NCBI GenBank assembly: GCA_934133005.1 | Contig: CAKPAI010000001.1 | Coordinates: 298,769-362,768 of the forward strand | DNA from: an uncultured Clostridia bacterium | Lineage (GTDB): Bacteria; Bacillota; Clostridia; TANB77; CAG-508 | Reading direction: 5' to 3' | Length of the DNA: 64,000 nucleotides | Part shown: one piece after another, positions 1 through 64,000 of the stretch | Position numbering within the stretch: the stretch's first letter is position 1 | Layout: the number at the start of each line of letters is the position of its first letter | The notes under the pieces: generated by a model | The model's input: only the letters and a program-made list of their open reading frames with translations | The model's database searches: none | Told to the model about the DNA's origin: nothing | Program-made: the position numbers and the translations under genes

Positions 1-489
1 ATTACCATATACTTTTATTCCTTCTTTTACAGGTTCAACAGTAATTACCTCATCACTATCAGCAATAATCCAGTGCAATTGAGAAAGTGGCAACTTATCA
101 CTGAATGGCTTATTCAAAAAATTCATATTTTTAATTAATTGTTTTGCTTCTCTGACATTCGAACATTGTCCCAAAATCCAGGGAATAAACTCATATGGTG
201 TTATATTGTATTTTCCCTCTTCTTTTTCATGATAAACTGCATTTCCTACAAAATTAAGTCCAGCAATTCCAAGTCCTTTTTCATTTATTGCATCATAATA
301 TAATGGATAATTTTCCGTAACATATGCCATTCCAATTATAGCATAATGTGAATTTATTTTTCCTTCTTCTCTAAAACTTAACCTAAAATTTCTTGGAGTA
401 ATAGTAACTTCATCTCCATATGAAAATTCATAATCTAAATTACGACCAAAATAAAAGTCTTTAGTTTTATAAGTGACAGCTGTACACAT
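1..489 (-). CDS. Choloylglycine (bile-salt) hydrolase / linear amide C-N hydrolase family, N-terminal part (3' end beyond window start)
   Basis: Minus-strand ORF starts ATG TGT at ~487-489 preceded by AGGAGG. Translation MCTAVTYKTKDFYFGRNLDYEF... with Cys2 nucleophile right after Met, typical of Ntn-hydrolase CBAH/penicillin V acylase family. No stop before position 1. Confidence 0.7.
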   Translation of the reverse strand, partial: MCTAVTYKTKDFYFGRNLDYEFSYGDEVTITPRNFRLSFREEGKINSHYAIIGMAYVTENYPLYYDAINEKGLGIAGLNFVGNAVYHEKEEGKYNITPYEFIPWILGQCSNVREAKQLIKNMNFLNKPFSDKLPLSQLHWIIADSDEVITVEPVKEGIKVYGN

Positions 490-553
490 ATCTTCCTCCT
501 ATGCCTCTCTCTAATATTTGATTTAAAAAAATTCCCCATTTCTGGGGAATTTT

Positions 554-979
554 TTATTCAATTTCTATATATTTTTTGTTTTCTATTTCTTTCTTTTCTT
601 CCTTTTTAGGAACAATAATTGTTAATGTACCGTTTTTTAATTTAGCCTTTATCTCATTTTCTGTAATATTATCGCCTACGTAGAAGCTTCTTGAGCAAGA
701 ACCTGAATATCTTTCTTTACGTACAAATCTGCCTTTTTCATCATCTTTTTCTTCTTTGTTAACAGTTGCATGTACATTTAAATATCCATCTTGTATTTCT
801 AGTTTTATGCCTTCTTTTTCATATCCTGGTAGATCAATGTCTATGATATATTCGTTTTTCTTTTCTTTAATATCTGTTTTCATTAGTCTACTTGCGCCTT
901 CATTAAAAAATGAATCTCCAAATACATCATCCCATAAATCAAAATCATGTTTTCTAGGTATCATCATCATAAAAATCAA
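554..979 (-). CDS. Hsp20/alpha-crystallin family small heat-shock protein
   Basis: Translation contains IDIDLPGYEKEGIKLEIQDGYLNVHA...GTLTIIVPK, the classic alpha-crystallin domain signature. 141 aa. Confidence 0.85.
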   Translation of the reverse strand: MIFMMMIPRKHDFDLWDDVFGDSFFNEGASRLMKTDIKEKKNEYIIDIDLPGYEKEGIKLEIQDGYLNVHATVNKEEKDDEKGRFVRKERYSGSCSRSFYVGDNITENEIKAKLKNGTLTIIVPKKEEKKEIENKKYIEIE

Positions 980-1235
980 CTCCTTAAAATATATTCTGTG
1001 TTGACACTTGATGGGAGTGGCACATGTTTATGATAATATTCTTTATCATTTGCAGATATATTATACATCTTATTTTAGCAAAATCAAGATACGAGTGCTA
1101 ATTTTCACATAAAATTCATATTTCCTGTGAAAGGTGCTATTTTGCTGTATAAGGCTTTGTTTGAGCTGAGCATTTCTACTGTGTATAAAAACTTTTTCTT
1201 TTTTATAAAAATAAGTCATTGTAAATATTTTATAT

Positions 1236-1640
1236 TTAATTTTCTTTGTCATACTTGTTAATTATAATTTCAACTAATTTCCTATATGATTCATTACATA
1301 CTTTTATATTTTTCTCTGATTTATTTTCAAAATCATTTAAATAATTTGTTTTTAATTCATACACTAAATCTCTTACTTTTTTGTCTTGATATTTATCTGT
1401 TTCTATCAGAAAAACAATAATTTTTTCCTGCTCTTCTTTTCCCAAATCATAAAAATTGTAAGCTCTTCCTCTATGAATATTATTCCATATATTATGAAAT
1501 CCAGTATAGTAATTTTCCATTTTTTCCTTCTTTTTATCCTTATTCAGTTGTATTTTAGTGGTTACTATTGATACTATACAAGATGCAATAATTGAAAATA
1601 TAGTTGTAATACATAAATTTATTATATTATCTTTATTCAT
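1236..1640 (-). CDS. Hypothetical membrane-anchored protein (single N-terminal TM helix)
   Basis: 134-aa ORF. Hydrophobic stretch IINLCITTIFSIIASCIVSIVTT near N-terminus. No recognisable motif. Confidence 0.45.
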   Translation of the reverse strand: MNKDNIINLCITTIFSIIASCIVSIVTTKIQLNKDKKKEKMENYYTGFHNIWNNIHRGRAYNFYDLGKEEQEKIIVFLIETDKYQDKKVRDLVYELKTNYLNDFENKSEKNIKVCNESYRKLVEIIINKYDKEN

Positions 1641-1820
1641 ATTTTTATGACCATTCCTTTCTTCGCCTTCGCTAATGCTACGTGTACAAAAGGCCCAAAC
1701 TTTATTTTTTAGACTTTACCTCAAAACTTCCATATTTTCCAATTTAATTTTAAACATTATAACACATAACGAAAAGATTGTACATTGGGTCAATCAAGTT
1801 TCGCAAAGTAAGGTTAGACT

Positions 1821-1837
1821 GACCTTCGGGTTATGAG
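1821..1837 (+). repeat. att-core-like direct repeat copy 1 (GACCTTCGGGTTATGAG); proposed left junction of integrative element 1
   Basis: 17/17 identity with 23421-23437. 13/13 with 38598-38610. Lies between last chromosomal-looking gene and first island gene. Confidence 0.6.
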
Positions 1838-1938
1838 CGAGACCTGACCACTTTTTGTAAGTTTGTGGAAATTAGAGTTTTTGTTGGTATTTCAGTATTT
1901 ACAAGAGTTTTTATTTACAGAACATTTGTGTATTTTTA

Positions 1939-1979
1939 GGGCATTTTTTGAGAGGATTTTACCCAATTTTTACCCAATT
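1939..1979 (+). repeat. Arm-type direct repeat A1 (GGCATTTT..GAGG..TTTTACCCAATTTTTACCCAATT) ~100 bp inside left core
   Basis: Near-identical ~40-bp copy at ~23260-23299. Contains tandem TTTTACCCAATT x2. Position just inside core is as expected for integrase arm-binding sites. Confidence 0.55.
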
Positions 1980-2065
1980 CATATAGTACGTTTGTTCCGG
2001 TATTTTAAGCTCTTGTAAAGGATAATTTTATTGATAAAAATTTTAATTTTTGGAGGATTTAGATT

Positions 2066-2359
2066 ATGAATAATTTTAGAGAAGTTAATGATAATATTTT
2101 AAGAGATTGGTTAGAATTTAGAGAGGAGACTTTGTGTTGCACTTTAAGTGCTGAGGATAAAAAGCATTTTGTTTATTTTGATGAGATTTCTGGAAAAATT
2201 TTAAAGAATGTTCCAGAACAAAATAAAAAGTATGTCAAGAAACAACTTGATTTGCTTGATGAGAATTTTATGGATTATATTTTCTATTGGAATGAGAAAT
2301 ATTATAGGAATGGTTTTTGTGATGGTGTGCAGCTGATTGGTGGATGTTTTAATAATTAA
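2066..2359 (+). CDS. Hypothetical small protein (97 aa)
   Basis: ORF preceded by GGAGGA RBS (tttggaggatttagattATG). Followed by a 34-bp perfect palindrome. No recognisable domain. Confidence 0.5.
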   Translation: MNNFREVNDNILRDWLEFREETLCCTLSAEDKKHFVYFDEISGKILKNVPEQNKKYVKKQLDLLDENFMDYIFYWNEKYYRNGFCDGVQLIGGCFNN

Positions 2360-2372
2360 TTAAATATCTTTT

Positions 2373-2406
2373 CCAAAGTTTTTTCAAAATTTTGAAAAAA
2401 CTTTGG
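2373..2406. terminator. 34-bp perfect palindrome CCAAAGTTTTTTCAAAA|TTTTGAAAAAACTTTGG (hairpin/terminator or protein-binding site)
   Basis: Reverse complement equals itself over 34 nt. Immediately downstream of the 2066-2359 ORF. T-rich flank. Confidence 0.6.
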
Positions 2407-2461
2407 ATTTTTATGTACTTTTTTCATCTTTTTGAAAAAAGTATCAAAGTAATTGTACAAC

Positions 2462-2487
2462 AAAAGGCGAGTTGATTCTCGCCTTTT
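2462..2487. terminator. GC-rich hairpin AAAAGGCGAGttgattCTCGCCTTTT; bidirectional intrinsic terminator at 3' end of helicase gene
   Basis: 8-bp GC-containing stem with T/A runs on both sides. Overlaps stop of the 2486-5266 minus-strand gene. Confidence 0.6.
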
Positions 2488-5266
2488 ATATTGGATCTAT
2501 TTTTCTTTTAATAAGGATAACATCTTTATTGTCTTCAATATGTTTTATAGTCGATATGATTTTATTTTGGCATTCTGGTGACCAATATATTTTTAATTTT
2601 TCTTTTGCTCTTGTTATTGATGTATAAAAAATGCTATGTGTAATTAGTTCATCTATCTCATTTGTTATTATAACTTTAACAGAATTATATTCCAATCCTT
2701 GTGATTTGTGTATAGAAACAGCATATGCAACTGAAAAAGGTACAATTGTTGTTAAATCTGAATCATCATCCTCGTCAGCGTTTCTATACTTATTAACATA
2801 GAATTTTACAATTGATTTATTATTTTCAGATTCTCCTACCAATTCTAAATCTAAATATTGAATTTCCAATTCATTAATCACTTTATCTATTTCTACTGAA
2901 AACCAAAATCTAAATTCATCCTCTTCTATATCTACGATTCTTCCTTTTAAATTATTATATATTACTGGTGAAAATCTATTAGTATCTCCAAATATAATTG
3001 GATCTCCTACTTTATAAGTACCTAAATCTAGAACTATTGATTTGTTGTTATTGTCACTTTGCAAATAATAATTTATACTATTTATTCCATATAGTCCATC
3101 ATAATTTAGACATAGTATAATTTCATCTTCATCCTGCTTCTTAAATATTTCTTCACCAATTTCTTCTGAAAATTCTTTCTTTACTAACATTTCATCAACT
3201 CTATCATCGCCATTTCTGACCAATTCCCATAAATCTAACAATTCTTGTTTTGTACTTCTCCATGTAAAGTTTAATTCAAATACTGATGTTTGCTTTACTA
3301 ATTTTTTTGATAGTGTAAACCAGTTTCCAAATGTAATAGATTCAATCTGATAAATATCTCCAGCAAGCAATATAGCACTAAAATGTGCTTTTTCTAAAAT
3401 TTGTCTCATATCCGAATTACTAATTATACTACATTCATCAATTATTAAAATGTCGCATTCAGTATCATTATTAGACTCACTAATAAATTTATGTACTGTC
3501 ATAAAATTAGAATTTTGATTCTTTACATTACTCTTTAGATTTTCAACAGCTGAATTTGTATTAGCTAAACATATTTTCTTTTCATTATTATAAAAATATG
3601 TCAAATGTTTAATTAGTGTAGTTTTACCTGTTCCAGCTGCTCCATATATTAAGGCAACTGCACTATTTTCATACATATTTAACAATATATTTTCTTTTTC
3701 TGGACAATTAATCGCGTAAATTCCTTTATTTATAAAACTTTGAAATGATGCTTTATAGCCTTTTATCCCTTTATTTGTCAAGGAATTTAACTTATTAATT
3801 ATATTAATAGTATCATTTTCATATCCATGAATATACAAATTATTATTCTCTATTACCAAGCATCTGTTAGGTTTATGTTTATAATAGATTTTATTATTAT
3901 AAGACTCTACCAATGTTGGAATGTCTCCAAAATTTTTGACTTCATCTATGCTTGTATATAATTTATTATTTTGCTCTGTGTTTTTCTTGACATAACTTGC
4001 CAATAATTCATCATCTCTTCCTTCTATAGGTATTGTCTCTATCAAATCATATCTTGTTGGATTATGATTTATTAATGATGATGCATAAGGCATTTCTTCA
4101 AATGGAATACAACCCCATTGTAAATATAAATCTGATAAAATAGAACAACTATCTGTTGCAAGCTGATTTTTTATGATTCTATTATTGCAATTATATAATA
4201 AGTATCTTAATACAACATTTCCTTTTCTATTATTTTTTATATAATATCTACATTTATCAATTAAGTCTAATATTCCAGTAGTTGTAGAATTATATTTTAT
4301 TTTCTCTTTTGCTTTATCATAATATGTATTATTCATTGTTGCTAAATCTAATAAACTGTATTGTCCTCTTGTTAATAATCTCATAACCTCTAAATATTCT
4401 TTATTATTAGCCTTATAATTTTTATTTATTCCAAAAATTTTATAAAAATTATTTATTTCACATTCTCTTATTGCGACAGACCAATTGTTTATTATATTTA
4501 TTGACATATCTCTTCCAAGAATATTTACTTTTCTTTTAACAATAGATAACTTTATTGAATAATTTGGCATAATATGCATTCTTGTAAATGCTATTATTCT
4601 ATCATACTTATTAACTTTATCTTTAGCTGGTGACAGAGTGACTTCATAATAAATTTTTCCATTAACAAAAAAAGTTTTTATTTTTTGCACATAATATTTA
4701 TCTCCATTGAATTGAGCAGATGTATTAATTGGAACTTGTTTTATTACATCAGCAACTTTTTTATAGTAATCACTAAAAGTACTATCTAAATCAACAGGAA
4801 AATCAGTTATATTATTTAAAATATCTATGTTATAAATTATCTTCATATAATCTTTTAATAATATTAGATATTTATAATATTTAAGCATTAACCTTTCAGC
4901 AGAATCATCATTTTCAACGTAATGTGATCTAGATATTTGTAAATAATAATGAAATCTTTCAATAAATTTTATATTTCCCTTACATTTTATATCATCTAAT
5001 GCTATTCTAACTGTTTTATTATCATAATTAACAGTTTCTGTTTTTCCTGTTAAATATATCTTAACAGCAATATATTCTACAAAAGTTCTTAATGCATTTA
5101 ATAAATTTTGAGATAAAAATCCACGATCATTATCCGAAAATTTATTTATATTTCGTTCAATATTTGAATTAGCTTCCATTATTCTCTTATCTATACTATT
5201 AAAATTATATTTTTCTTCAATTTTTATCATCTTACTTAATCCTTTCTTGTATAATGTAAAAAGCAA
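2486..5266 (-). CDS. Large (926 aa) protein: ~500-aa N-terminal region of unknown function fused to RecD/Pif1-like SF1 helicase (AAA_30 + UvrD_C_2-like)
   Basis: Walker A LIYGAAGTGKTTLIKHL. Walker B ILIIDECSII. C-terminal VSIHKSQGLEYNSVKVII, the characteristic RecD-like UvrD_C_2 motif. N-terminal half has no recognisable motif. Confidence 0.7.
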   Translation of the reverse strand: MLFTLYKKGLSKMIKIEEKYNFNSIDKRIMEANSNIERNINKFSDNDRGFLSQNLLNALRTFVEYIAVKIYLTGKTETVNYDNKTVRIALDDIKCKGNIKFIERFHYYLQISRSHYVENDDSAERLMLKYYKYLILLKDYMKIIYNIDILNNITDFPVDLDSTFSDYYKKVADVIKQVPINTSAQFNGDKYYVQKIKTFFVNGKIYYEVTLSPAKDKVNKYDRIIAFTRMHIMPNYSIKLSIVKRKVNILGRDMSINIINNWSVAIRECEINNFYKIFGINKNYKANNKEYLEVMRLLTRGQYSLLDLATMNNTYYDKAKEKIKYNSTTTGILDLIDKCRYYIKNNRKGNVVLRYLLYNCNNRIIKNQLATDSCSILSDLYLQWGCIPFEEMPYASSLINHNPTRYDLIETIPIEGRDDELLASYVKKNTEQNNKLYTSIDEVKNFGDIPTLVESYNNKIYYKHKPNRCLVIENNNLYIHGYENDTINIINKLNSLTNKGIKGYKASFQSFINKGIYAINCPEKENILLNMYENSAVALIYGAAGTGKTTLIKHLTYFYNNEKKICLANTNSAVENLKSNVKNQNSNFMTVHKFISESNNDTECDILIIDECSIISNSDMRQILEKAHFSAILLAGDIYQIESITFGNWFTLSKKLVKQTSVFELNFTWRSTKQELLDLWELVRNGDDRVDEMLVKKEFSEEIGEEIFKKQDEDEIILCLNYDGLYGINSINYYLQSDNNNKSIVLDLGTYKVGDPIIFGDTNRFSPVIYNNLKGRIVDIEEDEFRFWFSVEIDKVINELEIQYLDLELVGESENNKSIVKFYVNKYRNADEDDDSDLTTIVPFSVAYAVSIHKSQGLEYNSVKVIITNEIDELITHSIFYTSITRAKEKLKIYWSPECQNKIISTIKHIEDNKDVILIKRKIDPI

Positions 5267-5302
5267 AATAATTCTGTAATATAATTACTATTATTTTGCT
5301 TT
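5259..5302. terminator. Hairpin AAAGCAAAATAAT...ATTATTTTGCTTT downstream of fic-like gene
   Basis: 11-bp inverted repeat arms with T-run on minus strand after the stem. Confidence 0.45.
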
Positions 5303-5310
5303 TCTTTAGT

Positions 5311-6246
5311 TTATTTATTTCCAATATAATATTTAATCATTTCTGTGTATTGATCCTGCGCATTTAAACAAGTATCTATTAAATATCCTTTTTCTTTATT
5401 AGTTTGATATTGATTTAGTCCCCTATAATAAAATAGTTTTTCTTTATCTAAAATGATAAATGGTACAATATTATTTTTCAAACATTCTTTAAATGCAATT
5501 ATTCTACCAACTCTACCATTACCATCTTGAAATGGATGTATCTTTTCAAATTTTGCATGAAATTCTATTATTTCATTTATTGTAACTTGTTTCAAAGACT
5601 CATACCATTCTAACAATTTTTTCATATCTCTTTCAACATTTTTAGGATCTGTAGTTTTTAGTCCTCCTACTTCATTAGCTAATTTTTTATAATCTCCCAC
5701 TACAAACCAATCTTTTCTGCTATCTGATGTTCCCTCTTTTAATATTTTGTGAAATTCTTTTATCATCTTTTCAGTTAACTTTTTACTTGCTATATCTAAC
5801 ATATAATCAACTAATTTAAAATGATTAGCCGTTTCTAATACATCATCTAAATCTGTAATAGAATCTTTTTCTGCCAATAAAGTGTTAGTCTCATAAATAT
5901 ATCTAGTCTGATCTTCTGTGAGCTTACTTCCTTCAATATGATTTGTATTATATGCAAATGTAATTTGAGTATTATGATATAGATTTCCTTTTAATTTCAT
6001 ATTTTTTTGTTCTCTTAACACTTCTAAAATATTTATTTTAGATATATCAAAATCATCTTCTTTAATCAATTCATCAACAGAAATTTCAAATATTTCAGCT
6101 AACTTTTTTAATGATTCGATATTAGGTTCTAATGTTCCAGATTCATATTTAGAAACTGTAGCTGGTTTCACTCCTAATGATTCTGCAATTTCAACTTGCG
6201 TCATGTTTTTATTTTCTCTATATAATTTTATTTTTTCTCCTAACAT
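5311..6246 (-). CDS. HTH(XRE)-Fic family protein (Fic/Doc AMPylation-type fold, N-terminal helix-turn-helix)
   Basis: N-term MTQVEIAESLGVKPATVSKYESG (XRE HTH). C-terminal Fic motif IHPFQDGNGRVGR matching HPFx[DE]GNGR. Confidence 0.85.
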   Translation of the reverse strand: MLGEKIKLYRENKNMTQVEIAESLGVKPATVSKYESGTLEPNIESLKKLAEIFEISVDELIKEDDFDISKINILEVLREQKNMKLKGNLYHNTQITFAYNTNHIEGSKLTEDQTRYIYETNTLLAEKDSITDLDDVLETANHFKLVDYMLDIASKKLTEKMIKEFHKILKEGTSDSRKDWFVVGDYKKLANEVGGLKTTDPKNVERDMKKLLEWYESLKQVTINEIIEFHAKFEKIHPFQDGNGRVGRIIAFKECLKNNIVPFIILDKEKLFYYRGLNQYQTNKEKGYLIDTCLNAQDQYTEMIKYYIGNK

Positions 6247-6370
6247 AATAAAAACTCTCCTTTTTGATTATAATAATATTATATCATATCATTTCCAAAA
6301 AAGAAAGTTTTTATTTAATTGTTTTATAATTATTTCTAAAATAGAATCATATATTTTGTTATATACTAAC

Positions 6371-7822
6371 TTAATAAAATAAATTTTCTTTCATTTCAAT
6401 AACCTTTTTATCTATTTCTGAAAAATCATATACAGATGCAAAAATTACTTGATATTCTTTAAAATCACGCTCTAATATCTTTATCATAGCAATAGAAGCA
6501 TTACTTGTTAATTCATTAGTTCGTGGTGAATCAATTATTATAGGTAAATTCAGTCCATATCTATTTTTAATTTCTAATAAATATGCAATCTTAAAAGAAA
6601 ATGACATATGTGTCAAAATTCTTCCTGTTTTGCCTTTTAATTTATTTGTTAATACAAATTTAGAACTATCGCCAATATACTCATCAAATTTTAATTCTTT
6701 GGCATATTTTTTTATAGTATTATAAATTGAATTCAAATACATGTTATTTTCTGATAATATATTATGCAATTCATTCATCAATTTTTGTTTTCTTCTTGTT
6801 AATTGCCCAATTATTTTATCCATTTGTTTTTCATTAATATTGACATCTTTTAGCATCTCATCAACTTCTTCAGCAACAGTTTTTACATTAAATAAAATAT
6901 TTCTATCATTTAGCTCATCTTCAATTTTATTTATTTCGTTTTTAATTTTACCTAAATTTATTTCTAATTCTTTTTTTCTTGTTTCATAGAAAATCTGATT
7001 TTCATTATAATTTAATATATTATCTTTAGCTAGTTTAACGGAATTATCATTAGAAATTTTTACATATATATCTAACTTTTCAAGGTAGTCAACTAATTTT
7101 TTATTATCTTTTAAAATGCCACTAACATCTTTAATATCATTTTTTATTTCAGCCTCTCTTATTTTAAGTAATTTTAATTGACTATATAACTCGTTATCAT
7201 CATTCTTGGTATATGATGTAACTTCTTCAATAATATTTTCACTTTTATATTCCGCAATACTTTTTAGTGATCTATATTTTCGTATTTCATCTTCTATCTT
7301 TTTTATTTCATTATTAATTGAAGAAACATCTTTATCGGATAATGCAGAAATAAAATCTTCTATATTAAATCTGTTTTTTCCTATAATTATTCCTCTATTT
7401 AGAAGAGTCCATCCTTTTTCTTGGTCAATATAAAAAATAGCTAATAAATTATTTAGAATCATAATTTCACTTATGTTAAAAATTTTAGAATGTAGCTCAT
7501 ATAATTGTTCAGGTACTATATAAGTTATTTTCTCATTTTTTTCATTCAAAATAACAATATCTCCTTTTCGTTCAAGTGAATATTGTTGTTCATTTTCTAT
7601 TATATCTATATGTATAAAAAAATCATCAAAAGTCTTTATTCCATCTGTTGCAGGTATGTTATATCCTAGTCCGAATAGTATTGCTCTTAGCAAAGTTGTT
7701 TTTCCTTTTGAATTTTCTTTACTATAAATCAAATTAATCTTATCATCAAAAACAAACTCTCTATATTCATCTTTCCTTTGAATAATAACTTTTCTAATTT
7801 TCATATTTGTTAGCCCTTTCAA
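6371..7822 (-). CDS. lmuB: SMC/ABC-like coiled-coil ATPase; candidate Lamassu LmuB (DUF3732-like)
   Basis: Walker A SKGKTTLLRAILFGLG near N-terminus. ~300 aa of K/E/I/N-rich coiled-coil. C-terminal signature-like KGKTGRILTHMS and Walker B LPIIIDSP. Probable true ATG start at ~7804 (MKIRKV...), 5 nt after upstream stop. Confidence 0.5.
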   Translation of the reverse strand: MKGLTNMKIRKVIIQRKDEYREFVFDDKINLIYSKENSKGKTTLLRAILFGLGYNIPATDGIKTFDDFFIHIDIIENEQQYSLERKGDIVILNEKNEKITYIVPEQLYELHSKIFNISEIMILNNLLAIFYIDQEKGWTLLNRGIIIGKNRFNIEDFISALSDKDVSSINNEIKKIEDEIRKYRSLKSIAEYKSENIIEEVTSYTKNDDNELYSQLKLLKIREAEIKNDIKDVSGILKDNKKLVDYLEKLDIYVKISNDNSVKLAKDNILNYNENQIFYETRKKELEINLGKIKNEINKIEDELNDRNILFNVKTVAEEVDEMLKDVNINEKQMDKIIGQLTRRKQKLMNELHNILSENNMYLNSIYNTIKKYAKELKFDEYIGDSSKFVLTNKLKGKTGRILTHMSFSFKIAYLLEIKNRYGLNLPIIIDSPRTNELTSNASIAMIKILERDFKEYQVIFASVYDFSEIDKKVIEMKENLFY

Positions 7823-8819
7823 ACATTTGCATTATATTTCCTTTTCTTATGAATATTTTTTTTGCAATAATTTTTGAGCAAGCTTTCTCTATAGTTTCCA
7901 TATTGCTATCTTTATTATTTTTAAAAACTATATCGTATATTTCGTTTTCATATTTAATAACAAACTGATTGCTTCTTATTTCTTTATCTTCGATTTTAGC
8001 TTTCATTATTAAATTGCTAATCTTATTATATACATCAAAGTCAGCTTCTTTATAGTTTATTATCCTATCATACGTATCTAATGCTTCAAAAAAAGTTTCT
8101 TCTTCAATTTCCATACTTTCGTCAAACTTTATTGAGTTTCCATCGCCTAATTTTAAGATTAAAAGTCTCCACAAAACATCTTCCTTTTTAAATTTTAATT
8201 TCATATTATTTTGAGTTGCATTATGTAGTGCTTCTGACTCTAACATTTGTAGGAATCTATTTTTATATGGTAGTAAATCCGAACTGATAAAAGTTAAAAA
8301 GTCTTCAATTTTGGCAATTATATATTTCTGTTTTGTTTCTTTATCTTCACCAAAAAAAGGGACTTTAGCAATTATTAATTTATCCCTATTTATGTTCTTT
8401 TGTAATTGATTAAGTTGAATATCAATTTTTTCTTTTGAAGCTAAAGATAATTCATTATATTTGAAAAATGATACTAATTCAAATTCATTTGTTCCAGAGT
8501 TTAATGGGTTCGGTTCTAAATTACTTATATATATTAGGCTTTCTGAATCATTATCATTAACATCTGATAATGATTCCAAAGCCTTTCTTAATTTTGTTGA
8601 ATATGAACTCGTATCACCATCATTAATATTTTGTTTTGATTTTGCTTGTGCATAAATTTTTTTACTATTATTTAATGAAATTTCAATATCTTCCTTTTCT
8701 CCTTCTATCTTCATTTCTTTAAATTTTCCAAAATATTTTATCATTAAATATATAGCTATATTAATTTGAAATTGCCATCCAAAAGCACTTGCACTTGCAT
8801 TTCTATTTATAGCTTTCAT
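7794..8819 (-). CDS. lmuA: PD-(D/E)xK-type nuclease-like protein; candidate Lamassu LmuA (DUF4297/Cap4-nuclease-like N-terminus)
   Basis: N-terminal ASAFGWQFQINIAIYLMIKYF followed by IEGEKEDIEISLNN...YAQAKS, a G-aromatic-x-aromatic-Q then E-x-E-D then Q-x-K pattern. Directly upstream of and operonic with the SMC-like ATPase. Confidence 0.45.
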   Translation of the reverse strand: MKAINRNASASAFGWQFQINIAIYLMIKYFGKFKEMKIEGEKEDIEISLNNSKKIYAQAKSKQNINDGDTSSYSTKLRKALESLSDVNDNDSESLIYISNLEPNPLNSGTNEFELVSFFKYNELSLASKEKIDIQLNQLQKNINRDKLIIAKVPFFGEDKETKQKYIIAKIEDFLTFISSDLLPYKNRFLQMLESEALHNATQNNMKLKFKKEDVLWRLLILKLGDGNSIKFDESMEIEEETFFEALDTYDRIINYKEADFDVYNKISNLIMKAKIEDKEIRSNQFVIKYENEIYDIVFKNNKDSNMETIEKACSKIIAKKIFIRKGNIMQMFERANKYEN

Positions 8820-8904
8820 TTATATTACCTTCTACTCATAAAAATTTAAATTTGGCAAAATTTTAGTAATTTTAATTATTTTTATTATAAGTCAATTTTT
8901 AAAT

Positions 8905-9924
8905 TTATTCTTCCACTTCAATTACAGGTATAAATAATTTCTTTAATTTTATGGTATCTTTAAATTTCTCTGACATATCATCATAGTATTTTAAAATTAA
9001 ATCTACTAATTCACTTCCATTAATAGATTTTATTATTGGATGCTTTTCTAAATATATTTTAGCATTTTTTGCATAATCTGATAAAGTTACAAATAAACCA
9101 TAATCTCCTTCGTCCATAGTTCCTTTTAATGATTGTACTGTAGATTCTGTGATATTTCCATCTTGGCTTTTTACTTGTACAATAATTCTTGGTGGCAATT
9201 CATCTTTATATGCAATAATGTCTTTTCCATTATCTCCTCCGTGAGGACTAATTTTTGTTCTATATCCCATTGCATTTAATAAATCTGCGACAACATCCTC
9301 CAATTCATATCCTTTAAAATTTTTATTTAACTCTTTTAATACATAATCTTTGGTACTTTCTAATATAGTCTCTGAAGTCGCAAATACATTATCGTCATTT
9401 TCTTGATTATTTTTTACCTTCTTTCCATTGTGAAGAGCATTTATAAATTCATCTGCATAATGCCTTACTTGAAAAAATGATAAAAATGATCCTATTTCAT
9501 ATAATGCACCTTGCGAAAATTCTTCTCTTGGTAATTTTTTTAACCATTTTACTTTTCTCTTTTGATTATATTCTGTTTCTCTACTATCAAAGAAATATTC
9601 CCCTTCAATTTGTCCAATATTAATCATTCTATTAAATTTTGTTGGATATATCACATAATCTCCTATTTTAGCTTCATTAACAAATCTAAATAGTTGTCCT
9701 GCAGAACCTGCTATAGATTGTTTAGATTTGTTTGGATAAACTTTATCATAGGCCTTATAATAAGATTCTCTATCTGTATCTATTGTGGATAAATCTCCCA
9801 TTTCATGCCAACCTATAGCTATGACTTCATCTTGTAATAATAAATTTTCATTATTCGTATTATGAATTCCCCAAACTATTATTTCCTCACTCATTATTTT
9901 TCCTTTTATGTTATATTTAATCAC
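8905..9924 (-). CDS. mrr: Type IV (modification-dependent) restriction endonuclease Mrr (Mrr_N winged-helix + Mrr_cat PD-(D/E)xK)
   Basis: Catalytic-domain motif ISPHGGDNGKDIIAYKDELPPRIIVQVKSQ, matching GxDxGxD ... VQxK of Mrr_cat. N-terminal ~110 aa resembles Mrr_N. Confidence 0.8.
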   Translation of the reverse strand: MIKYNIKGKIMSEEIIVWGIHNTNNENLLLQDEVIAIGWHEMGDLSTIDTDRESYYKAYDKVYPNKSKQSIAGSAGQLFRFVNEAKIGDYVIYPTKFNRMINIGQIEGEYFFDSRETEYNQKRKVKWLKKLPREEFSQGALYEIGSFLSFFQVRHYADEFINALHNGKKVKNNQENDDNVFATSETILESTKDYVLKELNKNFKGYELEDVVADLLNAMGYRTKISPHGGDNGKDIIAYKDELPPRIIVQVKSQDGNITESTVQSLKGTMDEGDYGLFVTLSDYAKNAKIYLEKHPIIKSINGSELVDLILKYYDDMSEKFKDTIKLKKLFIPVIEVEE

Positions 9925-10070
9925 TTAAATATGACATATTCTCCTTTTATTCTACTTTTTATATTATTTTAACCTATATTTCTTATTAATGTTTTATTAT
10001 ACTTGAAACTTCTTTGTATTTATACTTTAGCTTGCTCATTTTATATATTTGTTCAACTTAAATTTTTCTC

Positions 10071-13000
10071 CTATTTTATTCTAGAATCAATATATTTCCA
10101 TTCGTCATCTGTTATATTCCATTTTTCACAAAGATACTTATCTGTATAAATCCTATCGTACTTTCCTAAATCAGGTACAAAACAAAATTTATTTCTTAAT
10201 ACATCTTGTGAAACAACAGCTTGTAAAAGTAAAAATCTTATTGTTTTAGTAAATAAATATGATTTAAAATTTTTAACTTCTTCTTCTGTATCAAAAGCTC
10301 CTGCTACAATAAATGATTCTGTACAACATTCACCTGGTTTAGCAATATTCGTATTACCATCATAATAAAATCCAACTGGTTTAGTGAAATCTGTTTGTCC
10401 AGCAATTGGAGATCTAGGAACCAGTAATTTCCATTTATTTAATAATTTATTTTCATCATGTATATCTTTTAAATCGGCATATCTCTTTCCAATCTTTTGT
10501 ATAAACCAGCAAGGAACCCCTTTATCTTTAGGTTTATAATTCGTTGGTAGTCCAAAAGGTTTTTGTGGGGATACCACATTTTCTAGTGTTTTACCATTTT
10601 CTTGTACATTAAAGACTTTCCTAATAATTGGAATAGCTTGGTTAAATCTCACAAATGTATTAAATTCATTTAAATTTCTTGATGAAGAATATTTAACATT
10701 GTTTATAACATTAGTAACTTCACATTCTGTTTTATTATTTTTATCCCATAAGAAATAATTAACACCACCTGCAATATCAGCTGAATCAAAAACATCTCTA
10801 GTATTAGGATAATCAATAATTTTTGTTAAGCATGTATCATTTAGCATATCTTTTCTAAACTCATTCAATCCCATACCTCCAGAAAACCATCTCGATGGAG
10901 TAATCATGCTTATATATTTAGAATCTATTGATTTTGACATATTTATAAACAAATTATATATTGGTTTAGCCTGTGTACCATATCCACCAGTAATTTCTTG
11001 ATATGGAGGGTTTCCAACCACTGCATCGAATTTCATTTGCACTCCTTCCTTATTCCAACTATTAGCATTTAATACATAATTAGTAACTGCTGTTATATTT
11101 TCATCTAATTTAGTTGCAACATCTTCTATTAGTAAAGTATTTACATTATATTCTTTATAACCTGCTAATGTTCTTTTTACAATTTGCATTGCCATTTTAG
11201 TTTTACAAATTATAAAAATATTATTTTCTAATGTTTCTCTCCAAAAATCTTCATTTTTTTCTTCCGTGTAATCTTGCTTATTATAATTTAACAGTCTGTT
11301 CATGTATATACTATAAGAACAATACAAAGCATATAAACCTGTTTTTGAATTTATTTCTAATATTTTAACCTCATTATTCTCAAATAAATCCTTGGTAACA
11401 TTTCCTTGGTTTATAAATCTTGGTTCTTTATCTGGATAATTAAAATTATATCCTCCAATACAGTCTCCTAAATGCATATTTACTGTTTTCCAAGGTGTAA
11501 GTACAGTTTCTTTATCTGGATTTCTAAACATTGAGAATATTTCAGCTAGCTTTTGTATTCTTTCTTTTATAGGCAATGTGTCTGCATATAATGTTGAATT
11601 TCTAATTTGTCTTCCAGCTTCAATAAATATTTCATTATCATAATATTTAGAGAACTTTTTAAATACATCTTTTGTAACGCCATTAGGCATAAATTCATTC
11701 CATGATTTATCATCTACTAATTCAATAAAATTTTGGCTGTCAATATCTTTATTTATTTCAATATCTGCTCCATATATTAGTAATGGTATTCTTATTGATA
11801 TTCCTCTCAATATCGACATTGCTGTTGAAGCTTGTTTTTTCTTTTCTTTTTCTTCTTCAAGTAGTCTTTTTTCTTCTTCAGTTAGCTCTCTCTTAGGTTT
11901 CTTTTTGGCTTCTTCTAATTTCTCATATTCTTCATTATTAAATCCCTGATTGTTAATATCAATACTATCAATTCTTTTTGTTTGTTTACTAACTCCAACT
12001 ATTTTCTTTAAATCATCAAACTCTTTCAAATCTATTTCATCCATTTTTAGTAGATTATCATTATAAATATTTTTATCATCAAATCCATTGGTTACAACTC
12101 TTTGAGCTACTGCTTTTTTTAATTCTCTTAACATTTGAGTAACATCATATTTAATCATTTTAGAACCATCAATTCCAATAATTGGGCAAAAATTTAGAAA
12201 ATGGCTCATAATTTCTTGTGATTGAACTGAACCTGGTCTTACTGATAATTGACCTGCCTGTGCGGCCATTTTTAATGTTCTATCTGGAGCAAAATCAAAC
12301 ACATAACATTTCTCTTTAACTTTGCCTCCAATTTTAGCTGGTGTTTGAACTCTAAATATTGTTTGTAAATAACTAGAAGCCGATGTGGAATATGAGCCAG
12401 AAAGCATGAAAACAGCTGTCCATTCTGGTACACTAACTCCTGTAGTTAATCTTCCACATGAAATTGTAATAGTATTAGTTTCTTCTGGCTTATCTGTTAT
12501 TGCTGTTCTTACCTTCTTTAGAGCTTCTTCATATTTTTCTTCTTCATCACCATTTCCTGCTACATTAACAATCTGAAACATTCCAGATCCAAATACTTCA
12601 TGTTCTTTTAATAATTTACTTAAAGCTTTAGCCTCTTTAACTCCTGGTACCATCCATAATGAATGCCTAAAATATTCAATATACTCTTTAGTTGAATATG
12701 GATAATTAGAATTCTCGTCCTGCTTAGACAATAAATTTAAAAACCTATTTATATCATCTTTATGTACAAAATCTCCTTTTTCATATCCTTTTGGAATAGG
12801 TTTTCGATCAATCTCTAATTCTCCTGTCCAAGTTCTAAAAAATTCTCTAAAGTTAAATGCATTATCCGATACATCCACATATCTAGGCATCAATTTATCT
12901 AAATAATATGTATAAATATTAAGTTGTGGCAAATCGCTATACGGATTAGAATCTCCAAAATGTTCTATATCTGCATCCCATTCTAATTTAGCTGATTGTT

Positions 13001-14012
13001 CCATAATGTAATCCCATGTATAAATTTCATCTTCTTTAAAATCACTTAGTAAATTAAATGGTGTTCCAGATAACATCAATACTTTAGTTTTATAATCATC
13101 ATGTATCTTTACGACACCATCGATTGTCTTTTCTCCTAAACTTGTTCTTGTTCCTTCATGTGCCTCATCAATTACAACTAAGTCCCAGTTATTATTGAAA
13201 ATTAGTTCATCTTTATCAAAATTACCACCTACTTCTGATGATCCTCTTAAATCTTGAATAGAAGCAAAATATACAAATGGTTTATCGCTATCAATTAAAC
13301 TTTCTATATTTTCTCCAAAAGTTTTAGAACCATATTTATAATCACTATCTTTTGAAAATATTTTATTAAAGTCTTCAAACCATCCATTATTTACGACTGG
13401 TCTATGCGTAATTATTATTGTTTTTTTATACTTCTGCCTTCTTACTATTTCTAATGCAGTTAATGTTTTACCAAAACGCATTTTAGCATTCCAAAGCATA
13501 ATATCACTTTTTTTAAAATTTTCAATCGTTTTCTTTATTGCTTCTTCCTGTTCAGGTCTAAATACAATTGGATCCCTATCATAAGAGATCTCTTTTGCAG
13601 TTAACGCTTGTCTATTGTCTTTAACAGCCTTAATAGCTTGCTTAGCAGTTTCCAAATCCACAACAAACCATTCGTTTTGTTTATTCTCTGTATCAAAATA
13701 ATATCTTTCTAATCCGGACCTTAATAAAACATTATGAACTTTTGTATCTTTAAATGAATTACCGTTATTGTCAACTGCTAATTCTGTATATAATAATTCA
13801 TATTTTATACCAGCTGTTGATGTATAACTATTAATCCTATTTTTAGCGGCCTCATTTAATTCTTCAGAATTTGGTTGCAATTCTAACAAAGATTTATTTG
13901 TATGAACTGTAGCCTCTCCTATTTTCAATTTTCCACTATGAAATTCATCATTAATTCTAAAAATATAAATCAACTTATAGCTAAATGTCGACGTAAATTT
14001 ATTTGTTTCCAT
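10071..14012 (-). CDS. 1313-aa three-domain fusion: T5orf172/GIY-YIG-like N-terminal domain + SF2 (ResIII/DEAD-like) helicase + gamma-class N6-adenine DNA methyltransferase; Type ISP/IIG-like single-polypeptide RM candidate
   Basis: N-term YKLIYIFRINDEFHSGKLKIGEAT...NEWFVV (GIY..KIG.T..EWF pattern). Helicase motif I MRFGKTLTALE, II LVVIDEAHEG, III VLMLSGTPFN, VI QTIFRVQTP. MTase motif X TVLTPWKTVNM, motif I ILEINSKTGLYALY, motif IV AVVGNPPYQE. ~300 aa follow NPPY and could be the TRD. Confidence 0.7.
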   Translation of the reverse strand: METNKFTSTFSYKLIYIFRINDEFHSGKLKIGEATVHTNKSLLELQPNSEELNEAAKNRINSYTSTAGIKYELLYTELAVDNNGNSFKDTKVHNVLLRSGLERYYFDTENKQNEWFVVDLETAKQAIKAVKDNRQALTAKEISYDRDPIVFRPEQEEAIKKTIENFKKSDIMLWNAKMRFGKTLTALEIVRRQKYKKTIIITHRPVVNNGWFEDFNKIFSKDSDYKYGSKTFGENIESLIDSDKPFVYFASIQDLRGSSEVGGNFDKDELIFNNNWDLVVIDEAHEGTRTSLGEKTIDGVVKIHDDYKTKVLMLSGTPFNLLSDFKEDEIYTWDYIMEQSAKLEWDADIEHFGDSNPYSDLPQLNIYTYYLDKLMPRYVDVSDNAFNFREFFRTWTGELEIDRKPIPKGYEKGDFVHKDDINRFLNLLSKQDENSNYPYSTKEYIEYFRHSLWMVPGVKEAKALSKLLKEHEVFGSGMFQIVNVAGNGDEEEKYEEALKKVRTAITDKPEETNTITISCGRLTTGVSVPEWTAVFMLSGSYSTSASSYLQTIFRVQTPAKIGGKVKEKCYVFDFAPDRTLKMAAQAGQLSVRPGSVQSQEIMSHFLNFCPIIGIDGSKMIKYDVTQMLRELKKAVAQRVVTNGFDDKNIYNDNLLKMDEIDLKEFDDLKKIVGVSKQTKRIDSIDINNQGFNNEEYEKLEEAKKKPKRELTEEEKRLLEEEKEKKKQASTAMSILRGISIRIPLLIYGADIEINKDIDSQNFIELVDDKSWNEFMPNGVTKDVFKKFSKYYDNEIFIEAGRQIRNSTLYADTLPIKERIQKLAEIFSMFRNPDKETVLTPWKTVNMHLGDCIGGYNFNYPDKEPRFINQGNVTKDLFENNEVKILEINSKTGLYALYCSYSIYMNRLLNYNKQDYTEEKNEDFWRETLENNIFIICKTKMAMQIVKRTLAGYKEYNVNTLLIEDVATKLDENITAVTNYVLNANSWNKEGVQMKFDAVVGNPPYQEITGGYGTQAKPIYNLFINMSKSIDSKYISMITPSRWFSGGMGLNEFRKDMLNDTCLTKIIDYPNTRDVFDSADIAGGVNYFLWDKNNKTECEVTNVINNVKYSSSRNLNEFNTFVRFNQAIPIIRKVFNVQENGKTLENVVSPQKPFGLPTNYKPKDKGVPCWFIQKIGKRYADLKDIHDENKLLNKWKLLVPRSPIAGQTDFTKPVGFYYDGNTNIAKPGECCTESFIVAGAFDTEEEVKNFKSYLFTKTIRFLLLQAVVSQDVLRNKFCFVPDLGKYDRIYTDKYLCEKWNITDDEWKYIDSRIK

Positions 14013-14991
14013 TTTTTCTACTCCTATTTAATAATGTAGTATATTTTATTGGTCTATTAGTTTCCCAATTCATTATTTTACAATAAATTCCATTATGTTT
14101 TTTATAATTATTTTTTTCACAGCCTATACAACTTATTTTTTGTGGCACATCTCCAAATAATGACATATTAATTACTTCATCTGTTTTGCAACTATATGGA
14201 ACTACAAATTTTGTGCCGTCCATTTGCCACACATTCCAAGAAATAATTTTCGCAATCTCTATAATATCTTCAATAAGTGGTTTTTCTTTAAATTTGTATA
14301 AATAATTATCTATAAATGTATACAACAAATTTTCTCTTGCAATCAACAAATTATCTCCTTGAAATTCAAAACCATAAGTATTTTTATATGCTTTCTGTAC
14401 CCAATCCATCCATTCTAACTTATCATTTACATTTTCATTTATAACTCTTAATTTTCTATCTAATAATCCTATCCTATTATTTACTTCTATAATATCACCT
14501 GAAACATTATCATATCTACTTACCAAATATGGTGCTTCTCCACAGGATACTTCCAATCTAGTATTGTAAACATAATCTTGCCATGTTTTATTCGTTTTAG
14601 TTGGAAAATTTATTTTTTCCTTATTTGAAATCCAACTTTTATCACTCTCAATATTAAAAAAACTATCTTCCCCTGACCAAGCATTATCTATTAAATTATT
14701 TTGTGAATTACAAATCCAAGATGGAGTAAAAACTTCAGCCTTATCTCTTATTCTCTTTTCTTGTTCTTTTTTACTTTTCTTTACTCTAGGTTTAATTACA
14801 TTTCCATTATAGCCTGTAATATTTTCAATTTTTATATTATCTTTAACTCCAAATCCTATACCTTTATCTCTATAATTATCAGTAGCCCAAATAATATTGT
14901 TATTTGTCGTATGATCTTTAAGAAGGATATGTAATAATTCATAATTTGTTTTTAGCAATATATTTTCCTGTATATCTGCACTATTTTCCAT
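13999..14991 (-). CDS. Hypothetical 330-aa protein translationally coupled (start/stop overlap) to the helicase-MTase fusion; Cys-rich C-terminus
   Basis: Its stop overlaps the ATG of the downstream 1313-aa gene. Contains AEVFTPSWICN but no MTase motif I/IV. C-terminal CIGCEKNNYKKHNGIYCKIMNW cluster. Function unassigned. Confidence 0.5.
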   Translation of the reverse strand: MENSADIQENILLKTNYELLHILLKDHTTNNNIIWATDNYRDKGIGFGVKDNIKIENITGYNGNVIKPRVKKSKKEQEKRIRDKAEVFTPSWICNSQNNLIDNAWSGEDSFFNIESDKSWISNKEKINFPTKTNKTWQDYVYNTRLEVSCGEAPYLVSRYDNVSGDIIEVNNRIGLLDRKLRVINENVNDKLEWMDWVQKAYKNTYGFEFQGDNLLIARENLLYTFIDNYLYKFKEKPLIEDIIEIAKIISWNVWQMDGTKFVVPYSCKTDEVINMSLFGDVPQKISCIGCEKNNYKKHNGIYCKIMNWETNRPIKYTTLLNRSRKNGNK

Positions 14992-15094
14992 ATTTTCCTC
15001 CCTTCAAATCAGTATAAACATTCTATACTATTTTATATCACAAATTATTCTTTTTCTCAATATAATTCTTGATATTTCTCTCTATTATATATCT

Positions 15095-15718
15095 TTAATT
15101 TCTTCCAAAAAAATGATCATAAGGATAACTAGCTTTAATATATTTTTCAGTTAATTCCATCTTATACTTTTCTAACAATTCCAAATATTTTTGTTTAAAA
15201 ACATTTTTACAAATCCACTCAACACCTTTACTAGAAATAATAACCTTGCCATCAACTAAAAATTTATATTGCTCAAATCCATTATCACACATTTTTTTAA
15301 CTGCTTTTCTAACAGTAATATCTCTTCTATCAAAATACTCACATAGTTGTTTTATTTTCATATCTTCATTCCACCAATTTTTATTATGTTCTACTTTTAA
15401 TAATTCTTCATATTGTCTAATTCTATCTTCAAAAAAATCCACATCAGCATCTATTAAAGATTTTTCTTTTTGAAAATACACTTGAGTTAACCATACATAT
15501 CCTTCTGCTAAAATAAAATATTTCCTACTTTTTACTTTCTCACTCCTCCATCTGCAAGTTGGATGTTTTTTTAGCATAACTTCTATAGCTTTTCTTAAAT
15601 CTTTATGTGTTATTTCTTTTCCATATTTAGTAGTAACACCTAGTAATTGAAATCTCTTTAAGATTTTATTATATGATAAGAAAATACTATCTAAAACTTG
15701 CTCTGAATCCATTTTCAT
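15095..15718 (-). CDS. Phage-related regulatory/DNA-binding protein (possible antirepressor / KilA-C-like); low-confidence family call
   Basis: 207 aa, W/K-rich, sits immediately upstream of phage-type replication genes. No catalytic motifs. Call is by context and general resemblance only. Confidence 0.3.
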   Translation of the reverse strand: MKMDSEQVLDSIFLSYNKILKRFQLLGVTTKYGKEITHKDLRKAIEVMLKKHPTCRWRSEKVKSRKYFILAEGYVWLTQVYFQKEKSLIDADVDFFEDRIRQYEELLKVEHNKNWWNEDMKIKQLCEYFDRRDITVRKAVKKMCDNGFEQYKFLVDGKVIISSKGVEWICKNVFKQKYLELLEKYKMELTEKYIKASYPYDHFFGRN

Positions 15719-16032
15719 TTTTCATCACTCCTACTTTCTTAATTTTATTAATGCTAGTCTACGTAGCATTGATAGTTGGCAAAATTTATTTTGCTCCGAA
15801 TAATGAGGCATTTTTTAATGCCCAATATTCGCCAGCGTGGTGTTTTGACACCCTTTTTGCTGTTTAGGGCAACATGCCCTAATACCCTTTTGGGCTCTCC
15901 GAGGGATACTTTTGATATAAATTTTTTCAAAATATTTTCAAAAAAGTTCAAATTTCTAAAATAAAAACTTGAACTTTTTTGCTTTACTTTTGTTTAAAAA
16001 TATATTATAATATTTTTAGATTTTGGATTAAG

Positions 16033-16887
16033 TTAGCATTTAGTTTTATCGCTTTTGCTAGCTTTTTCTTTTTCATTTATATCATTTTTTATGAGTGAAA
16101 TTCCATAACACATTTTGTATAAAATTTGTATGAATTCTTCTGCTAATTTCCTATTTTCAATAGCAATTTTCTCCAACAATTCTTCTCTTGTATATCTAGT
16201 TGTAATTACTATTGGTAACTCGTTTTCATATCTATTGTTAATAATTCTATACAACTTTTCTAAAGCCCATTTAGTTATTGTTTCACTCCCAAAATCATCG
16301 ATAATTAACATATCAACATTAGAATAAAGTTCCATAATTTCTGACTCTGTCGTAACAGTTTTATTAAAAGATTCTTTTATTCTATCTGTTATAGATCTAG
16401 TCCTTTCCAATAATGCAATTTTTTTATTTCTAATAATCTCATTAGCAATACTTGCTGCTAAATGAGTGTTTTCATATCCTATACTTCCATATATAATAAT
16501 TCCATCTTTAACTTTATTTTCTATACATAAATGTGTATATTTCATTAATGTTGTTATTGTTTCTTGGTTATCTTTAAATCTATCAAAATTTAAAAAATTA
16601 CAATATTTTAATTTCTTTTTTATACAACCATCCTTATATATTTTATTTATAATTTCTCTATACTTTCTTTGTTTTTCTTTTTCATTTTGCTTTGAATCAT
16701 ATTGTTTCCAAAATGCAATTGCTTCACTACAATCACACCTTTCATATTCTACCATATCGTGATTAACATTTGCATAAAGATAACTTAATCCTAATGGCTT
16801 TAATTTTTTATTGCAAAATCCACATTTTGCACCTTCATTGGTGATAACTTTAAAATTCACATTTTCTAAATCCACTTCTATTCTCAT
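16033..16887 (-). CDS. DnaC/IstB-like AAA+ helicase loader with N-terminal Zn-finger (phage replication protein)
   Basis: Walker B-like MLIIDDFGSE. LPIVITTRYTREEL (DnaC box). N-terminal CGFCNKK...CDCSE cysteine pairs. Confidence 0.65.
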   Translation of the reverse strand: MRIEVDLENVNFKVITNEGAKCGFCNKKLKPLGLSYLYANVNHDMVEYERCDCSEAIAFWKQYDSKQNEKEKQRKYREIINKIYKDGCIKKKLKYCNFLNFDRFKDNQETITTLMKYTHLCIENKVKDGIIIYGSIGYENTHLAASIANEIIRNKKIALLERTRSITDRIKESFNKTVTTESEIMELYSNVDMLIIDDFGSETITKWALEKLYRIINNRYENELPIVITTRYTREELLEKIAIENRKLAEEFIQILYKMCYGISLIKNDINEKEKASKSDKTKC

Positions 16888-17359
16888 CTCCTTCTTTAGC
16901 TAATATATTTTTAATCTTATTTTCTTCTTGTGTGTTATCCAACGTTATTGTAACGTTACTTTCTTCTTTTTCACTTTTCAACTTTTCACGATATTTTTGT
17001 TGTCTAATTCTATTTTGTTCTTTATATTTTTCATATGGCTCAATGCTTTGATACTTGTCCCAATTTTTAATTTTATATGCTTCATCTTCTACAATTAGCA
17101 TATTTAATTCTAGAAATTTTTGAATAATTTTTTCGATTTTTTTCTTAGATTTTCCCATAATCTTTGAAAAATTTTCTATTGTCATTGGTTTATTATTGCC
17201 TATTACTAATTTTCCATTTCTATTGCATTCTACAGCAATAATTAATAATTGAATCCATACTCTAAAATATGTATCTCCATCTGGTTCTCTTAACAGTATT
17301 TGAATTTTCCTATTTGAAAATATTTTTAATTCTATTTTCAACCATTGTAAACTATACAT
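16850..17359 (-). CDS. Phage replisome organizer N-terminal domain protein (DnaD-like)
   Basis: MYSLQWLKIELKIFSNRKIQILLREPDGDTYFRVWIQLLIIAVECNRNGKLV matches the conserved WIKL..IF...KI..L...P.GD...WI.LL.A..N..G.L pattern of phage_rep_org_N. Confidence 0.7.
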   Translation of the reverse strand: MYSLQWLKIELKIFSNRKIQILLREPDGDTYFRVWIQLLIIAVECNRNGKLVIGNNKPMTIENFSKIMGKSKKKIEKIIQKFLELNMLIVEDEAYKIKNWDKYQSIEPYEKYKEQNRIRQQKYREKLKSEKEESNVTITLDNTQEENKIKNILAKEGDENRSGFRKCEF

Positions 17360-17387
17360 ATCCTCCTTTCCTCGCTTTCTTTGTAAT

Positions 17388-17633
17388 CTAACTTATAGAT
17401 TTTTGTTCCATATTTTTTAAATATTCATCTAGCGCTTGTACTCTAAATAAATACTTTCCACCAACTTTAGAGCATGGTATTTGCTTTCTTCTTACTAATT
17501 GATTTATCAACCAGTAAGATACACCTAAATACTCTGCTGCTTCTTTCATTGTTAGTGTCGTCCTTTGAATTTTTGGTAATTCCATAATATCACCTCCTGT
17601 TTTTTGAAATTTAGTATTGACTTTTGTTAACAT
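17388..17633 (-). CDS. xis: Excisionase-family helix-turn-helix DNA-binding protein (Xis/MerR-like); probable true start ~17585 (MELPKIQ...)
   Basis: LTMKEAAEYLGVSYWLINQLVRRKQIPCSKVGGKYLFRVQALDEYL is a typical excisionase-family HTH. Strong RBS caggaggtgatattATG before internal Met. Confidence 0.65.
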   Translation of the reverse strand: MLTKVNTKFQKTGGDIMELPKIQRTTLTMKEAAEYLGVSYWLINQLVRRKQIPCSKVGGKYLFRVQALDEYLKNMEQKSIS

Positions 17634-17733
17634 TTGTATTATATTGTCAATAGTTAACTTTGTAAATACTTTTGGGTTTATTTTGATAGCAGGTTAACTT
17701 TAAGTGAATTTATAAACTGTTAACGGAGGAATT
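17586..17733. promoter_or_regulatory. Divergent promoter/operator region with four GTTAAC palindromes (approx. 17625, 17653, 17692, 17718) and a TTGACT -35
   Basis: Four copies of GTTAAC (three as TTGTTAAC/GGTTAAC/AGTTAAC + CTTT) within ~100 bp between divergently transcribed xis-like gene and 17734 gene. Same motif recurs twice in the int promoter. Confidence 0.5.
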
Positions 17734-18783
17734 ATGAATAAAATAAAATATGATGAACCTATAAATATCTTTGTTTCAACAAATGAAGAATTTACCCATA
17801 AGGCATTTTTATGCGGAAAAACAAAATCATCAAAACCTAAGTATTATGATTTAAAAGATGGAGATACTGGCTATTTTACTATTGATACTATAACTAACAC
17901 ACAACCACTTTGTAGCGAACTCATCTCTTTCTTAAATTGTGATTTTGATAATATTGATGAATGTTTTATGTGGTTTACTAAGTTTTTCACTTCATACATA
18001 ATATATACTGGAGAAGAAGATATAAATAAGTTTGAAATTAATAAATTTTATTCTTTTAGTAAAGTAAAAAATTTATTTAAAAAATATTATGAAGAAATAA
18101 AAAAAGACTCAAAACATGGTCAAAAACTATTATCAAAATTTGTTGATTATATATTTAACCTTGATAACATTAAAGAAATAAATGACTTTAGTACAAAAAT
18201 AAGATTTTATATTTATTATAATTCTCATTTTAAGGAACTTGATAGATTTATAAATAATCATTTTTCTATGCCACAAGGCTTTTCTTTTAGAACTATTTCT
18301 GATATTAAAGGAAATACAGAAAAAGATTTAATAAAATTCTTTAAGTCTAAATCCTCTTATGAAATTGAACCAAATTATAGCACTAGTAACGAAAACATTT
18401 ATGAAATTTTATATGTTACATTGTTTCAATTCGTACTTAATAATAAATATCTTATCAAGAAATGTAAAAATTGTGGTAAATACTTTATAACAGATAATCC
18501 ACGTATTAATTACTGTAATAATTTATACAAAGAAAAACAAACTTGTAGAGATATCGGAAACCAAATTGCTCAAAGAGTTAAGCAAGAAAATGAGATTGTT
18601 TATGGTAAATATCGTAAGATTTATGCAAAAAAAGCAATGTTAGTAAAACGTAATCCTGATATAGAAGTTTATAAGATTGATTATGAAAATTGGAAAAAAG
18701 AAGCTAAAGAATTTATGGATGCCATTAGATCTGAGGAGAAAACTTATAAAGAATTTGATGAGTGGTTGGAAGAAAACAAATAA
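17734..18783 (+). CDS. Hypothetical protein with C-terminal CxNCxxYF...YCN...TC[RK]D[IV]G zinc-finger-like domain; paralog of 27455-28774
   Basis: C-terminal KKCKNCGKYFITDNPRINYCNN...KQTCRDIGNQ aligns with ECENCHQYFIPVNRKDEIYCNR...EKTCKDVGAM of the element-2 protein. Both are transcribed divergently from an excisionase-like HTH gene. Confidence 0.55.
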   Translation: MNKIKYDEPINIFVSTNEEFTHKAFLCGKTKSSKPKYYDLKDGDTGYFTIDTITNTQPLCSELISFLNCDFDNIDECFMWFTKFFTSYIIYTGEEDINKFEINKFYSFSKVKNLFKKYYEEIKKDSKHGQKLLSKFVDYIFNLDNIKEINDFSTKIRFYIYYNSHFKELDRFINNHFSMPQGFSFRTISDIKGNTEKDLIKFFKSKSSYEIEPNYSTSNENIYEILYVTLFQFVLNNKYLIKKCKNCGKYFITDNPRINYCNNLYKEKQTCRDIGNQIAQRVKQENEIVYGKYRKIYAKKAMLVKRNPDIEVYKIDYENWKKEAKEFMDAIRSEEKTYKEFDEWLEENK

Positions 18784-18809
18784 AGGAAAAGTTTATTGCT
18801 TTTCCTTAT

Positions 18810-19712
18810 TTATATAATCATTTCATAATCTATAATATCTCTTACATAATTTTCAAGTAAATTGTCATCAGAAATATATTCGCCCCATTCACAATCACAT
18901 GATATTAATTGATGCCCACATATAGGACACATTTCCCAGTCACATCCATCTAGATGATTTTCTCCTTTTTTAGCTCCACAATCGCCACAGTACTTGCAAT
19001 CAATTGAATAATATGAATCATTCGTATTGAACTTATAATTATAAAATTTCTCTTCATCTCCATATTTTATTCTCTTATATGCATTATTATCTTTTGTAAG
19101 TATATACGAATAGTATTGATTTTCCTCAATATCCTCTTTAAACTGTTTTAATTGTTTTTTAGTAAACTCAATTCCTCTAAAAACCTCAAAATCCTTTGCA
19201 TTATTTAAAATATTCTCAATAACATATTTATATTCTTCATTTTGATATTTATGGTGAAAAATTCTATAGTGTAATTTTGTATAAAGCTCAAATAACTTAC
19301 AATATTTTCTTTTTATTTCAATCGAATTAGCATTTACTTTAAAATGAATAAAATTATTTCTTATATTACCACAAGTAATCAATAAATCAGTTTCATTTTG
19401 TGAAAACAATTTTGGCTTTAAATTTTGCAATCTTGCTATCGATTTCGAATATGTTATAGTTTTTGCTTTATCGCTAATTTTCTCATCAATATTTTCATAA
19501 ATCAAACTTTCGTTAATTCTAAACAGAGCTTCTTTTAATAGTAATTCAATTGCTTGAACTAATAATATAAATGTTGTTTTCCACTTTCTTTTTTCTTCTA
19601 TAGAATTTCTATCTTCATCATGGCTTTCATCATATCCTATCTTTTTATAATAGTATAATGTTTCTTTAATATAATCATATGAATTCTCTATTAAATTTAA
19701 TTCAAAATTCAT
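18810..19712 (-). CDS. HEPN-like (Rx4H) protein with Cys/His-rich C-terminal zinc-ribbon cluster; third gene of SLATT-SMODS operon
   Basis: Helical N-terminal region LLVQAIELLLKEALFRI ... ITCGNIRNNFIHF (R-N-x-F-x-H = HEPN Rx4-6H motif). C-terminal DCKYCGDCGAKKGENHLDGCDWEMCPICGHQLISCDCEWGE. Starts 21 nt after SMODS stop. Confidence 0.45.
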   Translation of the reverse strand: MNFELNLIENSYDYIKETLYYYKKIGYDESHDEDRNSIEEKRKWKTTFILLVQAIELLLKEALFRINESLIYENIDEKISDKAKTITYSKSIARLQNLKPKLFSQNETDLLITCGNIRNNFIHFKVNANSIEIKRKYCKLFELYTKLHYRIFHHKYQNEEYKYVIENILNNAKDFEVFRGIEFTKKQLKQFKEDIEENQYYSYILTKDNNAYKRIKYGDEEKFYNYKFNTNDSYYSIDCKYCGDCGAKKGENHLDGCDWEMCPICGHQLISCDCEWGEYISDDNLLENYVRDIIDYEMII

Positions 19713-19733
19713 CTTATATTTTCTCGCTTTCTT

Positions 19734-21032
19734 TTAAACCCTTATTGGAACATCAATTTTTCCTTTAGCTATACATACATTATTTTTTATTATATATGCT
19801 TCAACATAATGGTCACCATCAAATTTAGAATATTCAGTATGTGTATAACTATTTGTTTCTAAAATTTGTCCCCTAATATCGTTTTTTTGCTTAGCTAAAT
19901 CTCCTTCGTTTTTTACTTTCCAAAGAATTTTATCTATACCATAATTCATAATTTCTGCTTTATTTACTATGTAAAATTCTAATTTTTTATCCCTCTTTAG
20001 AAACACATGATTTGTTATCATATCCCTTAAACTAGCTGGGCGGAATCCATCTTGTGTTACTATACAATCCAATTTTAAATTTAATACTACATCAACAGGA
20101 TATTCATCTTCAATAAATTCTTCTGTATGATCATAAGTGTATTGTTCTTTTTCTTCTTCCTCATTTTGTGCTTTAGGAAATTCTTTTCCAAAAAGATTTC
20201 TTAATTCTTTATTTAAATTTTTAGAATCCTCATTTAAATCTTTAATTTTGTTATAAGCTTTTTTGGCTTTTTTTACGAATTTTCCTCCATCATCATTATA
20301 TATTTTTTGATTACTTCCTATTGCAAACCAATAACTCTGATCTTTATCTTCATTCTTTAAGAACTCAAAAATATCTTTAACTAGATTTAAATAATCTTCA
20401 TATCCACAATTTTGATATTCCTTCTTCTTTTCAGGGAAATTATTAGTTAAAGTATCAATTAATAAGCCTTTAAATTTAAAACCTTTTTTGTTTTTCCATG
20501 ATCTAAGCATATGACATATATTTGTAAAATTTCCATTTGTGTCATCATCTTTTTTCTTACATTCGTCTATTTCTGGAATTGGATTTGTAATCTTCCAGCT
20601 TCCTCCATCATTTGTATCTGGATATTTAAATGAATCATCATTTTGCTTAAATCCTGGAACTAATTCTACTGTGTATTTTGTAAAGTTTATTACTACAACT
20701 TGTCCATCACCTTTTAAGTCTGTATTAGGATATTTTTCTTTCAATACATTTTTTACTTCTTGTAATAATTGAGATTGTTTATTTCCATCATTATCATTTA
20801 TTCTATCATAAACACTCTTAGGTAGATTAAAAAGTATGTCCAAATCACTTGTATTTTTTATTGCTGTAGTTCTACCAACTGAACCTACAATATACATATT
20901 AGATTCGTCATCATCTATGTCATAATAATGTTTATTTAATTTTTTTGTAATGCCTTTTACTGTTGTTTGCATATCTTCAAAATTATCTAGTTTTATGTTG
21001 TTACAGAAATCACAAAAATCATCTTTAATCAT
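19734..21032 (-). CDS. Pol-beta-superfamily nucleotidyltransferase, SMODS/CD-NTase-like (432 aa)
   Basis: GSVGRTTAIKNTSDLDILF = GS-x11-DhDh nucleotidyltransferase active-site motif. ~230-aa C-terminal extension. ATG immediately abuts stop of upstream 2TM gene. Confidence 0.55.
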   Translation of the reverse strand: MIKDDFCDFCNNIKLDNFEDMQTTVKGITKKLNKHYYDIDDDESNMYIVGSVGRTTAIKNTSDLDILFNLPKSVYDRINDNDGNKQSQLLQEVKNVLKEKYPNTDLKGDGQVVVINFTKYTVELVPGFKQNDDSFKYPDTNDGGSWKITNPIPEIDECKKKDDDTNGNFTNICHMLRSWKNKKGFKFKGLLIDTLTNNFPEKKKEYQNCGYEDYLNLVKDIFEFLKNEDKDQSYWFAIGSNQKIYNDDGGKFVKKAKKAYNKIKDLNEDSKNLNKELRNLFGKEFPKAQNEEEEKEQYTYDHTEEFIEDEYPVDVVLNLKLDCIVTQDGFRPASLRDMITNHVFLKRDKKLEFYIVNKAEIMNYGIDKILWKVKNEGDLAKQKNDIRGQILETNSYTHTEYSKFDGDHYVEAYIIKNNVCIAKGKIDVPIRV

Positions 21033-21578
21033 TTATTTTCCCTTTCTAAGCTCTACAGGTAAATAGCTATCTATTTCTTCATCTGAAAATGTATTATCTT
21101 TTTGTATTTTTAAAGCTTTTGATGCTTTTTTTACAGCTCTATCACATGTAGATAAGCTTTTCTTGCATATATTATGATATTTTAATAATATCTCATCTCT
21201 CTTCTTAGTAGCTTCATCCAATTCTATCTTATTTAATTTTATATCTGATAATACACAAATGGTTTCATTTTTTAATTGTAAAAATTCTAATGCGCTTAAT
21301 TTATGACTATCTCTTGATTCTTTTAAATTATATGTTTTATAAAAAGTATTTATAAATAGACATATAGCTGAAAAAACAGTGGTAATTATCTTTAAAGCAA
21401 CTTCATCAATAAAAAAGCAAGTTAATAATCCTGATGTAGTAATTGCTGAAGATAATATCTTGCAAAATTCTAAAACATTAAACCAAAAAGAATTAATATC
21501 ACTATGTTTTTCATGAATTTTATGGTTCCATACTATTGATGCAAAAATTTGTCTTATCTCTGATTCTATTATATTCAT
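21033..21578 (-). CDS. Two-TM helix protein, SLATT-like candidate membrane effector (181 aa)
   Basis: Two adjacent hydrophobic helices (FNVLEFCKILSSAITTSGLLTCFFI ; ALKIITTVFSAICLFINTFY) followed by ~100-aa helical/coiled C-terminus. Directly upstream of the nucleotidyltransferase. Confidence 0.45.
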   Translation of the reverse strand: MNIIESEIRQIFASIVWNHKIHEKHSDINSFWFNVLEFCKILSSAITTSGLLTCFFIDEVALKIITTVFSAICLFINTFYKTYNLKESRDSHKLSALEFLQLKNETICVLSDIKLNKIELDEATKKRDEILLKYHNICKKSLSTCDRAVKKASKALKIQKDNTFSDEEIDSYLPVELRKGK

Positions 21579-21699
21579 ATAAATTCCTCCTATATATTTG
21601 TCGTATTATATCATATTTTCTGTAAATAATCCAGTATTTTCAAAGGATTTTAGCTTTCAAATTTTCGACATTTTTTTACATTTTATTACATTTACAAAT

Positions 21700-21823
21700 T
21701 TTTTAAGTTTATTTTTGAAATCTATTGCAATTTGTTAACTATTATTGTATAATATTTTTGTTAACATTTTAATTAAACACTCCTCCCACCCATAGGCATA
21801 CTTGAAAGGAGGTGAAATAAGTA
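21700..21823 (+). promoter_or_regulatory. Integrase promoter: TTGCAA -35 / TATAAT -10 (approx. 21726/21748) flanked by two TTGTTAAC repeats; GGAGGTG RBS
   Basis: tctattgcaatttgttaactattattgtataatatttttgttaacat, then gaaaggaggtgaaataagtaATG. Confidence 0.55.
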
Positions 21824-23017
21824 ATGGCTGGGAGTATAGAAAAAAGAGGAAAAAATAGTTACAGGCTAACAGTATCTGAAGGATTTGGCCTAAACGGAAG
21901 ACCTATGATACACAGAAAAACAGTCCACGGGACTAAAAAAGATGCAGAAGTTGAACTAGCAAAATTTGTTACTGAAGTACAAAATGGTTTAGTACTTGAT
22001 GGTAAATCTCTTAAATTTTCTGAATTTACAGAAATATGGAAAAGAGATTATGGTTCAAAAGAACTTGCTCCATCAACATATAAAAGATATTGTAGAATGT
22101 TAGAAACAAGACTTTTACCATACTTTGGACATTTTTATATTAACAAAATAAAACCAACTGACATTATGAAATTCTATGACTTACTTGAAAAGGATACTCA
22201 GTTAGTTAGGAAAAAAGGTAACAATGGTTCAAAAACAAAAAAGCCCTTATCTGGTAAAACAATTTTAGAGCATCACAGATTATTACGAGCAATGCTTCAT
22301 AAAGCAGTTTATTGGCAATTAATAGTGGCGAATCCTGCTGAACGTGTTCAACCACCTAAAGCTAGAAAACCAAAAAGAAGATCTTATGATGATGAGCAAA
22401 CTAAAATATTACTAGAAAATTTAGAACTATTATCTAGCGAAGATACTAAATACAAAGTTGCAATCATCCTTACAGTATTTACTGGTGTTCGTTTAGGCGA
22501 GTTAATGGGTCTAGAATGGCAAGATGTTGATTTTAAAAACGGAATTATCAGTATTAATCGTTCTAGTCAGTACCTAGCAGATATGGGAGTTTTCACAAAA
22601 GTTCCAAAAACAGAAAGTTCCATTAGAGAAATTGCAATACCTGAATTTATTATTTCTTTACTTGAGAAATATAAGTTATGGTATGAAGAACAAAAATCGA
22701 TTTACGGCGAATTATGGACGAATTCCGATAGGTTATTTGTACAAGCAGATGGCAAACCAATGCATCCTTCTACAATTAGCAAATGGTTTGTAAAATATGT
22801 TGGTCAAATAGGATTACCTGTAATTAATTTTCACGGATTAAGACATACAAATGCAAGTTTACTAGTTGCACAAAATATTGATATAGCAGTAATTTCTGCG
22901 AGACTAGGACATGCACAAATAAGTACTACACTTGATTTTTATGTGCATCCACTACTTTCTCACAATAGAAAAGCTGGATATGCACTAGAAAATTTGTTAT
23001 TACCAACAAGGTCTTAA
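21824..23017 (+). CDS. int: Tyrosine site-specific integrase (phage integrase family, AP2-like arm-binding N-terminal domain)
   Basis: N-term KRGKNSYRLTVSEGFGLNGRPMIHRKTVHGTKKDAEVEL (arm-binding domain). C-terminal HGLRHTNASLL...LGHAQISTTLDFYVH (R..HxxR..Y catalytic box region). Confidence 0.85.
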   Translation: MAGSIEKRGKNSYRLTVSEGFGLNGRPMIHRKTVHGTKKDAEVELAKFVTEVQNGLVLDGKSLKFSEFTEIWKRDYGSKELAPSTYKRYCRMLETRLLPYFGHFYINKIKPTDIMKFYDLLEKDTQLVRKKGNNGSKTKKPLSGKTILEHHRLLRAMLHKAVYWQLIVANPAERVQPPKARKPKRRSYDDEQTKILLENLELLSSEDTKYKVAIILTVFTGVRLGELMGLEWQDVDFKNGIISINRSSQYLADMGVFTKVPKTESSIREIAIPEFIISLLEKYKLWYEEQKSIYGELWTNSDRLFVQADGKPMHPSTISKWFVKYVGQIGLPVINFHGLRHTNASLLVAQNIDIAVISARLGHAQISTTLDFYVHPLLSHNRKAGYALENLLLPTRS

Positions 23018-23259
23018 TTTGAACTTTTTTCTAATTTTCACAAATTACAAATTTTCACGATTTTTTATAGAAGGCAATTCAAAAAAACAAGTATTACTAG
23101 GCAGATGAATTTGAAAGGCAAAGGAGCATATGTTTATATGTGACTGCGTTTCAAATGAAATCTAACGACGTAACACGCAGTTTATTTTTTGAATTTTCCC
23201 ATTGCCTTTTATAATGTATAAAAAGTATAAAATTTTAATGAATTTTTATTGATATTTAT

Positions 23260-23299
23260 GGCATTTGAGGTATTTATTTTACCCAATTTTTACCCAATT
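23260..23299 (+). repeat. Arm-type direct repeat A2 (GGCATTTGAGGTATTTATTTTACCCAATTTTTACCCAATT) ~120 bp inside middle core
   Basis: Matches 1939-1979 including tandem TTTTACCCAATT x2. Confidence 0.55.
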
Positions 23300-23392
23300 T
23301 GACATAAGAATGCCATTTTCAATCATTATTGCAACCAATTTAAAGGCATAAAAAAATACCCACAGTCATTGAAACTGTAAGTATTTATAATT

Positions 23393-23437
23393 TGGTTGCG
23401 GGGGTAAGACTCGAACTTACGACCTTCGGGTTATGAG
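23393..23437 (-). pseudogene. tRNA-Met(CAT)-like 3' fragment (anticodon loop + variable + T-arm + acceptor 3' strand + CCA); contains shared core 23421-23437
   Basis: Minus-strand read: CTCATAA-CCCGA-AGGTC-GTAAG-TTCGAGT-CTTAC-CCCCGCA-A-CCA. Perfect 5-bp T-stem, GTTCGAGTC T-loop, U33, CAT anticodon. Upstream 5' half (23438-23470) is not tRNA-like, so not an intact gene. Confidence 0.7.
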
Positions 23438-23472
23438 AAATGGAATGCATTTCTCGTTTTTTCTATTATGTT

Positions 23473-23515
23473 TTAAAGAGTGCTATTCTGTATATTTACA
23501 GCATAACACTCTTTT
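23473..23515. other. Imperfect 19-bp-arm hairpin AAAGAGTGCTATTCTGTA-tattt-TACAGCATAACACTCTTT in att-proximal non-coding region
   Basis: 11/13 + 6/6 complementary arms seen directly. T-rich on + strand after stem. Confidence 0.4.
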
Positions 23516-23548
23516 TATTATTTAATAATAATTCTATTATTTTTTAGG

Positions 23549-23576
23549 TCGGTAGGGGTATTTTTAGGGGTATACC
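23549..23576 (+). repeat. G-rich direct repeat G1 (GGTCGGTAGGGGTATTTTTAGGGGTATACC)
   Basis: Matches 38494-38519 (GGTAGGGGTATTTTACTGGGGTA). Unusually G-rich for this genome. Lies ~115 bp inside the middle core, immediately after KAP gene stop. Confidence 0.55.
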
Positions 23577-23579
23577 CTT

Positions 23580-26500
23580 TTATCCCACATTATCATTATA
23601 AAAATCTTTTTCTTCATCTATCATTTTGTTTCTAAACATTCTTGTTATTTTAAAATATTGTGCTCTTCTCATCATACTTATTTTAATTACATTACTTGTA
23701 GTAATATGATAGCAATTATATAATATTTCATTTAATTCTTTTTTATTTTCACTAAAATACATTCTTTCAAATTTTCCTAACAATTGATCTATACTTGTAA
23801 TATATTCAACATCATCAATATTTTGTAGTGCTTTTTCTATAAATTTCAAAACAGTTGCTGATTTTATATCATTTTGCTTTATAGTACACAATTCTATCAT
23901 ATTATTTAATAAAACATTATTTGAAATATTATCTAAATTATTATAATTTTGATTTATTATATCATTTAATGTATATTTTTTCATTTTTGACTCTATATTT
24001 AAACAATCTTGTATAGTTCCTTTATCACTAAGAATTCTATTTATATCATCAGTAACAGTTTCTAAATTTTTATTATCAAATGATTTTCCTATAAATTTAA
24101 ATGCTTTATCATAATTAAATCCCTCTAAATCTTTAATATTTCTATTTAGTTCATATATTTTTGATATATAACTAAAATGTTCATCTAGTGCATCAATTAC
24201 TATATTAGGACTGTTTGCTAATTTTATATTATCCACTAAAAATTGCACATATTCTGTCAAATTATCATTTTCACCGCAAAAGAATTTTCTATTATTCCTT
24301 AATATACTAAAACTATCTTCATATGTACTCGTATTTAGGTGTTCATTTAACTTTGGTATTAACAGTTTCATTATATTATCTGGTATTTCATCTTTTAAAA
24401 GCTTGAACGGTAAAATTGCTCTTTCTGGATAGTTATTATAAGCTGATATAACTGTTTTTAAGTATTCTTCCAACTTATCATCACTTATATATTCTTTTGC
24501 ATAAATAACCACCTCATATGTATAATTAAAATATGTCTTATATGATGGATATGATTTATATTTTTTTATTATCGTATCTTCTATAAATTTAGTAATATAT
24601 GATGCGTTTTCTTTTATACATAAGTATTTAAATATTTGTTTTTCTCTTGAATATTCCTTAGATGTATTAAATGCAGACAATTCTGTTAATTTTTCAAATA
24701 TAGTATCTAATATATTTTCATCCAGATATATTACTATATCTTTAAATATTTCATCATATTTTTCGTTTTTGAATATAGTTTCAGTTATATTAGTTAAGGT
24801 CTCTTCTATATATTGTATATTATCTTTGTCTTTAATCAAAATGTTTTTTATAAGTTCTTGAGCTTTCTCTTGCTCTAAGTTATCATTTAAATATTGATCT
24901 ATGTCTTCGCTATTTTCGTCGTTTATTTCGAAATTTATTTTATTTAATATATCTAAAGCATTTACTTTATCTTGACTCTTAGATGTTGCTATTATGTTAG
25001 CTATTTCTGTACCTTTATTTACATCTATATTGTTGCATAATTCCTTTGTAAATAGTCTATTTAGCCTTTCAAGTAATTTAGTATATTTAAATAGTACTAT
25101 TATGTCATCTATGGAATCTAATACTTTATCAACTTTGTCTAGTTCTTTGAAATACTCTTCATATTTAGATAGAATCTTCTCTGAAAAGTCGTTACTTGTA
25201 TCCATATATTTACATAGTGTATTAAATAGTTGATTCCCAAAATATTCTACAAAAATGGTCTGTTCTTTAATATTTACTTTTTCAATAAATATATTAATTT
25301 TTTCTGTATTATTTTCTATTACTTTACAAATAAACTCTTTAAAATTGCCCTTTATATTACTTTCTAAGTTATCTTTTTCTTCTAAATATTTATTTATAAT
25401 TTCTATGTTTTTATCCAAATCTGTATTTTCTTTTGCACAATCTATATATTTATCTAAAAGTTTATTTATGTATTCTTTTTTATTTGCTAATTTTAATATA
25501 GAAAACACATTGTTTATATTTAGTTCTAAAATATTTATTTCTTCTTTAGTATAATCTAAATTATATATTTTTTCTGATAAGTTTTCAGCAATAATAGTCT
25601 TATTCTCTTCTTTTATAACATCAAAAGAATTTATTATTGTTATTATTCCATTTAATAAATCTGTATCTTCTGCATTATCTAGCTCATACATAATTGAATC
25701 AATCATATTGTCATTTTCTTCAATCATTTTTCTGACTGTTTTTGTATTTTTGCTCTCCATAGCTGAAACAATACGTCTATTATTTTCATCACCTGTTTTT
25801 ATACTTATTTCATCTTGTATTAAATACATAAATGGTGCTATATTATTGACTTGATATTTTTCAGTTTGCTTCAAAAAATTTATTAACGGTTCATATTCTG
25901 ATTTTATTTCAGCCTTAATATTTTCTTCATTACCTTTCTGTTCAAAAAATATTTGTAAATCTTCATCTATTTCGTTTATTTTTTTGCTTGTTTCATGTAA
26001 GTCAACAATTCTTTTTATATAATTGAAGTTTCTAAATAACACATCATAAAAATCATTAAAATCAGCTTGTAAAACTGATATCTTTGCTAATTGCAAATCA
26101 GATTCTTCACTATCTAATAAATTTTTTTCAATTTTTCCATTTTTGCTTCTATTGGTCATTAATATTTTATTGTTAACAAATGTATTTATAAGTTTTTTTA
26201 CTTGTCTAGGTGTAGTTACATTTTTGTGTATTAATACCTTTCTAATTACACTTTCCAGTCTATTCATTGTGCAATACTCTTCTATAAAATCCGGTATATT
26301 CTCTTGTACTAAATTTACTGCATATTCTTTTATATCAAAATCTAATAATGGTGGTATATATATTTTATATTGAAACAACTTGTCTAATATTAGCTCACTT
26401 TCTACCATTTGATGATTACCATCTAATTTTATTGTTCTGTTTTGGTCTAATGCCTTTTTTAAAATTGAATCATCAAAAGGAACTATAAAAATACAATTCT

Positions 26501-27308
26501 CAAATCCCACAAACGCTTTTATTGCATCTAATGCTTCTACTATTTTGTCAATGCTTAACCTATCTAAATCATCTATTACTGTTACAATTTTTTTCTTTTT
26601 GTTCTGTCCTATTTTTTTATTTATTGTATCTTCTAAAAATGTTTCATAATCATCTGTTGTTTCTATTGGTATTTTAACTTCAATTTTTTTATCGTATCTT
26701 TTTATAAACTCTGATAGAGTAACTGTAACAAATGATAATATTAAAGGAAATATCAATACTTTTCCAATATTTTTGCAATATCCAAGAAACCATTCTCTCC
26801 AAAATCCATCACCAAATCCATTAAGTTGTACAGCTTTATATATTATAAATGCTACAATACTTACTAATGATATTCCAAAACTTATTTTACAAAATGTTTT
26901 CATCATATTTTTAAATCTTGAATCATCTTCTGTTTCATCTTGATTTATAATATCTCTATATATTTTTTTAATTGTTTCAAAAGTTTTGACTTTTTCACCA
27001 CTAATTCCTTGCCATAATTGTTTTAGAAACACATTTTTTAATGATTCTTTTTCGTATTTCCAAGCATTTATCTCTTGGACAATATAATTGTCAGAGTCTT
27101 TTCTATATTTATCTAATAGTAAATTTACTATTGAAGATTTTCCTATCCCCCATTTTCCAATTAAAGCTATATTATATGGCGGATTTGTATTTTCAATAAT
27201 TAACCTTAAATTATCTACTACGTCTTTTTGATTGAATCTATCGTCATCTATACTTATTAATTCACTATCTTTTAAAAAATATTTTTTCTCTTTTTTCTTT
27301 TTATCCAT
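23580..27308 (-). CDS. KAP-family P-loop NTPase, 1242 aa, with ~850-aa low-complexity C-terminal extension
   Basis: Walker A NIALIGKWGIGKSS. Two TM helices inserted after Walker A (ISFGISLVSIVAFIIYKAV ; VLIFPLILSFVTVTLSEFI). Walker B VTVIDDLDR. Insertion of TM helices into the NTPase core is the KAP hallmark. Confidence 0.75.
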   Translation of the reverse strand: MDKKKKEKKYFLKDSELISIDDDRFNQKDVVDNLRLIIENTNPPYNIALIGKWGIGKSSIVNLLLDKYRKDSDNYIVQEINAWKYEKESLKNVFLKQLWQGISGEKVKTFETIKKIYRDIINQDETEDDSRFKNMMKTFCKISFGISLVSIVAFIIYKAVQLNGFGDGFWREWFLGYCKNIGKVLIFPLILSFVTVTLSEFIKRYDKKIEVKIPIETTDDYETFLEDTINKKIGQNKKKKIVTVIDDLDRLSIDKIVEALDAIKAFVGFENCIFIVPFDDSILKKALDQNRTIKLDGNHQMVESELILDKLFQYKIYIPPLLDFDIKEYAVNLVQENIPDFIEEYCTMNRLESVIRKVLIHKNVTTPRQVKKLINTFVNNKILMTNRSKNGKIEKNLLDSEESDLQLAKISVLQADFNDFYDVLFRNFNYIKRIVDLHETSKKINEIDEDLQIFFEQKGNEENIKAEIKSEYEPLINFLKQTEKYQVNNIAPFMYLIQDEISIKTGDENNRRIVSAMESKNTKTVRKMIEENDNMIDSIMYELDNAEDTDLLNGIITIINSFDVIKEENKTIIAENLSEKIYNLDYTKEEINILELNINNVFSILKLANKKEYINKLLDKYIDCAKENTDLDKNIEIINKYLEEKDNLESNIKGNFKEFICKVIENNTEKINIFIEKVNIKEQTIFVEYFGNQLFNTLCKYMDTSNDFSEKILSKYEEYFKELDKVDKVLDSIDDIIVLFKYTKLLERLNRLFTKELCNNIDVNKGTEIANIIATSKSQDKVNALDILNKINFEINDENSEDIDQYLNDNLEQEKAQELIKNILIKDKDNIQYIEETLTNITETIFKNEKYDEIFKDIVIYLDENILDTIFEKLTELSAFNTSKEYSREKQIFKYLCIKENASYITKFIEDTIIKKYKSYPSYKTYFNYTYEVVIYAKEYISDDKLEEYLKTVISAYNNYPERAILPFKLLKDEIPDNIMKLLIPKLNEHLNTSTYEDSFSILRNNRKFFCGENDNLTEYVQFLVDNIKLANSPNIVIDALDEHFSYISKIYELNRNIKDLEGFNYDKAFKFIGKSFDNKNLETVTDDINRILSDKGTIQDCLNIESKMKKYTLNDIINQNYNNLDNISNNVLLNNMIELCTIKQNDIKSATVLKFIEKALQNIDDVEYITSIDQLLGKFERMYFSENKKELNEILYNCYHITTSNVIKISMMRRAQYFKITRMFRNKMIDEEKDFYNDNVG

Positions 27309-27454
27309 TATTACACATTCCCTTCAATAGTTTTATATTTTCATTTTTTGTCTTTTGTGTAATATTCTCATTTTTATATTAGCAATTCTATCATATTTTT
27401 CCAATTTTGTATATATTTTCCACAAATTTGCCAGACGTCTGGCAAATTCAATTT

Positions 27455-28774
27455 TCATTTTTTAATTTTTCTATTTTTACCAACTTTTTTTCTATTATCA
27501 AATACTTCTATCCTTTGTAACATATCATTTACCTTAATTTTGCCTTCAGCACATTCTTGTTTTAATTCTAATGCCATATAATTCCATTGATTAAACTCAC
27601 TTTTTGAAATTATTTTCCTATCAGCTTTATATTTATACCTTTTATATACTCTCCAATATTCTTTTTCTCCTGGTATATCTCCTGCTTTTTCTTTATGTCT
27701 ATTCATTGCTCCAACATCTTTGCAAGTTTTTTCTGTTCCTTTTATTGGTCGATTACAATATATTTCATCTTTTCTATTTACTGGTATAAAATATTGATGA
27801 CAATTTTCGCATTCTTTAAACTCTATATCACTGCTTACAAATTTTAATAATTCAAATCGAATTAAATCGTTCATATCCTTAATTTCATATAATTCCTTTA
27901 TTTCTGTGCTATCTCTTTTAACCACATCAATCAAATCTTTACTTGTTTTATATTCAGCTGTTTCATCTAAATTAGGAACTGCCCTATAAAATACATTAAA
28001 TGGTTTGTTTATATAAAAATTATCTTGTTTATTTTCAATAACTCTTGTTTGATCTAGAACATATAGTTTTTGTGCATTTGACATTCCTTCTAATTGACTA
28101 TTGGTTATTTTTTTATAAATATAATCTATCTCTTCTTTTAAAATGGCTCTCTTTCTCTTTATATCTGCTATAATTTCTTTTCTTACATAATGATAAAATT
28201 TTATATATCTTTCCTTTTTCTTTTCGTCAATTACTGATGCCAATTTTCTAATTCCTATATATCTATCTGTTTTTAATTTTTTATCTTTATTTGCATTTTC
28301 ATGTTCTACATAAATACAATTTTTTACAGTAGTATCTGGCATTCTCTTTTCTAATATATCCATTCTTTCTACTCCACTTGTTGGAGTTTCAGACATAATT
28401 TCATATAGCATTTGTGTATAAAAGTGCATATATACACAACTATTATCTATTTGTGCCATTAAATCTTGTAACATTTCTATGTAATCAAACATTGATATTT
28501 TAGTATTCGAAGCTTTTTGAGTTATTAAATCAATAACTTGTGTATATGCCATATTTATTTCATCAATATCTAAATACATAAAATTTAATAAATGTATTCC
28601 TAATGGAAATTCCATTCTCTGTACTCCTAAAAAATCTTCATTATCTGGATAAATACATATATGATTATTTTCGTTCAAAGTCGCATATAAAGCCATTTTA
28701 TCACCCCTATATTTTTGGAATATCGATATTTTGCATTTTTTAGAAAATCGATTTCTACGATACATATTATACAA
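27455..28774 (-). CDS. Hypothetical protein with C-terminal Zn-finger-like domain, paralog of 17734-18783 (likely start at MALYATL ~28696)
   Basis: C-terminal ECENCHQYFIPVNRKDEIYCNRPIKGTEKTCKDVGAM. Divergent from HTH gene at 28959. Confidence 0.55.
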   Translation of the reverse strand: MYNMYRRNRFSKKCKISIFQKYRGDKMALYATLNENNHICIYPDNEDFLGVQRMEFPLGIHLLNFMYLDIDEINMAYTQVIDLITQKASNTKISMFDYIEMLQDLMAQIDNSCVYMHFYTQMLYEIMSETPTSGVERMDILEKRMPDTTVKNCIYVEHENANKDKKLKTDRYIGIRKLASVIDEKKKERYIKFYHYVRKEIIADIKRKRAILKEEIDYIYKKITNSQLEGMSNAQKLYVLDQTRVIENKQDNFYINKPFNVFYRAVPNLDETAEYKTSKDLIDVVKRDSTEIKELYEIKDMNDLIRFELLKFVSSDIEFKECENCHQYFIPVNRKDEIYCNRPIKGTEKTCKDVGAMNRHKEKAGDIPGEKEYWRVYKRYKYKADRKIISKSEFNQWNYMALELKQECAEGKIKVNDMLQRIEVFDNRKKVGKNRKIKK

Positions 28775-28958
28775 AACTATTGTAATTTTTTCAATATCGT
28801 TTTATTATTTCCATCAGAAGCAGATAAAAATTTTATCTTCGCTTATGTACATTGAAAACTAAATAGTCCAGATATACACAAATAAAGAAACTTCTACCTG
28901 GCTAACGTGATGTAAAGGGGTAGCTCTCCTAGATGGAGGGAATGGAAACAGAACCATT

Positions 28959-29234
28959 ATGGTATTAAATACATATATAGGGACGTTAAACAAGAAAAAA
29001 AAATTTTTGAGGAAAGGAGAACAAATACCTATGAGAAGTACATTTAAAACAAACGAAGAATTACCTGCAACATTGTCAGCAACAGATATTAGTAAATACT
29101 TAGGAATTTCGAAAGCTAATTCATATCAATTAATGAATCGTTCAGATTTTCCTACACTTAAACTTGGTAAACGAAAATTAGTACCAAAAGATAAATTTTT
29201 AATATGGGTAAATAACAATACAAATGTTATTTAG
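28959..29234 (+). CDS. Excisionase-family HTH DNA-binding protein (probable true start ~29031, MRSTFK...)
   Basis: LSATDISKYLGISKANSYQLMNRSDFPTLKLGKRKLVPKDKFLIWV, typical excisionase/HTH_17-like. RBS gaggaaaggagaacaaatacctATG before internal Met. Confidence 0.65.
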   Translation: MVLNTYIGTLNKKKKFLRKGEQIPMRSTFKTNEELPATLSATDISKYLGISKANSYQLMNRSDFPTLKLGKRKLVPKDKFLIWVNNNTNVI

Positions 29235-29246
29235 AAGGAGTAACTT

Positions 29247-31172
29247 ATGGAAGAAAATATGAATAAAAAAAATAATATTCAGGTAAATGCTTTAAATGTT
29301 GGCACAGAGAAAGCATCTTCTAAATATTATTCTTATCAAAATGATTCTACTGATATTATACAAGCAAATACAAATAAATTCAATAAAAATCAAGAAAATT
29401 CTTTAAGTTCTCTATTTGAAAATACACCTTATGAAATAATTGATGGTTCTTTATTTAAGGTTACAAATAAAAAAGGAAATAAAGTTTATCAAAAATTATC
29501 AAACTTTGTTCCTTATTTAAAAAATGAAACAATTATTGATGATGGTGTAGATGTAAAAAGATATTTGAGCATGGAAGGTAAACATGCTAATGGCAAAAAT
29601 CTGCCTTCCATTAGAATATCTGCAAATGATTTTAACAATATGAATTGGATAACAAAAAATTGGGGCTTACATTGTAATATTGAAACAGGACAAACTGTAA
29701 AAGATTGTATTAGACATGCTATTCAATGTACTGCAACTAATATAAAAATTGAACATATCTATTGTCATACTGGTTGGAGAAATATTAATAACAAATTAGT
29801 ATTTCTATGTAATAGTTTATATTTAGATAAAAATATTGAAACAAATGTTGAACTAGAAGGAAAATTATCACGTTATTGCTTAACAGATGTTACAGAAAGA
29901 AATATCGATGAAGATTTAAAATGTATAAGGAAATTACTAGATACTGAATTTATACCACATAAAATCATATTACCTTTAATTGCTTTAGCATTTCTATCTC
30001 CATTAAATCATTTTCTAGAAATAGCTGATTGTGAACCAAAATTAGTATTATTTTTAATTGGAAAAACTGGAGCTAAGAAAAGCACTCTTGCTTCTCTTAT
30101 ATTATCATTCTTTGGAGATTTTACTAATACTGATTTACCTATATCTTTTAGAGATACTGCTAATAGTATTATTGCACAATCATTTATCTTAAAAGATGTT
30201 TTAACTGTAATTGATGACTACCACCCTTCTACTAAATTAGATGAATTATCTATGAATAAAACAGCACAAGTCATTATGAGATCTTATGGCGATAGAATAG
30301 GAAAAAATAGATTAAATTGTGATAGTACATTAAAAGTATCCAAACCACCTAGAGGAAATGCCATCATTACTGGAGAATCAACACCAGATATTTCCGAAAG
30401 CGGTACTGCTAGATATATCAGTATTGAATTACAGCCAAACGACATTGATGTTTCGAAATTAACCAAATTACAAGAATTATCAAGAAATGGATCTTTTAAA
30501 TCTGTTATGAGTTTTTATATTAGATGGATTTATCAATATGTGAATGGTGTTTATACAGAAAAAGAATATGCAAATAAATTAAGAGAAGATTTTATAAATA
30601 ATAGAAAAATCCTAATTACAGAATTAACTAATAGAAATATAACTTTTCATCCTAGAATACCCGAAGCATTATCTTGGCTCTTTATAGGTTTTGAGAAATT
30701 TTTAAACCTTATGAATAATGCAAATGTTCTTACAAATGATGATTTACAATTTTTAGTTTCCGAATTTGCAGATATTTTAATAAATCTAGCAATATCTCAA
30801 TCTAAAACTGTTACTGAAGATAATCCTAGTATGAAGTTTGTTACTAAATTAAATTCATTGTTAGAAAGCAAAATTGCAAGAGTTCAAGATATAAGAACTT
30901 ATCAATATGCAGGTGGAAATGGCTTTATTGGTTATGAAGATGATATGTACTATTATTTAATATCAAGCATATCTCATAAATTAGTAAAAAAACTTTGTGA
31001 TGAACAAGGAGAATTGTTCTCAGTAAGTGAGAGAACTCTATTAAAACACTTAGATGAAGATGGATTTATAGAAACTTCAAAAGATAGTAGAACAAAATTA
31101 CTACGAGTTGGTGGTAGTCCACAAAGATTTATATGGTTAAAAAAAGATAAATTTAGGAGTATTATACAGTAA
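29247..31172 (+). CDS. Primase/helicase-type replication protein (SF3/D5-like NTPase; DUF927 / P4-primase-C-like)
   Basis: Walker A LFLIGKTGAKKSTLASL. Walker B LTVIDDYHPS. 641 aa. Located between xis-like gene and mob genes as in SaPI/IME-type elements. Confidence 0.55.
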   Translation: MEENMNKKNNIQVNALNVGTEKASSKYYSYQNDSTDIIQANTNKFNKNQENSLSSLFENTPYEIIDGSLFKVTNKKGNKVYQKLSNFVPYLKNETIIDDGVDVKRYLSMEGKHANGKNLPSIRISANDFNNMNWITKNWGLHCNIETGQTVKDCIRHAIQCTATNIKIEHIYCHTGWRNINNKLVFLCNSLYLDKNIETNVELEGKLSRYCLTDVTERNIDEDLKCIRKLLDTEFIPHKIILPLIALAFLSPLNHFLEIADCEPKLVLFLIGKTGAKKSTLASLILSFFGDFTNTDLPISFRDTANSIIAQSFILKDVLTVIDDYHPSTKLDELSMNKTAQVIMRSYGDRIGKNRLNCDSTLKVSKPPRGNAIITGESTPDISESGTARYISIELQPNDIDVSKLTKLQELSRNGSFKSVMSFYIRWIYQYVNGVYTEKEYANKLREDFINNRKILITELTNRNITFHPRIPEALSWLFIGFEKFLNLMNNANVLTNDDLQFLVSEFADILINLAISQSKTVTEDNPSMKFVTKLNSLLESKIARVQDIRTYQYAGGNGFIGYEDDMYYYLISSISHKLVKKLCDEQGELFSVSERTLLKHLDEDGFIETSKDSRTKLLRVGGSPQRFIWLKKDKFRSIIQ

Positions 31173-31174
31173 TA

Positions 31175-31370
31175 TTTTCTGTTACAACTGTTACATTTTT
31201 CTAAATTGCATATGGTTGTAAGAAAATATTAGTAACAATTATCTAAAATTATCTGATACAAAAATGAAACAGAATTTGTTACAACTTGTATCAGATATGT
31301 AACAAATAACGAAAGTTTATAATCAACTTATATAACTATATTCTACAGTGTTGTAACAGATGTAACAGTA
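31175..31370. promoter_or_regulatory. Candidate oriT: six copies of TGTTACA/TGTAACA in direct and inverted arrangement upstream of mobC
   Basis: tgttacaactgttaca (~31179), ttgttacaacttgtatcagatatgtaacaa (~31275, inverted pair), tgttgtaacagatgtaacag (~31348). Confidence 0.45.
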
Positions 31371-31444
31371 TTTTTATATATAATACTTCACTTCTTGCTA
31401 AATTTAAGCTATTCTTTGTAGTTTTTTATAGGCAAGATTCCTAA

Positions 31445-31921
31445 TTGTATAGACATACAATTAAATGGTTGCGTTATTGCTTTAGCAATTACGAACCATT
31501 ATATGTGGCTTTGCCACTAGATTTTACACCCAAAATTCACTTTGGGTGTTTTAATTTTGGGAGAACCCAAACCCCTTTTACAAATTTTAGAGAAAGGAAC
31601 TTAATATATATGAGAAAAAATAATAAACAAATTAATTTTAGAGTTAGTGAAAAAGATTATAACTATATAAAAAGGCAATCTGAAAAAGCTAATATAACTT
31701 TAACTGACTATTTAAAATATTCAGCACTTAACAAGAACATATATGTAATTGATGGATTAGATGATGCTTCAAGAGAACTTGCTAAAATTGGAAATAACTT
31801 AAATCAGCTAACTAGACTATGTCATCAAGGTGTTATTACTTGTTTAGATTTAAGTGAGATTAGAGAGCAGGTGAAACATATATGGCAGTTATTAAATTTA
31901 CTAACTCCAAATCAACTTTAA
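31445..31921 (+). CDS. mobC: MobC-family relaxosome accessory protein (probable true start ~31610, MRKNNKQINFRVSEKD...)
   Basis: FRVSEKDYNYIKRQSEKANITLTDYLKYSAL ... LAKIGNNLNQLTRLCH matches conserved MobC (ribbon-helix-helix start and IGNNLNQ box). RBS agaaaggaac. Confidence 0.7.
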   Translation: MYRHTIKWLRYCFSNYEPLYVALPLDFTPKIHFGCFNFGRTQTPFTNFRERNLIYMRKNNKQINFRVSEKDYNYIKRQSEKANITLTDYLKYSALNKNIYVIDGLDDASRELAKIGNNLNQLTRLCHQGVITCLDLSEIREQVKHIWQLLNLLTPNQL

Positions 31922-33132
31922 AACATATTATAAATTACATAACACAAGATGCTAAAACTACTACTGAATTAATTACAGGAAAAGATTGTACTTCTGACAA
32001 TGCCTTAGAGGAAATGCAAACTGTAAAAAATTTATATAACAAGACAACTGGCAGACAATATATTCATTTAGTACAATCTTTTTCCCCTAACGATAATTTA
32101 AGTTATGACAAAGCACATGAAATTGGATTAGAACTTGCAAAACAATATAAAGGTTTTCAAGTATTAGTAGCAACTCATACTGACAGAGAACATGTACATA
32201 ATCATCTCGTAATAAATTCTGTATCTTTTGAAGATGGTAAGAAATTTCAACAAAGTAAAAAAGATATGGAAAAAATAAAAATACATTCTAATGAATTATG
32301 TGCAAAAAATGGACTTTCCACTATTTCATTAAAAGGAAATTCAAAGGTTAGTAATAGTTTAACACTAAAAGAATATCATGTAGCAAATAAAGGTCAAAGT
32401 TGGAAAATGCAACTAATAAATGCCATTGACTATTCAATAGAAAATTCATTAACTAAAAAAGATTTCATATCAAATATGAATAGTTTAGGGTATCAAGTTA
32501 ATTGGACTGATACAAGAAAAAGTATAACTTACACTACTCCAACTGGAATGAAGTGTAGAGATAATAAATTATATGATATTAAATATTTAAAGGAGACTAT
32601 GCAAAATGAGTTTAATAGAAAATTTAAAAGAGAAAAATCAAATACCACAGCAAACACAAATGAAAGCAGAGTTTTACACAGTTCAACCAGAAACGTGGAT
32701 AACTCTTTTCAAGTGGATAGAAGATACGAAGGACAAAATCAAAAATATGGAATACAAAATGGACAAGCAAATTTCAATGGCAGACATTCTAAATACACTA
32801 AAAAAGGAACTTACAGAAACAATAAGAATACATCTGGAAGTTCAGATGATGAAATATCAAGAGGAATTGAAAGAACTACAAAAGATAAAATGGAAAAATA
32901 TATTCAAATGGATACCAATAGGTATTGTAATAGGTATTTTAGTAACCGTTCTCTGGATACATTAGTATCCCTTGCCTATTTATTTGAAAATAGACAATAT
33001 AATCAAAATAAACCTAAAAGAACAATAAGAAGTTTTAGGAGTTTAAGCAAACAAGCTAAAAAAGAATGGATTATGAAGCATAAATATTCAAGTAGTTTTG
33101 ATTGGTTTGAAGAAGATGAATGGGAAATGTAA
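31882..33132 (+). CDS. Relaxase/mobilization nuclease (MobA/VirD2-like domain, HxH motif)
   Basis: LKHIINYITQD N-terminal region. HTDREHVHNHLVINSV three-His metal-binding motif of relaxases. Overlaps mobC 3' end. Confidence 0.7.
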   Translation: MAVIKFTNSKSTLKHIINYITQDAKTTTELITGKDCTSDNALEEMQTVKNLYNKTTGRQYIHLVQSFSPNDNLSYDKAHEIGLELAKQYKGFQVLVATHTDREHVHNHLVINSVSFEDGKKFQQSKKDMEKIKIHSNELCAKNGLSTISLKGNSKVSNSLTLKEYHVANKGQSWKMQLINAIDYSIENSLTKKDFISNMNSLGYQVNWTDTRKSITYTTPTGMKCRDNKLYDIKYLKETMQNEFNRKFKREKSNTTANTNESRVLHSSTRNVDNSFQVDRRYEGQNQKYGIQNGQANFNGRHSKYTKKGTYRNNKNTSGSSDDEISRGIERTTKDKMEKYIQMDTNRYCNRYFSNRSLDTLVSLAYLFENRQYNQNKPKRTIRSFRSLSKQAKKEWIMKHKYSSSFDWFEEDEWEM

Positions 33133-33150
33133 AAAATATTTTTAACAATA

Positions 33151-33372
33151 TTGACTTTTGACTGTCATAATGTTATTATATTTATGGCAGTCAAAAAGGA
33201 GGTGGATATGACTGAGAAAAAGCTAGGTCGTCCAACTGATAATCCTAAGAATACTAAATTAACTGTTCGTGTAGATGCGGAAACATTAGAAATATTAGAA
33301 AAATATTGTAAGAAAGAAAATATATCTAAAATGGAAGGTATTCGTAGAGGAATTAGAAAATTGGACAAATAA
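33151..33372 (+). CDS. Small ribbon-helix-helix/CopG-like DNA-binding protein (start likely ~33208, MTEKKLGRPT...)
   Basis: KKLGRPTDNPKNTKLTVRVDAETLEILEKYCKKENISKMEGIRRGIRKL. RBS aaaaaggaggtggatATG. Confidence 0.5.
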   Translation: MTFDCHNVIIFMAVKKEVDMTEKKLGRPTDNPKNTKLTVRVDAETLEILEKYCKKENISKMEGIRRGIRKLDK

Positions 33373-33383
33373 AAAAGGAAATA

Positions 33384-33806
33384 GTGTTTCTGACAGTCAA
33401 TCTTATTACACTATTCCCTAGCAATACTACTTCGAAAGTAGAATTACATGAATATTATATCACATGCAATCTTCTACTTTCAACAAAAATGAAAATTTTA
33501 ATGAAAGAAGGAGGATTTTTTATGCCTATCAATCAAAATTTATTTGAAGAAGAACTTGATGAGTTCTTTAATAATCTAATCAATTCATATCTAAACTATT
33601 TATCACAAGAAGATGAAATTTATAAGAAGCTTGGTAAAAATAAAAATTCTTGTATTGAAAATTTTCTAAAGGACTTTCCTAATACTAATGATTCTTTAGA
33701 AAAACTTATCAATTATATTTATTTAGAAAATGAATATGAATCTGATGTCTTATATAGACAAGGTTTTATTGATTGCTTTAACTTTCTAAAACTTCTTGAT
33801 TACTAA
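33384..33806 (+). CDS. Hypothetical acidic protein (probable start ~33522, MPINQ..., 95 aa)
   Basis: RBS gaaggaggattttttATG. No motif recognised. Immediately precedes integrase. Confidence 0.45.
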   Translation: MFLTVNLITLFPSNTTSKVELHEYYITCNLLLSTKMKILMKEGGFFMPINQNLFEEELDEFFNNLINSYLNYLSQEDEIYKKLGKNKNSCIENFLKDFPNTNDSLEKLINYIYLENEYESDVLYRQGFIDCFNFLKLLDY

Positions 33807-35109
33807 ATCAAGGAGGTTCAATATGTCAAAAAGAGGTCAAAATGAAGGCAGTATTAGACAAAGAAAAGATGGTACTTGGGAAGCTAGATATACTGTAGGT
33901 GTAAAAGAAAATGGAAAACCTAACAGAAAATCTGTATATGCTAAAACTAGAAAAGAAGTTAAAGATAAATTAAATGCCATTTTGTTATCTCTAAAGAATG
34001 GAACTTATACTAATTCAAATAATATATTATTCATAGATTGGCTTAGCAAATGGCTTGAAACTTATGCTAAGCCTAATATAAAACTTGCTACATATACAAG
34101 TTATGAAACATATATACGAGGTCATTTGAAACCTTATTTTTCTAATATAAAATTACAATCTGTTTCAGCAGAAATGCTACAAAAATTCTTTAATTATAAA
34201 CAGAACAATGGTAGATTAGATAATCGTGAAGGTGGCTTATCAGCTAAAACTTTGAAAAATATGTATAATATGCTACATGCTTCATTTAAACAAGCATATA
34301 TTAATGGATTAGTTCAAACAAATATCGTTGAAACTATAAGAACTCCTAAAATTTTCAGAAAAGAAATGAGAGTTTTAACTAGAGAAGAACAAAATAAATT
34401 AATTCATGTTGCTAGAAATTATAGATTAGGAATTGTTGTTATATTAGATTTATTTACAGGTATGAGATTGGGTGAAATCCTTGCTTTGAGATGGTGTGAT
34501 GTTGATTTAAAAGGTCAAAATTTAATTGTTAGAAATAGTATTAAGAGATTATCTACCCATGAGAAAGCATCTAAAAATCAGAATAAAACTAAATTAATTT
34601 TAGATACTCCAAAATCTCAAACAAGTTATAGAGAAATACCGCTTCTCTCTCCTATTGTTAAAGAATTAAAAACTCACAAGCAAAAGCAAAAAATTGAAAT
34701 CCAATTAGCTGGTAAATCCTATATAAATAAAGATTTTCTATTTTGTAATCAAATTGGAGAACCTTATGATCAGAAAACTTTTTGGAAAGAGTATTCTTTA
34801 ATGTTAATAGATGCCGGTTTACGAGATAAAAAAGAAAAACCAATTAGAAATAAAATTAAAAAGAATATAAAATCTAAACCCAAATCTCATGCTGATAAAG
34901 TTCAAGTTACATTCCATACTTTAAGACATACTTTTGCAACTAGAGCAATTGAGCAAGGTATGGAAATTCCTGTACTTAGTAAAATTCTAGGACATGCTGA
35001 TATAAGTACCACTTTGAATAAATATTGCCATGCTATTCCAGATAGGAAGCGTGAAAATATGGAGAAAATTGAGTGTTTATATGATGATAGCCTAGATGGT
35101 GGAATCTAG
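33796..35109 (+). CDS. int: Tyrosine site-specific integrase 2 (probable ATG start 33823, MSKRGQNEGSIRQRKDGTWEARY...)
   Basis: AP2-like arm-binding N-terminus. C-terminal HTLRHTFATRAIEQG...LGHADISTTLNKYCH. Strong RBS caaggaggttcaatATG. Lys-rich insertions relative to integrase 1. Confidence 0.85.
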   Translation: MITKSRRFNMSKRGQNEGSIRQRKDGTWEARYTVGVKENGKPNRKSVYAKTRKEVKDKLNAILLSLKNGTYTNSNNILFIDWLSKWLETYAKPNIKLATYTSYETYIRGHLKPYFSNIKLQSVSAEMLQKFFNYKQNNGRLDNREGGLSAKTLKNMYNMLHASFKQAYINGLVQTNIVETIRTPKIFRKEMRVLTREEQNKLIHVARNYRLGIVVILDLFTGMRLGEILALRWCDVDLKGQNLIVRNSIKRLSTHEKASKNQNKTKLILDTPKSQTSYREIPLLSPIVKELKTHKQKQKIEIQLAGKSYINKDFLFCNQIGEPYDQKTFWKEYSLMLIDAGLRDKKEKPIRNKIKKNIKSKPKSHADKVQVTFHTLRHTFATRAIEQGMEIPVLSKILGHADISTTLNKYCHAIPDRKRENMEKIECLYDDSLDGGI

Positions 35110-35135
35110 GCTATTTTGTGTAAAATACTATAATA

Positions 35136-35561
35136 TTAAATTTCATCTGGAGTAAAAACTTCAATTCCATTTTCTATTAAAAGGTCTGCCAATATACCAT
35201 TTCCATCTATTAATTTATTATCAAAATTTCCACTATAAATTTTATTAACTCCACAAGACGGGCTTCTTGGCTGAAGTATCGCTTTATTGATATTTAAGCT
35301 TTTAGCTAATTTTAATACTTCTATTGCTCCTCTTTCAAAATTTTCTGTAACATCATTTCCTTCATTATCAATTGCATATCTTTTTCCATCAATAACTTTA
35401 AGTTCCACAGGTTTTCTTGGTGTCTTTAACCCTCCTAGTTGTTCTGGACAAATTGGTATAGCTTTTCCTTCCTTTACTAAATCAAAAATCTTTTTATTAA
35501 AATTATTGCCTCCACTATATTTGCAATTTATTCCTACTAAACAAGCACTTACAAGTATCAT
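35136..35561 (-). CDS. DUF523 (YbbK-like) family protein
   Basis: MILVSACLVGINCKYSGG...PICPEQLGGLKTPRKP...PRSPSCGV conserved Cys pattern of DUF523. Confidence 0.6.
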   Translation of the reverse strand: MILVSACLVGINCKYSGGNNFNKKIFDLVKEGKAIPICPEQLGGLKTPRKPVELKVIDGKRYAIDNEGNDVTENFERGAIEVLKLAKSLNINKAILQPRSPSCGVNKIYSGNFDNKLIDGNGILADLLIENGIEVFTPDEI

Positions 35562-35953
35562 TACATTAGACCTCTTTCTACTAAATTTGGTATAACATGT
35601 TCTCCTAAAATACTACCTACTTTTATTCCATTTTTCTTATAATCTTTATCAATCCATATTGCTTCTTTAATTTCATTTTTGCATTTTATTTTTCCTTTTA
35701 TTTCAGCTAAATATGTTTGGACATGAATAGGCTCATCTGAAAAACAAGCAATATCATCATATCCACCTATAAATTCAGCATTTACTAATTCTACATTTAG
35801 CTCTTCATCTAGTTCTCTTTTTAATGTTTCAAAATCTGTTTCATTTCCTTCACGTTTTCCTCCTGGAATTATACATTCTTCCCTATTATTCTTTTTTCTT
35901 TGAACAAGGACTTTTTTATCTTTTAAAATTACTCCACCAACTTTATCTATCAT
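35561..35953 (-). CDS. Nudix hydrolase (MutT-like)
   Basis: Nudix box GGKREGNETDFETLKRELDEELNV. Confidence 0.8.
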   Translation of the reverse strand: MIDKVGGVILKDKKVLVQRKKNNREECIIPGGKREGNETDFETLKRELDEELNVELVNAEFIGGYDDIACFSDEPIHVQTYLAEIKGKIKCKNEIKEAIWIDKDYKKNGIKVGSILGEHVIPNLVERGLM

Positions 35954-36017
35954 ATTTTTATTACCTTTCTATCATTTTATACTTTTAAATCAGAACATTC
36001 TTTCTTCTTATTTCTTT

Positions 36018-36824
36018 TTATAATTCAATTTCATCCAAATCATTTGGAACATACACATTACCATTAAAATATTCTTTTGCTTCTTTAGTAAATAATTCTT
36101 TTCTTGTTTCTATATTATTATCGATGCAATGCCATAATAATAAGTTCTTTATATTTAAAGTATTCATTGCAATAGAAACATCTTTTACTGTAGAATGATT
36201 CTTTTCATGTGGTTTTACCTTATATTTGTCTTTTTCTAAACACATTGCTTCATGTAGTACCCAATCTGAATTTTCTATTTTTGAATACACATTTTTACTA
36301 CAAGGAACGTCTCCTAAAAAAGCTAACGTTTTTCCAGAATTTAGGATTATCTTAAATCCATACTGAATACATTCGATAGATTCTGTATCAATTGCTTCTA
36401 CTTCATAACCTATAATATTAAATTTTTTACCATTATCACAAAAATAATATTTCACAATTTCTTTATATAAATCTTCGTGTGCTTTATGAAATGTTGCACT
36501 AATAAACATATCAATTATCTGTTTTATTTCTTCAGTACAATATATATTTAATATACCATCATAATTACTTTTTCTATGTTGTTGCATGATATATCTTAAA
36601 AGTGGTATTATTCCCCATAAATGATCTATGTGTTTATGAGATATAAAAATATCATGTATTTTATTTATATTAATATTTTTGGCTTTTAAATGATTTAATA
36701 TTTGATTACCACTTCCAGTATCAATCAATAAGTAATTACCGTTTGTATTTTCAAGTAACGCACTTAAACTATAACAATTTATTGTTAGTCCACTACCAGT
36801 TCCTAAAACTATTAACTTTTCCAT
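36018..36824 (-). CDS. Metallo-beta-lactamase-fold hydrolase
   Basis: HKHIDHLWG (HxHxDH) motif. GTGSG N-terminal start typical of MBL/RNase Z-like fold. Confidence 0.75.
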   Translation of the reverse strand: MEKLIVLGTGSGLTINCYSLSALLENTNGNYLLIDTGSGNQILNHLKAKNININKIHDIFISHKHIDHLWGIIPLLRYIMQQHRKSNYDGILNIYCTEEIKQIIDMFISATFHKAHEDLYKEIVKYYFCDNGKKFNIIGYEVEAIDTESIECIQYGFKIILNSGKTLAFLGDVPCSKNVYSKIENSDWVLHEAMCLEKDKYKVKPHEKNHSTVKDVSIAMNTLNIKNLLLWHCIDNNIETRKELFTKEAKEYFNGNVYVPNDLDEIEL

Positions 36825-36842
36825 ATTTTTTTTACCTTTTTC

Positions 36843-37295
36843 TTAATCTTTTAAAATATCAACAATATCAATAGGTGCAACTAAATTATTATTTTGGTTA
36901 ATTACTGCTGTTCTAACATAATTTCCTCTTAACATACTTTCCATTTGATTAACTATTTCATCATAATCAAACCATTTAACATCTAAAATTTCTTCTTTAT
37001 CAAACTCAATATTTTCATTAATAAGTTTAGCATTAAAAACAATCATTACAAATAAATCGTCTTCTAAAATTCTATTAGCAACATAGCAAACTCCGTCTAG
37101 TTTAACATCACAACCTGTTTCTTCTTTTATTTCTCTAATTGCTCCTTGCTCTAAACTCTCGTTAAAATCTAAATGTCCTGCTGGAAAATTCCATTTTTCA
37201 TAACATTTTTTCTTCGCTTCTTGTACTAACAAATATTTTCCTTCTTTTTCTATAATTCCACCTACTATTACTTTCATAATTTTGCTTTCCTCCAA
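36843..37295 (-). CDS. Nudix hydrolase
   Basis: Nudix box GHLDFNESLEQGAIREIKEETGCD. Confidence 0.8.
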   Translation of the reverse strand: MEESKIMKVIVGGIIEKEGKYLLVQEAKKKCYEKWNFPAGHLDFNESLEQGAIREIKEETGCDVKLDGVCYVANRILEDDLFVMIVFNAKLINENIEFDKEEILDVKWFDYDEIVNQMESMLRGNYVRTAVINQNNNLVAPIDIVDILKD

Positions 37296-37306
37296 TTATA
37301 TTTCTT

Positions 37307-37837
37307 TTAAATATCTAAATAATACTCAAGTATTCTTCTATCTCTTAAAACAACAAATTTTGTTGCATAAACATCTTCATATTGTGAGTCTTTTAAATCA
37401 TTTATGCAATTTTGTATTAATTCTAATGCCTCAATAGGCTCAACCCATAATAATTTTGCTCCTTCAACTTTTTCTTTTTGCGTCAAATTTAATTTTTGAG
37501 TATCTTCAATAACCTTTGATACAAAAATATATGAGATTTGTTTAAAATTGTTTTTATATTTGTATTCTTCAGTAACACCTAAATATTTTATTATCTCAAC
37601 TTTGCATCCTGTTTCTTCTGCAACTTCACGATAAAAAGCATCTTTTGGATTTTCATTTTCTTCAATGCCACCTCCTGGCAATTTATATTCGTGTTTATTT
37701 GCTTTATTAAAAATTGCAATTTTTCCATCTTCTCGAATTACTATTCCTCTTGCACCTTTTCTTAATTGTGGCTTTTCCATATCACAAAATTTAAGTCCAA
37801 AGTCATTATCTGTTATTTTTGTAATTAATTTTTCCAT
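37307..37837 (-). CDS. Nudix hydrolase
   Basis: Nudix box PGGGIEENENPKDAFYREVAEETGC. Confidence 0.8.
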   Translation of the reverse strand: MEKLITKITDNDFGLKFCDMEKPQLRKGARGIVIREDGKIAIFNKANKHEYKLPGGGIEENENPKDAFYREVAEETGCKVEIIKYLGVTEEYKYKNNFKQISYIFVSKVIEDTQKLNLTQKEKVEGAKLLWVEPIEALELIQNCINDLKDSQYEDVYATKFVVLRDRRILEYYLDI

Positions 37838-37884
37838 TTAACTCCTCCTTAATATTATTATTTTTTAAATAATAATTTTAAACA

Positions 37885-38406
37885 TTACAAACTTCTAATA
37901 TATTGGAACAATTTTTCAAATTCTTCTTTATGTATTAAAAGTCCCTCTGCTTTTTCTTCCACCATTTTTTCTAGATCCTTATATAAAACATACTTAACCT
38001 CTGATACTTCATCATCTTCAAAAGTGTATTCTTCTATTTTTTTATTACATCTTAATAAATACACATAAGCAAATTCCATATTTTTAGGATTTTTTGTGCT
38101 TTTAATCGTTGCAATATATTGTAAATCTTTTTCTTCTGCTTCAACTCCTAATTCTTCTTTTAGTTCCCTTATTGCTCCATCAATTACAATTTCTCCTGCT
38201 TTTATATGTCCTGCTCCAGATATGTCCCAGCAATTAGGATGTGATTTCTTATTTGCACTTCTTTTTTGTAATAATAATTCATTTTTGTCATTTATAATCC
38301 AAACATGTGCTGTTCTATGAAAATCGCCTTCTTCATGTGCTTTCCCCTTTTCTTTTATTTGTCCTGTTGGATTATTATTTTCATCAAATATATCTATATA
38401 TTCCAT
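37885..38406 (-). CDS. Nudix hydrolase (paralog of 41639-42163)
   Basis: Nudix box GAGHIKAGEIVIDGAIRELKEELGV. N-terminal MEYIDIFDENNNPTGQ similar to MSEFWDIYDENRNKTGR of the 41639 gene. Confidence 0.8.
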   Translation of the reverse strand: MEYIDIFDENNNPTGQIKEKGKAHEEGDFHRTAHVWIINDKNELLLQKRSANKKSHPNCWDISGAGHIKAGEIVIDGAIRELKEELGVEAEEKDLQYIATIKSTKNPKNMEFAYVYLLRCNKKIEEYTFEDDEVSEVKYVLYKDLEKMVEEKAEGLLIHKEEFEKLFQYIRSL

Positions 38407-38493
38407 AAGCTCTCCTCTTTCCTTATTGCTATTACTATATCACAAATTCCTTAATTATTCCATAGTTTACCATTAATTCTATTACTTTTCATC

Positions 38494-38519
38494 GTGGTAG
38501 GGGTATTTTACTGGGGTAA
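38494..38519 (+). repeat. G-rich direct repeat G2 (GGTAGGGGTATTTTACTGGGGTAAA)
   Basis: 14/14 GGTAGGGGTATTTT plus second GGGGTA, matching 23551-23574. Confidence 0.55.
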
Positions 38520-38597
38520 AGTACAAAAATAAGACCACTTATTTTCTTGTAGTCTTACTCCTATCTATATTCTATAATTTAATTTTTATTTACTTGT

Positions 38598-38610
38598 TTC
38601 GGGTTATGAG
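38598..38610 (+). repeat. att-core-like repeat copy 3 (TTCGGGTTATGAG, 13 bp; 14 with following A)
   Basis: Identity with the 3' 13 nt of the 17-bp core at 1821 and 23421. ~80 bp to the right of G2 repeat, mirroring the core-to-G1 spacing at the other end. Confidence 0.5.
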
Positions 38611-38702
38611 ATTTCATAAAACAAATTTAAATACTAACATAATATCTTGAAAATATAAGAAATATGTTATAATCAAAGTTAAATTACTAAAAAAAAAGCA
38701 CA

Positions 38703-39308
38703 CTAACTATTGCTTTTTCCACTTGTAGCTATCGTATAAGCTAGTAAAACTAATATAATTTGATATAGTATTATATTTACTCCAAAATTAATTATATTCG
38801 GTATCTTTACACAAACAAATCCTAATAATCCAGCTATTGCAAAGCATAATATTCCAGAAAAAACATTATTAAGAGTAAGTCTTTTTCCTTTATTTTTATC
38901 TTTAGAAAATGGCATTATTATTCCAACTAGAATAAATAACCATGAGCCTGCTAAAAATTTTACAATATTCCTTCCTTTATTAGTTTCCTTTTGAAAAATA
39001 TTATTTGCATAATTATTACTTTGATTATTCATATCTTCTAAAATACTATTATATTCATCTTCTATTCTTTGGTCTTTTTTTATTTTATTTCCGTCTATAC
39101 TAACTATTTTTTGAATTATTTCTATTCTTTTATTTGCTCTATTATAATATAAAAAATTTGCATCAATAATTGGATATAATACTATAGCTAACATTATTAA
39201 AACAATAAAAATCCATGCAATAGTTTTAAATCCTTTCTTCTCATTTATTAATTTTTCAAATAATTTGCTAAACATCTCCTTCATTTCATCATCCCCATAT
39301 TTTATCAT
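38703..39308 (-). CDS. Hypothetical multi-pass membrane protein
   Basis: 201 aa with at least four hydrophobic helices. No motif. Confidence 0.45.
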   Translation of the reverse strand: MIKYGDDEMKEMFSKLFEKLINEKKGFKTIAWIFIVLIMLAIVLYPIIDANFLYYNRANKRIEIIQKIVSIDGNKIKKDQRIEDEYNSILEDMNNQSNNYANNIFQKETNKGRNIVKFLAGSWLFILVGIIMPFSKDKNKGKRLTLNNVFSGILCFAIAGLLGFVCVKIPNIINFGVNIILYQIILVLLAYTIATSGKSNS

Positions 39309-39323
39309 TATCTATTACAATTA

Positions 39324-39707
39324 TTACTCTTTATACTCCCACAACCCCAATTTTCCTTTTGTTTCTATTTGCTTATCAAATACTTCTACATTTTCTAACT
39401 TCCATCCATAATTTTCTTTAAAAGAAGAGTCTGTGTATATATCTTTATTTTCTTTTAATAAAATTTCCTTAAATTCTGTTGACATTTCTATACAATCAAC
39501 TAATTTAACTTTTCCTAATATTTTTTCTGATGGTAAGTCCTCCGGAATATATTTTGATAATCTTTTCATTGCTTCTTTATCTATTCCTTTACCTGCATGT
39601 ATTAGTAATTCTCCTCTATAATTAGTTTTCCAACTTCTAAATTCAAGCCTTTTATCTCCTTGCATTATTAATGTTGCCCAAGGTTGTTTTATTGTTAATA
39701 CCTTCAC
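39324..39707 (-). CDS. ASCH-domain protein
   Basis: MKVLTIKQPWATLIMQGDKRLEFRSWKTNYRGELLIH. The IKQPWA...G.K..E.R start is typical of ASCH. Confidence 0.6.
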   Translation of the reverse strand: MKVLTIKQPWATLIMQGDKRLEFRSWKTNYRGELLIHAGKGIDKEAMKRLSKYIPEDLPSEKILGKVKLVDCIEMSTEFKEILLKENKDIYTDSSFKENYGWKLENVEVFDKQIETKGKLGLWEYKE

Positions 39708-39837
39708 AAATTTTCTCCTTATTTATAACTTTGCTTTTTTCCCTCACACAAAATTCTAATGGCATTCCCATTGCATCTCCTACAACTAATCCAATTATTC
39801 CATTCTTCGAGTCAATTAACCTATTATTTTCTTTCAC
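39652..39837 (-). pseudogene. Possible remnant of ADP-ribosylglycohydrolase N-terminus (61-aa ORF overlapping ASCH gene)
   Basis: NGIIGLVVGDAMGMPLEF resembles the conserved G.LLG.AVGDALG.PVEF start of the ADP-ribosylglycohydrolase family. ORF is too short and overlaps the neighbouring gene. Confidence 0.25.
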
Positions 39838-40256
39838 TATATCACCACTCCATTTGTATGATCAATTTCATGCTGGATTATTTCAGCAACAAATCCTGAA
39901 AATTTTTCATGCTTTTTGTTAAAATTTATATCCAAATAGTCTACTTCAATCTCTTGGTATCTTGTACATTTTCTTTCACCAATTAGTGACAAGCAGCCTT
40001 CTTTTGTTTGATATTCGTCTTTTTTATTTGTAATAATGGGATTTATCATTACAAAATCATATAATCCAGCAGATACACAAATTACTGCCTTGTTATAGCC
40101 TATCATATTCGCAGCAAGACCTACACATCTATCTTTATTAGCATTAAGTGTGTCTAATAAATCATTTGCAATGAATTTATCTTTTTCTGTTACTTTTTCT
40201 GCTTTTTTTGATAAAAACATTACATCTTTTACAATATTTCTTACCATATAACTCAC
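39837..40256 (-). CDS. def: Peptide deformylase
   Basis: GLAANMIGYNKAVI (GxGxAAxQ-like), EGCLSLIGE (EGCLS), IQHEIDHTNG (QHExDH) motifs. Confidence 0.85.
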   Translation of the reverse strand: MSYMVRNIVKDVMFLSKKAEKVTEKDKFIANDLLDTLNANKDRCVGLAANMIGYNKAVICVSAGLYDFVMINPIITNKKDEYQTKEGCLSLIGERKCTRYQEIEVDYLDINFNKKHEKFSGFVAEIIQHEIDHTNGVVI

Positions 40257-40311
40257 CTTACCTAAAAATTATATCAAATTCAAATAATACTATAAAATTT
40301 TTAAGAACTTC

Positions 40312-40851
40312 TTACTTCATTTCATATTTTTGTAAAACATTTCCGTCAACATCTTTTAATATTATCTTATTTTCATCAATTACACTATAGCTATGTGCAG
40401 AATTACACTTTGGAAGTGAAATAGAGCCTGGATTTGCAAAAACAAATCCTTCTTTTTCTTGAATAAATCCTTGATGAATATGACCATACATCATAACATC
40501 AAAATCATCATATGGAATATTCTCAATATTATATTTATGTCCATGTGTAAAGTAAAACTTCTTTCCATTTATATCCATTATTATATGGTCATTAAATTTG
40601 AACTCTGATATCATCTCATCTACTTCTGCATCACAGTTTCCTCTAATTACTAATAATTTTTCTTTCATTTCATTTAGTATTTTAGCAACTCTCATTGGTT
40701 CATACTCTTGACTTAATTCATTTCTTGGTCCATGATAATACAAATCACCTAATAACACTATCTTATCTGGATTTTCTTTCTCCACTATCTCTTTTATTTT
40801 TTCTGTATAATAACCTGATCCATGTATATCTGATATAACTACTACTTTCAT
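40312..40851 (-). CDS. Metallophosphoesterase (YfcE-like phosphodiesterase)
   Basis: VVVISDIHGS, LGDLYYHGPRN, GNCD, GHIHQ calcineurin-like phosphoesterase motifs. Confidence 0.75.
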   Translation of the reverse strand: MKVVVISDIHGSGYYTEKIKEIVEKENPDKIVLLGDLYYHGPRNELSQEYEPMRVAKILNEMKEKLLVIRGNCDAEVDEMISEFKFNDHIIMDINGKKFYFTHGHKYNIENIPYDDFDVMMYGHIHQGFIQEKEGFVFANPGSISLPKCNSAHSYSVIDENKIILKDVDGNVLQKYEMK

Positions 40852-40886
40852 ATTAAAATTTCTCCTTTTCTTAGTATTATAATATT

Positions 40887-41441
40887 TTATTTAGCTAAAA
40901 TTTTAAACATATTATCAAAATACTCTAATATTTCTCTTACATATTTTTCTTCTTTTAAATTCATCTGTTCTAGTTCTTTTAATTGTTCCTTAGAGTACTT
41001 TTTTCTATCTGCTTTTTCAATTATATAATGTACAAAAGCTTCAGAGAATACATCAGCAAATTCGTTTGATTTACAATTAATATCTTTATTTACTTCGCTC
41101 TCACCTAATAATTCTTCATATATTTCCATGAACTTTTTCAAAAACTCTTTATAATTTTTTATTAAGAAATCATTTAATACTAATCCAAATTGTTTTAAGA
41201 TAATTTCTTCCTTGCATCTTTCAAATGATTTGTTCAATAAGTACACAAAAAATTCTCCACTTTCCCTTTCATATTTTATTGTAGCTTTATTTTCATTTAC
41301 CACAAACTTTATTTCAATTTCATTTTTTTCTAGTACATCAAAAAGTTCACATTCTTCCTTGATAATATTTTCTACTTTTATAATATCTTCTTTATTTATA
41401 ATATATTTTTCTTCGTTACAATTCTTTATTTTTTCTTTCAT
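40887..41441 (-). CDS. Hypothetical protein (184 aa, acidic/helical)
   Basis: Clean ORF with no motif. Confidence 0.4.
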   Translation of the reverse strand: MKEKIKNCNEEKYIINKEDIIKVENIIKEECELFDVLEKNEIEIKFVVNENKATIKYERESGEFFVYLLNKSFERCKEEIILKQFGLVLNDFLIKNYKEFLKKFMEIYEELLGESEVNKDINCKSNEFADVFSEAFVHYIIEKADRKKYSKEQLKELEQMNLKEEKYVREILEYFDNMFKILAK

Positions 41442-41638
41442 TTTCTACCTCATAAATTTCTTAATTCTCCTAAATTTTATTATCTTTCGAGCCTAAAGTC
41501 AATATTATATTTTGTACCAAAATAAAGTATGATTAATCTAGATAGTTTTTTACTAAATTTAATCATACTTTATCTTAATTACTTTAAATTTTTTTATAAA
41601 ACTTCCATTTAATCGCCCGTCCGACTCGCCACATGAAT

Positions 41639-42163
41639 TTATCCTAAAATTTTTAGTGCCATTTCAAAATCTTCTTTATCAAAATTTACAGATTGTACAA
41701 TTTCTTTTTCTTCATACATCTTAATAAATTTATCAATATTAACCCACATAAATTCAGTAGCTTCACCATCTGGCAAACTAATTTCTTCATTTTTTATATC
41801 TCTTCTAAATACCCAAACATCTTTAAAATCAGATAATCTTGCCCTATCTTTTTTTCTCTTAATTTCTTTTAAGAAATGTGCTTCTTCTCTTTTAAATGTA
41901 ATTCCCAATTCTTCTTTTATCTCTCGTAGCATTCCATCTAAACTTTTTTCTCCAGCAAGTACAGAACCACCACAACATTCCCACATGCCACCATATATCT
42001 TATTTTTAGCTCGTTTATCTAATAGAATCTCATCATTCATATTTAAAATAATAGCAGTTACAACTATGTGATATTCTCCATCTTTAAATTGATAAACTCC
42101 TCTTTGTGCAGTTCTTCCTGTCTTATTTCTATTTTCATCATATATATCCCAAAATTCACTCAT
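41639..42163 (-). CDS. Nudix hydrolase
   Basis: Nudix box CCGGSVLAGEKSLDGMLREIKEELGI. Confidence 0.8.
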   Translation of the reverse strand: MSEFWDIYDENRNKTGRTAQRGVYQFKDGEYHIVVTAIILNMNDEILLDKRAKNKIYGGMWECCGGSVLAGEKSLDGMLREIKEELGITFKREEAHFLKEIKRKKDRARLSDFKDVWVFRRDIKNEEISLPDGEATEFMWVNIDKFIKMYEEKEIVQSVNFDKEDFEMALKILG

Positions 42164-42267
42164 ATTTTTTCCATATAATACAGCTTTAACAACAAAATTT
42201 ATTGAAGTTGACTATTGTTAGAACGTATCTACTCTCCTTTTTCCCTAGTTTTCCACAATTATATCAC

Positions 42268-43479
42268 TTAATGTGTGAATTTTACAATAAAATGAATCAT
42301 ATCTTTATCCGTTTTCACATCTATTTTAGCATTATTATTTTTTACAATTGCAGCAGCCATAGAAAGTCCTATTCCATACCCTCCAAGTTCTCTACTTCTA
42401 GAAGTTTCTCCTCTATAAAATCTCTCAAACAACCTATTACATTCTGTTCCATCTAAATTTTCGTATGAATTTGATATTTCTAATACAGTATCCTTATTTT
42501 TTCTACATAAATCTACATTTATTTTTCCACCATCAGTTACATATTTGACTGCATTATCTAGCAAAATAGTTACTAATTCATAAATTTCATCATTTTTAGC
42601 TTCTACAATTATATTATCATCTATATTCGTATTTATTTCACTATTCTTAGACATAACTTTAAAATCATTACTAAGATTTTTTACCATATCACTAAGATTT
42701 ACCTCTTGACATTTTTCCTTTTTCTTTTTTTGCTCATCCATTCTAGCTAAACTTAACAATCTTTTTATGAGCACATCCAATCTCTTTGCTTGATTTTTTA
42801 TACTTTTTACCCATTCATCATCCTTTCCATTTTTCATTTCAAGCACTTCTGCATTTGCTAAGATAATTGCAACCGGCGTCTTTAATTCATGACCAGCATT
42901 TGTTACAAATTCTTTTTGCTGTTCTAAATTTGCAATAACATGCTTAATAATTCTTTTTGAAATAGCACTAAGTAACGCAAATACTATAACTAATGCCCCT
43001 CCAGCAACTTCACATGAATACAGTGCTAAAGTTTTTGCTTCTCTAATATATATAGTTGCATCAATTAGTACTATTAATCTTTCTTCTTCCTTTTGAACAA
43101 CTAAATATTTATAGTTTTTATAATAAGCACTATCTTTTCCTGACTCTTCAATTTTATTTGCAATCTCTTCCAAATTCTCATCATTAACAGCTATTATATG
43201 ATCCAAATTTGAAGCTGTTATTTTTCCTTCTTCATCTATCTCAATCCAAAAATACCTAATAGAATGTTCGGTTTCTTCAGTTAATATATCTGGTCTAAAA
43301 TTTTTTTGGTAACTCGGAAATTTTCCATTATTATCTGCAATCAACTTTAATAAAAAATCTAATTGTTCATTCTTTTTTACATAACTTGATACATTTATTA
43401 TAAGCAATATCCCAATTGTAACAACCGTAATTGAAAGCATTGCCATTGCCACAAGTTTTTTTTGCAATTTTTTTAGCAT
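42268..43479 (-). CDS. Sensor histidine kinase (two-component system)
   Basis: N-terminal TM, H-box NAGHELKTPVAIILANAEVLE, HATPase region with DNAVKY and GGYGIGLS (G2 box). Confidence 0.85.
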   Translation of the reverse strand: MLKKLQKKLVAMAMLSITVVTIGILLIINVSSYVKKNEQLDFLLKLIADNNGKFPSYQKNFRPDILTEETEHSIRYFWIEIDEEGKITASNLDHIIAVNDENLEEIANKIEESGKDSAYYKNYKYLVVQKEEERLIVLIDATIYIREAKTLALYSCEVAGGALVIVFALLSAISKRIIKHVIANLEQQKEFVTNAGHELKTPVAIILANAEVLEMKNGKDDEWVKSIKNQAKRLDVLIKRLLSLARMDEQKKKKEKCQEVNLSDMVKNLSNDFKVMSKNSEINTNIDDNIIVEAKNDEIYELVTILLDNAVKYVTDGGKINVDLCRKNKDTVLEISNSYENLDGTECNRLFERFYRGETSRSRELGGYGIGLSMAAAIVKNNNAKIDVKTDKDMIHFIVKFTH

Positions 43480-43488
43480 TTTTATCTC

Positions 43489-44154
43489 CTACTTTACTAC
43501 TATACTTTCAAGTACATACCCATTGTTATTTACAATTTGCACATTAGCACCTAAGGCCTCAAATTTATTTTGCAAATATGATATGTACATTGGTACTATT
43601 TTTATATTTTCATCTTTTCCCCATATACGGTTCTTTATTTCTTTTTCCCCAATTTTTTCAGACTGATTTCCCACCAAAAGTTCCATAAGTTCACTCTCCT
43701 TACTATTTAAATGAAATGATGCTTTATCAGAATATAATTCATTTTCTTCTTTATCTAAAGTTACATTTCCTATTTTTATTTTTTTAGTTCTGTTTTCATT
43801 TTTTCTAACTAGTGCTCTTATTCTTGCAAGAAGTTCATCTTTTTCAAACGGCTTTGTTAAATAGTCGTCAGCTCCTTTATCTAATCCTTCAACTTTATCC
43901 TCTGTTTCTGCTTTTGCAGTTAGCATTAGAATTGGAGTATTTATATTCTTTTTTCTGAGTTCTTCTACAACTTCTATTCCAGTCATTTTAGGCATCATTA
44001 CATCTAATATCAATATATCAAATTTTTCATTTTCTGCTATTTTTAGAGCTTCTTCACCGTTATTTGCAATTTTTACTTCATATTCACTATACTTTAAGAT
44101 TGCTCCTAATGCTCTTGTTAAATCAATTTCATCATCTGCAATTAAAACTTTCAT
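43489..44154 (-). CDS. OmpR-family response regulator
   Basis: Receiver MKVLIADDE...ILILDVMMPKMTGIEV...LTAK. C-terminal winged-helix region. 221 aa. Confidence 0.85.
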   Translation of the reverse strand: MKVLIADDEIDLTRALGAILKYSEYEVKIANNGEEALKIAENEKFDILILDVMMPKMTGIEVVEELRKKNINTPILMLTAKAETEDKVEGLDKGADDYLTKPFEKDELLARIRALVRKNENRTKKIKIGNVTLDKEENELYSDKASFHLNSKESELMELLVGNQSEKIGEKEIKNRIWGKDENIKIVPMYISYLQNKFEALGANVQIVNNNGYVLESIVVK

Positions 44155-44756
44155 TGTTTTCCTCCTATCATATTTCTTATAGTTTGCATATTTAAATCTG
44201 TTGTTGCCATATCATCTGCACATCTTCTTAATTCTTTTTCTATCAATTTTTGATTTTCTATATTTTTCTTATATTTTAATTCATGTTCTAAACTTGCCCA
44301 ACAATCCATTGCAATTGTCCTAATTTGAATTTCACATCTTACTTTGTGAATTTCTCCAATTATATCTAGGTCCATCTCTAAATTTATATGATAGCTTCTA
44401 TATCCATTTTGCTTTGGATTTTTTATATAATCTTTCTCATTTAATATTTTGATTCCAGAATATTTTTTTATAAGTTCTACAATCACATAAATATCATCTA
44501 TATAAGAACAAATAATTCTCACTCCAACACCATCATTTATTCTTTCTAATGCATTTTCTAGTGTCACTTCGATCCCTTTTCTTTTAAGTTTCTCTTTCAT
44601 ACTTTCTTCAGATTTTACTCTGCTTGTAACATATGCAATCGGATCTCTATATCCTTGTGCAATTCTATATCTTCTCATTATATCAATTCTTGATGTTAGC
44701 TCACATACGGCCCCTTCTAACACAACGATCGAATCTTTATAAAATGTATTTTCCAT
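44151..44756 (-). CDS. Small alarmone synthetase (RelA/SpoT-synthetase-domain only; RelP/RelQ-like GTP pyrophosphokinase), co-operonic with TCS
   Basis: GVRIICSY...YRSYHINLE...VRCEIQIRTIAMDCWASLEHELKYK matches the (p)ppGpp synthetase domain. Stop overlaps RR start, the relPRS-like arrangement known from streptococci. Confidence 0.75.
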   Translation of the reverse strand: MENTFYKDSIVVLEGAVCELTSRIDIMRRYRIAQGYRDPIAYVTSRVKSEESMKEKLKRKGIEVTLENALERINDGVGVRIICSYIDDIYVIVELIKKYSGIKILNEKDYIKNPKQNGYRSYHINLEMDLDIIGEIHKVRCEIQIRTIAMDCWASLEHELKYKKNIENQKLIEKELRRCADDMATTDLNMQTIRNMIGGKQ

Positions 44757-44862
44757 GTTAAATTTGTATAATCCTTTCTACATAAGATTGATTAAGATTA
44801 TATATTTTCTTTATGTTCTTTATATGAATTTTCAACAAAAAAATAGTAACCACATTTAGTGA

Positions 44863-45447
44863 TTACTTTATTTCTGATTTTCCAAGTTCTCTATAAACTT
44901 CTCCCCAATTGTAAACTGTTTTTAAACACTTGCTTTCTGGAAGTTCAAAGCTTTCTGCTCCTTTGAAATACATTGTTTTTACGCCTATACTTGATACTTT
45001 CTTGCAATTATCTGTAGAATCATCAATCATTACATCAATATTTTCTTCCTTGCAAACCTCAGCTTTATCTATAGCTCTATAAATATACTTATCAAATAAA
45101 TCTAAACCATTCTTCTTAATTGCTTTATTTGATACTTCTATAATTTCAGGATTCTCAATTCCTCTTGCTGTTATTACAACAAGTTCGTTACCTTCATTTT
45201 TTAACATTTGCAGAACCAACTTTGCACCAGGCATTACATTGGATTTTTCTACAACTTCATCTATAATTTTTTCAAAGAATTCGTCACTCTGCTCTTTACT
45301 CCAAGCAAATCTTTTTTCAAACAACATTTCTCGATTGTCAATTTTACTATTCTGTTTAAGCTCTAGCATATCATACAATTCTGATAATATTCTAAACTCT
45401 TTTTCTGAATCGAATACAACGCCGTCTAAGTCAACACCTATTCTCAT
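44863..45447 (-). CDS. HAD-superfamily 5'(3')-deoxyribonucleotidase-like hydrolase
   Basis: N-terminal MRIGVDLDGVVFD (DxDGV HAD motif I). Confidence 0.6.
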   Translation of the reverse strand: MRIGVDLDGVVFDSEKEFRILSELYDMLELKQNSKIDNREMLFEKRFAWSKEQSDEFFEKIIDEVVEKSNVMPGAKLVLQMLKNEGNELVVITARGIENPEIIEVSNKAIKKNGLDLFDKYIYRAIDKAEVCKEENIDVMIDDSTDNCKKVSSIGVKTMYFKGAESFELPESKCLKTVYNWGEVYRELGKSEIK

Positions 45448-45461
45448 TATCTGCTCCTTTC

Positions 45462-46295
45462 TTATCTATATCTTATTACTCTATATTGAATTTTTAATAA
45501 AATTTTAAATACCGAATTATTAAGTGGATAACTTCTATGTAATGCATAGATATTTAATGTATCACTCATATTTATTCGATTATCAGTTAAATTTTGAACG
45601 TATCCTAAACTCTTTAATGTATTTAATTCATCTTCAGTATATAATCCATAAGGATATGTAAATACTTTTAGCAAATCATCTTTTTCCAAATTCTTTTTTA
45701 AATTTTCATAAGCTATATTTGTTTTTTCTACCAAAGTTTCAGTTGGAAGTTTATCATACTCTAAATGTTCTAATCCATGTGAATATATTGAAATAAGTCC
45801 GCTATCAGACATTTCTTTTGCCTCGTCCCAAGTATAATATCCAGGTATTCCTACACAATCATCAATTAAAAATGATGTCATTGGAATATTATATTTTTTA
45901 GCTATTTCATAAGCATATTTGTAAACACCTGTGTAACCATCATCAAATGTTATTAAAAAGCTCCACTTTGAAATTGCTTTTTCACCATTATAATAATCAA
46001 CTAAATCTTGATATGAAATTGGAACATATCCTAAATTCATAAGTCCTGTAATTTGTTCTTCAAATCTTTTTGCAGTTGTTTGCATATAATCAAACTCAAT
46101 TTGTGATTCATCTTCTACAAGATCATGGTACACAAAAATTGGTATTTGAAGTGTCTTTTCACTTCTATAATATGTATTATGAACAGTTGCAACTTCATAA
46201 ATTACAAATGTTATAATTGCTACAATAATAATTGAAATTATTGAAAGCAGAGTTCTTTTTAAAATTTTATTATTTTTTTCCATTTTCCCCAACAT
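45462..46295 (-). CDS. Polysaccharide deacetylase (NodB-homology) with N-terminal TM anchor
   Basis: ITFDDGYTGVY (TFDDG motif), N-terminal hydrophobic helix. Confidence 0.75.
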   Translation of the reverse strand: MLGKMEKNNKILKRTLLSIISIIIVAIITFVIYEVATVHNTYYRSEKTLQIPIFVYHDLVEDESQIEFDYMQTTAKRFEEQITGLMNLGYVPISYQDLVDYYNGEKAISKWSFLITFDDGYTGVYKYAYEIAKKYNIPMTSFLIDDCVGIPGYYTWDEAKEMSDSGLISIYSHGLEHLEYDKLPTETLVEKTNIAYENLKKNLEKDDLLKVFTYPYGLYTEDELNTLKSLGYVQNLTDNRINMSDTLNIYALHRSYPLNNSVFKILLKIQYRVIRYR

Positions 46296-46427
46296 TCCTT
46301 TCTTTCAAGGAATAAAATTTGATTAAATATATTGTATTTTACAACTATTTTTCAAACTTTTCCCTTTTATTTTCATATTAGTGTTCAAAGAGGTCACTCA
46401 AAAATTTTGTGGCCTCTTTTGTTTTAA

Positions 46428-49046
46428 TTATTTTATTTCATTGCCATAATAGCTGTCTATTAAAATTTGTTTTATTTCTGAAACAAGTGGTACTCTTGGA
46501 TTTGCTGATGTACATTGATCTGAGAAAGCTCTATCTGCAAGTTCATCAACTTTTGCCATCCACTCTTTTTCATCTACTCCTGCGTCTTTAAATGATTTTG
46601 GAATTCCTAGTTCTTCATTTAATTTTTGTACTTCATGAATTAATGACCAAACACCTTCTTCATCAGTATAAGCTGGGAAGTTCATTCTTCTTGAAATATC
46701 TGCATATTTTCTTTGTGCAATATAGTACTCATATTTAGGGAATGATACTAATTTGCTAGGACACGCAACACCATTATATCTTATTACATAAGGAAGAAGT
46801 ATTGCATTTATTCTTCCATGTGGAAGATGAAATTCGGCTCCTATTTTATGTGCCATTGAGTGGCAAACACCTAAGAATGCGTTTGTAAATGCCATTCCAG
46901 CTATTGTACTTGCATTATGCATTTTTTCACGAGCAGTTTTATCATTTGCTCCATCATGATATGCATTTCTGATATTTTTAAATACAAGTTCTGCTGCTTT
47001 TTCAGCAAGTCCGTCTGTATAATCAGATGCCATATTTGATACATAAGCCTCTAGCGCATGAGTTAAAACATCCATTCCTGTATCTGCTGTAACAGATTTT
47101 GGAAGACTCATAACTAAGTCTGGATCAACGATTGCAACATCTGGTGTAAGTTCATAATCAGCTAGTGGATATTTTATATTTCTTTCTTTATCAGTTATTA
47201 CTGCAAAAGATGTTACTTCTGAACCTGTTCCTGAAGTAGTTGGTATCGCTACCATTTTTGCTTTTTGTCCAAGTTTAGGAAATTTATAAGTACGCTTTCT
47301 TATATCCATAAACTTTAATTTCATTCCTTCTATATCAGCTTCTGGTTGTTCATAGAATAGCCACATTCCTTTTGCTGCATCTATTGGACTTCCACCGCCT
47401 AATGCAATAATTACATCTGGCTTAAATTCATTAATTCTTGCTAATCCTCTTTTTATTGTTGCAAAAGATGGATCTGGCTCAACTTCTGCAAATATTTCTG
47501 AATGTACATATTCATTTCTTTTTCTTAAATGATATAAAATTTTATCTACATATCCAAGTTTAACCATTCCCTCATCTGTTACTATGAAAGCTCTTGATAT
47601 GTCTGGCATTTTTTCTAAGTAGGCAATTGAACCTGCCTCAAAATATATCTTTTCAGGTACTTTAAACCACTGCATATTAACTCTCCTTTTCGCAACTCTT
47701 TTTATATTTATTAAGTTTACTGATGAAACATTTGCTGTTGTTGAATTTCCTCCAAATGTTCCACATCCTAAAGTTAATGATGGCATATTTGTGTTGTAAA
47801 TATCTCCTATTCCGCCATGTGTAGATGGAGTGTTTACCATTATTCTTCCTACTTTTACTGCTTCTGCAAATTTTTCTATTGTTTCTTTATTTTCTGAATG
47901 GATAACTGCAGAATGTCCCATTCCTCCAAATTCTATTAATTTTTCTGCTAAGCTAATTCCTTCATCTTCATTTTCAACAATGTAATATGCAAGAACTGGA
48001 CTTAGTTTTTCTTTTGAAAATGGATATTCAATTCCAACTCCATTTTCTTTTAATACTAATACTTTTGTACTTTCAGGTACTTCTATTCCTGCACCTTTTG
48101 CAATTATATAAGGACTTTTTCCTACAATATCAGCATTTAAAGCTTCATTTTTTTCTCTTAAGAACATTTCCGAACGAAGTTTGTTTGTTTCTTCTTCATT
48201 TAAGAAATAGCAACCTGCTTCTTTCATTAGTTTTTCAAATTCTTCATGAATTTCTTTATCTACAATTACTGATTGCTCAGATGCACAAATCATACCATTA
48301 TCAAATGATTTTGAAAGCACTAAGTCATTTACAGAAGTTCTTAATTTTGCTGTTTTTTCAATATAACATGGTACATTTCCAGGTCCTACTCCTAAGGCTG
48401 GTTTTCCACATGAATAAGCAGCTTTAACCATGCTTGTACCACCTGTTGCTAAAATCAAATTTACACCCGGATGGTTCATAAGCATTGATGTTGCATGAAT
48501 TGATGGTTCTTCAATCCATAAAATACAGTCTTCTGGAGCACCAGCTTGCACTGCTGCATCTCTTAAAATTTTAGCAGCCATCGAGCTTGATTTTTGAGCT
48601 CCTGGATGGAATCCAAATATTATTACATTTCTTGTTTTTGCTGCAATTAATGATTTAAACATAGTTGTAGAAGTTGGATTTGTAACAGGAGTTACACCCG
48701 CAATTACACCTATTGGTTCTGCAATTTCTTCGTATCCTTCTTCTTCATTTTCATTTATAACTCCAACCGTTTTATCATATTTTATACTATGATAAATATA
48801 TTCTGTTGCAAACATATTCTTTGTTATTTTATCTTCATAGATACCTCTGCCAGTTTCTTCTACTGCCATTTTAGCAAGTTCCATGTGATGTTCTAATCCT
48901 GCCATTGCCATAGCTTTAACAATTTTATTAACTTGCTCTTGATTTAGTTTCATATATTCTTGTGAAGCTTTTTTAGCTCTTGCAACTAAATCATCAATCA
49001 TTGTTTGAATATGATTTTTTTGTTCTTCTGTAATTTCCAAAGACAT
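46428..49046 (-). CDS. adhE: Bifunctional aldehyde/alcohol dehydrogenase AdhE (start taken at MSLEITEEQ..., RBS AGGAGG; track ORF extends to 49106)
   Basis: N-terminal aldehyde-DH domain plus C-terminal Fe-ADH domain (GGGSPIDAAK...). ~870 aa. Confidence 0.9.
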   Translation of the reverse strand: MSLEITEEQKNHIQTMIDDLVARAKKASQEYMKLNQEQVNKIVKAMAMAGLEHHMELAKMAVEETGRGIYEDKITKNMFATEYIYHSIKYDKTVGVINENEEEGYEEIAEPIGVIAGVTPVTNPTSTTMFKSLIAAKTRNVIIFGFHPGAQKSSSMAAKILRDAAVQAGAPEDCILWIEEPSIHATSMLMNHPGVNLILATGGTSMVKAAYSCGKPALGVGPGNVPCYIEKTAKLRTSVNDLVLSKSFDNGMICASEQSVIVDKEIHEEFEKLMKEAGCYFLNEEETNKLRSEMFLREKNEALNADIVGKSPYIIAKGAGIEVPESTKVLVLKENGVGIEYPFSKEKLSPVLAYYIVENEDEGISLAEKLIEFGGMGHSAVIHSENKETIEKFAEAVKVGRIMVNTPSTHGGIGDIYNTNMPSLTLGCGTFGGNSTTANVSSVNLINIKRVAKRRVNMQWFKVPEKIYFEAGSIAYLEKMPDISRAFIVTDEGMVKLGYVDKILYHLRKRNEYVHSEIFAEVEPDPSFATIKRGLARINEFKPDVIIALGGGSPIDAAKGMWLFYEQPEADIEGMKLKFMDIRKRTYKFPKLGQKAKMVAIPTTSGTGSEVTSFAVITDKERNIKYPLADYELTPDVAIVDPDLVMSLPKSVTADTGMDVLTHALEAYVSNMASDYTDGLAEKAAELVFKNIRNAYHDGANDKTAREKMHNASTIAGMAFTNAFLGVCHSMAHKIGAEFHLPHGRINAILLPYVIRYNGVACPSKLVSFPKYEYYIAQRKYADISRRMNFPAYTDEEGVWSLIHEVQKLNEELGIPKSFKDAGVDEKEWMAKVDELADRAFSDQCTSANPRVPLVSEIKQILIDSYYGNEIK

Positions 49047-49156
49047 AAAATTTCCTCCTATCGTCTTTTTTATTCTTCTGCATAAATTATTTTCTATTTG
49101 CAACAAATTATACTATACTAGTTTAGTTTTTGCAATAGGTTTTATTCTCTATTTTC

Positions 49157-49185
49157 TTGACTTTAGACCGCTTAGAGTATATAAT
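49157..49185 (+). promoter_or_regulatory. leuS promoter TTGACT-17nt-TATAAT
   Basis: ttgactttagaccgcttagagtatataat seen directly ~45 nt upstream of leuS ATG. Confidence 0.6.
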
Positions 49186-49225
49186 TTATGCAGTAAATTT
49201 GAGTTTAATGAAAGGACTAGATATT

Positions 49226-51622
49226 ATGGCATACGATTTCAAAAAAATAGAGAAAAAATGGCAAACAAAATGGGAAACTGAAAGAACATTTAATGCAGAT
49301 AATAATTCTAACAAACAAAAATGGTATGGTCTAATCGAATTTCCTTACCCTTCTGGTCAAGGACTTCATGTAGGTCACCCAAGAAGTTATACTGCAATGG
49401 ATATAATTTCAAGAAAAAGAAGATTACAAGGTTACAATGTATTATTTCCAATAGGTTTTGATGCATTTGGTCTACCTGCTGAAAACTTTGCAATAAAAAA
49501 TCATGTTCATCCTAAAATTGTTACAGCTAAAAATATAGAAAACTTTACAAGACAATTAAAATCAATCGGCTTTTCTTTTGACTGGTCAAGAGTTATAAAC
49601 ACAACTGACCCAGAATATTACAAATGGACACAATGGATATTTATCCAATTATACAAACATGGTTTAGCTTACAAAGCTACTATGCCTATAAACTTCTGTA
49701 CTGGTTGTAAAGTAGGTCTTTCAAACGAAGAAGTTGTAAATGGTGTTTGTGAAAGATGCGGAAGCCCTGTTGTTCAAAAAGAAAAAAGTCAATGGATGCT
49801 AAAAATCACAGAATATGCGCAACGCTTGATTGATGATTTAGACCAAGTTGATTACTTAGAAAAAATCAAACTTCAACAAAAAAATTGGATTGGTAGAAGC
49901 GAGGGCGCTGAAGCAATATTCAAAATCGCAGATTCTGATGAAACATTAAAAGTTTACACAACAAGACCTGATACAATGTTTGGTGCTAGCTACATGGTAG
50001 TTGCTCCGGAGCATCCAATTTTAGAAAAACTTGCATCAAAAATTACAAACCTAGATGAGATTAAAGAATATCAAAAGCAAGCAAGCCTAAAATCTGCTTT
50101 TGAGCGTTCTGAATTAAACAAAGAAAAAACTGGCGTTGAAATAAAAGGATTTAAAGCAATAAATCCTGCAAACGGTAAAGAAATTCCAATCTGGGTTTCA
50201 GACTATGTTTTAATTACTTATGGTACTGGTGCAATAATGGCAGTTCCAGCTCATGACGACAGAGATTATGAATTTGCTACAAAATTTGGGTTAGACATTC
50301 TTCCTGTAATTGAAGGTGGAGATACTTCAAAAGAAGCCTATACCGGTGATGGAAAGCACATAAATTCAGAATTTTTAAACGGACTAAACAAACAAGAAGC
50401 AATTTCAAAAATGCTTACTTGGCTTGAAGAAAATAAAATTGGTGAAAGAAAAGTTAATTACAAACTTCGTGACTGGGTATTTTCTAGACAAAGATATTGG
50501 GGTGAACCAATTCCAATGGTACACTGCGATAAATGTGGTTGGGTTCCAGTTCCAGAAGATGAGCTTCCACTTGTTTTACCAGATGTTAAAGATTATGAAC
50601 CTGGTGAAAATGGCGAATCTCCTCTTGCAAAACATGAAGAATGGATTAATACAACATGCCCTTGCTGTGGTGGAAAAGCAAGACGTGAAACAGATACAAT
50701 GCCTCAATGGGCTGGTTCATCTTGGTACTTCTTAAGATACATGGATCCACATAATAATAAAGCTTTAGCATCAAAAGAAGCTTTAAATTACTGGAACCAA
50801 GTTGACTGGTACAATGGTGGTATGGAGCACACAACACTTCACCTTCTATACTCAAGATTCTGGCATAAGTTCTTATATGATATTGGAGTTGTTCCAACTA
50901 GTGAACCTTATGCAAAGAGAACTTCTCATGGAATGATTTTAGGTTCTAACGGTGAAAAAATGAGTAAGTCAAAAGGAAATGTTGTAAATCCTGATGATGT
51001 AATTGCTGAATTTGGTGCAGATACTCTTCGTGTATACGAAATGTTTATGGGACCATTTGACCAAACAGCACCTTGGTCTGTTGACAGTATTCGTGGTTGT
51101 GCAAAATTCTTAGACAGAGTTTGGAACATGCAAGATATGCTAGTAGATGGTACATCTTACTCTCCAAAATTTGAAAAAATGATGCATCAATCAATAAAGA
51201 AAGTATCTTCTGACATAGAAGAAATGAAATTTAACACTTGTATTTCAACATTTATGACAATGGTTAATGAATTTTATAAGACAAAACAAATAAATAAAGC
51301 TGAATTTAAAACTTTCTTAGAGCTTTTAAATCCATTTGCCCCACACATTACAGAAGAGCTTTATGAAAAATTAGACCTTGGACACACTATTGCAGATTCT
51401 ACTTGGCCAACATTTGATGAAGAAAAGACTAAAAATGATACAATTAACTTACCTATACAAATGAATGGTAAATTAAGAGCAAGCATTGATATTTCAGTAG
51501 ATGAAGACGAAGAAACAATAAAAAAGCTTGTTCATGAAGCTGTAAAAGACAGACTTGAAGGAGTTACAATTGTTAAAGAAATATATGTAAAAAATAAAAT
51601 TTACAATATAGTTGTAAAATAA
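49226..51622 (+). CDS. leuS: Leucyl-tRNA synthetase (start [13 protein letters not shown]...; track ORF begins at an upstream non-ATG)
   Basis: HVGHPRSY (HIGH), CP1 editing domain, KMSKSKGN (KMSKS) motifs. Confidence 0.9.
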
Positions 51623-51639
51623 TTTTAACTACTTAGCAA

Positions 51640-51685
51640 AAAGCCTTATTATTAAATAATTAATAATGAGGTTTTATTTTTTTCT
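51640..51685 (+). terminator. Intrinsic terminator after leuS
   Basis: CCTTATTATTAaataatTAATAATGAGG hairpin followed by TTTTATTTTTTTC. Confidence 0.65.
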
Positions 51686-51806
51686 TATTTATATCTACTA
51701 ATTGTACTTGTAACAAAAATGTAATTTTTTTTTAAATCTTCTGTTACATATTTTTGTCATATTATGTTGTATAATAAGATAGAAAAGTATTCAAAGGAGA
51801 ACTATA

Positions 51807-52901
51807 GTGAATATAGATACAGAACTTAAGAAAGACGGAATTTCAGTGATTGAACCATTAGATGAAGCAAGCGTTAATACAATAGCCAAAAATGTTAGTA
51901 AAAAAATTGCAAATGCATTTCCTAACTTTGGCTTTAGTTTTGATTCTCTTTATTATGATTTTTCTGGGCTTTCTATGTATATTGCAGATATTCCAGAGGG
52001 ATTAGCAGAAGCAAGTTATTTTTATAAAAATTCATCTGTTTATTTTAGAGATGGCATGGGTTTATCAGACATGGAAAAATTTGCAGTTCATGAACTCATT
52101 CATCATCTTCAAGAAGTAAAAGATGAAAAAGGAAAACTTGTACGTTTAGGTCTTTGTACCTTTAAGGGTTCAAAACCATTTGGTATGGCATTAAACGAAG
52201 CCGCAGTTCAAACAATAGCAGCTAATGTATTAGGCTCAACTTTTGAAAATGTTACATACTATGATATAAATTTCTCAACAATTAGCCCAAATTGTTATCC
52301 TATAATTTGTAATTTAATTGCACAAATGGCTTATGTTACGGGAGAAGAAGTATTATTTGATAGCACTCTAAATAGTAACGACCATTTTAAAAATAAATTT
52401 TCAGCAATTTGTGGTGCTGAAACATATAAAAAGGTTTCAATTGCATTTGATAATATATTAAAACTAGAAGAAAATCTTTCAAAACTAAATTCCAAAATTC
52501 AATTTGAAGATTTATCAACTGATAAAACTACTTCTTTGTATACAAAAATGAATAATTTAAAAATACAAATTAGAAAAATATATTTTGAGTGCCAAGAGCT
52601 TATAATAAAATCATTCTTTGATTCTATATTTAAGTCTTTAATAAACTCAGAAGAAATTGATGGTTTTAGAAAAAGATTATATTCTTTCCAAGAATTAATT
52701 GGAACAGCTGATAATTATTATTTCTTTAATAATTACTATATAGAAATGATGGAAAAATTGGATAAAAAATTTGATAACATTACAGATTCTTCTATAAGTA
52801 GCAACACTTATTTAGTTGCAAGAAAAGAATCAAAATTATTAAAACTATTTAGATACATAAAACATGTTCTTTTAAAGAAAGAATTTGAAAATGAAGATTA
52901 A
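51807..52901 (+). CDS. Hypothetical protein with HExxH zincin-like motif
   Basis: FAVHELIHHLQE (HExxH). GTG start with RBS aaaggagaactata. Confidence 0.45.
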   Translation: MNIDTELKKDGISVIEPLDEASVNTIAKNVSKKIANAFPNFGFSFDSLYYDFSGLSMYIADIPEGLAEASYFYKNSSVYFRDGMGLSDMEKFAVHELIHHLQEVKDEKGKLVRLGLCTFKGSKPFGMALNEAAVQTIAANVLGSTFENVTYYDINFSTISPNCYPIICNLIAQMAYVTGEEVLFDSTLNSNDHFKNKFSAICGAETYKKVSIAFDNILKLEENLSKLNSKIQFEDLSTDKTTSLYTKMNNLKIQIRKIYFECQELIIKSFFDSIFKSLINSEEIDGFRKRLYSFQELIGTADNYYFFNNYYIEMMEKLDKKFDNITDSSISSNTYLVARKESKLLKLFRYIKHVLLKKEFENED

Positions 52902-52945
52902 TATACAGAAGTTTAGATAGAGTTTATCTAAACTTCTTATTTTTA

Positions 52946-54196
52946 CTATTTGTTATTTTTTAAAAATTCAATTATATTTTCTGCAGCATTTCTTCCACTT
53001 CTTGCTGCCCATGCCACAGTCTTTTTTTCTCCTACTACATCACCACCTGCAAAAACTTTTGAAATCCCAGTTTGCATCTTTTCATTTACTTGTATATATC
53101 CCCATTTATCTTTTTCAAAATTTTCAAGTGGTTTCTCTTCTATTTTTGAACCAATACACATCACTACATTATCAATATCAATATTAAAATTGCTTCCTTC
53201 AATATTTACTGGTGATAATCTAGTTTCTCCTTCTTTTTTTACAAGTTCTGTTTTTATACATTCTAGCCCAGATACATTTTTATTGTCTTTTGCTAATACT
53301 TCTAATATATTAGTTTGAAACAAAAATTCTATTCCTTCATTTTTGGCATCTTGAATTTCTTTTCTTTCAGCTGGCATTTGTTCTTCAGCTCTTCTATATA
53401 TTACATAGACTCTATCTGCTCCAAGCCTTTTTATAGTTCTACTTGTATCCATCGCAACATTTCCACCACCACTTATAGCAACTTTTTTACCAGTAAAATC
53501 TTTAAACTTTTTATATTCTAATAATTCATTTCCACCAAATACTCCATTAAAGTTTTCTCCTGGAATATTCATTTTAGTAGAAACATTTGCACCTATTGCA
53601 ATAAAAACAGCATCAAAATTATTTGTTAATTCTTCTATAAAAATATTTTTTCCAAGCTCTTTATTTCTTTCAAAATTTATTCCTAAATTTAGAATTTTAT
53701 TTATTGTATCTCTTACAATATTCTTCTCTAATCTAAATTCTGGAATTCCATGTTCTAGTATTCCTCCAAGATTTTCATGCTTATCAAATATTGTAACTTT
53801 AACTCCCTTTTTGGCTAAAAAACTTGCACAAGTAAGCCCTGCAGGGCCACCTCCCATGACGGCTACTTTTTTTTGTTTTAAAATAACATCAATGTCTTTA
53901 GGAATTTCATATTTATTTTTTATTGACTCATCTCCAATGTAAGTTTCCATTTTCCCAATAGATACAGGTTTTCCCTTTATTCCTCTTATACAACTTCCTT
54001 GGCATTGTTTTTCATGAGGACAAATTCTTCCACATACAGCAGGTAGCACTGTTGTATCACACAATATTTCATATGCTCTTTTCGTATCCGTTTCATGTAT
54101 AAAATTTGGTATATTATTTTTAAGTGGACAACCATTATTTTGACATGGCCTTATCTTGCAATTCAAACAATAATCTCTAATTTCATCTACTCTCAT
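52946..54196 (-). CDS. GltD-like NAD(P)H-dependent FAD/Fe-S oxidoreductase (glutamate synthase small-subunit family)
   Basis: N-terminal Cys cluster CLNCKIRPCQNNGCPL...CGRICPHEKQCQGSC. Dinucleotide fold VAVMGGGPAGLTCA. Confidence 0.7.
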   Translation of the reverse strand: MRVDEIRDYCLNCKIRPCQNNGCPLKNNIPNFIHETDTKRAYEILCDTTVLPAVCGRICPHEKQCQGSCIRGIKGKPVSIGKMETYIGDESIKNKYEIPKDIDVILKQKKVAVMGGGPAGLTCASFLAKKGVKVTIFDKHENLGGILEHGIPEFRLEKNIVRDTINKILNLGINFERNKELGKNIFIEELTNNFDAVFIAIGANVSTKMNIPGENFNGVFGGNELLEYKKFKDFTGKKVAISGGGNVAMDTSRTIKRLGADRVYVIYRRAEEQMPAERKEIQDAKNEGIEFLFQTNILEVLAKDNKNVSGLECIKTELVKKEGETRLSPVNIEGSNFNIDIDNVVMCIGSKIEEKPLENFEKDKWGYIQVNEKMQTGISKVFAGGDVVGEKKTVAWAARSGRNAAENIIEFLKNNK

Positions 54197-54261
54197 AATT
54201 CCATAAATACAATTTCTAGAAATATTTCTGAAATTGATCCTTTCTTCGTAATTTACTATCT

Positions 54262-54828
54262 TTATTGGTCCTTACAAATCTCATTATATTTTTTTATCAC
54301 TTCTTTTAAGTCTTGCCAAAATTCAATCTTCTTCGATTCGTCTCTAAGTAATGCTGCTGGATGCCAAGTTGGCATATATAAAATATTTTTCTTTTCTACC
54401 CACTTTCCTCTGGATTGAGTTATTCCATATTCTTCACCTAAAATATTTTTAAGTGCTGTACTTCCTAATAATACAATTATTTTAGGTTTTACAAGTACTA
54501 CTTGGTTTCTTAAATAATCTAGACAAGCTACAGCCTCATCATGTTCTGGTGTTCTATTTTGAGGTGGCCTACACTTTACTACATTTGCTATATAGACATC
54601 TTCTCTTTTTATTCCAAGTCCCATAAATGATTTATTCATAAGCTGTCCAGCTTTCCCCACAAAAGGTTCACCAAGCCTATCTTCATCAGCACCTGGTCCT
54701 TCACCTATAAACATTACATCTGCATTTTTATTTCCAACTCCAAAAACTATATTTGTTCTTTGATTACAGAGTTTACATTTTTTACAACCTTCAATACTTT
54801 TTTCTAATTCTTCCCAATTGTTATACAT
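54262..54828 (-). CDS. Uracil-DNA glycosylase, family 4
   Basis: [25 protein letters not shown] motif. N-terminal Cys (CKKCKLCN) typical of Fe-S containing family-4 UDG. Confidence 0.8.
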
Positions 54829-54864
54829 TTATTATTCCTTTTTCTGTTTATGTTCTTATTATAT

Positions 54865-55773
54865 TTAGTTAAAAATCTCTTCAATTAATTCTATCTTTAG
54901 TTCTTTATCCGTATCAATTTTAGCCTTTGCTCCAATCGGTATTATTGACTTTTGGTTTATATGTCCAAAATTATTAGATTTAATTATTGGAAATTTTTTA
55001 TCTTCTAACGCGTTACATATTATATCTTCTAGCGACACTTTAGATGGGTGCTCATAATTTCCTACCCATAAACCTGCAATATCATCAAATACGCCATTTT
55101 GTTTTAAATAATATATATTTTTATTTACTACTTCTGGTGAAGCTTCATATCCAAGCTCCTCTAAAAATAAAATTTTTCCTTTTGTTTCTACAGCATATTT
55201 TCCAGTAATAAGCTTTGAAAATAATTCAAGGTTTCCACCAACTAATTTTCCTTCTGCTTTTCCTTCTTTCATTGTTATATATGTATCATTTTCTTTTCCT
55301 ATAAGCTTTTTAGCTTGTACAAACTTTTCCATTACTTCTAAATAAGCATCCTCTGTTCCCCAAGAAGTTAAAGACTTAAATGTTGGGCCACTAAATGTTA
55401 CCATGTTGCATTTTTCATTTATTACATCCAACACACTTGTATTATCACTAAATCCGCATATTATTTTAGGATTTCTTTTTATTAATTCATAATCTAAATA
55501 GTCCAAGCAACAGTTGCTGTCTTCTCCTCCTTTAGCACAAAATATGGCCTTTACTTCATCATCCTTAAACATTTGATTTATATCTTCAGCTCTTTTTTGT
55601 GGTAAAGTTCCATATCCTAAAGTATTTTCGAACACATATTTTCCAAATTTTACTTTAAACCCTACTGCCTCCATTAATGATATTGAAGCATTTATATATT
55701 CTAAATCTTTTTCTTCAATATAATCAGATGGTGCAACCACTCCTATATAATCACCTTTTTTTAGTTTTTCCAT
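54865..55773 (-). CDS. ldcA: LD-carboxypeptidase (peptidase S66, LdcA-like)
   Basis: GFSDNTSVL Ser nucleophile motif. C-terminal FGHINQKSIIPIG. Confidence 0.75.
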   Translation of the reverse strand: MEKLKKGDYIGVVAPSDYIEEKDLEYINASISLMEAVGFKVKFGKYVFENTLGYGTLPQKRAEDINQMFKDDEVKAIFCAKGGEDSNCCLDYLDYELIKRNPKIICGFSDNTSVLDVINEKCNMVTFSGPTFKSLTSWGTEDAYLEVMEKFVQAKKLIGKENDTYITMKEGKAEGKLVGGNLELFSKLITGKYAVETKGKILFLEELGYEASPEVVNKNIYYLKQNGVFDDIAGLWVGNYEHPSKVSLEDIICNALEDKKFPIIKSNNFGHINQKSIIPIGAKAKIDTDKELKIELIEEIFN

Positions 55774-55782
55774 TATATCCTC

Positions 55783-56568
55783 TCATTTCATTCCAAGTAT
55801 TGCAATATTTCTACCTGCCTTTTCTTTCTCGGCTCTGTATGAATGTATTAAATTCGAATTACATACTGTACAAATTTTACTTTCAAATATATTTTCCGGA
55901 AGTATTCCTACTTCTTCTAAAATTAATCTATTTATTAAAGTAGTATCAATATTATATTTTTTTTCTTGTTTTTTTATTATATCACAATTTCTATTCATAT
56001 AACTGAATGTTTGTTCAAATATTTGTTTTACATCTTCATCCACTTCAAAATGGCATTTTCCTATACAAGGTCCAATACAAGCAATAATGTTTTTTGAATC
56101 ACAGCCATAATCTTTACACATTTTTATAACACCTTTTTGCCCTATCTTTTGAACAGTTCCCCTCCATCCAGAATGAATGTTAGATATTACTTTTTTTATT
56201 GGATCATACAATAAAATTGGTGTGCAATCAGCAAAAGTTAATATTAAGTCAATTTCCTTTTTATCAGTCACAAGCCCATCAACTTCTTTGAATTTTTCTC
56301 CACACCTATCCACATTTTTTATACAATCTGTGTGTGTTTGAAACGGTCTTACTTCGTTTTCTCTTTTTAGATTTAGAGCTGTCAAAATTCTTTTATAGCT
56401 ATTTTCTACTACATCACTTTTATCTTCTGGTCCGAGTCTTCTAAAATCTAGATTCTTTTTTAGCGTATAACAATGCACTAAATTATCAAACTCTAATAGT
56501 TTTTTAAACTGTAAATATTCAATATTACCATTTCTTACATGAACTATATTTTCATTTGATAAATCCAT
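55783..56568 (-). CDS. pgeF: Purine nucleoside phosphorylase/peptidoglycan editing factor PgeF (YfiH/DUF152 family)
   Basis: HSGWRGTVQKIG and CIGPCIGKCHFEVDED conserved motifs of YfiH family. Confidence 0.75.
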   Translation of the reverse strand: MDLSNENIVHVRNGNIEYLQFKKLLEFDNLVHCYTLKKNLDFRRLGPEDKSDVVENSYKRILTALNLKRENEVRPFQTHTDCIKNVDRCGEKFKEVDGLVTDKKEIDLILTFADCTPILLYDPIKKVISNIHSGWRGTVQKIGQKGVIKMCKDYGCDSKNIIACIGPCIGKCHFEVDEDVKQIFEQTFSYMNRNCDIIKKQEKKYNIDTTLINRLILEEVGILPENIFESKICTVCNSNLIHSYRAEKEKAGRNIAILGMK

Positions 56569-56569
56569 A

Positions 56570-59500
56570 TTATTCCTCTCTTTCCTTTATCATCTCAAAA
56601 ATAGCTTCTTTATTTAGATTATTTACGAACCTATAACTACTTTTAGGATTTTGATTATCAAATCTGCAGATTGATCTATATTTACAATATTCACATGGTG
56701 TAGATTTAGTCTTACTATTATAAGCTGGCCTAATTTCAATATTTCCACTAAGTAAATTTTCCGAAATTTGCTTAATTACTTTATCAGTATATTTTTGTAA
56801 ATACTCAAACTGTTCTTTTGTTATACAACTGCCACTAGACTGTTTATTTAATTCTCCAGCACTAGTAATTCCTACAGGAATAATTTTACTTACTCCTTTG
56901 GGTTCATTTTCTATGTTCCTATCCATTTTTCTTATTATATTTACATCAGCTAAGATAAGTCCTTTCATTTTAAATTCTTGTCTTATTTTTTCTTTTATTT
57001 CTTCTTCTGAAAGCATCTTATCCGAACTGAATTTTTTATCAAGCAACGAAAAATATAATACACCTGCTGGTAGAAAATCTTCTACTTTGCATGTTTCGTT
57101 TAAATATGTAATAAGTTGAAGCTGAAGCCCTGCTATTACTTTATTTAGATCCATACTATGAATTGAAGATTTATAATCTATTATTCTTACATAATTTCCA
57201 TCTGGTTGTTTTAATATGTCAACTCTATCTATTTTACCAACAATTTCCACAGTTTTTCCACTATCTGTTTTAATTGTAATAGGCCTATATTTGCCTTTAC
57301 TCCCAAACTCTACTTCATGTCCAAATACTTCAAAATCACTTTGTTTTATTGTCTGAATAATATATTTTATAGACACTTTTATTACTCTTTTTAATCTATT
57401 CGTGAGCATTCTATATTTAGCCGTATATTTGAAAATGTAATTTTTATTAAGTGTTAATTTTTCTTCTATAATTTCATTTAAAATTTGTTCTACTTCTTCA
57501 TCAGAAAGTTCTTTAATACTTAGTTTTTTCTCTTCAATATCTGCGAAAAATGTGTCTATTACATCATGCATAAAAGTTCCTGTATCAACACTTTCTACTT
57601 TTAAAGTTTCTTTATCATTTAGTTTTAAACCATATTTTAAATAGTATGAAAATGGACAATTTGCATAGCTTTCCAATTTAGATACACTTGTTTTTAGAAA
57701 ACTACCATATAATTTTTCTATATTTTCTTTATTTAGCCATTCAGACTTACTTACGTAATTTAAAGCTTTTATTGCCTCTGCTAGCCTATCTTTCCATTTT
57801 TCTTCTTGACTGTATAAACTATATACACTAAACCAAATCTCGTCAATTTCTTTTCCATCCCTAAAGTTTCTTAAATTTACTAGTAATTCTTCAAATATAT
57901 TCTCTTCTGTTACAAGCTTTGATTTTCTATTTATAATGTCACTTTCTTCTATGATGTTTGGAAAAATCTTCTTTATTCTTGCAATTAAAATTGACGGTCT
58001 TAATCCTTTGCTCTCCATATCAGATGAAGAATATGATAAAAACATTTTATTTTCAGCTGTTGTAAATGCTTTGTATATATTAAAATTATCCTCATAAATT
58101 CTTTCAATTGTTCCTTTGGCAAGTTCTATACCATTTTCTTTTATTATATCTCTATCCTTATCATTTAAAAATCCTTCTGCTTTATTTATTGATGGAAACA
58201 TTCCATCATTTAGTCCAATTATAAATATAGCTTTTACTTTGTGACTTCTAGATCTATCTACATCTCCCACAATCACTTGATCTTGTGCCATTGGTATAGT
58301 TCCTAGTTTGCTTTCTCTTAATCCAGTTTTTAAAATTTGCATATAATTCTCAAATGATATTTTTTCATCTCCAAATACCAATACTATTTCATCTAACACC
58401 TGCATAATAATTTTCCAGCTTGTCTCATACTCTGCTGAAAGATTTACTTTTTCTTCATCATTTAGTTTTTTAATTTTTTCTTCAAGCATTTTGTCAATTT
58501 TATTATTTATAAAATATTTATACAATTCTTCTGAAATTTGTTTTGCAGTTTTATTTCCTGATAAATTTTCCTTTAATTTTACTAAAGGTTCTGAAATTAG
58601 CTTTCTTATCTCATTTAATTTTTTTACTTCTTCTTCTCCAATTTCATCACTATCTTTAAAGTTCCAGTCCTCTTTATACCATTTACTGCCTTTAATTTCC
58701 CACTTCAAAGAATAATTTTCAAGTCTGTATATCTCTTCATTGGAGATATTGTTAAATCCAGATTTTATGTAATTTATTACACTATCATATGACCAATTTT
58801 TTGCAAATACTTCTAATATTGCTATCAAATATTTTACTAATACATTTTGACTTAAATCTCTTTTTTCATCTATATATACTGGAATTTCATATTTATTAAA
58901 TATTGCCTTGCATAAGTTTGAATATGAATCTATGTTTTTAGTTATAACAGCAATATCTCTATATCGATATCCTTCATTTTTGACAAGATTAACAATTTCT
59001 TGTGCAACTTCTTCAATTTCTGAATATTGATTATTAGCTAAAAATAGCCTAATATTCTCTATTTTTTCAGAATACTTTCTATATGGATAATTATATAAGT
59101 TTTTTTCCATATGACTAAGTTCTTCATTTTTATATCTATAAGTTTTTTCTAGAAAAATAGGCTCCTCTATTTTTACATTAATACTCTTAGCAAGTTTCAT
59201 AAGTTTTGATGCAGTTTCTTTATTGCTATAAAAAATGTCATTTACTGCATTTTTATCAAACTCTAAACTATCTGAACTTATATTTATTGTTACTTTTTCT
59301 GCCTTTTGTAACAACTTTTCAATTATCATATACTCTTGTTTCGTAAAACCTACAAATTCATCTATATATATTTCTGTATTATCAAATATATCAGTTTTGT
59401 CAAGCTCTTCATATAGAATCGAAAGAGAATCATTTTCATCTATATAATTATTTTTAATCTTTTCTTGAAATTTGCTATAGACAGTATATACATCCTCTAA

Positions 59501-59959
59501 TTTACTTTTTAAATATTTATCTTCTATATTTTCTTTTAAGTTTTGTAATCCTTCAACAGATACTCCATGTTTTTTAAGTTCTGTTATCTGCGTTAAAACC
59601 ATATCAATATTATTGCTATTTTTTCCTAACAATTTTAGATTATTGTTCTTATCAGAAAGCAAACTATACACAAGCATAGCCTTTCCACAATTTGATAGAA
59701 TAGTTTTATTTACACCACCAACTTCACTTGCAACTCTATGTGCCATACGAGCAAGAGTAAGCACTTCTGCATTTATAACTGCCATACTTGCTTGATTTTT
59801 TTTTATATTATCTAATAGCTCTTTTTCTGCCGAAAATGAAAATTGTTCTGGAGTTATTATATATTTCTTTCTACCATTATTTATATTTTTGCTTAGTTCA
59901 TCAAATATGTAGCTGGTCTTTCCTGTACCACTTCTACCATATATTATCCTCATACTCAT
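56570..59959 (-). CDS. addB: ATP-dependent helicase/deoxyribonuclease subunit B (AddB/RexB)
   Basis: N-terminal IIYGRSGTGKTSYIF. 1129 aa. C-terminal Fe-S staple CEYCKYRSICRFD. Confidence 0.85.
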   Translation of the reverse strand: MSMRIIYGRSGTGKTSYIFDELSKNINNGRKKYIITPEQFSFSAEKELLDNIKKNQASMAVINAEVLTLARMAHRVASEVGGVNKTILSNCGKAMLVYSLLSDKNNNLKLLGKNSNNIDMVLTQITELKKHGVSVEGLQNLKENIEDKYLKSKLEDVYTVYSKFQEKIKNNYIDENDSLSILYEELDKTDIFDNTEIYIDEFVGFTKQEYMIIEKLLQKAEKVTINISSDSLEFDKNAVNDIFYSNKETASKLMKLAKSINVKIEEPIFLEKTYRYKNEELSHMEKNLYNYPYRKYSEKIENIRLFLANNQYSEIEEVAQEIVNLVKNEGYRYRDIAVITKNIDSYSNLCKAIFNKYEIPVYIDEKRDLSQNVLVKYLIAILEVFAKNWSYDSVINYIKSGFNNISNEEIYRLENYSLKWEIKGSKWYKEDWNFKDSDEIGEEEVKKLNEIRKLISEPLVKLKENLSGNKTAKQISEELYKYFINNKIDKMLEEKIKKLNDEEKVNLSAEYETSWKIIMQVLDEIVLVFGDEKISFENYMQILKTGLRESKLGTIPMAQDQVIVGDVDRSRSHKVKAIFIIGLNDGMFPSINKAEGFLNDKDRDIIKENGIELAKGTIERIYEDNFNIYKAFTTAENKMFLSYSSSDMESKGLRPSILIARIKKIFPNIIEESDIINRKSKLVTEENIFEELLVNLRNFRDGKEIDEIWFSVYSLYSQEEKWKDRLAEAIKALNYVSKSEWLNKENIEKLYGSFLKTSVSKLESYANCPFSYYLKYGLKLNDKETLKVESVDTGTFMHDVIDTFFADIEEKKLSIKELSDEEVEQILNEIIEEKLTLNKNYIFKYTAKYRMLTNRLKRVIKVSIKYIIQTIKQSDFEVFGHEVEFGSKGKYRPITIKTDSGKTVEIVGKIDRVDILKQPDGNYVRIIDYKSSIHSMDLNKVIAGLQLQLITYLNETCKVEDFLPAGVLYFSLLDKKFSSDKMLSEEEIKEKIRQEFKMKGLILADVNIIRKMDRNIENEPKGVSKIIPVGITSAGELNKQSSGSCITKEQFEYLQKYTDKVIKQISENLLSGNIEIRPAYNSKTKSTPCEYCKYRSICRFDNQNPKSSYRFVNNLNKEAIFEMIKEREE

Positions 59960-60843
59960 ATATTATTTTCTCTCTTCCAATAAAACAAATACTGCTGTGC
60001 TATTCCTTCTAATTCTCCAAATTTTTCTACTGCAATTTTTTCTATTTGTGCTTTACTTACTTTCTTTTCATCTTCATTATGAATATATAAATCATTCATT
60101 ACTCGTCTTACCCATACATCAATAGGAAAAACATCAAATCTCTTTAATGAAGAAAATAACAATATGCAGTCTGCAACTTTAGGACCAACACCACACAAAG
60201 TAAGTAATTTTTCTCTTACTTTTTTAGTATTCTTTTCACTTTGTAGTTCTTCTAATGTTACAATTTTGTTATTTATCATTAATGTTGTTTCATATATATA
60301 TTTATCTCTAAAACCTGCACCCAAATCTCTAAAATCTTGCTTAGAAGCTTTCGAAAGCTCCTCTACTGTTGGAAAAGTATAAAATTCTTTTCCTCTAAAC
60401 TCTATTTTATGACCATATTTAGCTGAAATTCTATCTATTATTCCTTTTATTCTAGGAATATTATTATTTGCAGAAATAATAAATGATATTATCATCTCCC
60501 ACAAATCTTGATTTAAGATTCTTATTCCTCCGCCATATTTAATAGCTTCTTTCAAATTTTCATCAACATTTGAAAGATTTCTTTTAATTTCTTCATAATT
60601 TCTATCTAAGTCAAAATAGTTTTTGCAAACTTCTTCTATATTGCCATCACATATTCCCTCAAATACTATATCTTCTCCACTTTCTTTTACATTTAATACA
60701 TTTCTTCCAAATATTCCTGTATAACTTCCATCATTTTCTTCATTCCATCTAAAACATTGACCACAGTCAAATATGTCCTTTACTTTGAAAGATTTACAAT
60801 TTTTTAGTATATATTTTTGTTCCATTTTTTCTCCATTTATCAA
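59956..60843 (-). CDS. ogg: 8-oxoguanine DNA glycosylase / DNA-(apurinic) lyase (HhH-GPD family)
   Basis: LCGVGPKVADCILLFS ... FPIDVWVRRVM helix-hairpin-helix GPD region with catalytic K. Confidence 0.75.
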   Translation of the reverse strand: MINGEKMEQKYILKNCKSFKVKDIFDCGQCFRWNEENDGSYTGIFGRNVLNVKESGEDIVFEGICDGNIEEVCKNYFDLDRNYEEIKRNLSNVDENLKEAIKYGGGIRILNQDLWEMIISFIISANNNIPRIKGIIDRISAKYGHKIEFRGKEFYTFPTVEELSKASKQDFRDLGAGFRDKYIYETTLMINNKIVTLEELQSEKNTKKVREKLLTLCGVGPKVADCILLFSSLKRFDVFPIDVWVRRVMNDLYIHNEDEKKVSKAQIEKIAVEKFGELEGIAQQYLFYWKRENNI

Positions 60844-60961
60844 TATTATTTGACTATTATTAAATCATTTTTTTCTTATTTTTTCAATATATATTAGTAC
60901 TTTCTTTGGGTAAGTTATCTGCATTTTATGACAGCTTTTTCTTCTTTTCTACTTTTTATTT

Positions 60962-61891
60962 CTACTTTCCTATTTCTTCGCTTTTTTTAAACCCTTTTCC
61001 CAAGACTTCTCTTGCATTTATTATAATTATAAAAGCATTTCTATCAATGCTTTTTGCCTCCTTTTGTATAGCATAAGCTTCATTCCTTGAACCAACACAT
61101 AAAAGAGTCAGCTTTTCTTCATTTGTATACATTCCTTTTGAGTATAATCCCGTACTTCCTCTATTTACTTTTTCACTTATCGCTTCTGCTATTTCATTAA
61201 ATTTTGGTGAAATAATAAAAATTGCTTTAGTGAAATTTGCTCCTTCAAATATAATATCTATCATTTTTCCCATTAAATATATTGCAATTGCAGAATATAA
61301 ACCAATCTCAATCGTGTTGAAAACAATAACATTTAATATAATTATTATAACGTCTATTGCTAGAATTAAATTTCCACTTCTATATTGAGGTTTATATATT
61401 CTAATAACGTATGAAAGTAAATCAGACCCACCTGTTGAAGCATTCATCTTTAATATTAGGGCTGTTCCTATTCCAACTAACACTCCTCCATAAATACAAG
61501 CTAAAAACTTATCGTTTGTAAGTGGATTTATTTTATCGAAAATGTCCACAAAAATTGCAAGCAATACAGTTCCAATCACAGACCTAAAAGACAATTCTTT
61601 GCTTATCTTAAAAAATGAAATAATTAATAATGGAATATTTAATAAAAACATTGTTATTCCTAAAGATATATTAAATACATAGTAAAAAATTGTCCCTATA
61701 CCCGAGAAACCACCAGTAGAAAGTTCATTTGGTAATAGAAATAATGATATTCCCATCGCCATAATGATAGTTCCTAAAGCAATTATACTATATTCTTTAG
61801 CTATTTTAGCAATTCTATTTTCCTTAGTTATACAAATTTTTTCTATCTTTTTCCTTATTCTTTGCTTTTTCTTTTCTTTCCTATTTTTCAT
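60962..61891 (-). CDS. YitT-family membrane protein (DUF161 + DUF2179)
   Basis: Multi-TM N-terminal region with GGFSGIG motif and C-terminal soluble DUF2179-like domain. Confidence 0.7.
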   Translation of the reverse strand: MKNRKEKKKQRIRKKIEKICITKENRIAKIAKEYSIIALGTIIMAMGISLFLLPNELSTGGFSGIGTIFYYVFNISLGITMFLLNIPLLIISFFKISKELSFRSVIGTVLLAIFVDIFDKINPLTNDKFLACIYGGVLVGIGTALILKMNASTGGSDLLSYVIRIYKPQYRSGNLILAIDVIIIILNVIVFNTIEIGLYSAIAIYLMGKMIDIIFEGANFTKAIFIISPKFNEIAEAISEKVNRGSTGLYSKGMYTNEEKLTLLCVGSRNEAYAIQKEAKSIDRNAFIIIINAREVLGKGFKKSEEIGK

Positions 61892-62063
61892 AATATCACC
61901 TATTGTAAGTATTATCTTTTTAGCAATTTTTATTCATTTAGTAAAATTAAGCCAAAATTTACTTTAATGTCCAAATTTCTTTTATTAGATTTACAATATT
62001 TTTTTCTACATATATAATAAAAATATATCATGTCTCAAAGACACAAGAAAGGAATTTTTTATT

Positions 62064-62510
62064 ATGAATAAGGATGAAAGAAAACAAAAAATTGCTGAAT
62101 TTAATGAAAATTTGAAAAACTTTGGAGATAAAGTAAAAGACTGTACTGACACTGTTACAATCTCTGGTATGTACGCTAAAGACGCAATTGACGAAAAAAT
62201 TAGTGATGCAAAAAGTGGTCTTGAAGCAGCAAAAGAAAATGTTAGAATCATTTCAGAAAGAGGAAAAGGAAAAATTTCAAGCGTGTTGTTAAAAGCTCAA
62301 ATGGATTTAAATGTTGCTAAAGAAAATATTGCAGAGAAAAAAGATGCTAAAGATAAAGAAAAATTATCTAAATACATTGATGATGAACTAGACTATGCAG
62401 AATCTTCTTTACAACTTGCATTCTTAGCAGCCCAAGAAGCAAAACTTGCATTTTTAGAGGCAGTTGCAGCTCAAGAAGAATATGACGAAAAATACGGTAA
62501 AGACGAATAA
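62064..62510 (+). CDS. Hypothetical coiled-coil protein (148 aa, K/E/A-rich)
   Basis: ORF with RBS aaaggaattttttattATG. No motif. Confidence 0.45.
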   Translation: MNKDERKQKIAEFNENLKNFGDKVKDCTDTVTISGMYAKDAIDEKISDAKSGLEAAKENVRIISERGKGKISSVLLKAQMDLNVAKENIAEKKDAKDKEKLSKYIDDELDYAESSLQLAFLAAQEAKLAFLEAVAAQEEYDEKYGKDE

Positions 62511-62539
62511 TCAAAAAGTAAAAAATATACCAGAAATTT

Positions 62540-63595
62540 TTATTCTGGTATATTTTTATTATATTTTTCTACGATCTTTACTTTTAATTTTCCTGGTCGA
62601 ATATTAGAATTTATTTTGGGCTCTACCACAACTGCATAAGTTTCCTTTAGCTTTTTAATATTTTCCTTTTTATGACCTACAACATTATTTATGTCTTGTG
62701 GATTAACTTCTAATTCTACCTTTATTACATTAGAATTTATTTTCTTTATTTCATGAGCTATTTTAGCATACCATAATGCATCTTCTACAAGTTGCCCAAA
62801 AGCTGGATGGTATGGTCCACTTACAACCTCACTATTTTTATCATTAATTGAAGTTATTGTATCTGTATTTTGAAGTCCTACTCTTATAATTTCGATTTTC
62901 TTTCTTCTATATAATTTTACAATTTCTTTACTTCTTTCTACTGCTTGATTTACTGTCAAAGGTATAAATTCTCCATCATTATATTCCTTTTCAAGTTCAG
63001 TACCTTTTATTACAAGAACTGGATATATTCTAATCATTTTAGGACGTAGTTTTATTGAATCTTTAGCTGTTTGAATATCATCTTTTTCTGTACTTTCTGG
63101 TAGCCCTACCATGATTTGATGTCCTAAATCAAAATGATACTTTCTTATTAGTTTTGAAGCTTTCTTTACATTTTCAAATGAATGTCCTCTCTTACATTTT
63201 TCTAATATGTAATTATTAGTAGACTGCACTCCTAATTCAATTGTCTTTACATTATACCTTTTTAACATTTTTAAAATTTCTTTATTTATTGCATCTGGTC
63301 TAGTAGAGATTCTAATGCTATCTACCTTTTTAGCTTGTATATAAGGCTGAACTGCTCCTAACAATTCCTCTTGCTTTTTTCTATCTATTGCAGTAAAACT
63401 TCCTCCAAAAAAAGCTACCTCAATATTTTTTTCACCATTTTTAAAATTTTTTAAGTAATATTCAATCGTCTTAATTACATCATCTTTAGTTACTTGTTTT
63501 TGTTCTCCACTTATTGTTCTTTGGTTACAAAATGTGCAACACTTTGGACATCCTAGATGTGGCACAAATACTGGAATAATATATCTTTTTTTCAA
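62540..63595 (-). CDS. Radical SAM protein (ELP3-like / TIGR01212-type), conserved neighbour of rnc
   Basis: PVFVPHLGCPKCCTFCNQ Cys cluster at N-terminus. Located directly downstream of rnc as in clostridial genomes. Confidence 0.75.
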   Translation of the reverse strand: MKKRYIIPVFVPHLGCPKCCTFCNQRTISGEQKQVTKDDVIKTIEYYLKNFKNGEKNIEVAFFGGSFTAIDRKKQEELLGAVQPYIQAKKVDSIRISTRPDAINKEILKMLKRYNVKTIELGVQSTNNYILEKCKRGHSFENVKKASKLIRKYHFDLGHQIMVGLPESTEKDDIQTAKDSIKLRPKMIRIYPVLVIKGTELEKEYNDGEFIPLTVNQAVERSKEIVKLYRRKKIEIIRVGLQNTDTITSINDKNSEVVSGPYHPAFGQLVEDALWYAKIAHEIKKINSNVIKVELEVNPQDINNVVGHKKENIKKLKETYAVVVEPKINSNIRPGKLKVKIVEKYNKNIPE

Positions 63596-63630
63596 TATAA
63601 TTTCCTCCTTGCCTCATATATATTACTTTT

Positions 63631-64000
63631 TTATTTTTCTAGTGCTTTTCTTGCAGCTTCCTGTTCTGCTTGTTTTTTTGTTTTTCCTGTACCATTTGCT
63701 AAAACTTTTCCATCAAGTTTTACTTGTGCTACAAATGTTTTATTGTGATCTGGTCCAGACTCTGAAATAATTTCATATTTTATAGATACATTTCCGTGTT
63801 CTTGCAGTTTTTCTTGAAGTATCGTCTTATGGTCTTTTATCCCAACATTTTTAGTAGCTATTTCTATTTCATCTTTTAAATTATTAACGATAAATTTTTC
63901 TGCTTCGTTTAACCCACCATCAAAGTACATTGCAGCAATTATAGCTTCCACGCTATCGGCCATAATTGCAACTTTTCTATTTCCTTGGTGTAATTGCTCA
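63631..64000 (-). CDS. rnc: Ribonuclease III, C-terminal part (dsRBD); 5' end beyond window
   Basis: AIIAAMYFDGG ... dsRNA-binding domain ...KKQAEQEAARKALEK. ORF open to window edge. Confidence 0.85.
   Translation of the reverse strand, partial: EQLHQGNRKVAIMADSVEAIIAAMYFDGGLNEAEKFIVNNLKDEIEIATKNVGIKDHKTILQEKLQEHGNVSIKYEIISESGPDHNKTFVAQVKLDGKVLANGTGKTKKQAEQEAARKALEK

Follow-up and report, generated by a model that had tools for sequence, protein, structure and literature searches.

Three genes lie tightly packed on the minus strand of a 64,000-nt stretch of DNA from an uncultured Clostridia bacterium, which was analysed at its full length and is called the window below (Table 1). The arrangement given in a preliminary description of this DNA was confirmed: the TAA stop codon of gene 1 directly abuts the ATG of gene 2, and a spacing of 21 nt separates gene 2 from gene 3. 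All three domain assignments made there (SLATT, SMODS/CD-NTase, and HEPN with a Zn-binding tail) were right, with profile matches far above chance.

Table 1. Features of the three-gene locus and of the surrounding element (positions refer to the window)
Feature	Position	Strand	Basis
Gene 1 (SLATT_4 2TM protein, 181 aa), putative CBASS membrane effector	21033..21578	-	profile matches
Predicted hydrophobic hairpin of gene 1, two adjacent TM helices (about residues 38-80)	21339..21467	-	Kyte-Doolittle
Shine-Dalgarno AGGAGG, 7 nt 5′ of the gene 1 ATG	21586..21591	-	read from sequence
Candidate extended -10-like element TGATATAAT, 5′ of gene 1	21605..21613	-	read from sequence
Gene 2 (CD-NTase/SMODS fused to AGS-C, 432 aa), putative CBASS cyclase	19734..21032	-	profile matches
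SMODS nucleotidyltransferase core (gene 2 residues 3-161)	20550..21026	-	Pfam PF18144
Catalytic motif G50-S51-x11-D63-x-D65 of gene 2	20838..20885	-	regex on translation; invariant in alignment
AGS-C domain (gene 2 residues 302-431), Ig-like putative sensor	19740..20129	-	Pfam PF18134
Gene 3 (300 aa, DUF3644-type HEPN with Cys/His Zn module), probable independent defence gene	18810..19712	-	
HEPN Rx4H motif R118-N-N-F-I-H123 of gene 3	19344..19361	-	invariant in 34 homologues
C-terminal module of gene 3 (residues 160-280): alpha/beta region with R-I-K-Y-G-D-E hairpin, then Zn core	18873..19235	-	
Zn core C242-x2-C245-x7-H253-x3-C257-D-x-E-x-C262-P-x-C265-x6-C272-x-C274	18891..18989	-	eight ligands invariant
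Bidirectional terminator-like hairpin separating gene 3 from the convergent DUF6076 gene	18783..18807	.	terminator scan
Tyrosine integrase of the operon-carrying element, divergent from gene 1	21824..23017	+	Pfam Phage_integrase, Phage_int_SAM_3
Candidate att site, right copy, ATTTTACCCAATTTTTACCCAATT	23276..23299	+	exact 24-mer repeat
Candidate att site, left copy	1956..1979	+	exact 24-mer repeat

The product of gene 1 matched the Pfam family SLATT_4 (PF18186) over residues 5-168 and 164 of the 165 profile positions (E value 2.5e-40), the NCBIfam SLATT_4 model (4.8e-30) and the PADLOC CBASS 2TM Effector model PDLC00696 (4.6e-51). Kyte-Doolittle values of 19-residue windows were 1.4-1.9 over residues 38-80. 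The profile match together with the two adjacent predicted TM helices marks gene 1 as a putative SLATT_4 protein, and the absence of a SLATT fold, which the preliminary description had considered, is thus not indicated by the sequence. The candidate promoter of gene 1 has a weak -35 element (TGGATT) at a spacing of 17 nt. Since the generic promoter scan remained at chance level in this AT-rich DNA of 25% GC (30 found, 28 expected), its -10-like element is a candidate only, and an internal promoter of gene 3 could be neither called nor excluded. The Rfam models detected no RNA family, either across the window or in the operon leader.

Gene 2 matched the Pfam families SMODS (PF18144, 1.5e-39) and AGS_C (PF18134, 7.8e-39), and the PADLOC oligonucleotide cyclase model PDLC00796 was matched at full length over residues 2-431 (1.9e-163). 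The nucleotidyltransferase motif GS-x11-DxD described earlier is present as G50-S51, 11 residues and D63-L-D65; in an alignment of 23 homologues G50, S51, D63, D65 and E123 are invariant, and the active site GS...[DE]x[DE]...[DE] is intact. A family profile of these homologues matched the solved CD-NTases 6p8u/6p82 (3.6e-11) and 9sa4, entitled 'CD-NTase' (2.8e-8), with matches spanning residues 2-288, and also the cyclic AMP-AMP-GMP synthase 7ljl/7d48. The C-terminal extension of about 230 aa noted earlier is present, and it is made up of the helical lobe of the CD-NTase and the AGS-C domain, an Ig-like domain that about 40% of Type I CD-NTases carry as a fusion (bioRxiv 10.1101/2023.05.21.541620).

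A scan of genome contigs with the cyclase as the single query protein returned only five loci. A SLATT gene adjoins the cyclase in every complete locus, at cyclase identities of 65% to 99%. The genes flanking the CBASS pair encode the tyrosine integrase, the HEPN protein of gene 3, a DUF6076 protein and an HTH_17 protein; profile searches of these genes revealed no Cap2/Cap3 (E1-E2/JAB), HORMA/TRIP13 or QueC/TGT/OGG-like genes near the pair. An intact cyclase, a conserved adjacent effector and the absence of type II-IV ancillary genes characterise genes 1 and 2, as judged from their sequences, as an ordinary two-gene Type I CBASS with a predicted membrane effector and a predicted signal-making enzyme.

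In gene 3, the HEPN-like sequence R-N-N-F-I-H of the N-terminal region proved to be fully conserved, with R118 and H123 unchanged in all 34 homologues, the most distant of which reach 26% identity. This Rx4-6H motif and the helical HEPN fold place the protein in the HEPN superfamily, and its closest structural matches are the HEPN toxins of HEPN/MNT modules 7ae2, 5yep and 8xdj. At the level of sequence, and with regard to the DUF3644/EC042_2821 clade, gene 3 matched the PADLOC DUF3644 model (3.3e-5) and did not match Pfam DUF3644, which was reached by 6 of the 34 family members below the gathering score (best 3.6e-5). The family sequence profile gave no meaningful match to PDB sequences.

The tail of gene 3 had been described as a cluster of about 10 Cys/His, and eight Cys and two His can indeed be counted; the conserved ligands, however, are eight, namely C242, C245, H253, C257, C262, C265, C272 and C274, all invariant in the 34 homologues down to 26% identity and in principle enough for two putative Zn sites. 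This C-terminal module has no Pfam family. With the C-terminal 126 residues alone as query, a word-indexed homologue search gave two fragments, and an exhaustive phmmer search yielded 1177 representative clusters at E<=1e-3, mostly tiny proteins and several in phage-like DNA. Domain HMMs located the module in fusions with HEPN and with TIR_2 as well as in small solo proteins, and fusions to NADAR and resolvase domains were also found. Solo phage-type examples include the region of mycobacteriophage I3 gp274. The module, which is thus exchanged between effector proteins of the HEPN, TIR and NADAR types, is likely the sensory or regulatory portion of gene 3.

The operon is carried by an element with a tyrosine integrase (Pfam Phage_integrase 1.9e-25, Phage_int_SAM_3 1.6e-14). 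The candidate att 24-mer occurs in two exact copies in the window where none is expected, and as a 22-mer it recurs about 250 nt past the integrase in six related loci. The two copies would bound a candidate integrative element of about 21.3 kb (1956-23299); no tRNA genes were found in the window. The terminator scan detected three terminators against 0.5 expected, and none of them separates gene 2 from gene 3. In this element lineage the three genes are kept together, at gene 3 identities of 78% to 98% and cyclase identities down to 85%, with a gap of 20-21 nt between genes 2 and 3 and no intervening terminator. Co-expression is therefore likely, and the CBASS and gene 3 may cooperate functionally within the lineage.

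Beyond this lineage the picture is a different one. The homologues of gene 3 at 28-74% identity occur in 15 of the 15 distinct contexts examined without a cyclase or SLATT gene, and with 69 members the gene 3 family is about 50 times smaller than the cyclase family (>3593). A metagenome scan for the gene 3 family was run with its 20 closer sequences. In one sister element (L026) with the same backbone and an 84% identical cyclase, gene 3 is missing and the cyclase is directly followed by a terminator of its own. In another (L027), the slot behind the cyclase is filled by an unrelated 294-aa gene; that this is a diverged gene 3 was rejected, as BLASTP was not significant and the gene 3 domain HMMs gave no match. 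Judged by matching Pfam annotations, a locus with the CBASS pair and one with a gene 3 homologue (L028 and L011) apparently occupy the same rhodanese...DUF1810 chromosomal hotspot. Members of the gene 3 family are also found repeatedly right after retron-type reverse transcriptases, which could hint that they are coupled to enzymes that synthesise nucleic acids and are not purely independent. Homologues are carried on integrative elements and plasmids, some lie in chromosomal, non-mobile contexts beside housekeeping genes, and defence genes are enriched among the neighbours of the family.

The preliminary description had proposed a nucleotide-second-messenger immunity module with two alternative effectors. 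Its first part holds for genes 1 and 2 as a Type I CBASS; its second part finds no support in comparative genomics, as the linkage of gene 3 to CBASS is limited to one element lineage. In a single integrated three-gene CBASS the CD-NTase signal would drive both SLATT and the HEPN RNase, or gene 3 would tune the CBASS. The tight packing without a terminator and the joint retention of the three genes across element variants would fit such a system, and known CBASS operons swap effectors and sometimes hold two, e.g. VvCdnG09-CapV-Cap5 (bioRxiv 10.1101/2023.05.21.541620). However, no SAVED, CARF, STING or other recognisable cyclic-nucleotide sensor domain was found in gene 3 with Pfam, NCBIfam and PADLOC models, none of its 15 distinct distant homologues lies near a cyclase, and in sister elements it is missing or replaced. 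Together with the difference in family size and the occurrence of the Zn module on TIR, NADAR and resolvase proteins and alone, outside any CBASS, this makes an integrated system highly improbable. A HEPN/MNT-like toxin-antitoxin pair, in which the NTase neutralises the HEPN toxin, e.g. by AMPylation, next to an unrelated SLATT gene, would agree with the structural matches of gene 3 and with an NTase gene immediately upstream. The preliminary description had named this possibility for the case of a minimal MNT, which is typically about 100-150 aa long, whereas gene 2 encodes a 432-aa SMODS and AGS-C protein with a full-length CBASS cyclase match. Moreover, the cyclase is always paired with SLATT and not with gene 3, and the homologues of gene 3 elsewhere have no NTP_transf_2-type or other NTase neighbour. 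In HEPN/MNT modules the AMPylated Tyr is located in an Rx4HxY motif; in gene 3, H123 is followed by F-K (Y/F-K in homologues), so that no Tyr stands at +2. From the NTase architecture and the co-occurrence pattern, the toxin-antitoxin explanation is extremely improbable and was rejected.

It is also unlikely that gene 3 serves a role other than phage defence, either as an addiction or stabilisation toxin or as an RNA-processing or regulatory protein of the mobile element. Carriage on integrative elements and plasmids would suit such a role, as would the Zn module in resolvase fusions and in many small phage or mobile-element proteins, which suggests general nucleic-acid or protein binding; against it stand the chromosomal, non-mobile homologues, the defence genes enriched among the neighbours, the match of the family to a PADLOC model drawn from BREX, DISARM or type I R-M loci, and a nearest characterised relative, HEC-08, which is a validated defence protein dependent on its HEPN histidine. 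A further reading, which appears fairly unlikely, takes the Zn module for an undescribed portable infection-sensing domain on different killing domains (HEPN, TIR, NADAR), with the many solo copies in phage-like DNA as its evolutionary source or as blocking decoys made by phages, or takes the recurrence of gene 3-type genes right after nucleotidyltransferase-type defence enzymes (CD-NTases, retron reverse transcriptases) for a real functional coupling and not piggy-backing in defence islands.

Most likely, gene 3 is a separate single-gene RNase-type defence gene placed behind the CBASS on a mobile element, and not a second effector. The locus as a whole is accordingly read, with a probability of about 0.75, as two defence modules on one shared transcript of an integrase-bearing element of about 21 kb in a gut Clostridia bacterium. 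By analogy with characterised CBASS, the CD-NTase would be kept inactive until infection, its Ig-like AGS-C domain probably aiding the recognition of a phage cue, and once activated it would produce a cyclic di- or oligonucleotide. The SLATT_4 two-helix protein would answer this signal by permeabilising the membrane, and death or arrest would precede phage release. Gene 3 would, like the single-gene HEC-08, act on its own as a HEPN ribonuclease of the DUF3644 clade, with the HEPN R118/H123 site as effector and an RNase activity that the C-terminal Zn module would likely free upon infection. It would have been inserted after the stop codon of the cyclase and ahead of the element terminator, in a variable cargo slot, and would be co-transcribed with the CBASS, yet independent of the CBASS signal.

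The CBASS pair is a further example of a well-known architecture, here in an uncultured gut Clostridia lineage, and adds little beyond its location on a small integrative element, where a variable cargo slot follows it. Of more use is the definition of a small HEPN family of the DUF3644 type, whose members carry a compact zinc module with eight ligands. If this module is a sensor or a phage-mimicry target, it would offer a new handle on infection recognition by single-protein abortive-infection systems. Tight operonic packing within a defence island is no evidence for a single system.

Among known systems, two-gene operons of CD-NTase-AGS-C and SLATT restricted phages at least 10^4-fold in E. 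coli (bioRxiv 10.1101/2023.05.21.541620), and the lactococcal plasmid pUCCL631 pairs a SLATT PF18186 protein with an NTase/AGS-C protein (PMC11381338). The EcCdnF04/F05-SLATT6 operons of Richmond-Buccola et al. and pUCCL631 share with genes 1 and 2 the position of the effector gene immediately 5′ of the cyclase gene, the AGS-C fusion and the absence of ancillary Cap2/3 or HORMA genes. The effector of pUCCL631 belongs to the same Pfam family as gene 1 (PF18186, SLATT_4), whereas the tested E. coli systems carry SLATT_6 and the present locus comes from a gut Clostridia MAG.

With regard to gene 3, the toxins of HEPN/MNT modules (7ae2, 5yep, 8xdj) are single-domain proteins of about 130-150 aa controlled by a small cognate MNT, whereas gene 3 extends C-terminally by a further 140 residues, lacks a cognate MNT and shows no conserved Tyr at H+2. 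HepS, with which prophage Gifsy-1 encodes a HEPN defence protein (PDB 9oik, in complex with the J tail tip of lambda), bears only a distant fold likeness to gene 3 and, unlike it, is without a Zn module, both judged by the entry title. For gene 3 as well as for its homologues, the best PADLOC match is PDC-S64 (1.6e-13 to 6e-24), a predicted single-gene phage defence candidate. Gene 3 itself (E 1.6e-13) covers only positions 2-224 of the 339 of this profile, and its C-terminal part therefore differs. The genes behind this PADLOC model lie within BREX, DISARM or type I R-M loci, and no mention of PDC-S64 by name was found in the literature searched or in a portion of the supplementary tables of Payne et al. 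The nearest characterised relative of gene 3 is HEC-08, a validated single-gene defence of E. coli ECOR52 whose activity is lost on mutation of H128 (Payne et al., bioRxiv 10.1101/2024.01.29.577857). The HEC-08 HMM, which recovers HEC-08 itself at 1.1e-173, did not match gene 3 at E<=1, and no homology was detectable between the C-terminal regions, which comprise several Zn fingers over about 190 residues in HEC-08 and an alpha/beta linker with a single compact eight-ligand module in gene 3. Nevertheless, both proteins combine an N-terminal DUF3644-type HEPN domain and its Rx4-6H motif with a Cys-rich zinc-finger-like C-terminal region, both match SO_3166 (5yep) in structure as well as the PDC-S64 and DUF3644 models, and in the HEPN core, to which the alignment is confined, R118/H123 of gene 3 align on R123/H128 of HEC-08 (hhalign 92%, E 5e-7, 82 columns).

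The three genes lie head to tail in the order 1, 2, 3 on the minus strand according to the ORF calls, and the tight packing reported in the preliminary description was borne out, with the start of gene 2 abutting the stop of gene 1 (…AAATAA/ATG…) and a gap of 21 nt between genes 2 and 3. Since the sole terminator-like hairpin of the operon found by the terminator scan is placed after gene 3, the three genes are likely co-transcribed. A ribosome binding site precedes gene 1, and the extended -10-like element upstream of it is regarded as a candidate only, because a generic promoter scan performed at chance level in the ~25% GC DNA of the window.

Gene 1 matched the SLATT_4 profiles of Pfam (2.5e-40) and NCBIfam (4.8e-30) and the PADLOC CBASS "2TM effector" model (4.6e-51), and its only strongly hydrophobic stretch (residues 38-80) fits a two-helix hairpin, in agreement with the initial SLATT assignment. 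The SMODS/CD-NTase assignment of gene 2 was likewise upheld by matches to SMODS (residues 3-161; 1.5e-39), AGS_C (residues 302-431; 7.8e-39) and, over the full length, the PADLOC CBASS oligonucleotide-cyclase model (1.9e-163). Its GS-x11-DxD motif was read in translation as G50-S51-x11-D63-x-D65, and G50, S51, D63, D65 and E123 are invariant among 23 homologues down to 36% identity. The gene 2 family profile matched the solved CD-NTases 6p8u/6p82 (3.6e-11) and 9sa4 ("CD-NTase"; 2.8e-8) as well as the cyclic AMP-AMP-GMP synthases 7ljl/7d48. Because the matches to solved CD-NTase structures jointly cover residues 2-288, gene 2 is predicted to be a bilobed CD-NTase that carries an additional domain and not a minimal MNT, the alternative that had been named at the outset. 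The cyclase family comprises more than 3593 proteins at E<=1e-20, SLATT_4 is found upstream of the cyclase in every complete locus examined with a cyclase identity of at least 65%, and domain annotation of the window revealed no Cap2/Cap3, HORMA/TRIP13 or similar genes near genes 1 and 2. Judged by sequence, genes 1 and 2 are classified as a canonical Type I CBASS. The proposed nucleotide-second-messenger module is thus genuine for this pair, which is of an already known kind; the part of the proposal that made gene 3 a second effector was not supported by comparative genomics.

Gene 3 gave no match in Pfam or NCBIfam, and in PADLOC it matched PDC-S64 (1.6e-13, profile positions 2-224 of 339 only) and DUF3644 (3.3e-5). 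Its family is small (69 proteins, chiefly from Clostridia). The motifs described for it at first reading are as real as that of gene 2: the HEPN motif is R118-NNFI-H123 and the tail contains 8 Cys and 2 His. Among 34 homologues down to 26% identity W44, Q53, E56, L57, L58, K60, R94, R118 and H123 are invariant, as are the eight ligands C242, C245, H253, C257, C262, C265, C272 and C274 and, likewise, D258, E260, P263 and Q268. The call of a HEPN protein with a zinc tail was right. The locus L053 (897-1667) encodes the same DUF3644-type HEPN N-domain with a different Cys-rich C-terminal region and a weak match to the HEC-08 model (5e-7); this protein points to a HEPN core that has been joined to several different zinc-finger tails.

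Fifteen distinct loci carrying gene 3 homologues of 28-74% identity, each extending at least 1.9 kb upstream of the homologue, were searched by tblastn, cyclase HMM and Pfam annotation, and neither a cyclase nor SLATT was found in any of them. The neighbours in these CBASS-free loci include a polysaccharide locus, a type VI retron RT with an HNH protein in an integrase element of C. beijerinckii, EcoRII R-M, a ResIII-Eco57I enzyme, an AriA/PtuA-like ATPase and, on the E. faecium plasmid pVEF3, a retron Ec67-family RT. The loci in which a gene 3 homologue (78-98% identical) follows the cyclase, 10 in all, without exception belong to one element family, ordered integrase-SLATT-cyclase-gene 3-DUF6076-HTH_17-Rep. 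Two further members of this family, L026 and L027, carry a cyclase of 84% identity. In L026 gene 3 is cleanly absent, and the cyclase stop is followed by ~60 nt with its own hairpin and then by the DUF6076 gene; in L027 the gene 3 slot is occupied by an unrelated 294-aa ORF (3588-4472) without Pfam or PADLOC match, possibly a further piece of uncharacterised defence cargo. The interval between rhodanese and DUF1810 genes holds the SLATT-cyclase pair in L028 (5455-7278) and a 74% identical gene 3 homologue in L011, and by Pfam annotation of the flanking genes the two look like the same chromosomal hotspot with alternative cargo. In the L011 interval (7001-10708) the gene 3 homologue is accompanied by a 253-aa ORF and an AriA/PtuA-like ATPase. 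No SAVED, CARF or STING domain, nor any other domain known to sense nucleotides, was detected in gene 3 with Pfam, NCBIfam and PADLOC profiles. On the strength of the 15 CBASS-free loci, the linkage within one lineage, the L026/L027 and L011/L028 comparisons and the missing nucleotide-sensing domain, gene 3 appears to be a one-gene cassette that moves independently of the CBASS pair and here occupies a variable slot behind it. According to the comparative evidence gene 3 does not belong to CBASS, or at any rate not generally; most likely it is a defence gene in its own right, similar to HEC-08.

This verdict is made less clean by the fact that the three genes remain associated at moderate divergence (gene 3 78%, cyclase 85%) and that gene 3-family genes repeatedly stand directly behind nucleotidyltransferase-type defence genes, namely a CD-NTase and, in three contexts, retron RTs. 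An Ec67-like retron RT lies directly upstream of the gene 3 homologue in pVEF3 (27 nt gap) and in the locus L043 (~13 nt gap), the RTs being 53% and the gene 3 homologues only 31% identical to each other, and a type VI retron RT lies upstream in L004. Either functional coupling or piggy-backing in defence islands, the basis on which PDC models were defined, may lie behind this recurrence. The reading of the locus as a classical HEPN/MNT toxin-antitoxin pair was rejected, as the NTase architecture is wrong, no NTase partner is conserved elsewhere and no Tyr is conserved two residues past the catalytic His.

Domain HMMs built from the gene 3 family showed that residues ~160-280 also occur without HEPN. 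This zinc module consists of an alpha/beta region with an R-[IV]-[KR]-Y-G-[DE]-E hairpin, after which comes the zinc core CxxC-x7-H-x3-CDxExCPxC-x6-CxC. No Pfam family was found for it by Pfam profile search, and an exhaustive phmmer search returned 1177 representative clusters at E<=1e-3, in which most proteins are 60-130 aa long. The best 150 of these matches yielded 144 newly returned representatives, which were sorted by architecture into solo proteins no longer than 135 aa (83), HEPN fusions (33) and other, longer proteins (28), the last including fusions to Resolvase (2), NADAR (1) and TIR_2 (1); more TIR_2 fusions were present in metagenome loci (E about 1e-19). Several solo copies are located within phage-like gene arrays: ~2.4 kb downstream of the L107 copy lies a large terminase (5e-179), and the surroundings of others include phage helicase or phage RT/polymerase PHROG matches. 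Weak matches to the zinc core were obtained in the mycobacteriophages I3, Sauce, Tonenili and JayJay (E 2e-4 to 6e-4). In single-protein defence systems, a module that is found with different toxic domains usually marks a sensor or regulatory part, and the zinc module, shared in this way, may have such a role. This unclassified module is the most promising lead from the locus.

The 24-nt direct repeat occurs in two copies only in the window (0 expected by chance), and these bracket a ~21.3 kb segment with the integrase at its end. A 22-mer of it recurs ~250 nt past the integrase in six related loci (L015, L016, L022, L023, L032 and L033), and the repeat is probably the att site (candidate attL/attR) of an integrative element. 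By domain annotation its cargo is almost wholly defence-like, comprising an SF1-type helicase, HTH-Fic, an Mrr-like nuclease, ResIII-Eco57I with a methyltransferase, gene 3 and CBASS. The locus L010 (853-6885) holds homologues of the methyltransferase (60% identical) and the ResIII-Eco57I fusion (50%), directly followed after 143 nt by a gene 3 homologue (55%), so that this trio is re-assorted in another genome. DUF6076 stands beside HTH_17/Rep genes in all related elements and belongs to the conserved backbone of this family. A second mobile element (23580-35109) adjoins the first, and the two look like tandem integrative/mobilisable elements; the related contigs are from uncultured human-gut Clostridia.

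Features of the window and of other loci (L-numbers)
Feature	Sequence	Position	Strand	Basis
Gene 1, 181 aa	window	21578..21033	minus	ORF
Gene 2, 432 aa	window	21032..19734	minus	ORF
Gene 3, 300 aa	window	19712..18810	minus	ORF
Zinc module, gene 3 residues 160-280	window	18873-19235	minus	domain HMMs
Ribosome binding site AGGAGG, upstream of gene 1	window	21591-21586	minus	read from sequence
Candidate extended -10-like TGATATAAT, upstream of gene 1	window	21613-21605	minus	read from sequence
Bidirectional terminator-like hairpin, after gene 3 and convergent DUF6076 gene	window	18783-18807	both	terminator scan
24-nt direct repeat ATTTTACCCAATTTTTACCCAATT (internal tandem of TTTTACCCAATT)	window	1956-1979; 23276-23299		exact repeat search
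SF1-type helicase, 926 aa (AAA_30/UvrD_C_2)	window	within 2486-9924		
HTH-Fic protein	window	5311-6246		
Two ORFs without Pfam match	window	6371-7822; 7794-8819		
Mrr_cat nuclease	window	8905-9924		
ResIII-helicase/Eco57I-methylase fusion, 1313 aa	window	10071-14012		
Type II methyltransferase	window	13999-14991		
DUF6076 gene, first element	window	17734-18783		
DUF6076 gene, second element	window	27455-28774		
KAP-family NTPase, 1242 aa, weak PifA/QatA-like matches, second element	window	within 23580-35109		
MobA/VirD2 relaxase, second element	window	31882-33132		
Second tyrosine integrase, second element	window	33796-35109		
Ec67-like RT/endonuclease + gene 3-family gene	L112 (E. faecium pVEF3, NC_010980.1)	4291-6870		
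Ec67-like RT/endonuclease + gene 3-family gene	L043	3270-5847		
Type VI retron RT + gene 3-family gene	L004	4869-6846		
Further zinc-module loci	L061, L074, L088, L093, L103; L087, L092, L096, L097, L107			

Beyond the domain identities, extrapolation by homology would have an infection cue, possibly read through AGS-C, activate the CD-NTase, whose cyclic nucleotide would activate SLATT_4, so that the membrane is permeabilised and the infection aborted. In gene 3, a cue sensed via the zinc module would release the HEPN RNase (R118/H123 site), probably dimeric as other HEPN enzymes, and RNA cleavage would lead to growth arrest. A promoter common to both on the element would provide layered defence.

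The closest characterised protein to gene 3 is HEC-08, which also matches the PDC-S64 and DUF3644 models in profile search and whose H128 (Rx4-6H) mutant has lost defence (bioRxiv 10.1101/2024.01.29.577857). In hhalign the gene 3 family aligned with HEC-08 at 92.4% probability (E 5e-7), with R118/H123 placed on R123/H128. Gene 3 did not match the HEC-08 HMM and no homology was found between the Cys-rich regions of the two, and gene 3 is therefore predicted to be a relative of HEC-08 in kind and not a member of its family. For genes 1 and 2 the architecture has been described before. The CD-NTase-AGS-C fusion is encoded by ~40% of Type I CBASS operons, AGS-C being an Ig-like domain of unknown function correlated with phage specificity, and the two-gene operons EcCdnF04-SLATT6 and EcCdnF05-SLATT6, which share the CD-NTase-AGS-C plus SLATT architecture of genes 1 and 2 with SLATT6 as their SLATT, restrict phages at least 10^4-fold (bioRxiv 10.1101/2023.05.21.541620). 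The same arrangement, SLATT (PF18186) with NTase/AGS-C, is annotated as Type I CBASS on a lactococcal plasmid (PMC11381338).

Follow-up and report, generated by a model that had tools for sequence, protein, structure and literature searches.

KAP P-loop NTPases are recognized by a Walker A motif GxxxxGK[ST], a Walker B motif hhhhDDxDR and two (or four) transmembrane (TM) helices that interrupt the NTPase domain. The family was reportedly defined by Aravind et al. in 2004. Experimental evidence of anti-phage activity became available for both KAP and Tmn NTPases in 2026, and Tmn and EF_KAP are each active as single genes in heterologous hosts. Tmn is a standalone protein of ~1270 aa whose P-loop domain contains two TM helices and whose arms are ARM/HEAT solenoids. 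It forms a decameric membrane complex; sensing of T2 RIIB raises ATP turnover and leads to Mg2+ export and plasmolysis, and the depletion of ATP activates Gabija and Septu (PMC13001434). The view of KAP NTPases as functionally uncharacterized, expressed in the initial annotation of the locus described here, is thus outdated, with a mechanism already proposed for Tmn. EF_KAP, whose C-terminal region differs, is reportedly not abortive, hence a single mechanism may not hold for all KAP proteins. For PifA, the KAP-family NTPase of the F plasmid associated with T7 exclusion, phage restriction is probably not the primary function (PMC13552941).

The DNA analyzed here, referred to as the window, is a 64,000-nucleotide stretch from an uncultured Clostridia bacterium. 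It encodes a KAP protein of 1242 residues with an ATG start codon, and a ribosome-binding-like motif, GAAGGGA, is located ~10 nt upstream of the start. The GC content of the window is ~22–36%, and an open reading frame of 3.7 kb in DNA of ~25% GC is far beyond chance expectation. The identical protein is carried by 73 contigs. Judging by position and by analogy with the systems above, the gene probably encodes a self-contained, membrane-anchored immune protein that is carried as interchangeable defense cargo by an integrative mobilizable element (IME) of ~11.7 kb, termed element 2. The features are listed in Table 1.

Table 1 Features of the KAP gene and of element 2 (positions in the window; residue numbers refer to the KAP protein).
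Feature	Position	Strand	Basis or remark
KAP-type NTPase-solenoid gene, cargo of element 2	23580..27308	-	ORF; Pfam KAP_NTPase, E 1.8e-34
KAP P-loop NTPase domain, residues 32-378	26175..27215	-	Pfam KAP_NTPase PF07693
Walker A GKWGIGKS, residues 51-58	27135-27158	-	Motif position
Predicted TM hairpin, residues ~141-200, between Walker A and Walker B	26709..26888	-	Hydropathy and model
Walker B VIDDLDR, residues 244-250	26559-26579	-	Motif position
Helical linker with small β-hairpin, residues 381-520, NTPase-solenoid junction	25749..26168	-	Conservation, model
HEAT/ARM-like α-solenoid, residues 521-1242, putative sensor	23583..25748	-	Structure model
Element 2 backbone	27455..35116	.	Pfam and comparison of copies
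DUF6076	27455-28774	-	Element 2 backbone, Pfam
HTH_17	28959-29234	+	Element 2 backbone, Pfam
641-aa Walker-A protein	29247-31172	+	Element 2 backbone
NikA/MobC	31445-31921	+	Element 2 backbone, Pfam
MobA/VirD2 relaxase	31882-33132	+	Element 2 backbone, Pfam
140-aa ORF	33384-33806	+	Element 2 backbone
Tyrosine integrase int2	33796-35109	+	Element 2 backbone, Pfam
Terminal hairpin	35087-35114		Element 2 end
Promoter-like site TATACA-17-TAGAAT, TG-extended, backbone edge of slot	27385..27413	-	Consensus scan
Perfect 24-nt palindrome AATTTGCCAGACGTCTGGCAAATT, just after DUF6076 stop	27425..27448	.	Conserved backbone
G-rich att-proximal repeat GGTAGGGGTATTTTTAGGGGTA, distal edge of cargo slot	23551..23572	.	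Kept in every element 2 copy
tRNA-Met(CAT) 3' half, 45 nt, att end of element 2	23393..23437	-	Read from sequence
13-nt att core CTCATAACCCGAA	23425-23437		Within tRNA-Met 3' half
Third att-like site: G-rich 14-mer (38496-38509) and 13-nt core (38598-38610)	38496..38610	.	

The NTPase domain matches PF07693 with a score of 119.8 bits (cutoff 20) over positions 6–287 of the 293-position profile, and the same profile matches all four relatives checked. [quoted passage not shown] Residues G51, K52, W53, G54, G56, K57 and S58 of Walker A and I245, D246, D247, L248, D249 and R250 of Walker B are invariant across 53 sequences. In the structure model, the β-strands of the domain comprise residues 45–51, 75–81, 240–246, 272–279 and 314–317.

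Only two segments of the protein, ~141–160 and ~182–200, reach a Kyte-Doolittle value of 1.6 or more (peaks of 2.11 and 2.19), and both are located between the Walker motifs. In the AF2 model two long helices, residues 130–161 and 169–208, interrupt the α/β core there and are predicted to insert into the membrane; the charges that flank the hairpin are uninformative with respect to the positive-inside rule. The hairpin loop consists of 21 residues and is rich in aromatic side chains. At least 90% of distant family members keep F154, Y157, K158, Q161, F169, Y177, C178, N180, L185 and P188, and the retention of these ~10 hairpin and loop positions argues for the hairpin being more than a passive anchor. 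Between close alleles the hairpin is the most divergent block.

The linker shares 46% identity with distant relatives, and its invariant residues include R387, Q414, D416, Y421, Q498, G506 and D507; the model places its β-hairpin at residues 455–468. The ~860-aa extension that follows the NTPase domain is predicted to fold as an α-solenoid with a pLDDT of 86.9, the solenoid proper spanning ~720 residues, and the only fold matches to the solenoid are repeats of the karyopherin, CAND1 and PP2A-A types. The bias toward N, K, E and I is common to the extension and the N-terminal part, with sequence entropies of 3.84 bits and 3.99 bits, respectively. None of the 40-aa windows along the extension falls below 3.0 bits, thus the extension is not low complexity, and the possibility that it contains no foldable domain, raised together with its first description, does not hold. 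Pfam and fold searches identified no enzymatic effector domain in the protein, such as a nuclease or a protease. The solenoid is ~20% identical to distant relatives whereas the NTPase core is 56–62% identical.

The unusual length singled out in the initial annotation is a property of the family, as the whole ~1250-aa architecture is kept among relatives at 31–40% identity. The extension is common to ~50 cluster representatives, all of them Bacillota. Shorter relatives were considered as C-terminal domain swaps and this was rejected; they carry internal deletions of the solenoid instead. The sequences indicate purifying selection on the gene, with dN/dS values of 0.05–0.66 depending on the region; no region exceeds 1, and no positive selection was found on the solenoid (0.20–0.30). 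The alleles are mosaic, with the TM-hairpin block and C-terminal blocks exchanged. In one copy, at locus L020, the gene is frameshifted, and homology to this locus is confined to the coding sequence (27311–23581).

Tmn and the KAP protein were set side by side by means of the published description of Tmn. They are similar in size (~1270 and 1242 aa), both have two TM helices within the P-loop domain (predicted here), their Walker B motifs are of the D..R type (D276/R279 in Tmn, D247/R250 here), and the C-terminal region of each is all-α with an ARM/HEAT-like solenoid and a variable C-terminal part. Likewise, both lack a conserved operon and are carried by mobile elements, and some Tmn homologs occur in Bacillota. 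In contrast to Tmn, the protein scores as Pfam KAP_NTPase and not as YobI-ATPase, its host is a gut Clostridia bacterium, and where the proximal arm of Tmn contains a coiled coil and an α/β domain, only the small β-hairpin at residues 455–468 is present. The YobI-ATPase profile PF20693 did not match the protein at E ≤ 1, and weak precomputed matches exist for 14 of the best 120 relatives; the relative P0064 reaches 35.7 bits, above the cutoff of 27. A search of the protein and three relatives for Tmn in PADLOC-DB 2.0.0, which we take to include a Tmn model because the Tmn preprint used PADLOC, gave no match at E ≤ 10, and tblastn of the protein against plasmids and phages returned no Tmn-like match. 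Since PADLOC-DB 2.0.0 does not call the family as a defense system, current annotations probably miss it.

EF_KAP, also compared by description, shares the KAP P-loop domain with TM helices, an uncharacterized C-terminal region and the Walker B aspartates D246/D247 with identical numbering. However, its C-terminal region comprises 322 aa rather than ~860 aa. The tested KAP systems are, like this one, single-gene and from Firmicutes and the human gut. The EF_KAP study used a resolvase as a marker, and a 120-aa resolvase of this kind adjoins P0121, a homolog with 69% identity; the marker there is a small serine recombinase whereas tyrosine integrases are linked to the gene here. PADLOC 2.0 gave only partial matches to PifA and QatA, even at E ≤ 10. 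The best of these, with 62.6 bits and an E value of 6.6e-18, is to PifA, likewise a KAP-family NTPase on a mobile element, but the match is limited to residues 223–376 (PifA positions 167–312 of 720), and PifA has neither TM helices nor a long solenoid. QatA is the KAP-type ATPase of the QatABCD anti-phage system; its NCBIfam model NF041923 yields 50.7 bits, below the cutoff of 600, the KAP protein is about twice as long, and no QatB, QatC or QatD gene lies beside the KAP gene, whose neighbors are DUF6076 and the att/integrase region. The likeness to Avs/STAND proteins, in which an NTPase is joined to a large helical-repeat sensor that recognizes a phage protein, is a functional analogy only, because these belong to another NTPase clade and the KAP protein is predicted to be membrane-inserted and has no N-terminal effector domain.

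Element 2 extends over window positions ~23393–35116 as an integrase/relaxase element, and copies of it occur in other gut metagenomes. At loci L057–L069 the backbone is 96–100% identical to that of element 2, and homology beyond int2 stops at 35114–35124 against at least four different flanks. At the opposite end, backbone identity (98%) breaks at 27385–27413 and resumes at 23572–23581, so that the KAP gene is bracketed by backbone. It occupies exactly a cargo slot (23581–27385) whose content varies between copies, and hence lies between comparison-defined element ends in a variable position. The early suggestion that the gene is the only obvious cargo, next to the att-proximal repeat, agrees with these breakpoints and with the differing content of other copies. 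Eight copies of the same backbone have no KAP gene and carry unrelated cargo in the slot. Across copies the slot holds at least five different cargos, which include a Peptidase_C14 caspase-like module (PADLOC 'caspase' model), a YhcG/PDC-S02 nuclease set with NA37, a 901-aa Mrr_cat and nSTAND1 protein (copy L064) and a GmrSD_N/NsnA/PD-T4-2_A module; two cargo sets have no recognizable domains.

The KAP gene is co-directional with DUF6076 and begins 146 nt downstream of it. The promoter-like site at the slot edge lies in sequence that KAP-less copies keep up to the breakpoint, and the KAP gene is probably expressed from this backbone site; the consensus scan found no enrichment of such sites over shuffles in this AT-rich region. 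The palindrome, a possible terminator or operator, is also retained in KAP-less copies, where ORF translations begin ...LPDVWQICGKYIQ. DUF6076 was rejected as a partner of the KAP protein, as it belongs to the backbone and also occurs in KAP-less copies and, together with HTH_17, in element 1. The NUDIX/MBL cluster (35136–38406) was rejected as a part of element 2 and placed outside the conserved unit because it is missing from seven copies. The neighboring element carries CBASS, Mrr and Eco57I/ResIII.

Homologs were found in mobile or defense contexts; a restriction to non-mobile contexts, which would have spoken against the initial annotation, was not seen. These contexts comprise a DpnII restriction-modification (R-M) system with TIR and resolvase genes, the cargo of a Tn7-like transposon together with TIR, a locus with HD/HATPase and AAA_15/21 neighbors, the edge of an ICE, an island with DpnII, Mrr, PIN-TPR and AAA_21-RloB, and a Type I R-M locus. 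No conserved neighbor was found across six or more such contexts, and housekeeping genes are likewise present near distant homologs.

The most likely reading, by analogy, is that the KAP protein is a single-gene anti-phage sensor of the Tmn/KAP kind and not fundamentally new; the best reading of its mode of action is that of a standalone, Tmn-like sensor-effector. The protein comprises a KAP/YobI-type NTPase that is predicted to be cytoplasmic and has its core split by a putative membrane hairpin, the linker and the solenoid. By analogy with Tmn and EF_KAP, the solenoid would act as a protein-binding sensor of a phage-encoded trigger. Trigger binding would activate NTP turnover by the oligomeric protein, which the hairpins would keep at the membrane. 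A membrane-coupled output, for example ion export with plasmolysis and/or a drain of ATP, might then arrest the infection, and ATP-sensing neighbors could also be primed. It is conceivable, if somewhat less probable than the role as interchangeable defense cargo, that the ~1250-aa proteins form their own Bacillota lineage of membrane NTPase-solenoid immune sensors, convergent with Tmn or very distantly related to it, in which the NTPase head, TM hairpin and solenoid blocks reassort through intragenic recombination and give new specificities. The family might also have a trigger class or a membrane output unlike those of Tmn.

The protein could instead serve mainly in conflicts between elements, excluding or disadvantaging plasmids, ICEs and IMEs that share its att site or the helper conjugation machinery, with phage exclusion a side effect as argued for F-plasmid PifA. 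PifA tops the defense-HMM matches, the gene resides on a mobilizable element within a tandem array of competing elements, and tblastn found no homologs in phage genomes. Nonetheless, this is unlikely: only a portion of the NTPase domain aligns with PifA, which has no TM helices, the KAP and Tmn proteins tested experimentally target phages, and the other cargos of the slot are of the defense or restriction type (caspase-like, PDC-S02, GmrSD/NsnA and Mrr-STAND). Slightly less probable still is a sensor or scaffold that needs other factors, either assembling and disassembling a partner complex on the solenoid or draining ATP as a trigger for, e.g., the adjacent CBASS. KAP NTPases are said to have been proposed by Aravind in 2004 to control the assembly or disassembly of partner complexes, protein–protein scaffolding is typical of solenoids, and the missing enzymatic effector domain, the activation of Gabija and Septu through ATP depletion by Tmn and the CBASS operon 2 kb from the gene in the window are consistent with such a role. 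However, CBASS is located on another element, which is exchanged on its own, the KAP coding sequence moves alone, its homologs have no conserved partner across six or more contexts, and Tmn and EF_KAP suffice as single genes in heterologous hosts.

A part in the life cycle of the element, as a membrane NTPase for mobilization and DNA transfer or for maintenance and addiction, is improbable in spite of the proximity of the co-directional DUF6076 gene and of a Pfam inventory in which element 2 has a relaxase and MobC without a coupling protein of its own. Against it stand the eight backbone copies that replace the KAP gene with unrelated cargo, the homologs in a Tn7-like transposon and chromosomal islands without any relaxase, and element 1, with DUF6076 and HTH_17 but without a KAP gene.

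If the defense role preferred here is true, the membrane NTPase-solenoid design of Tmn, described in Enterobacteria, extends to abundant Clostridia of the human gut. Element 2, with one backbone, one bounded slot, a promoter-like site and at least five cargos, is a natural study system; its two cargo sets without recognizable domains are candidate new systems, and the mosaic alleles provide ready-made chimeras for mapping the part that determines specificity against the part that determines output.

Element 2 is part of a tandem element array at an att site derived from tRNA-Met. The G-rich repeat begins 8 nt past the KAP stop codon and is likely an integrase arm-type site; a second copy of its 14-mer belongs to the third att-like site. 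This site may mark another variable region of element 2 or be what is left of an additional element, the comparison copies covering ~1.6 kb beyond int2. A search for an empty site found the exact flanking protein beside int2 always together with the element. tRNA and Rfam scans of the window and of 12 loci detected no intact tRNA. The 45-nt tRNA-Met 3' half is unique in the window, and every copy of element 2 ends at this sequence, past which the copies diverge, each with a different terminator. In the copy at L057, the tRNA-Met 3' half carries compensatory changes in the T-stem.

The KAP gene at 23580..27308 (-) is an unbroken 1242-codon ORF in a window of ~22–36% GC. The same protein, 100% identical, is encoded on 73 contigs, chiefly from human-gut metagenomes. 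The Pfam KAP_NTPase profile aligns to residues 32–378 and scores 119.8 bits (cutoff 20), and the Walker A (GKWGIGKS) and Walker B (VIDDLDR) motifs are located at residues 51–58 and 244–250, respectively. The protein has just two strongly hydrophobic 19-residue windows, at ~141–160 and ~182–200, and both lie between these motifs; ~10 positions of the hairpin and loop are kept in at least 90% of distant members. Profile, motifs and TM insertion place the protein in the KAP family, confirming the ORF as the KAP NTPase of the initial annotation, with TM helices in the P-loop core.

The protein had also been described as unusually long, with an N/K/E/I-rich extension of ~850 residues. Among 479 relatives from a database search, dozens comprise ~1240–1260 residues (for example in Cohnella, Enterococcus and Clostridia MAGs) and align with 31–40% identity across 99–100% of the query. 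The compositional richness is present but is common to the N-terminal part and the extension. The entropy of the C-terminal ~850 residues is 3.84 bits versus 3.99 in the N-terminal part, and none of their 40-residue windows falls below 3.0 bits; hence the region is not of low complexity. AlphaFold2, with the family alignment as input, models residues 380–1242 with a mean pLDDT of 86.9 as an all-α structure save one small β-hairpin. Entropy and pLDDT thus contradict a purely low-complexity extension devoid of a foldable domain. The model of residues 1–1200 (pLDDT 80.3) comprises a P-loop α/β core, two very long inserted helices (130–161 and 169–208) and another 41 helices, whose median length is 11 residues. 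The extension is a domain that is conserved and, as modeled, foldable.

Across 46 distant members, identity to the query is 56–62% in the NTPase core, 46% in the linker (381–520) and ~20% in residues 521–1200, where gaps amount to just ~1%. An exhaustive phmmer search with the solenoid as sole query matched only 49 proteins among 1.84 billion representatives. All full-length matches place the solenoid at ~520–1250 of a ~1250-residue protein, so that it is specific to the KAP-solenoid architecture. Two shorter relatives (P0055 and P0061) retain both ends and miss a block from the middle of the solenoid. Internal block loss is frequent in repeat proteins.

Querying metagenomes with the protein encoded by DUF6076 retrieved 35 loci, many of which share the int2-to-DUF6076 backbone at 96–100% protein identity; the KAP gene is present in 4 backbone copies and absent from 8. 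Backbone DNA homology (98%) extends from ~35116 to 27385–27413, breaks there, picks up again at 23572–23581 directly past the KAP stop codon, and stops where the tRNA fragment has its 3' end, at ~23393. In the junction alignments all copies terminate in the tRNA 3' half, each followed by a different terminator. Compensatory changes in the T-stem of one copy (L057) show that the ends come from genuine host tRNAs. Beyond the terminal hairpin on the int2 side, the copies have at least four different flanks. The sharp breakpoints and junction alignments therefore define an element of ~11.7 kb, whose variable cargo consists of the KAP gene and ~80 bp of upstream sequence.

Features of element 2 and of the adjoining element 1 (window coordinates)
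Feature	Coordinates	Strand	Remark
tRNA-Met(CAT) 3' half, 45 nt	23393–23437		
G-rich repeat	23551–23572		distal slot edge, kept in all copies
Promoter-like TATACA-17-TAGAAT, TG-extended	27413–27385		conserved backbone, at slot breakpoint
Perfect 24-nt palindrome	27425–27448		backbone, proximal slot edge
DUF6076	27455–28774	(-)	element 2 backbone gene
HTH_17, 641-aa Walker-A protein, NikA/MobC, MobA/VirD2 relaxase			element 2 backbone, near KAP gene
Tyrosine integrase int2	33796–35109		element 2
Terminal hairpin	35087–35114		int2 side
SF1 helicase, 926 aa	2486–5266		element 1
HTH-Fic	5311–6246		element 1
Mrr_cat	8905–9924		element 1
Eco57I+ResIII protein, 1313 aa	10071–14012		element 1
CBASS cyclase, SMODS+AGS_C	19734–21032		element 1
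CBASS effector, SLATT_4	21033–21578		element 1
Second integrase int1	21824–23017		end of element 1, other side of KAP gene
Identical 13-nt core	1825–1837; 23425–23437		bounds element 1
Arm repeat TTTTACCCAATTTTTACCCAATT	1957–1979; 23277–23299		element 1

In KAP-less copies the slot carries a Peptidase_C14 caspase module; a YhcG PD-(D/E)XK nuclease (PADLOC PDC-S02) adjoined by an NA37 nucleoid-associated-like protein and two unknown ~310-aa proteins (L058, 10375–13305; also L063); a 901-aa Mrr_cat + STAND NTPase; or a GmrSD_N protein with matches to NsnA and PD-T4-2_A. Because of these caspase, nuclease, Mrr-STAND and GmrSD contents, the slot is a hotspot for defence-type cargo. In L062 (9370–13252) it holds four genes encoding 183, 273, 315 and 423 residues, and neither of the two proteins scanned, those of 315 and 423 aa, matches a Pfam or PADLOC family. 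The L062 and L058/L063 slot proteins are candidates for undescribed defence systems. The swapped contents and sharp breakpoints agree with the initial view of the KAP gene as the only obvious cargo, beside the att-proximal G-rich repeat. The promoter-like site and palindrome at the breakpoint suggest that the cargo expression signal comes from the element, whatever the insert. A 41-aa ORF called by gene finders in other assemblies spans both (27385–27448) and is probably spurious. The 641-aa protein (29247–31172; Walker A GKTGAKKST), encoded between the HTH_17 and MobC/relaxase genes, has neither a Pfam nor an NCBIfam match; judged by position, it is probably a replication or primase-helicase protein of element 2. 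Both element types conserve the DUF6076 protein, the C-terminus of which is rich in Cys; a literature search on this family found no papers.

Relatives occur in diverse contexts. P0121 (69% identity) adjoins a DpnII R-M system, a TIR protein and a 120-aa resolvase; P0040 (75%) adjoins DpnII/Mrr, PIN-TPR-GreABC and AAA_21 + RloB; P0059 (36%) is the first cargo, followed by a TIR protein, in a Tn7-like TnsABC-TniQ transposon; P0096 (Cohnella, 33%) is flanked by an HD/HATPase protein and an AAA_15/21 ATPase; and P0099 (37%) lies at an ICE edge. In L020 (88%) a Type I R-M system precedes the KAP gene, and at the DNA level just the CDS is homologous to the window (27311–23581), with homology returning only at the att core. 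A descriptive bulk scan of 80 neighbouring ORFs (11 species) returned a mixed set: Type I and II R-M genes, integrases, SF1 helicases, PDC-S53/S68 candidates, prophage genes and also housekeeping genes. At this descriptive level the scan supports a defence-island setting. No conserved partner gene was found across these contexts, and no family members were found outside Bacillota or in phage genomes.

In L020, a Clostridia MAG and the closest of the species-representative genomes, a frameshift or assembly error divides the KAP gene (9947–13729) into ORFs of 114 and 1108 aa, and a RhuM/Fic protein, the Type I R-M system, DUF5677 and DUF7695 replace the IME backbone upstream. Homologs of ~30% identity in four loci of Lachnospiraceae, Eubacterium and Roseburia (L026, L028, L029 and L047) all have one shared set of three ORFs (922, 471 and 477–485 aa) immediately before them and a 787–911-aa ORF after them; the 922-aa ORF, the sole one of this set annotated singly, is a Type I R-M HsdR (ResIII + EcoEI_R_C). 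This arrangement could be a conserved island or a subclade-specific functional linkage. Two bulk-scan proteins match PADLOC PDC-S53 with E = 0.

The interpretation in the initial annotation is sound, the sole exception being that KAP NTPases are functionally uncharacterised, a statement overtaken by 2026 literature (PMC13552941, PMC13001434). EF_KAP protects E. faecalis, as do three gut KAP proteins whose C-terminal regions are unrelated, and protection needs both the C-terminal region and Walker B (D246/D247, numbered as in the window protein) (PMC13552941). Tmn is a standalone ~1270-aa protein with solenoid arms of the ARM/HEAT type and a P-loop domain that contains two TMH; it forms a decamer, binds T2 RIIB, increases ATP turnover, exports Mg2+ and brings about plasmolysis, and by depleting ATP it activates Gabija and Septu (PMC13001434, preprint). 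The window protein resembles Tmn in every architectural feature examined, namely TM helices in the P-loop domain, solenoid, variable C-terminus and standalone occurrence. At the sequence level it has no PF20693 match and no Tmn match in PADLOC 2.0, and no BLAST-level Tmn match was found in plasmids or phages. Weak YobI-ATPase matches in 14 of the 120 closest relatives place the family at the KAP/YobI border. Other candidates were rejected: the QatA score, 50.7 bits, is below the cutoff of 600 and QatBCD are absent, and the PifA match is partial, PifA having no TMH. Current defence HMMs yield only partial domain matches to the KAP-solenoid protein. From these comparisons, the family is classified as a new, small, Bacillota-restricted member of an already known class, the single-gene membrane KAP/YobI NTPase-solenoid defence proteins, and itself probably acts in defence. 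Its domain anatomy, single-gene mobility and place in a defence cargo slot are established here, and the protein has no enzymatic effector domain. By analogy with the two recent studies, the solenoid may sense a phage protein, which would switch on the NTPase within a membrane-held oligomer, with an output that may be membrane-coupled and/or metabolic.

Regional dN/dS against three alleles, with dS partly saturated, is 0.05–0.19 for the NTPase, 0.20–0.30 for the solenoid and 0.28–0.66 for the TM hairpin; selection is purifying in every region. The alleles (window gene versus L068, L020, L017 and L006) are mosaic. The hairpin block (codons ~117–228) occurs as two divergent types with 61–74% nucleotide identity, in genes that are 82–100% identical elsewhere. 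L068 differs to this extent in the hairpin block and is 98–100% identical from codon ~797 onward, whereas L020 is 93–98% identical over codons 617–1067 and has a swapped segment of ~70% identity in the final ~120 codons. Recombination has therefore exchanged blocks among the alleles. The protein class itself is no longer surprising to the specialist; the sharply bounded cargo slot, uncharacterised alternative cargos and mosaic alleles provide useful experimental handles.

Element 1 (1825–23437), likewise integrative, differs in type from element 2 and lies in tandem with it; its cargo also varies among copies (L002, L020). Directly past int2, positions 35136–38610 encode a 2-thiouracil desulfurase, four NUDIX hydrolases and a metallo-β-lactamase-fold protein matching the Pfam family Anti-Pycsar Apyc1. 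The NUDIX/MBL cluster is missing beside int2 in seven other copies, and a third att-like site follows it (G-rich 14-mer, 38496–38509; core, 38598–38610). The cluster may belong to element 2 as a second variable region, be a remnant element, or be host DNA; enzymes that degrade nucleotides, carried on a mobile element or next to one, could serve in counter-defence.

Follow-up and report, generated by a model that had tools for sequence, protein, structure and literature searches.

A six-gene hydrolase block as internal cargo of a mobilizable island in gut Clostridia, probably captured from chromosomal house-cleaning genes

Integrative mobilizable elements (IMEs) of Firmicutes combine a tyrosine integrase with a MobC/relaxase module and integrate at tRNA genes. 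Integrating elements are also known to capture host genes, as in the specialised transduction of gal and bio by lambda and in the accretion of genomic islands. The 64,000-nucleotide stretch of DNA analysed here (the window) contains an element, element 2, that resembles Firmicutes IMEs in its size of 15 kb, its terminal tyrosine integrase (int2), its Xis-like HTH protein, its relaxase with accessory protein, the absence of conjugation pore genes, the short direct repeats at both ends, the tandem array in which it shares a core with another element, and its variable defence cargo. It differs from them in that the core of the int2 lineage is a tRNA-Met anticodon stem-loop, the right end lacks the tRNA 3′ half and the sampled int2 lineage never adjoins an intact tRNA, whereas relatives with 60% identical integrases have both. 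It also differs in having a second, integrase-proximal bay with a six-gene hydrolase set. With a probability of roughly 60%, we regard this hydrolase block as internal cargo of such an element, made up of house-cleaning genes captured from chromosomes and carried as a passenger or as a trait of mild benefit to the host.

The 13-mer core TTCGGGTTATGAG has exactly three exact copies in the window (1825–1837, 23425–23437 and 38598–38610), all on the + strand and in direct orientation; three matches were obtained in none of 100 shuffles. The copies delimit a tandem array of element 1 (1838–23437) and element 2 (23438–38610). The copy at 1825, which is additional to the repeats listed in an earlier note on this DNA, marks the left end of the array and the left junction of element 1; a degenerate stretch resembling a tRNA 3′ half precedes it. 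The other two are the attL and attR cores of element 2; their sequence is exactly that of the tRNA-Met anticodon stem-loop, and a complete tRNA-Met containing this core is present at a related element (L106/L107). At 23390–23424 (− strand), at the right end of element 1 and left flank of element 2, the sequence reads as a tRNA-Met(CAT)-like 3′ half with T arm, acceptor stem and CCA; ARAGORN found no tRNA genes in the window, and this stretch is not a complete tRNA. The left (P′) arm of element 2 (23438–23581), kept in all copies, contains the G-rich direct repeat GGTAGGGGTATTTTTAGGGGTA at 23551–23572, and the right (P) arm (38407–38597), whose sequence is maintained in all copies as far as the core, contains GGTAGGGGTATTTTACTGGGGTA at 38496–38517. 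Across the two arms, 23521–23564 and 38466–38509 form a 44-nt repeat of 80% identity, within which the exact 14-mer GGTAGGGGTATTTT occurs only at 23551 and 38496. Both the G-rich repeat (38496–38509) and the core repeat (38598–38610) that the earlier note had described are real. The G-rich repeats are putative arm-type sites of the integrase or Xis. The promoter of the hydrolase block presumably lies within the right arm, in which none was identified. At the left end, homology in L083–L092 covers about 23425–23581 at 88–96% identity and the sequence further left differs; the left arm of L090 is 81% identical and has no exact core copy.

Whether element 2 and the block form one unit can be read from a contig of the same species, L095, in which 23438 is joined directly to 38598. 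This contig aligns as 21779–23438 plus 38598–49284, its flank is 99.4% identical to the window, and the attL core is fused directly to the attR core, which is the deletion endpoint. A strain retaining the block without element 2, as the earlier note had envisaged, is not what this contig represents, as it lacks both. The state without element 2 was seen in 2 of the 23 contigs read, and the presence/absence polymorphism falls exactly at the core repeats. More than 20 further contigs are homologous to element 2 at ~99% from 27394 to 38610, where the homology ends at the core. At nine independent loci 27394–38610 is 98.8–99.2% identical and stops at the core, and at 13 further loci the block is 98.9–99.8% identical wherever the upstream sequence suffices. 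The right end of homology lies at 38610–38613 in all element copies except L121 (38619), with at least 11 distinct right flanks beyond the core across all sampled loci. Apart from an internal replacement in L084/L121, the sampled copies show no homology break at 35110–35135. In L084, L116 and L090, the segment from the MBL gene to Nudix D is 99.1% identical to that of the window, where the adjoining chromosomal def/ASCH genes are 75–82% identical at the nucleotide level. The comparison of related genomes proposed earlier therefore shows the block travelling with the mobC/int module into hosts with divergent flanks, and the absence in L095 together with the ~99% homology ending at the core bears out that element 2 includes it, in the interval from int2 to the right junction. 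We conclude that element 2 is a 15.2-kb mobilizable island spreading between gut Clostridia. We infer its excision from the presence/absence polymorphism only; the exact attP junction of an excised circle was absent from one scan of metagenome_contigs, and assemblies rarely capture such junctions.

The gene content agrees with this conclusion. The backbone starts with a DUF6076 protein (27455–28774, − strand; PF19553; ~98% nucleotide identity in all copies), followed on the + strand by a small HTH_17/AlpA-like DNA-binding protein (28959–29234; Pfam), a putative excisionase or regulator, and by a 641-aa protein (29247–31172) that is conserved in all copies, has no match in Pfam or NCBIfam and is possibly replication or primase-like. 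The mobilization module (31445–33132, + strand) comprises a NikA/MobC-like accessory protein (31445–31921; Pfam NikA-like 1.1e-17, MobC 3.1e-10) and a MobA/VirD2-type relaxase (31882–33132; Pfam Relaxase 3.3e-36), and the gap at 31173–31444 is the presumed position of oriT. A conserved small RHH (CopG-like) protein (Pfam RHH_1) and an ORF of 94–140 aa (33151–33806, + strand) lie upstream of the 428-aa int2 (33823–35109, + strand; Pfam Phage_integrase 1.3e-24 plus SAM-like N-terminal domains), and 766 blocks of the collection list a protein identical to int2. T4SS and T4CP families gave no match among the other ORFs of element 2. As an IME, element 2 thus encodes its own site-specific recombinase and a relaxase with NikA/MobC, presumably contains an oriT, shows no T4SS or coupling protein genes of its own and occurs in different hosts and sites.

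The six same-strand hydrolase genes reported after int2, which ends at 35109, are corroborated by Pfam and occupy 35136–38406 on the − strand. The block begins with Nudix D (37885–38406; 173 aa; IDI/YfcD/DR0079-like subfamily), continues with Nudix C (37307–37837; 176 aa), Nudix B (36843–37295; 144–150 aa), an MBL-fold phosphodiesterase (36018–36824; 268 aa) and the MutT/NudG-like Nudix A (35561–35953; 130 aa), and ends with a TudS/DUF523-type [4Fe-4S] desulfidase (35136–35561). The four Nudix genes score 41–71 bits against Pfam PF00293 (NUDIX; cutoff 21); in their translations, B, C and D have the full canonical Nudix box GX5EX7REUXEEXGU, the last G of which is N in Nudix A. Copies of the element differ in the integrity of these genes: Nudix A has a stop at codon 38 and Nudix C a frameshift from a 1-nt indel in L086/L089, and Nudix D has a stop at codon 48 in L088/L092, so that Nudix A, C or D is disrupted in two of about seven element lineages. 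Nudix A and the DUF523 gene are replaced together in L084/L121. Domains of NARP1/2 enzymes (Adps/Namat or Nampt/Nmnat) were found neither in the block nor in the rest of element 2. The desulfidase gene matches PF04463 at 152.6 bits (threshold 34.7) and belongs to the family of TudS, a thiouracil and 4-thio-UMP desulfidase (PDB 6Z92; PMC10611767), with which it shares homology over the full length (E 6.4e-23); as judged from the alignment, C7, C38 and C103 correspond to the three cluster-binding cysteines. Unlike TudS, the block protein is encoded on a mobile element beside an integrase, and its activity is putative.

The MBL-fold protein (Pfam Lactamase_B_2/Lactamase_B) falls into the RNase Z/ELAC/YhfI clade. 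Its HxHxDH metal site reads HKHIDH (residues 63–68); among 62 homologues, H63, D67 and H68 never vary and H65 hardly does. HEA/HST-like motifs are also present. An AF2 model (pLDDT 92.7) retrieved 8GYG, 1Y44, 6KNT, 1ZKP and 2CBN (RNase Z, YhfI, ELAC) at TMq 0.77–0.82 (1Y44: E 7.8e-9, TMq 0.79; 6KNT and 1ZKP: 0.77–0.79), and RNase Z/ELAC1 and Bacillus subtilis YhfI, of the class II phosphodiesterase type, are its best matches in both sequence and fold. Although the protein has the metal site and fold of RNase Z, we rejected a family-level assignment because NF000801 gave 111 bits against a cutoff of 252. It also lacks ~40 residues where RNase Z has its tRNA-binding arm (query 111–163 versus 1Y44 107–202); pre-tRNA processing is therefore unlikely. 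Apyc1 of phage SBSphiJ (PMC9117128) is similar in its MBL fold, its HxHxDH di-metal site, its length of ~250–270 residues, the absence of the long RNase Z arm and its place in the broad clade that includes YhfI and RNase Z. Assignment as Apyc1 was nevertheless rejected: the similarity is below family thresholds and confined to the N-terminal 70 residues (PF23023, 23.1 bits versus 50, residues 5–73 only), and NF041851, aligned end to end, scored 47.9 versus 400. Nor is Apyc1 the closest structural neighbour; the protein also matches PDB 7T28/7U2S, but cellular RNase Z, YhfI and ELAC come ahead of the Apyc1 structures 7U2R (rank 34) and 7U2S (rank 47), both at TMq 0.70. Viral structures reached a TMq of at most 0.63, and a phage database yielded ~70-residue N-terminal matches to SBSphiJ-type genes and one 38% full-length match in an unannotated 6-kb faecal record. 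A phage-borne or anti-defence-island-borne origin of the Apyc1 kind was likewise rejected, the close homologues being chromosomal.

The element family has a cargo bay at either end. Bay 1 (23580–27308, − strand) encodes in the window a 1242-aa KAP-family P-loop NTPase (PifA/QatA-like; Pfam KAP_NTPase 1.8e-34; PADLOC PifA/QatA) between homology breaks at 23581 and 27394, and in other copies a Peptidase_C14 trio, AbiEii or Mrr-nSTAND. The second bay, between int and attR, contains the hydrolase block in the int2 lineage and an AAA_21 ATPase in relatives with 60–65% identical integrases, plus AbiE genes in one lineage. Genes for a CBASS cyclase and a 2TM effector lie on the adjoining element 1. 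All sampled int2 elements have MBL-NudixB-NudixC-NudixD, while the bay next to attL changes fast. This constancy could mean that the element itself benefits from the block, but a single 99%-identical lineage that spread very recently would account for it equally well.

Outside the element, the nearest homologues of block genes (85–92% amino acid identity) are found in chromosomal small-hydrolase arrays without mobility genes, and for five of the six genes the closest homologues are of this non-mobile kind. NudixC-NudixB-MBL is colinear in L097–L101 (84–87% amino acid, 85.6% nucleotide identity), in an array of Nudix, HAD, HD, flavodoxin and acetyltransferase genes with no mobility genes within 10 kb. 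NudixA-DUF523 has counterparts in L003/L004 (89–92% amino acid, 89.5% nucleotide identity) in an HD/NT5C/HAD/Nudix/S51 array, with homology beginning 3 nt past the int2 stop. A 62% identical MBL homologue has rbfA/truB/ruvB/queH on one side and polA on the other. The 85–92% identity to chromosomal genes of related species is reminiscent of host-gene capture. Unlike the gal and bio genes captured by lambda, the block is enclosed by the arm repeats, with int on one side and the P arm on the other, which is not the geometry of a single aberrant excision. In several hosts, the hydrolase genes flanking attB resemble those of the block.

For the captured house-cleaning cargo that we favour, int2, probably aided by the HTH_17 protein and by the G-rich repeats in the arms, would recombine the two cores to release an excised circle, and the MobC/relaxase pair would render this circle transferable by the conjugation machinery of another element. 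The block would be a mosaic of segments from the chromosomal "house-cleaning" hydrolase arrays typical of this bacterial clade. Going by family membership only, the Nudix enzymes most likely perform pyrophosphohydrolysis of non-canonical or surplus nucleotides, the RNase Z/YhfI-like MBL protein most likely cleaves nucleotide phosphodiesters and TudS most likely desulfurates thiouracil or 4-thio-UMP. Their combined role would be the sanitation and salvage of the nucleotide pool, with no dedicated anti-immunity purpose.

The earlier note had instead raised an anti-defence role for the Nudix and MBL enzymes, through degradation of immune signalling nucleotides. In such a module, the MBL protein and the four Nudix enzymes would degrade cNMPs, cyclic oligonucleotides and ADPR-derived signals and thereby aid establishment in recipients with CBASS, Pycsar, Thoeris or type III CRISPR. 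In its favour, all int2 elements sampled have the block as the unchanging part of their cargo, relatives keep conflict genes in the bay it occupies, CBASS components are encoded on the neighbouring element 1, and the MBL protein shares with Apyc1 the broad class II phosphodiesterase/RNase Z clade (PMC9117128). We nonetheless consider such a module unlikely, given the Apyc1 scores of 23 versus 50 bits (Pfam) and 48 versus 400 (NCBIfam), the better fit to cellular than to Apyc1 or viral structures, the ~70-residue N-terminal phage matches, the chromosomal homologues and the inactivated Nudix genes; moreover, degradation of Pycsar signals is no general property of MBL phosphodiesterases (PMC9117128). 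A more specific version, to which we give rather little credence, is a "signal-scrubbing" counter-defence kit that hydrolyses cyclic-nucleotide and ADPR-derived immune messengers upon cell entry and perhaps, through TudS, also degrades thiolated nucleotides. It would explain why the block stays constant while the defence bay turns over. If true, no earlier anti-defence set of several nucleotide-degrading enzymes would have been described on an IME, and this one would have been recruited from the house-cleaning genes of hosts.

Conversely, the hydrolases might defend against phages or competing elements by altering dNTP, NAD or modified-nucleotide pools, as the remaining cargo consists of defence genes and each of the four Nudix proteins gave a PADLOC match to the candidate family PDC-S07. 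This family is, however, a generic Nudix profile for which 35–59 bits, the scores obtained, are expected of any Nudix protein; PADLOC gave no match for MBL or DUF523, the block has no sensor or regulator gene, and its homologues reside in housekeeping neighbourhoods, which makes this role highly improbable. Almost certainly wrong is the idea that element 2 ends after int2, with the 38.5-kb repeats as a relic and the block as ordinary chromosome. The block does share strand and GC skew with the chromosomal genes to its right, similar hydrolase genes lie outside the element, and chromosomal homology in related species starts directly past int2, but no repeat of region 35110–35200 was found at the left end, and the joint absence in L095, the homology stopping at the core before at least 11 different right-hand sequences and the 75–82% identical host flanks refute it.

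To the right of element 2, a match to ADP-ribosylglycohydrolase, noted earlier as a remnant, was indeed seen at 39652–39837, but it is N-terminal and weak (21.1 bits versus a cutoff of 26.2). The further Nudix gene placed outside element 2 is recognised by Pfam (41639–42163). On this side, Nudix E, a metallophosphoesterase and ASCH follow on the chromosome.

Six genes follow one another on the minus strand, with small gaps between them, in the interval 35136–38406 next to int2, the tyrosine integrase of element 2, which ends at 35109. In order from int2, Pfam assigns them to 2-thiouracil desulfurase/DUF523 (PF04463; 35136–35561), Nudix A (35561–35953), the MBL fold (36018–36824), Nudix B (36843–37295), Nudix C (37307–37837) and Nudix D (37885–38406). 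The gene content and coordinates reported earlier are therefore correct. The window has about 26% G+C, and its minus strand carries most of the genes; a promoter and terminator scan of the block was uninformative in such AT-rich DNA (21 sites versus 26.7 expected).

Both repeats on which the extent of element 2 had been based could be confirmed. The G-rich repeat consists of 44 nt at 23521–23564 that recur at 38466–38509 with 80% identity, including an exact 14-mer, GGTAGGGGTATTTT, found nowhere in the window but at 23551 and 38496. The “core-like” repeat is the 13-mer TTCGGGTTATGAG (the core), of which there are exactly three exact copies in the window (1825, 23425 and 38598), all on the plus strand; none of 100 shuffles gave three matches. 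The core precedes the G-rich repeat at 23.4 kb and follows it at 38.5 kb, an order that would fit attL and attR derived from an attP with arm-type sites on both arms. Directly left of the copy at 23425, the minus strand carries the 3′ half of a tRNA-Met(CAT)-like gene (23390–23424). ARAGORN found no complete tRNA in the window, and beside the core the window and ten related loci have 3′ halves of tRNA-Met only, never an intact gene. Element 2 supplies no tRNA 3′ half at its right end, unlike a relative with 60–65% integrase identity, which is inserted in a complete tRNA-Met(CAT) on two other contigs (L106, 10238–10340; L107, 14217–14300), uses the same 13-nt core and provides the tRNA 3′ half at its own right end. 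The attP junction (...TTTATTTACTTGT-TTCGGGTTATGAG-AAATGGAATGCATTT...) had no match in metagenome contigs.

The earlier note had left open whether the block is cargo of element 2 or ordinary chromosome next to relic repeats, and had named as decisive whether the block is retained where element 2 is absent. In a contig of the same species (L095), window positions 21779–23438 are joined directly to 38598–49284 (99.4% identity over the latter), so that exactly 23438–38597 is missing, with endpoints at the 13-bp core; backbone and hydrolase block are both absent. Misassembly across the repeat was rejected because the common sequence is just 13–14 bp, far below assembler k-mer sizes, and because the contig is recorded in two samples; there is one further similar place. 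Public assemblies list the identical int2 in 766 blocks, and ten loci from these were examined. One (L087) has the window's own arrangement. The remaining nine are homologous to the window from 27394 to 38610–38612 (98.8–99.2% identity), with the homology ending at the core; on the left side they have only the core and left arm (23425–23581) in common with it, and other genes take the place of 23582–27393. Scanning a second time, with the right end and core as query, added 13 loci. Over both sets, at least 11 distinct sequences follow the core on the right, while the block is 98.9–99.8% identical wherever the upstream sequence suffices. In three of the loci (L084, L116 and L090), the adjoining chromosomal def and ASCH genes are 75–82% identical to the window at the nucleotide level, whereas the segment from MBL to Nudix D is 99.1% identical. 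Judged by these sequence comparisons, the block travels with the mobC/int module and shares the history of the element, not that of the host.

The precise absence in L095, the homology ending at the core and the divergent host flanks therefore define the window as a tandem array of element 1 (1838–23437, int1 at its right end) and element 2 (23438–38610, 15.2 kb), and the same three independent observations refute a relic or boundary artefact. That the block truly belongs to the internal cargo of a widespread mobilizable island has, in our view, a probability of about 95%. Had the element ended at the int2/DUF523 junction (35080–35220), a direct repeat of this junction would be expected elsewhere in the window; all that was found there was a 16-nt match within a gene at 14722, along with other AT-rich 10–12-mers, judged to be chance. 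No fully empty attB of the whole array was found, as exact-protein look-ups (DUF523 and a 134-aa protein of the left flank) gave occupied sites only. The block is thus a clean example of host-strand, metabolic-looking hydrolase genes with host-like skew that can be mobile, and it cautions against calling island boundaries from the integrase position alone.

From left to right, element 2 comprises the attL core, the left arm with the G-rich repeat, a variable bay, the backbone, the hydrolase block, the right arm with the G-rich repeat and the attR core. The backbone consists of DUF6076 followed by a plus-strand series of HTH_17, a 641-aa protein, NikA/MobC, a MobA/VirD2 relaxase, RHH, a small ORF and int2. 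The variable bay holds a KAP NTPase here, and a Peptidase_C14 trio, AbiEii or Mrr-nSTAND in other copies. Since a relaxase is present and secretion and coupling genes are absent, element 2 is an integrative mobilizable element with cargo, a known class; what is defined here is a 15-kb mobilizable island, very widespread among human-gut Clostridia, with two cargo bays and a tRNA-Met-derived 13-bp target. Relatives with 60–65% identical integrases retain the same backbone and carry, between the integrase and the right end, a 945–949-aa AAA_21 ATPase, plus AbiEii/AbiEi in one lineage, so that, across the family, the interval from int to attR is a second cargo bay. In a variant found at two loci (L084/L121), DUF523 and Nudix A (35117–36004) are swapped for five other genes (a 104-aa ORF, PHP, metallophosphoesterase, a 115-aa ORF and HAD; L084 11298–14410), with one breakpoint 7 nt past the int2 stop and the other immediately ahead of the MBL stop. 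The 641-aa backbone protein (29247–31172) is kept in all element copies and matches no Pfam or NCBIfam family. A DUF6076-type protein whose C-terminal part has a CxxC...YC...C motif occurs on both elements (17734–18783 and 27455–28774), divergent from an HTH gene, and the two look like a conserved module of the island family.

The closest homologues of the block outside the element are chromosomal. Five loci (L097–L101) have the order NudixC-like (86%), NudixB-like (84%), MBL (protein P0003, 87%) and NudixD-like (76%), of which the first three are colinear with the element (85.6% nucleotide identity). The surrounding genes (HAD, HD, flavodoxin-like, acetyltransferase and further Nudix) form a long array on one strand, and neither an integrase nor a relaxase lies within 10 kb of the homologues. 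The adjacent pair Nudix A–DUF523 also occurs in L003/L004 (92% and 89% protein, 89.5% DNA identity), amid an array of HD, NT5C, HAD, Nudix, peptidase S51 and aldo-keto reductase genes, and the DNA homology to this pair starts 3 nt past the int2 stop codon. When GTDB species representatives were scanned with DUF523, the window's own species was not among the hits and synteny was sparse; the scan helped only with the origin of this pair. A 62% identical MBL homologue lies between rbfA/truB/ruvB/queH and polA, and in several hosts similar hydrolase genes also flank attB. The block is therefore a mosaic of segments from the clade's chromosomal hydrolase arrays that is now mobile. Long same-strand arrays of small hydrolases (Nudix, HAD, HD, metallophosphoesterase, ASCH, NT5C and ITPase-like) were seen on clade chromosomes at window positions 38611–42163, in the right flanks of L083/L084, and in L003 and L097, and the att site of the islands adjoins such arrays in several species. 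A 61-aa ORF at 39652–39837, overlapping the start of the ASCH gene, has an ADP-ribosylglycohydrolase N-terminal motif (PF03747, 21.1 bits, below cutoff, profile positions 2–25 only) and is probably a gene remnant.

DUF523 matches the solved TudS (6Z92; E 6.4e-23) with three cluster cysteines aligned; TudS enzymes desulfurate thiouracils and recycle 4-thio-UMP (PMC10611767). The Nudix box is complete or nearly so in all four Nudix proteins, none of which reaches a specific NCBIfam cutoff and whose PDB neighbours are generic; none of the block proteins could be named by an above-threshold NCBIfam match. PADLOC matched the Nudix proteins to PDC-S07, which we attribute to generic Nudix similarity, and a NARP-type NAD+ pathway was rejected because the partner enzymes are absent. 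In the HxHxDH motif of the MBL protein, H63, D67 and H68 are invariant among 62 homologues, and its AF2 model (pLDDT 92.7) best matches arylsulfatase 8GYG, RNase Z 1Y44, YhfI 6KNT, ELAC homologue 1ZKP and ZiPD 2CBN in the PDB (TMq 0.77–0.82). Because about 40 residues are missing at the place of the RNase Z tRNA-binding arm, the MBL protein is more likely a phosphodiesterase of small molecules or oligonucleotides than an enzyme that processes tRNA.

Combining structure and function, we hold with moderate confidence that the block is internal island cargo and consists of house-cleaning genes captured from hosts, which would most likely serve in sanitation of the nucleotide pool and in salvage, and which travel as passengers or for a mild benefit. 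Over about seven element lineages, MBL and Nudix B are intact in all, whereas in L086/L089 Nudix A has a stop at codon 38 and Nudix C a 1-nt frameshifting indel, in L088/L092 Nudix D has a stop at codon 48, and L084/L121 have lost DUF523 and Nudix A. Spread therefore does not depend on individual genes of the block, at least over short times. Element copies are 99% identical, a divergence too small for meaningful dN/dS. The anti-defence role suggested in the earlier note would add mobilizable islands to the phages as carriers of nucleotide-signal degradation, and the block is a candidate for this, but the role found no specific support: Apyc1 ranks 34th among fold matches of the MBL protein (TMq 0.70), Apyc1 family scores are far under threshold (Pfam 23 versus 50 bits; NCBIfam 48 versus 400), viral structures fit worse (TMq ≤0.63) and phage genomes gave N-terminal matches only. 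Degradation of the Pycsar signal is not general to MBL phosphodiesterases (PMC9117128). We consider counter-defence unlikely, a defence role of the block less likely still, and captured house-cleaning cargo the likelier reading on present evidence.

Element 1, a 21.6-kb island, has the same 13-bp core at its bounds. As int1 (21824–23017) is only 26% identical to int2, two integrase families use one tRNA-Met-derived core. On other contigs, the right end of int2 elements abuts a homologue of the left end of element 1 (1825–2426), and int1-like genes are also found on its left. Directly upstream of int1, element 1 carries a type I CBASS-like pair (19734–21578) of an oligonucleotide cyclase (PADLOC PDLC00796, E 1.9e-163) and a 2TM effector (PDLC00696, E 4.6e-51). 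A dense run of defence-type genes occupies 2486–14991, with a 926-aa AAA_30/UvrD_C helicase, an HTH-Fic protein, an Mrr_cat nuclease, a 1313-aa ResIII-helicase/Eco57I-methylase fusion and a 330-aa partner protein.
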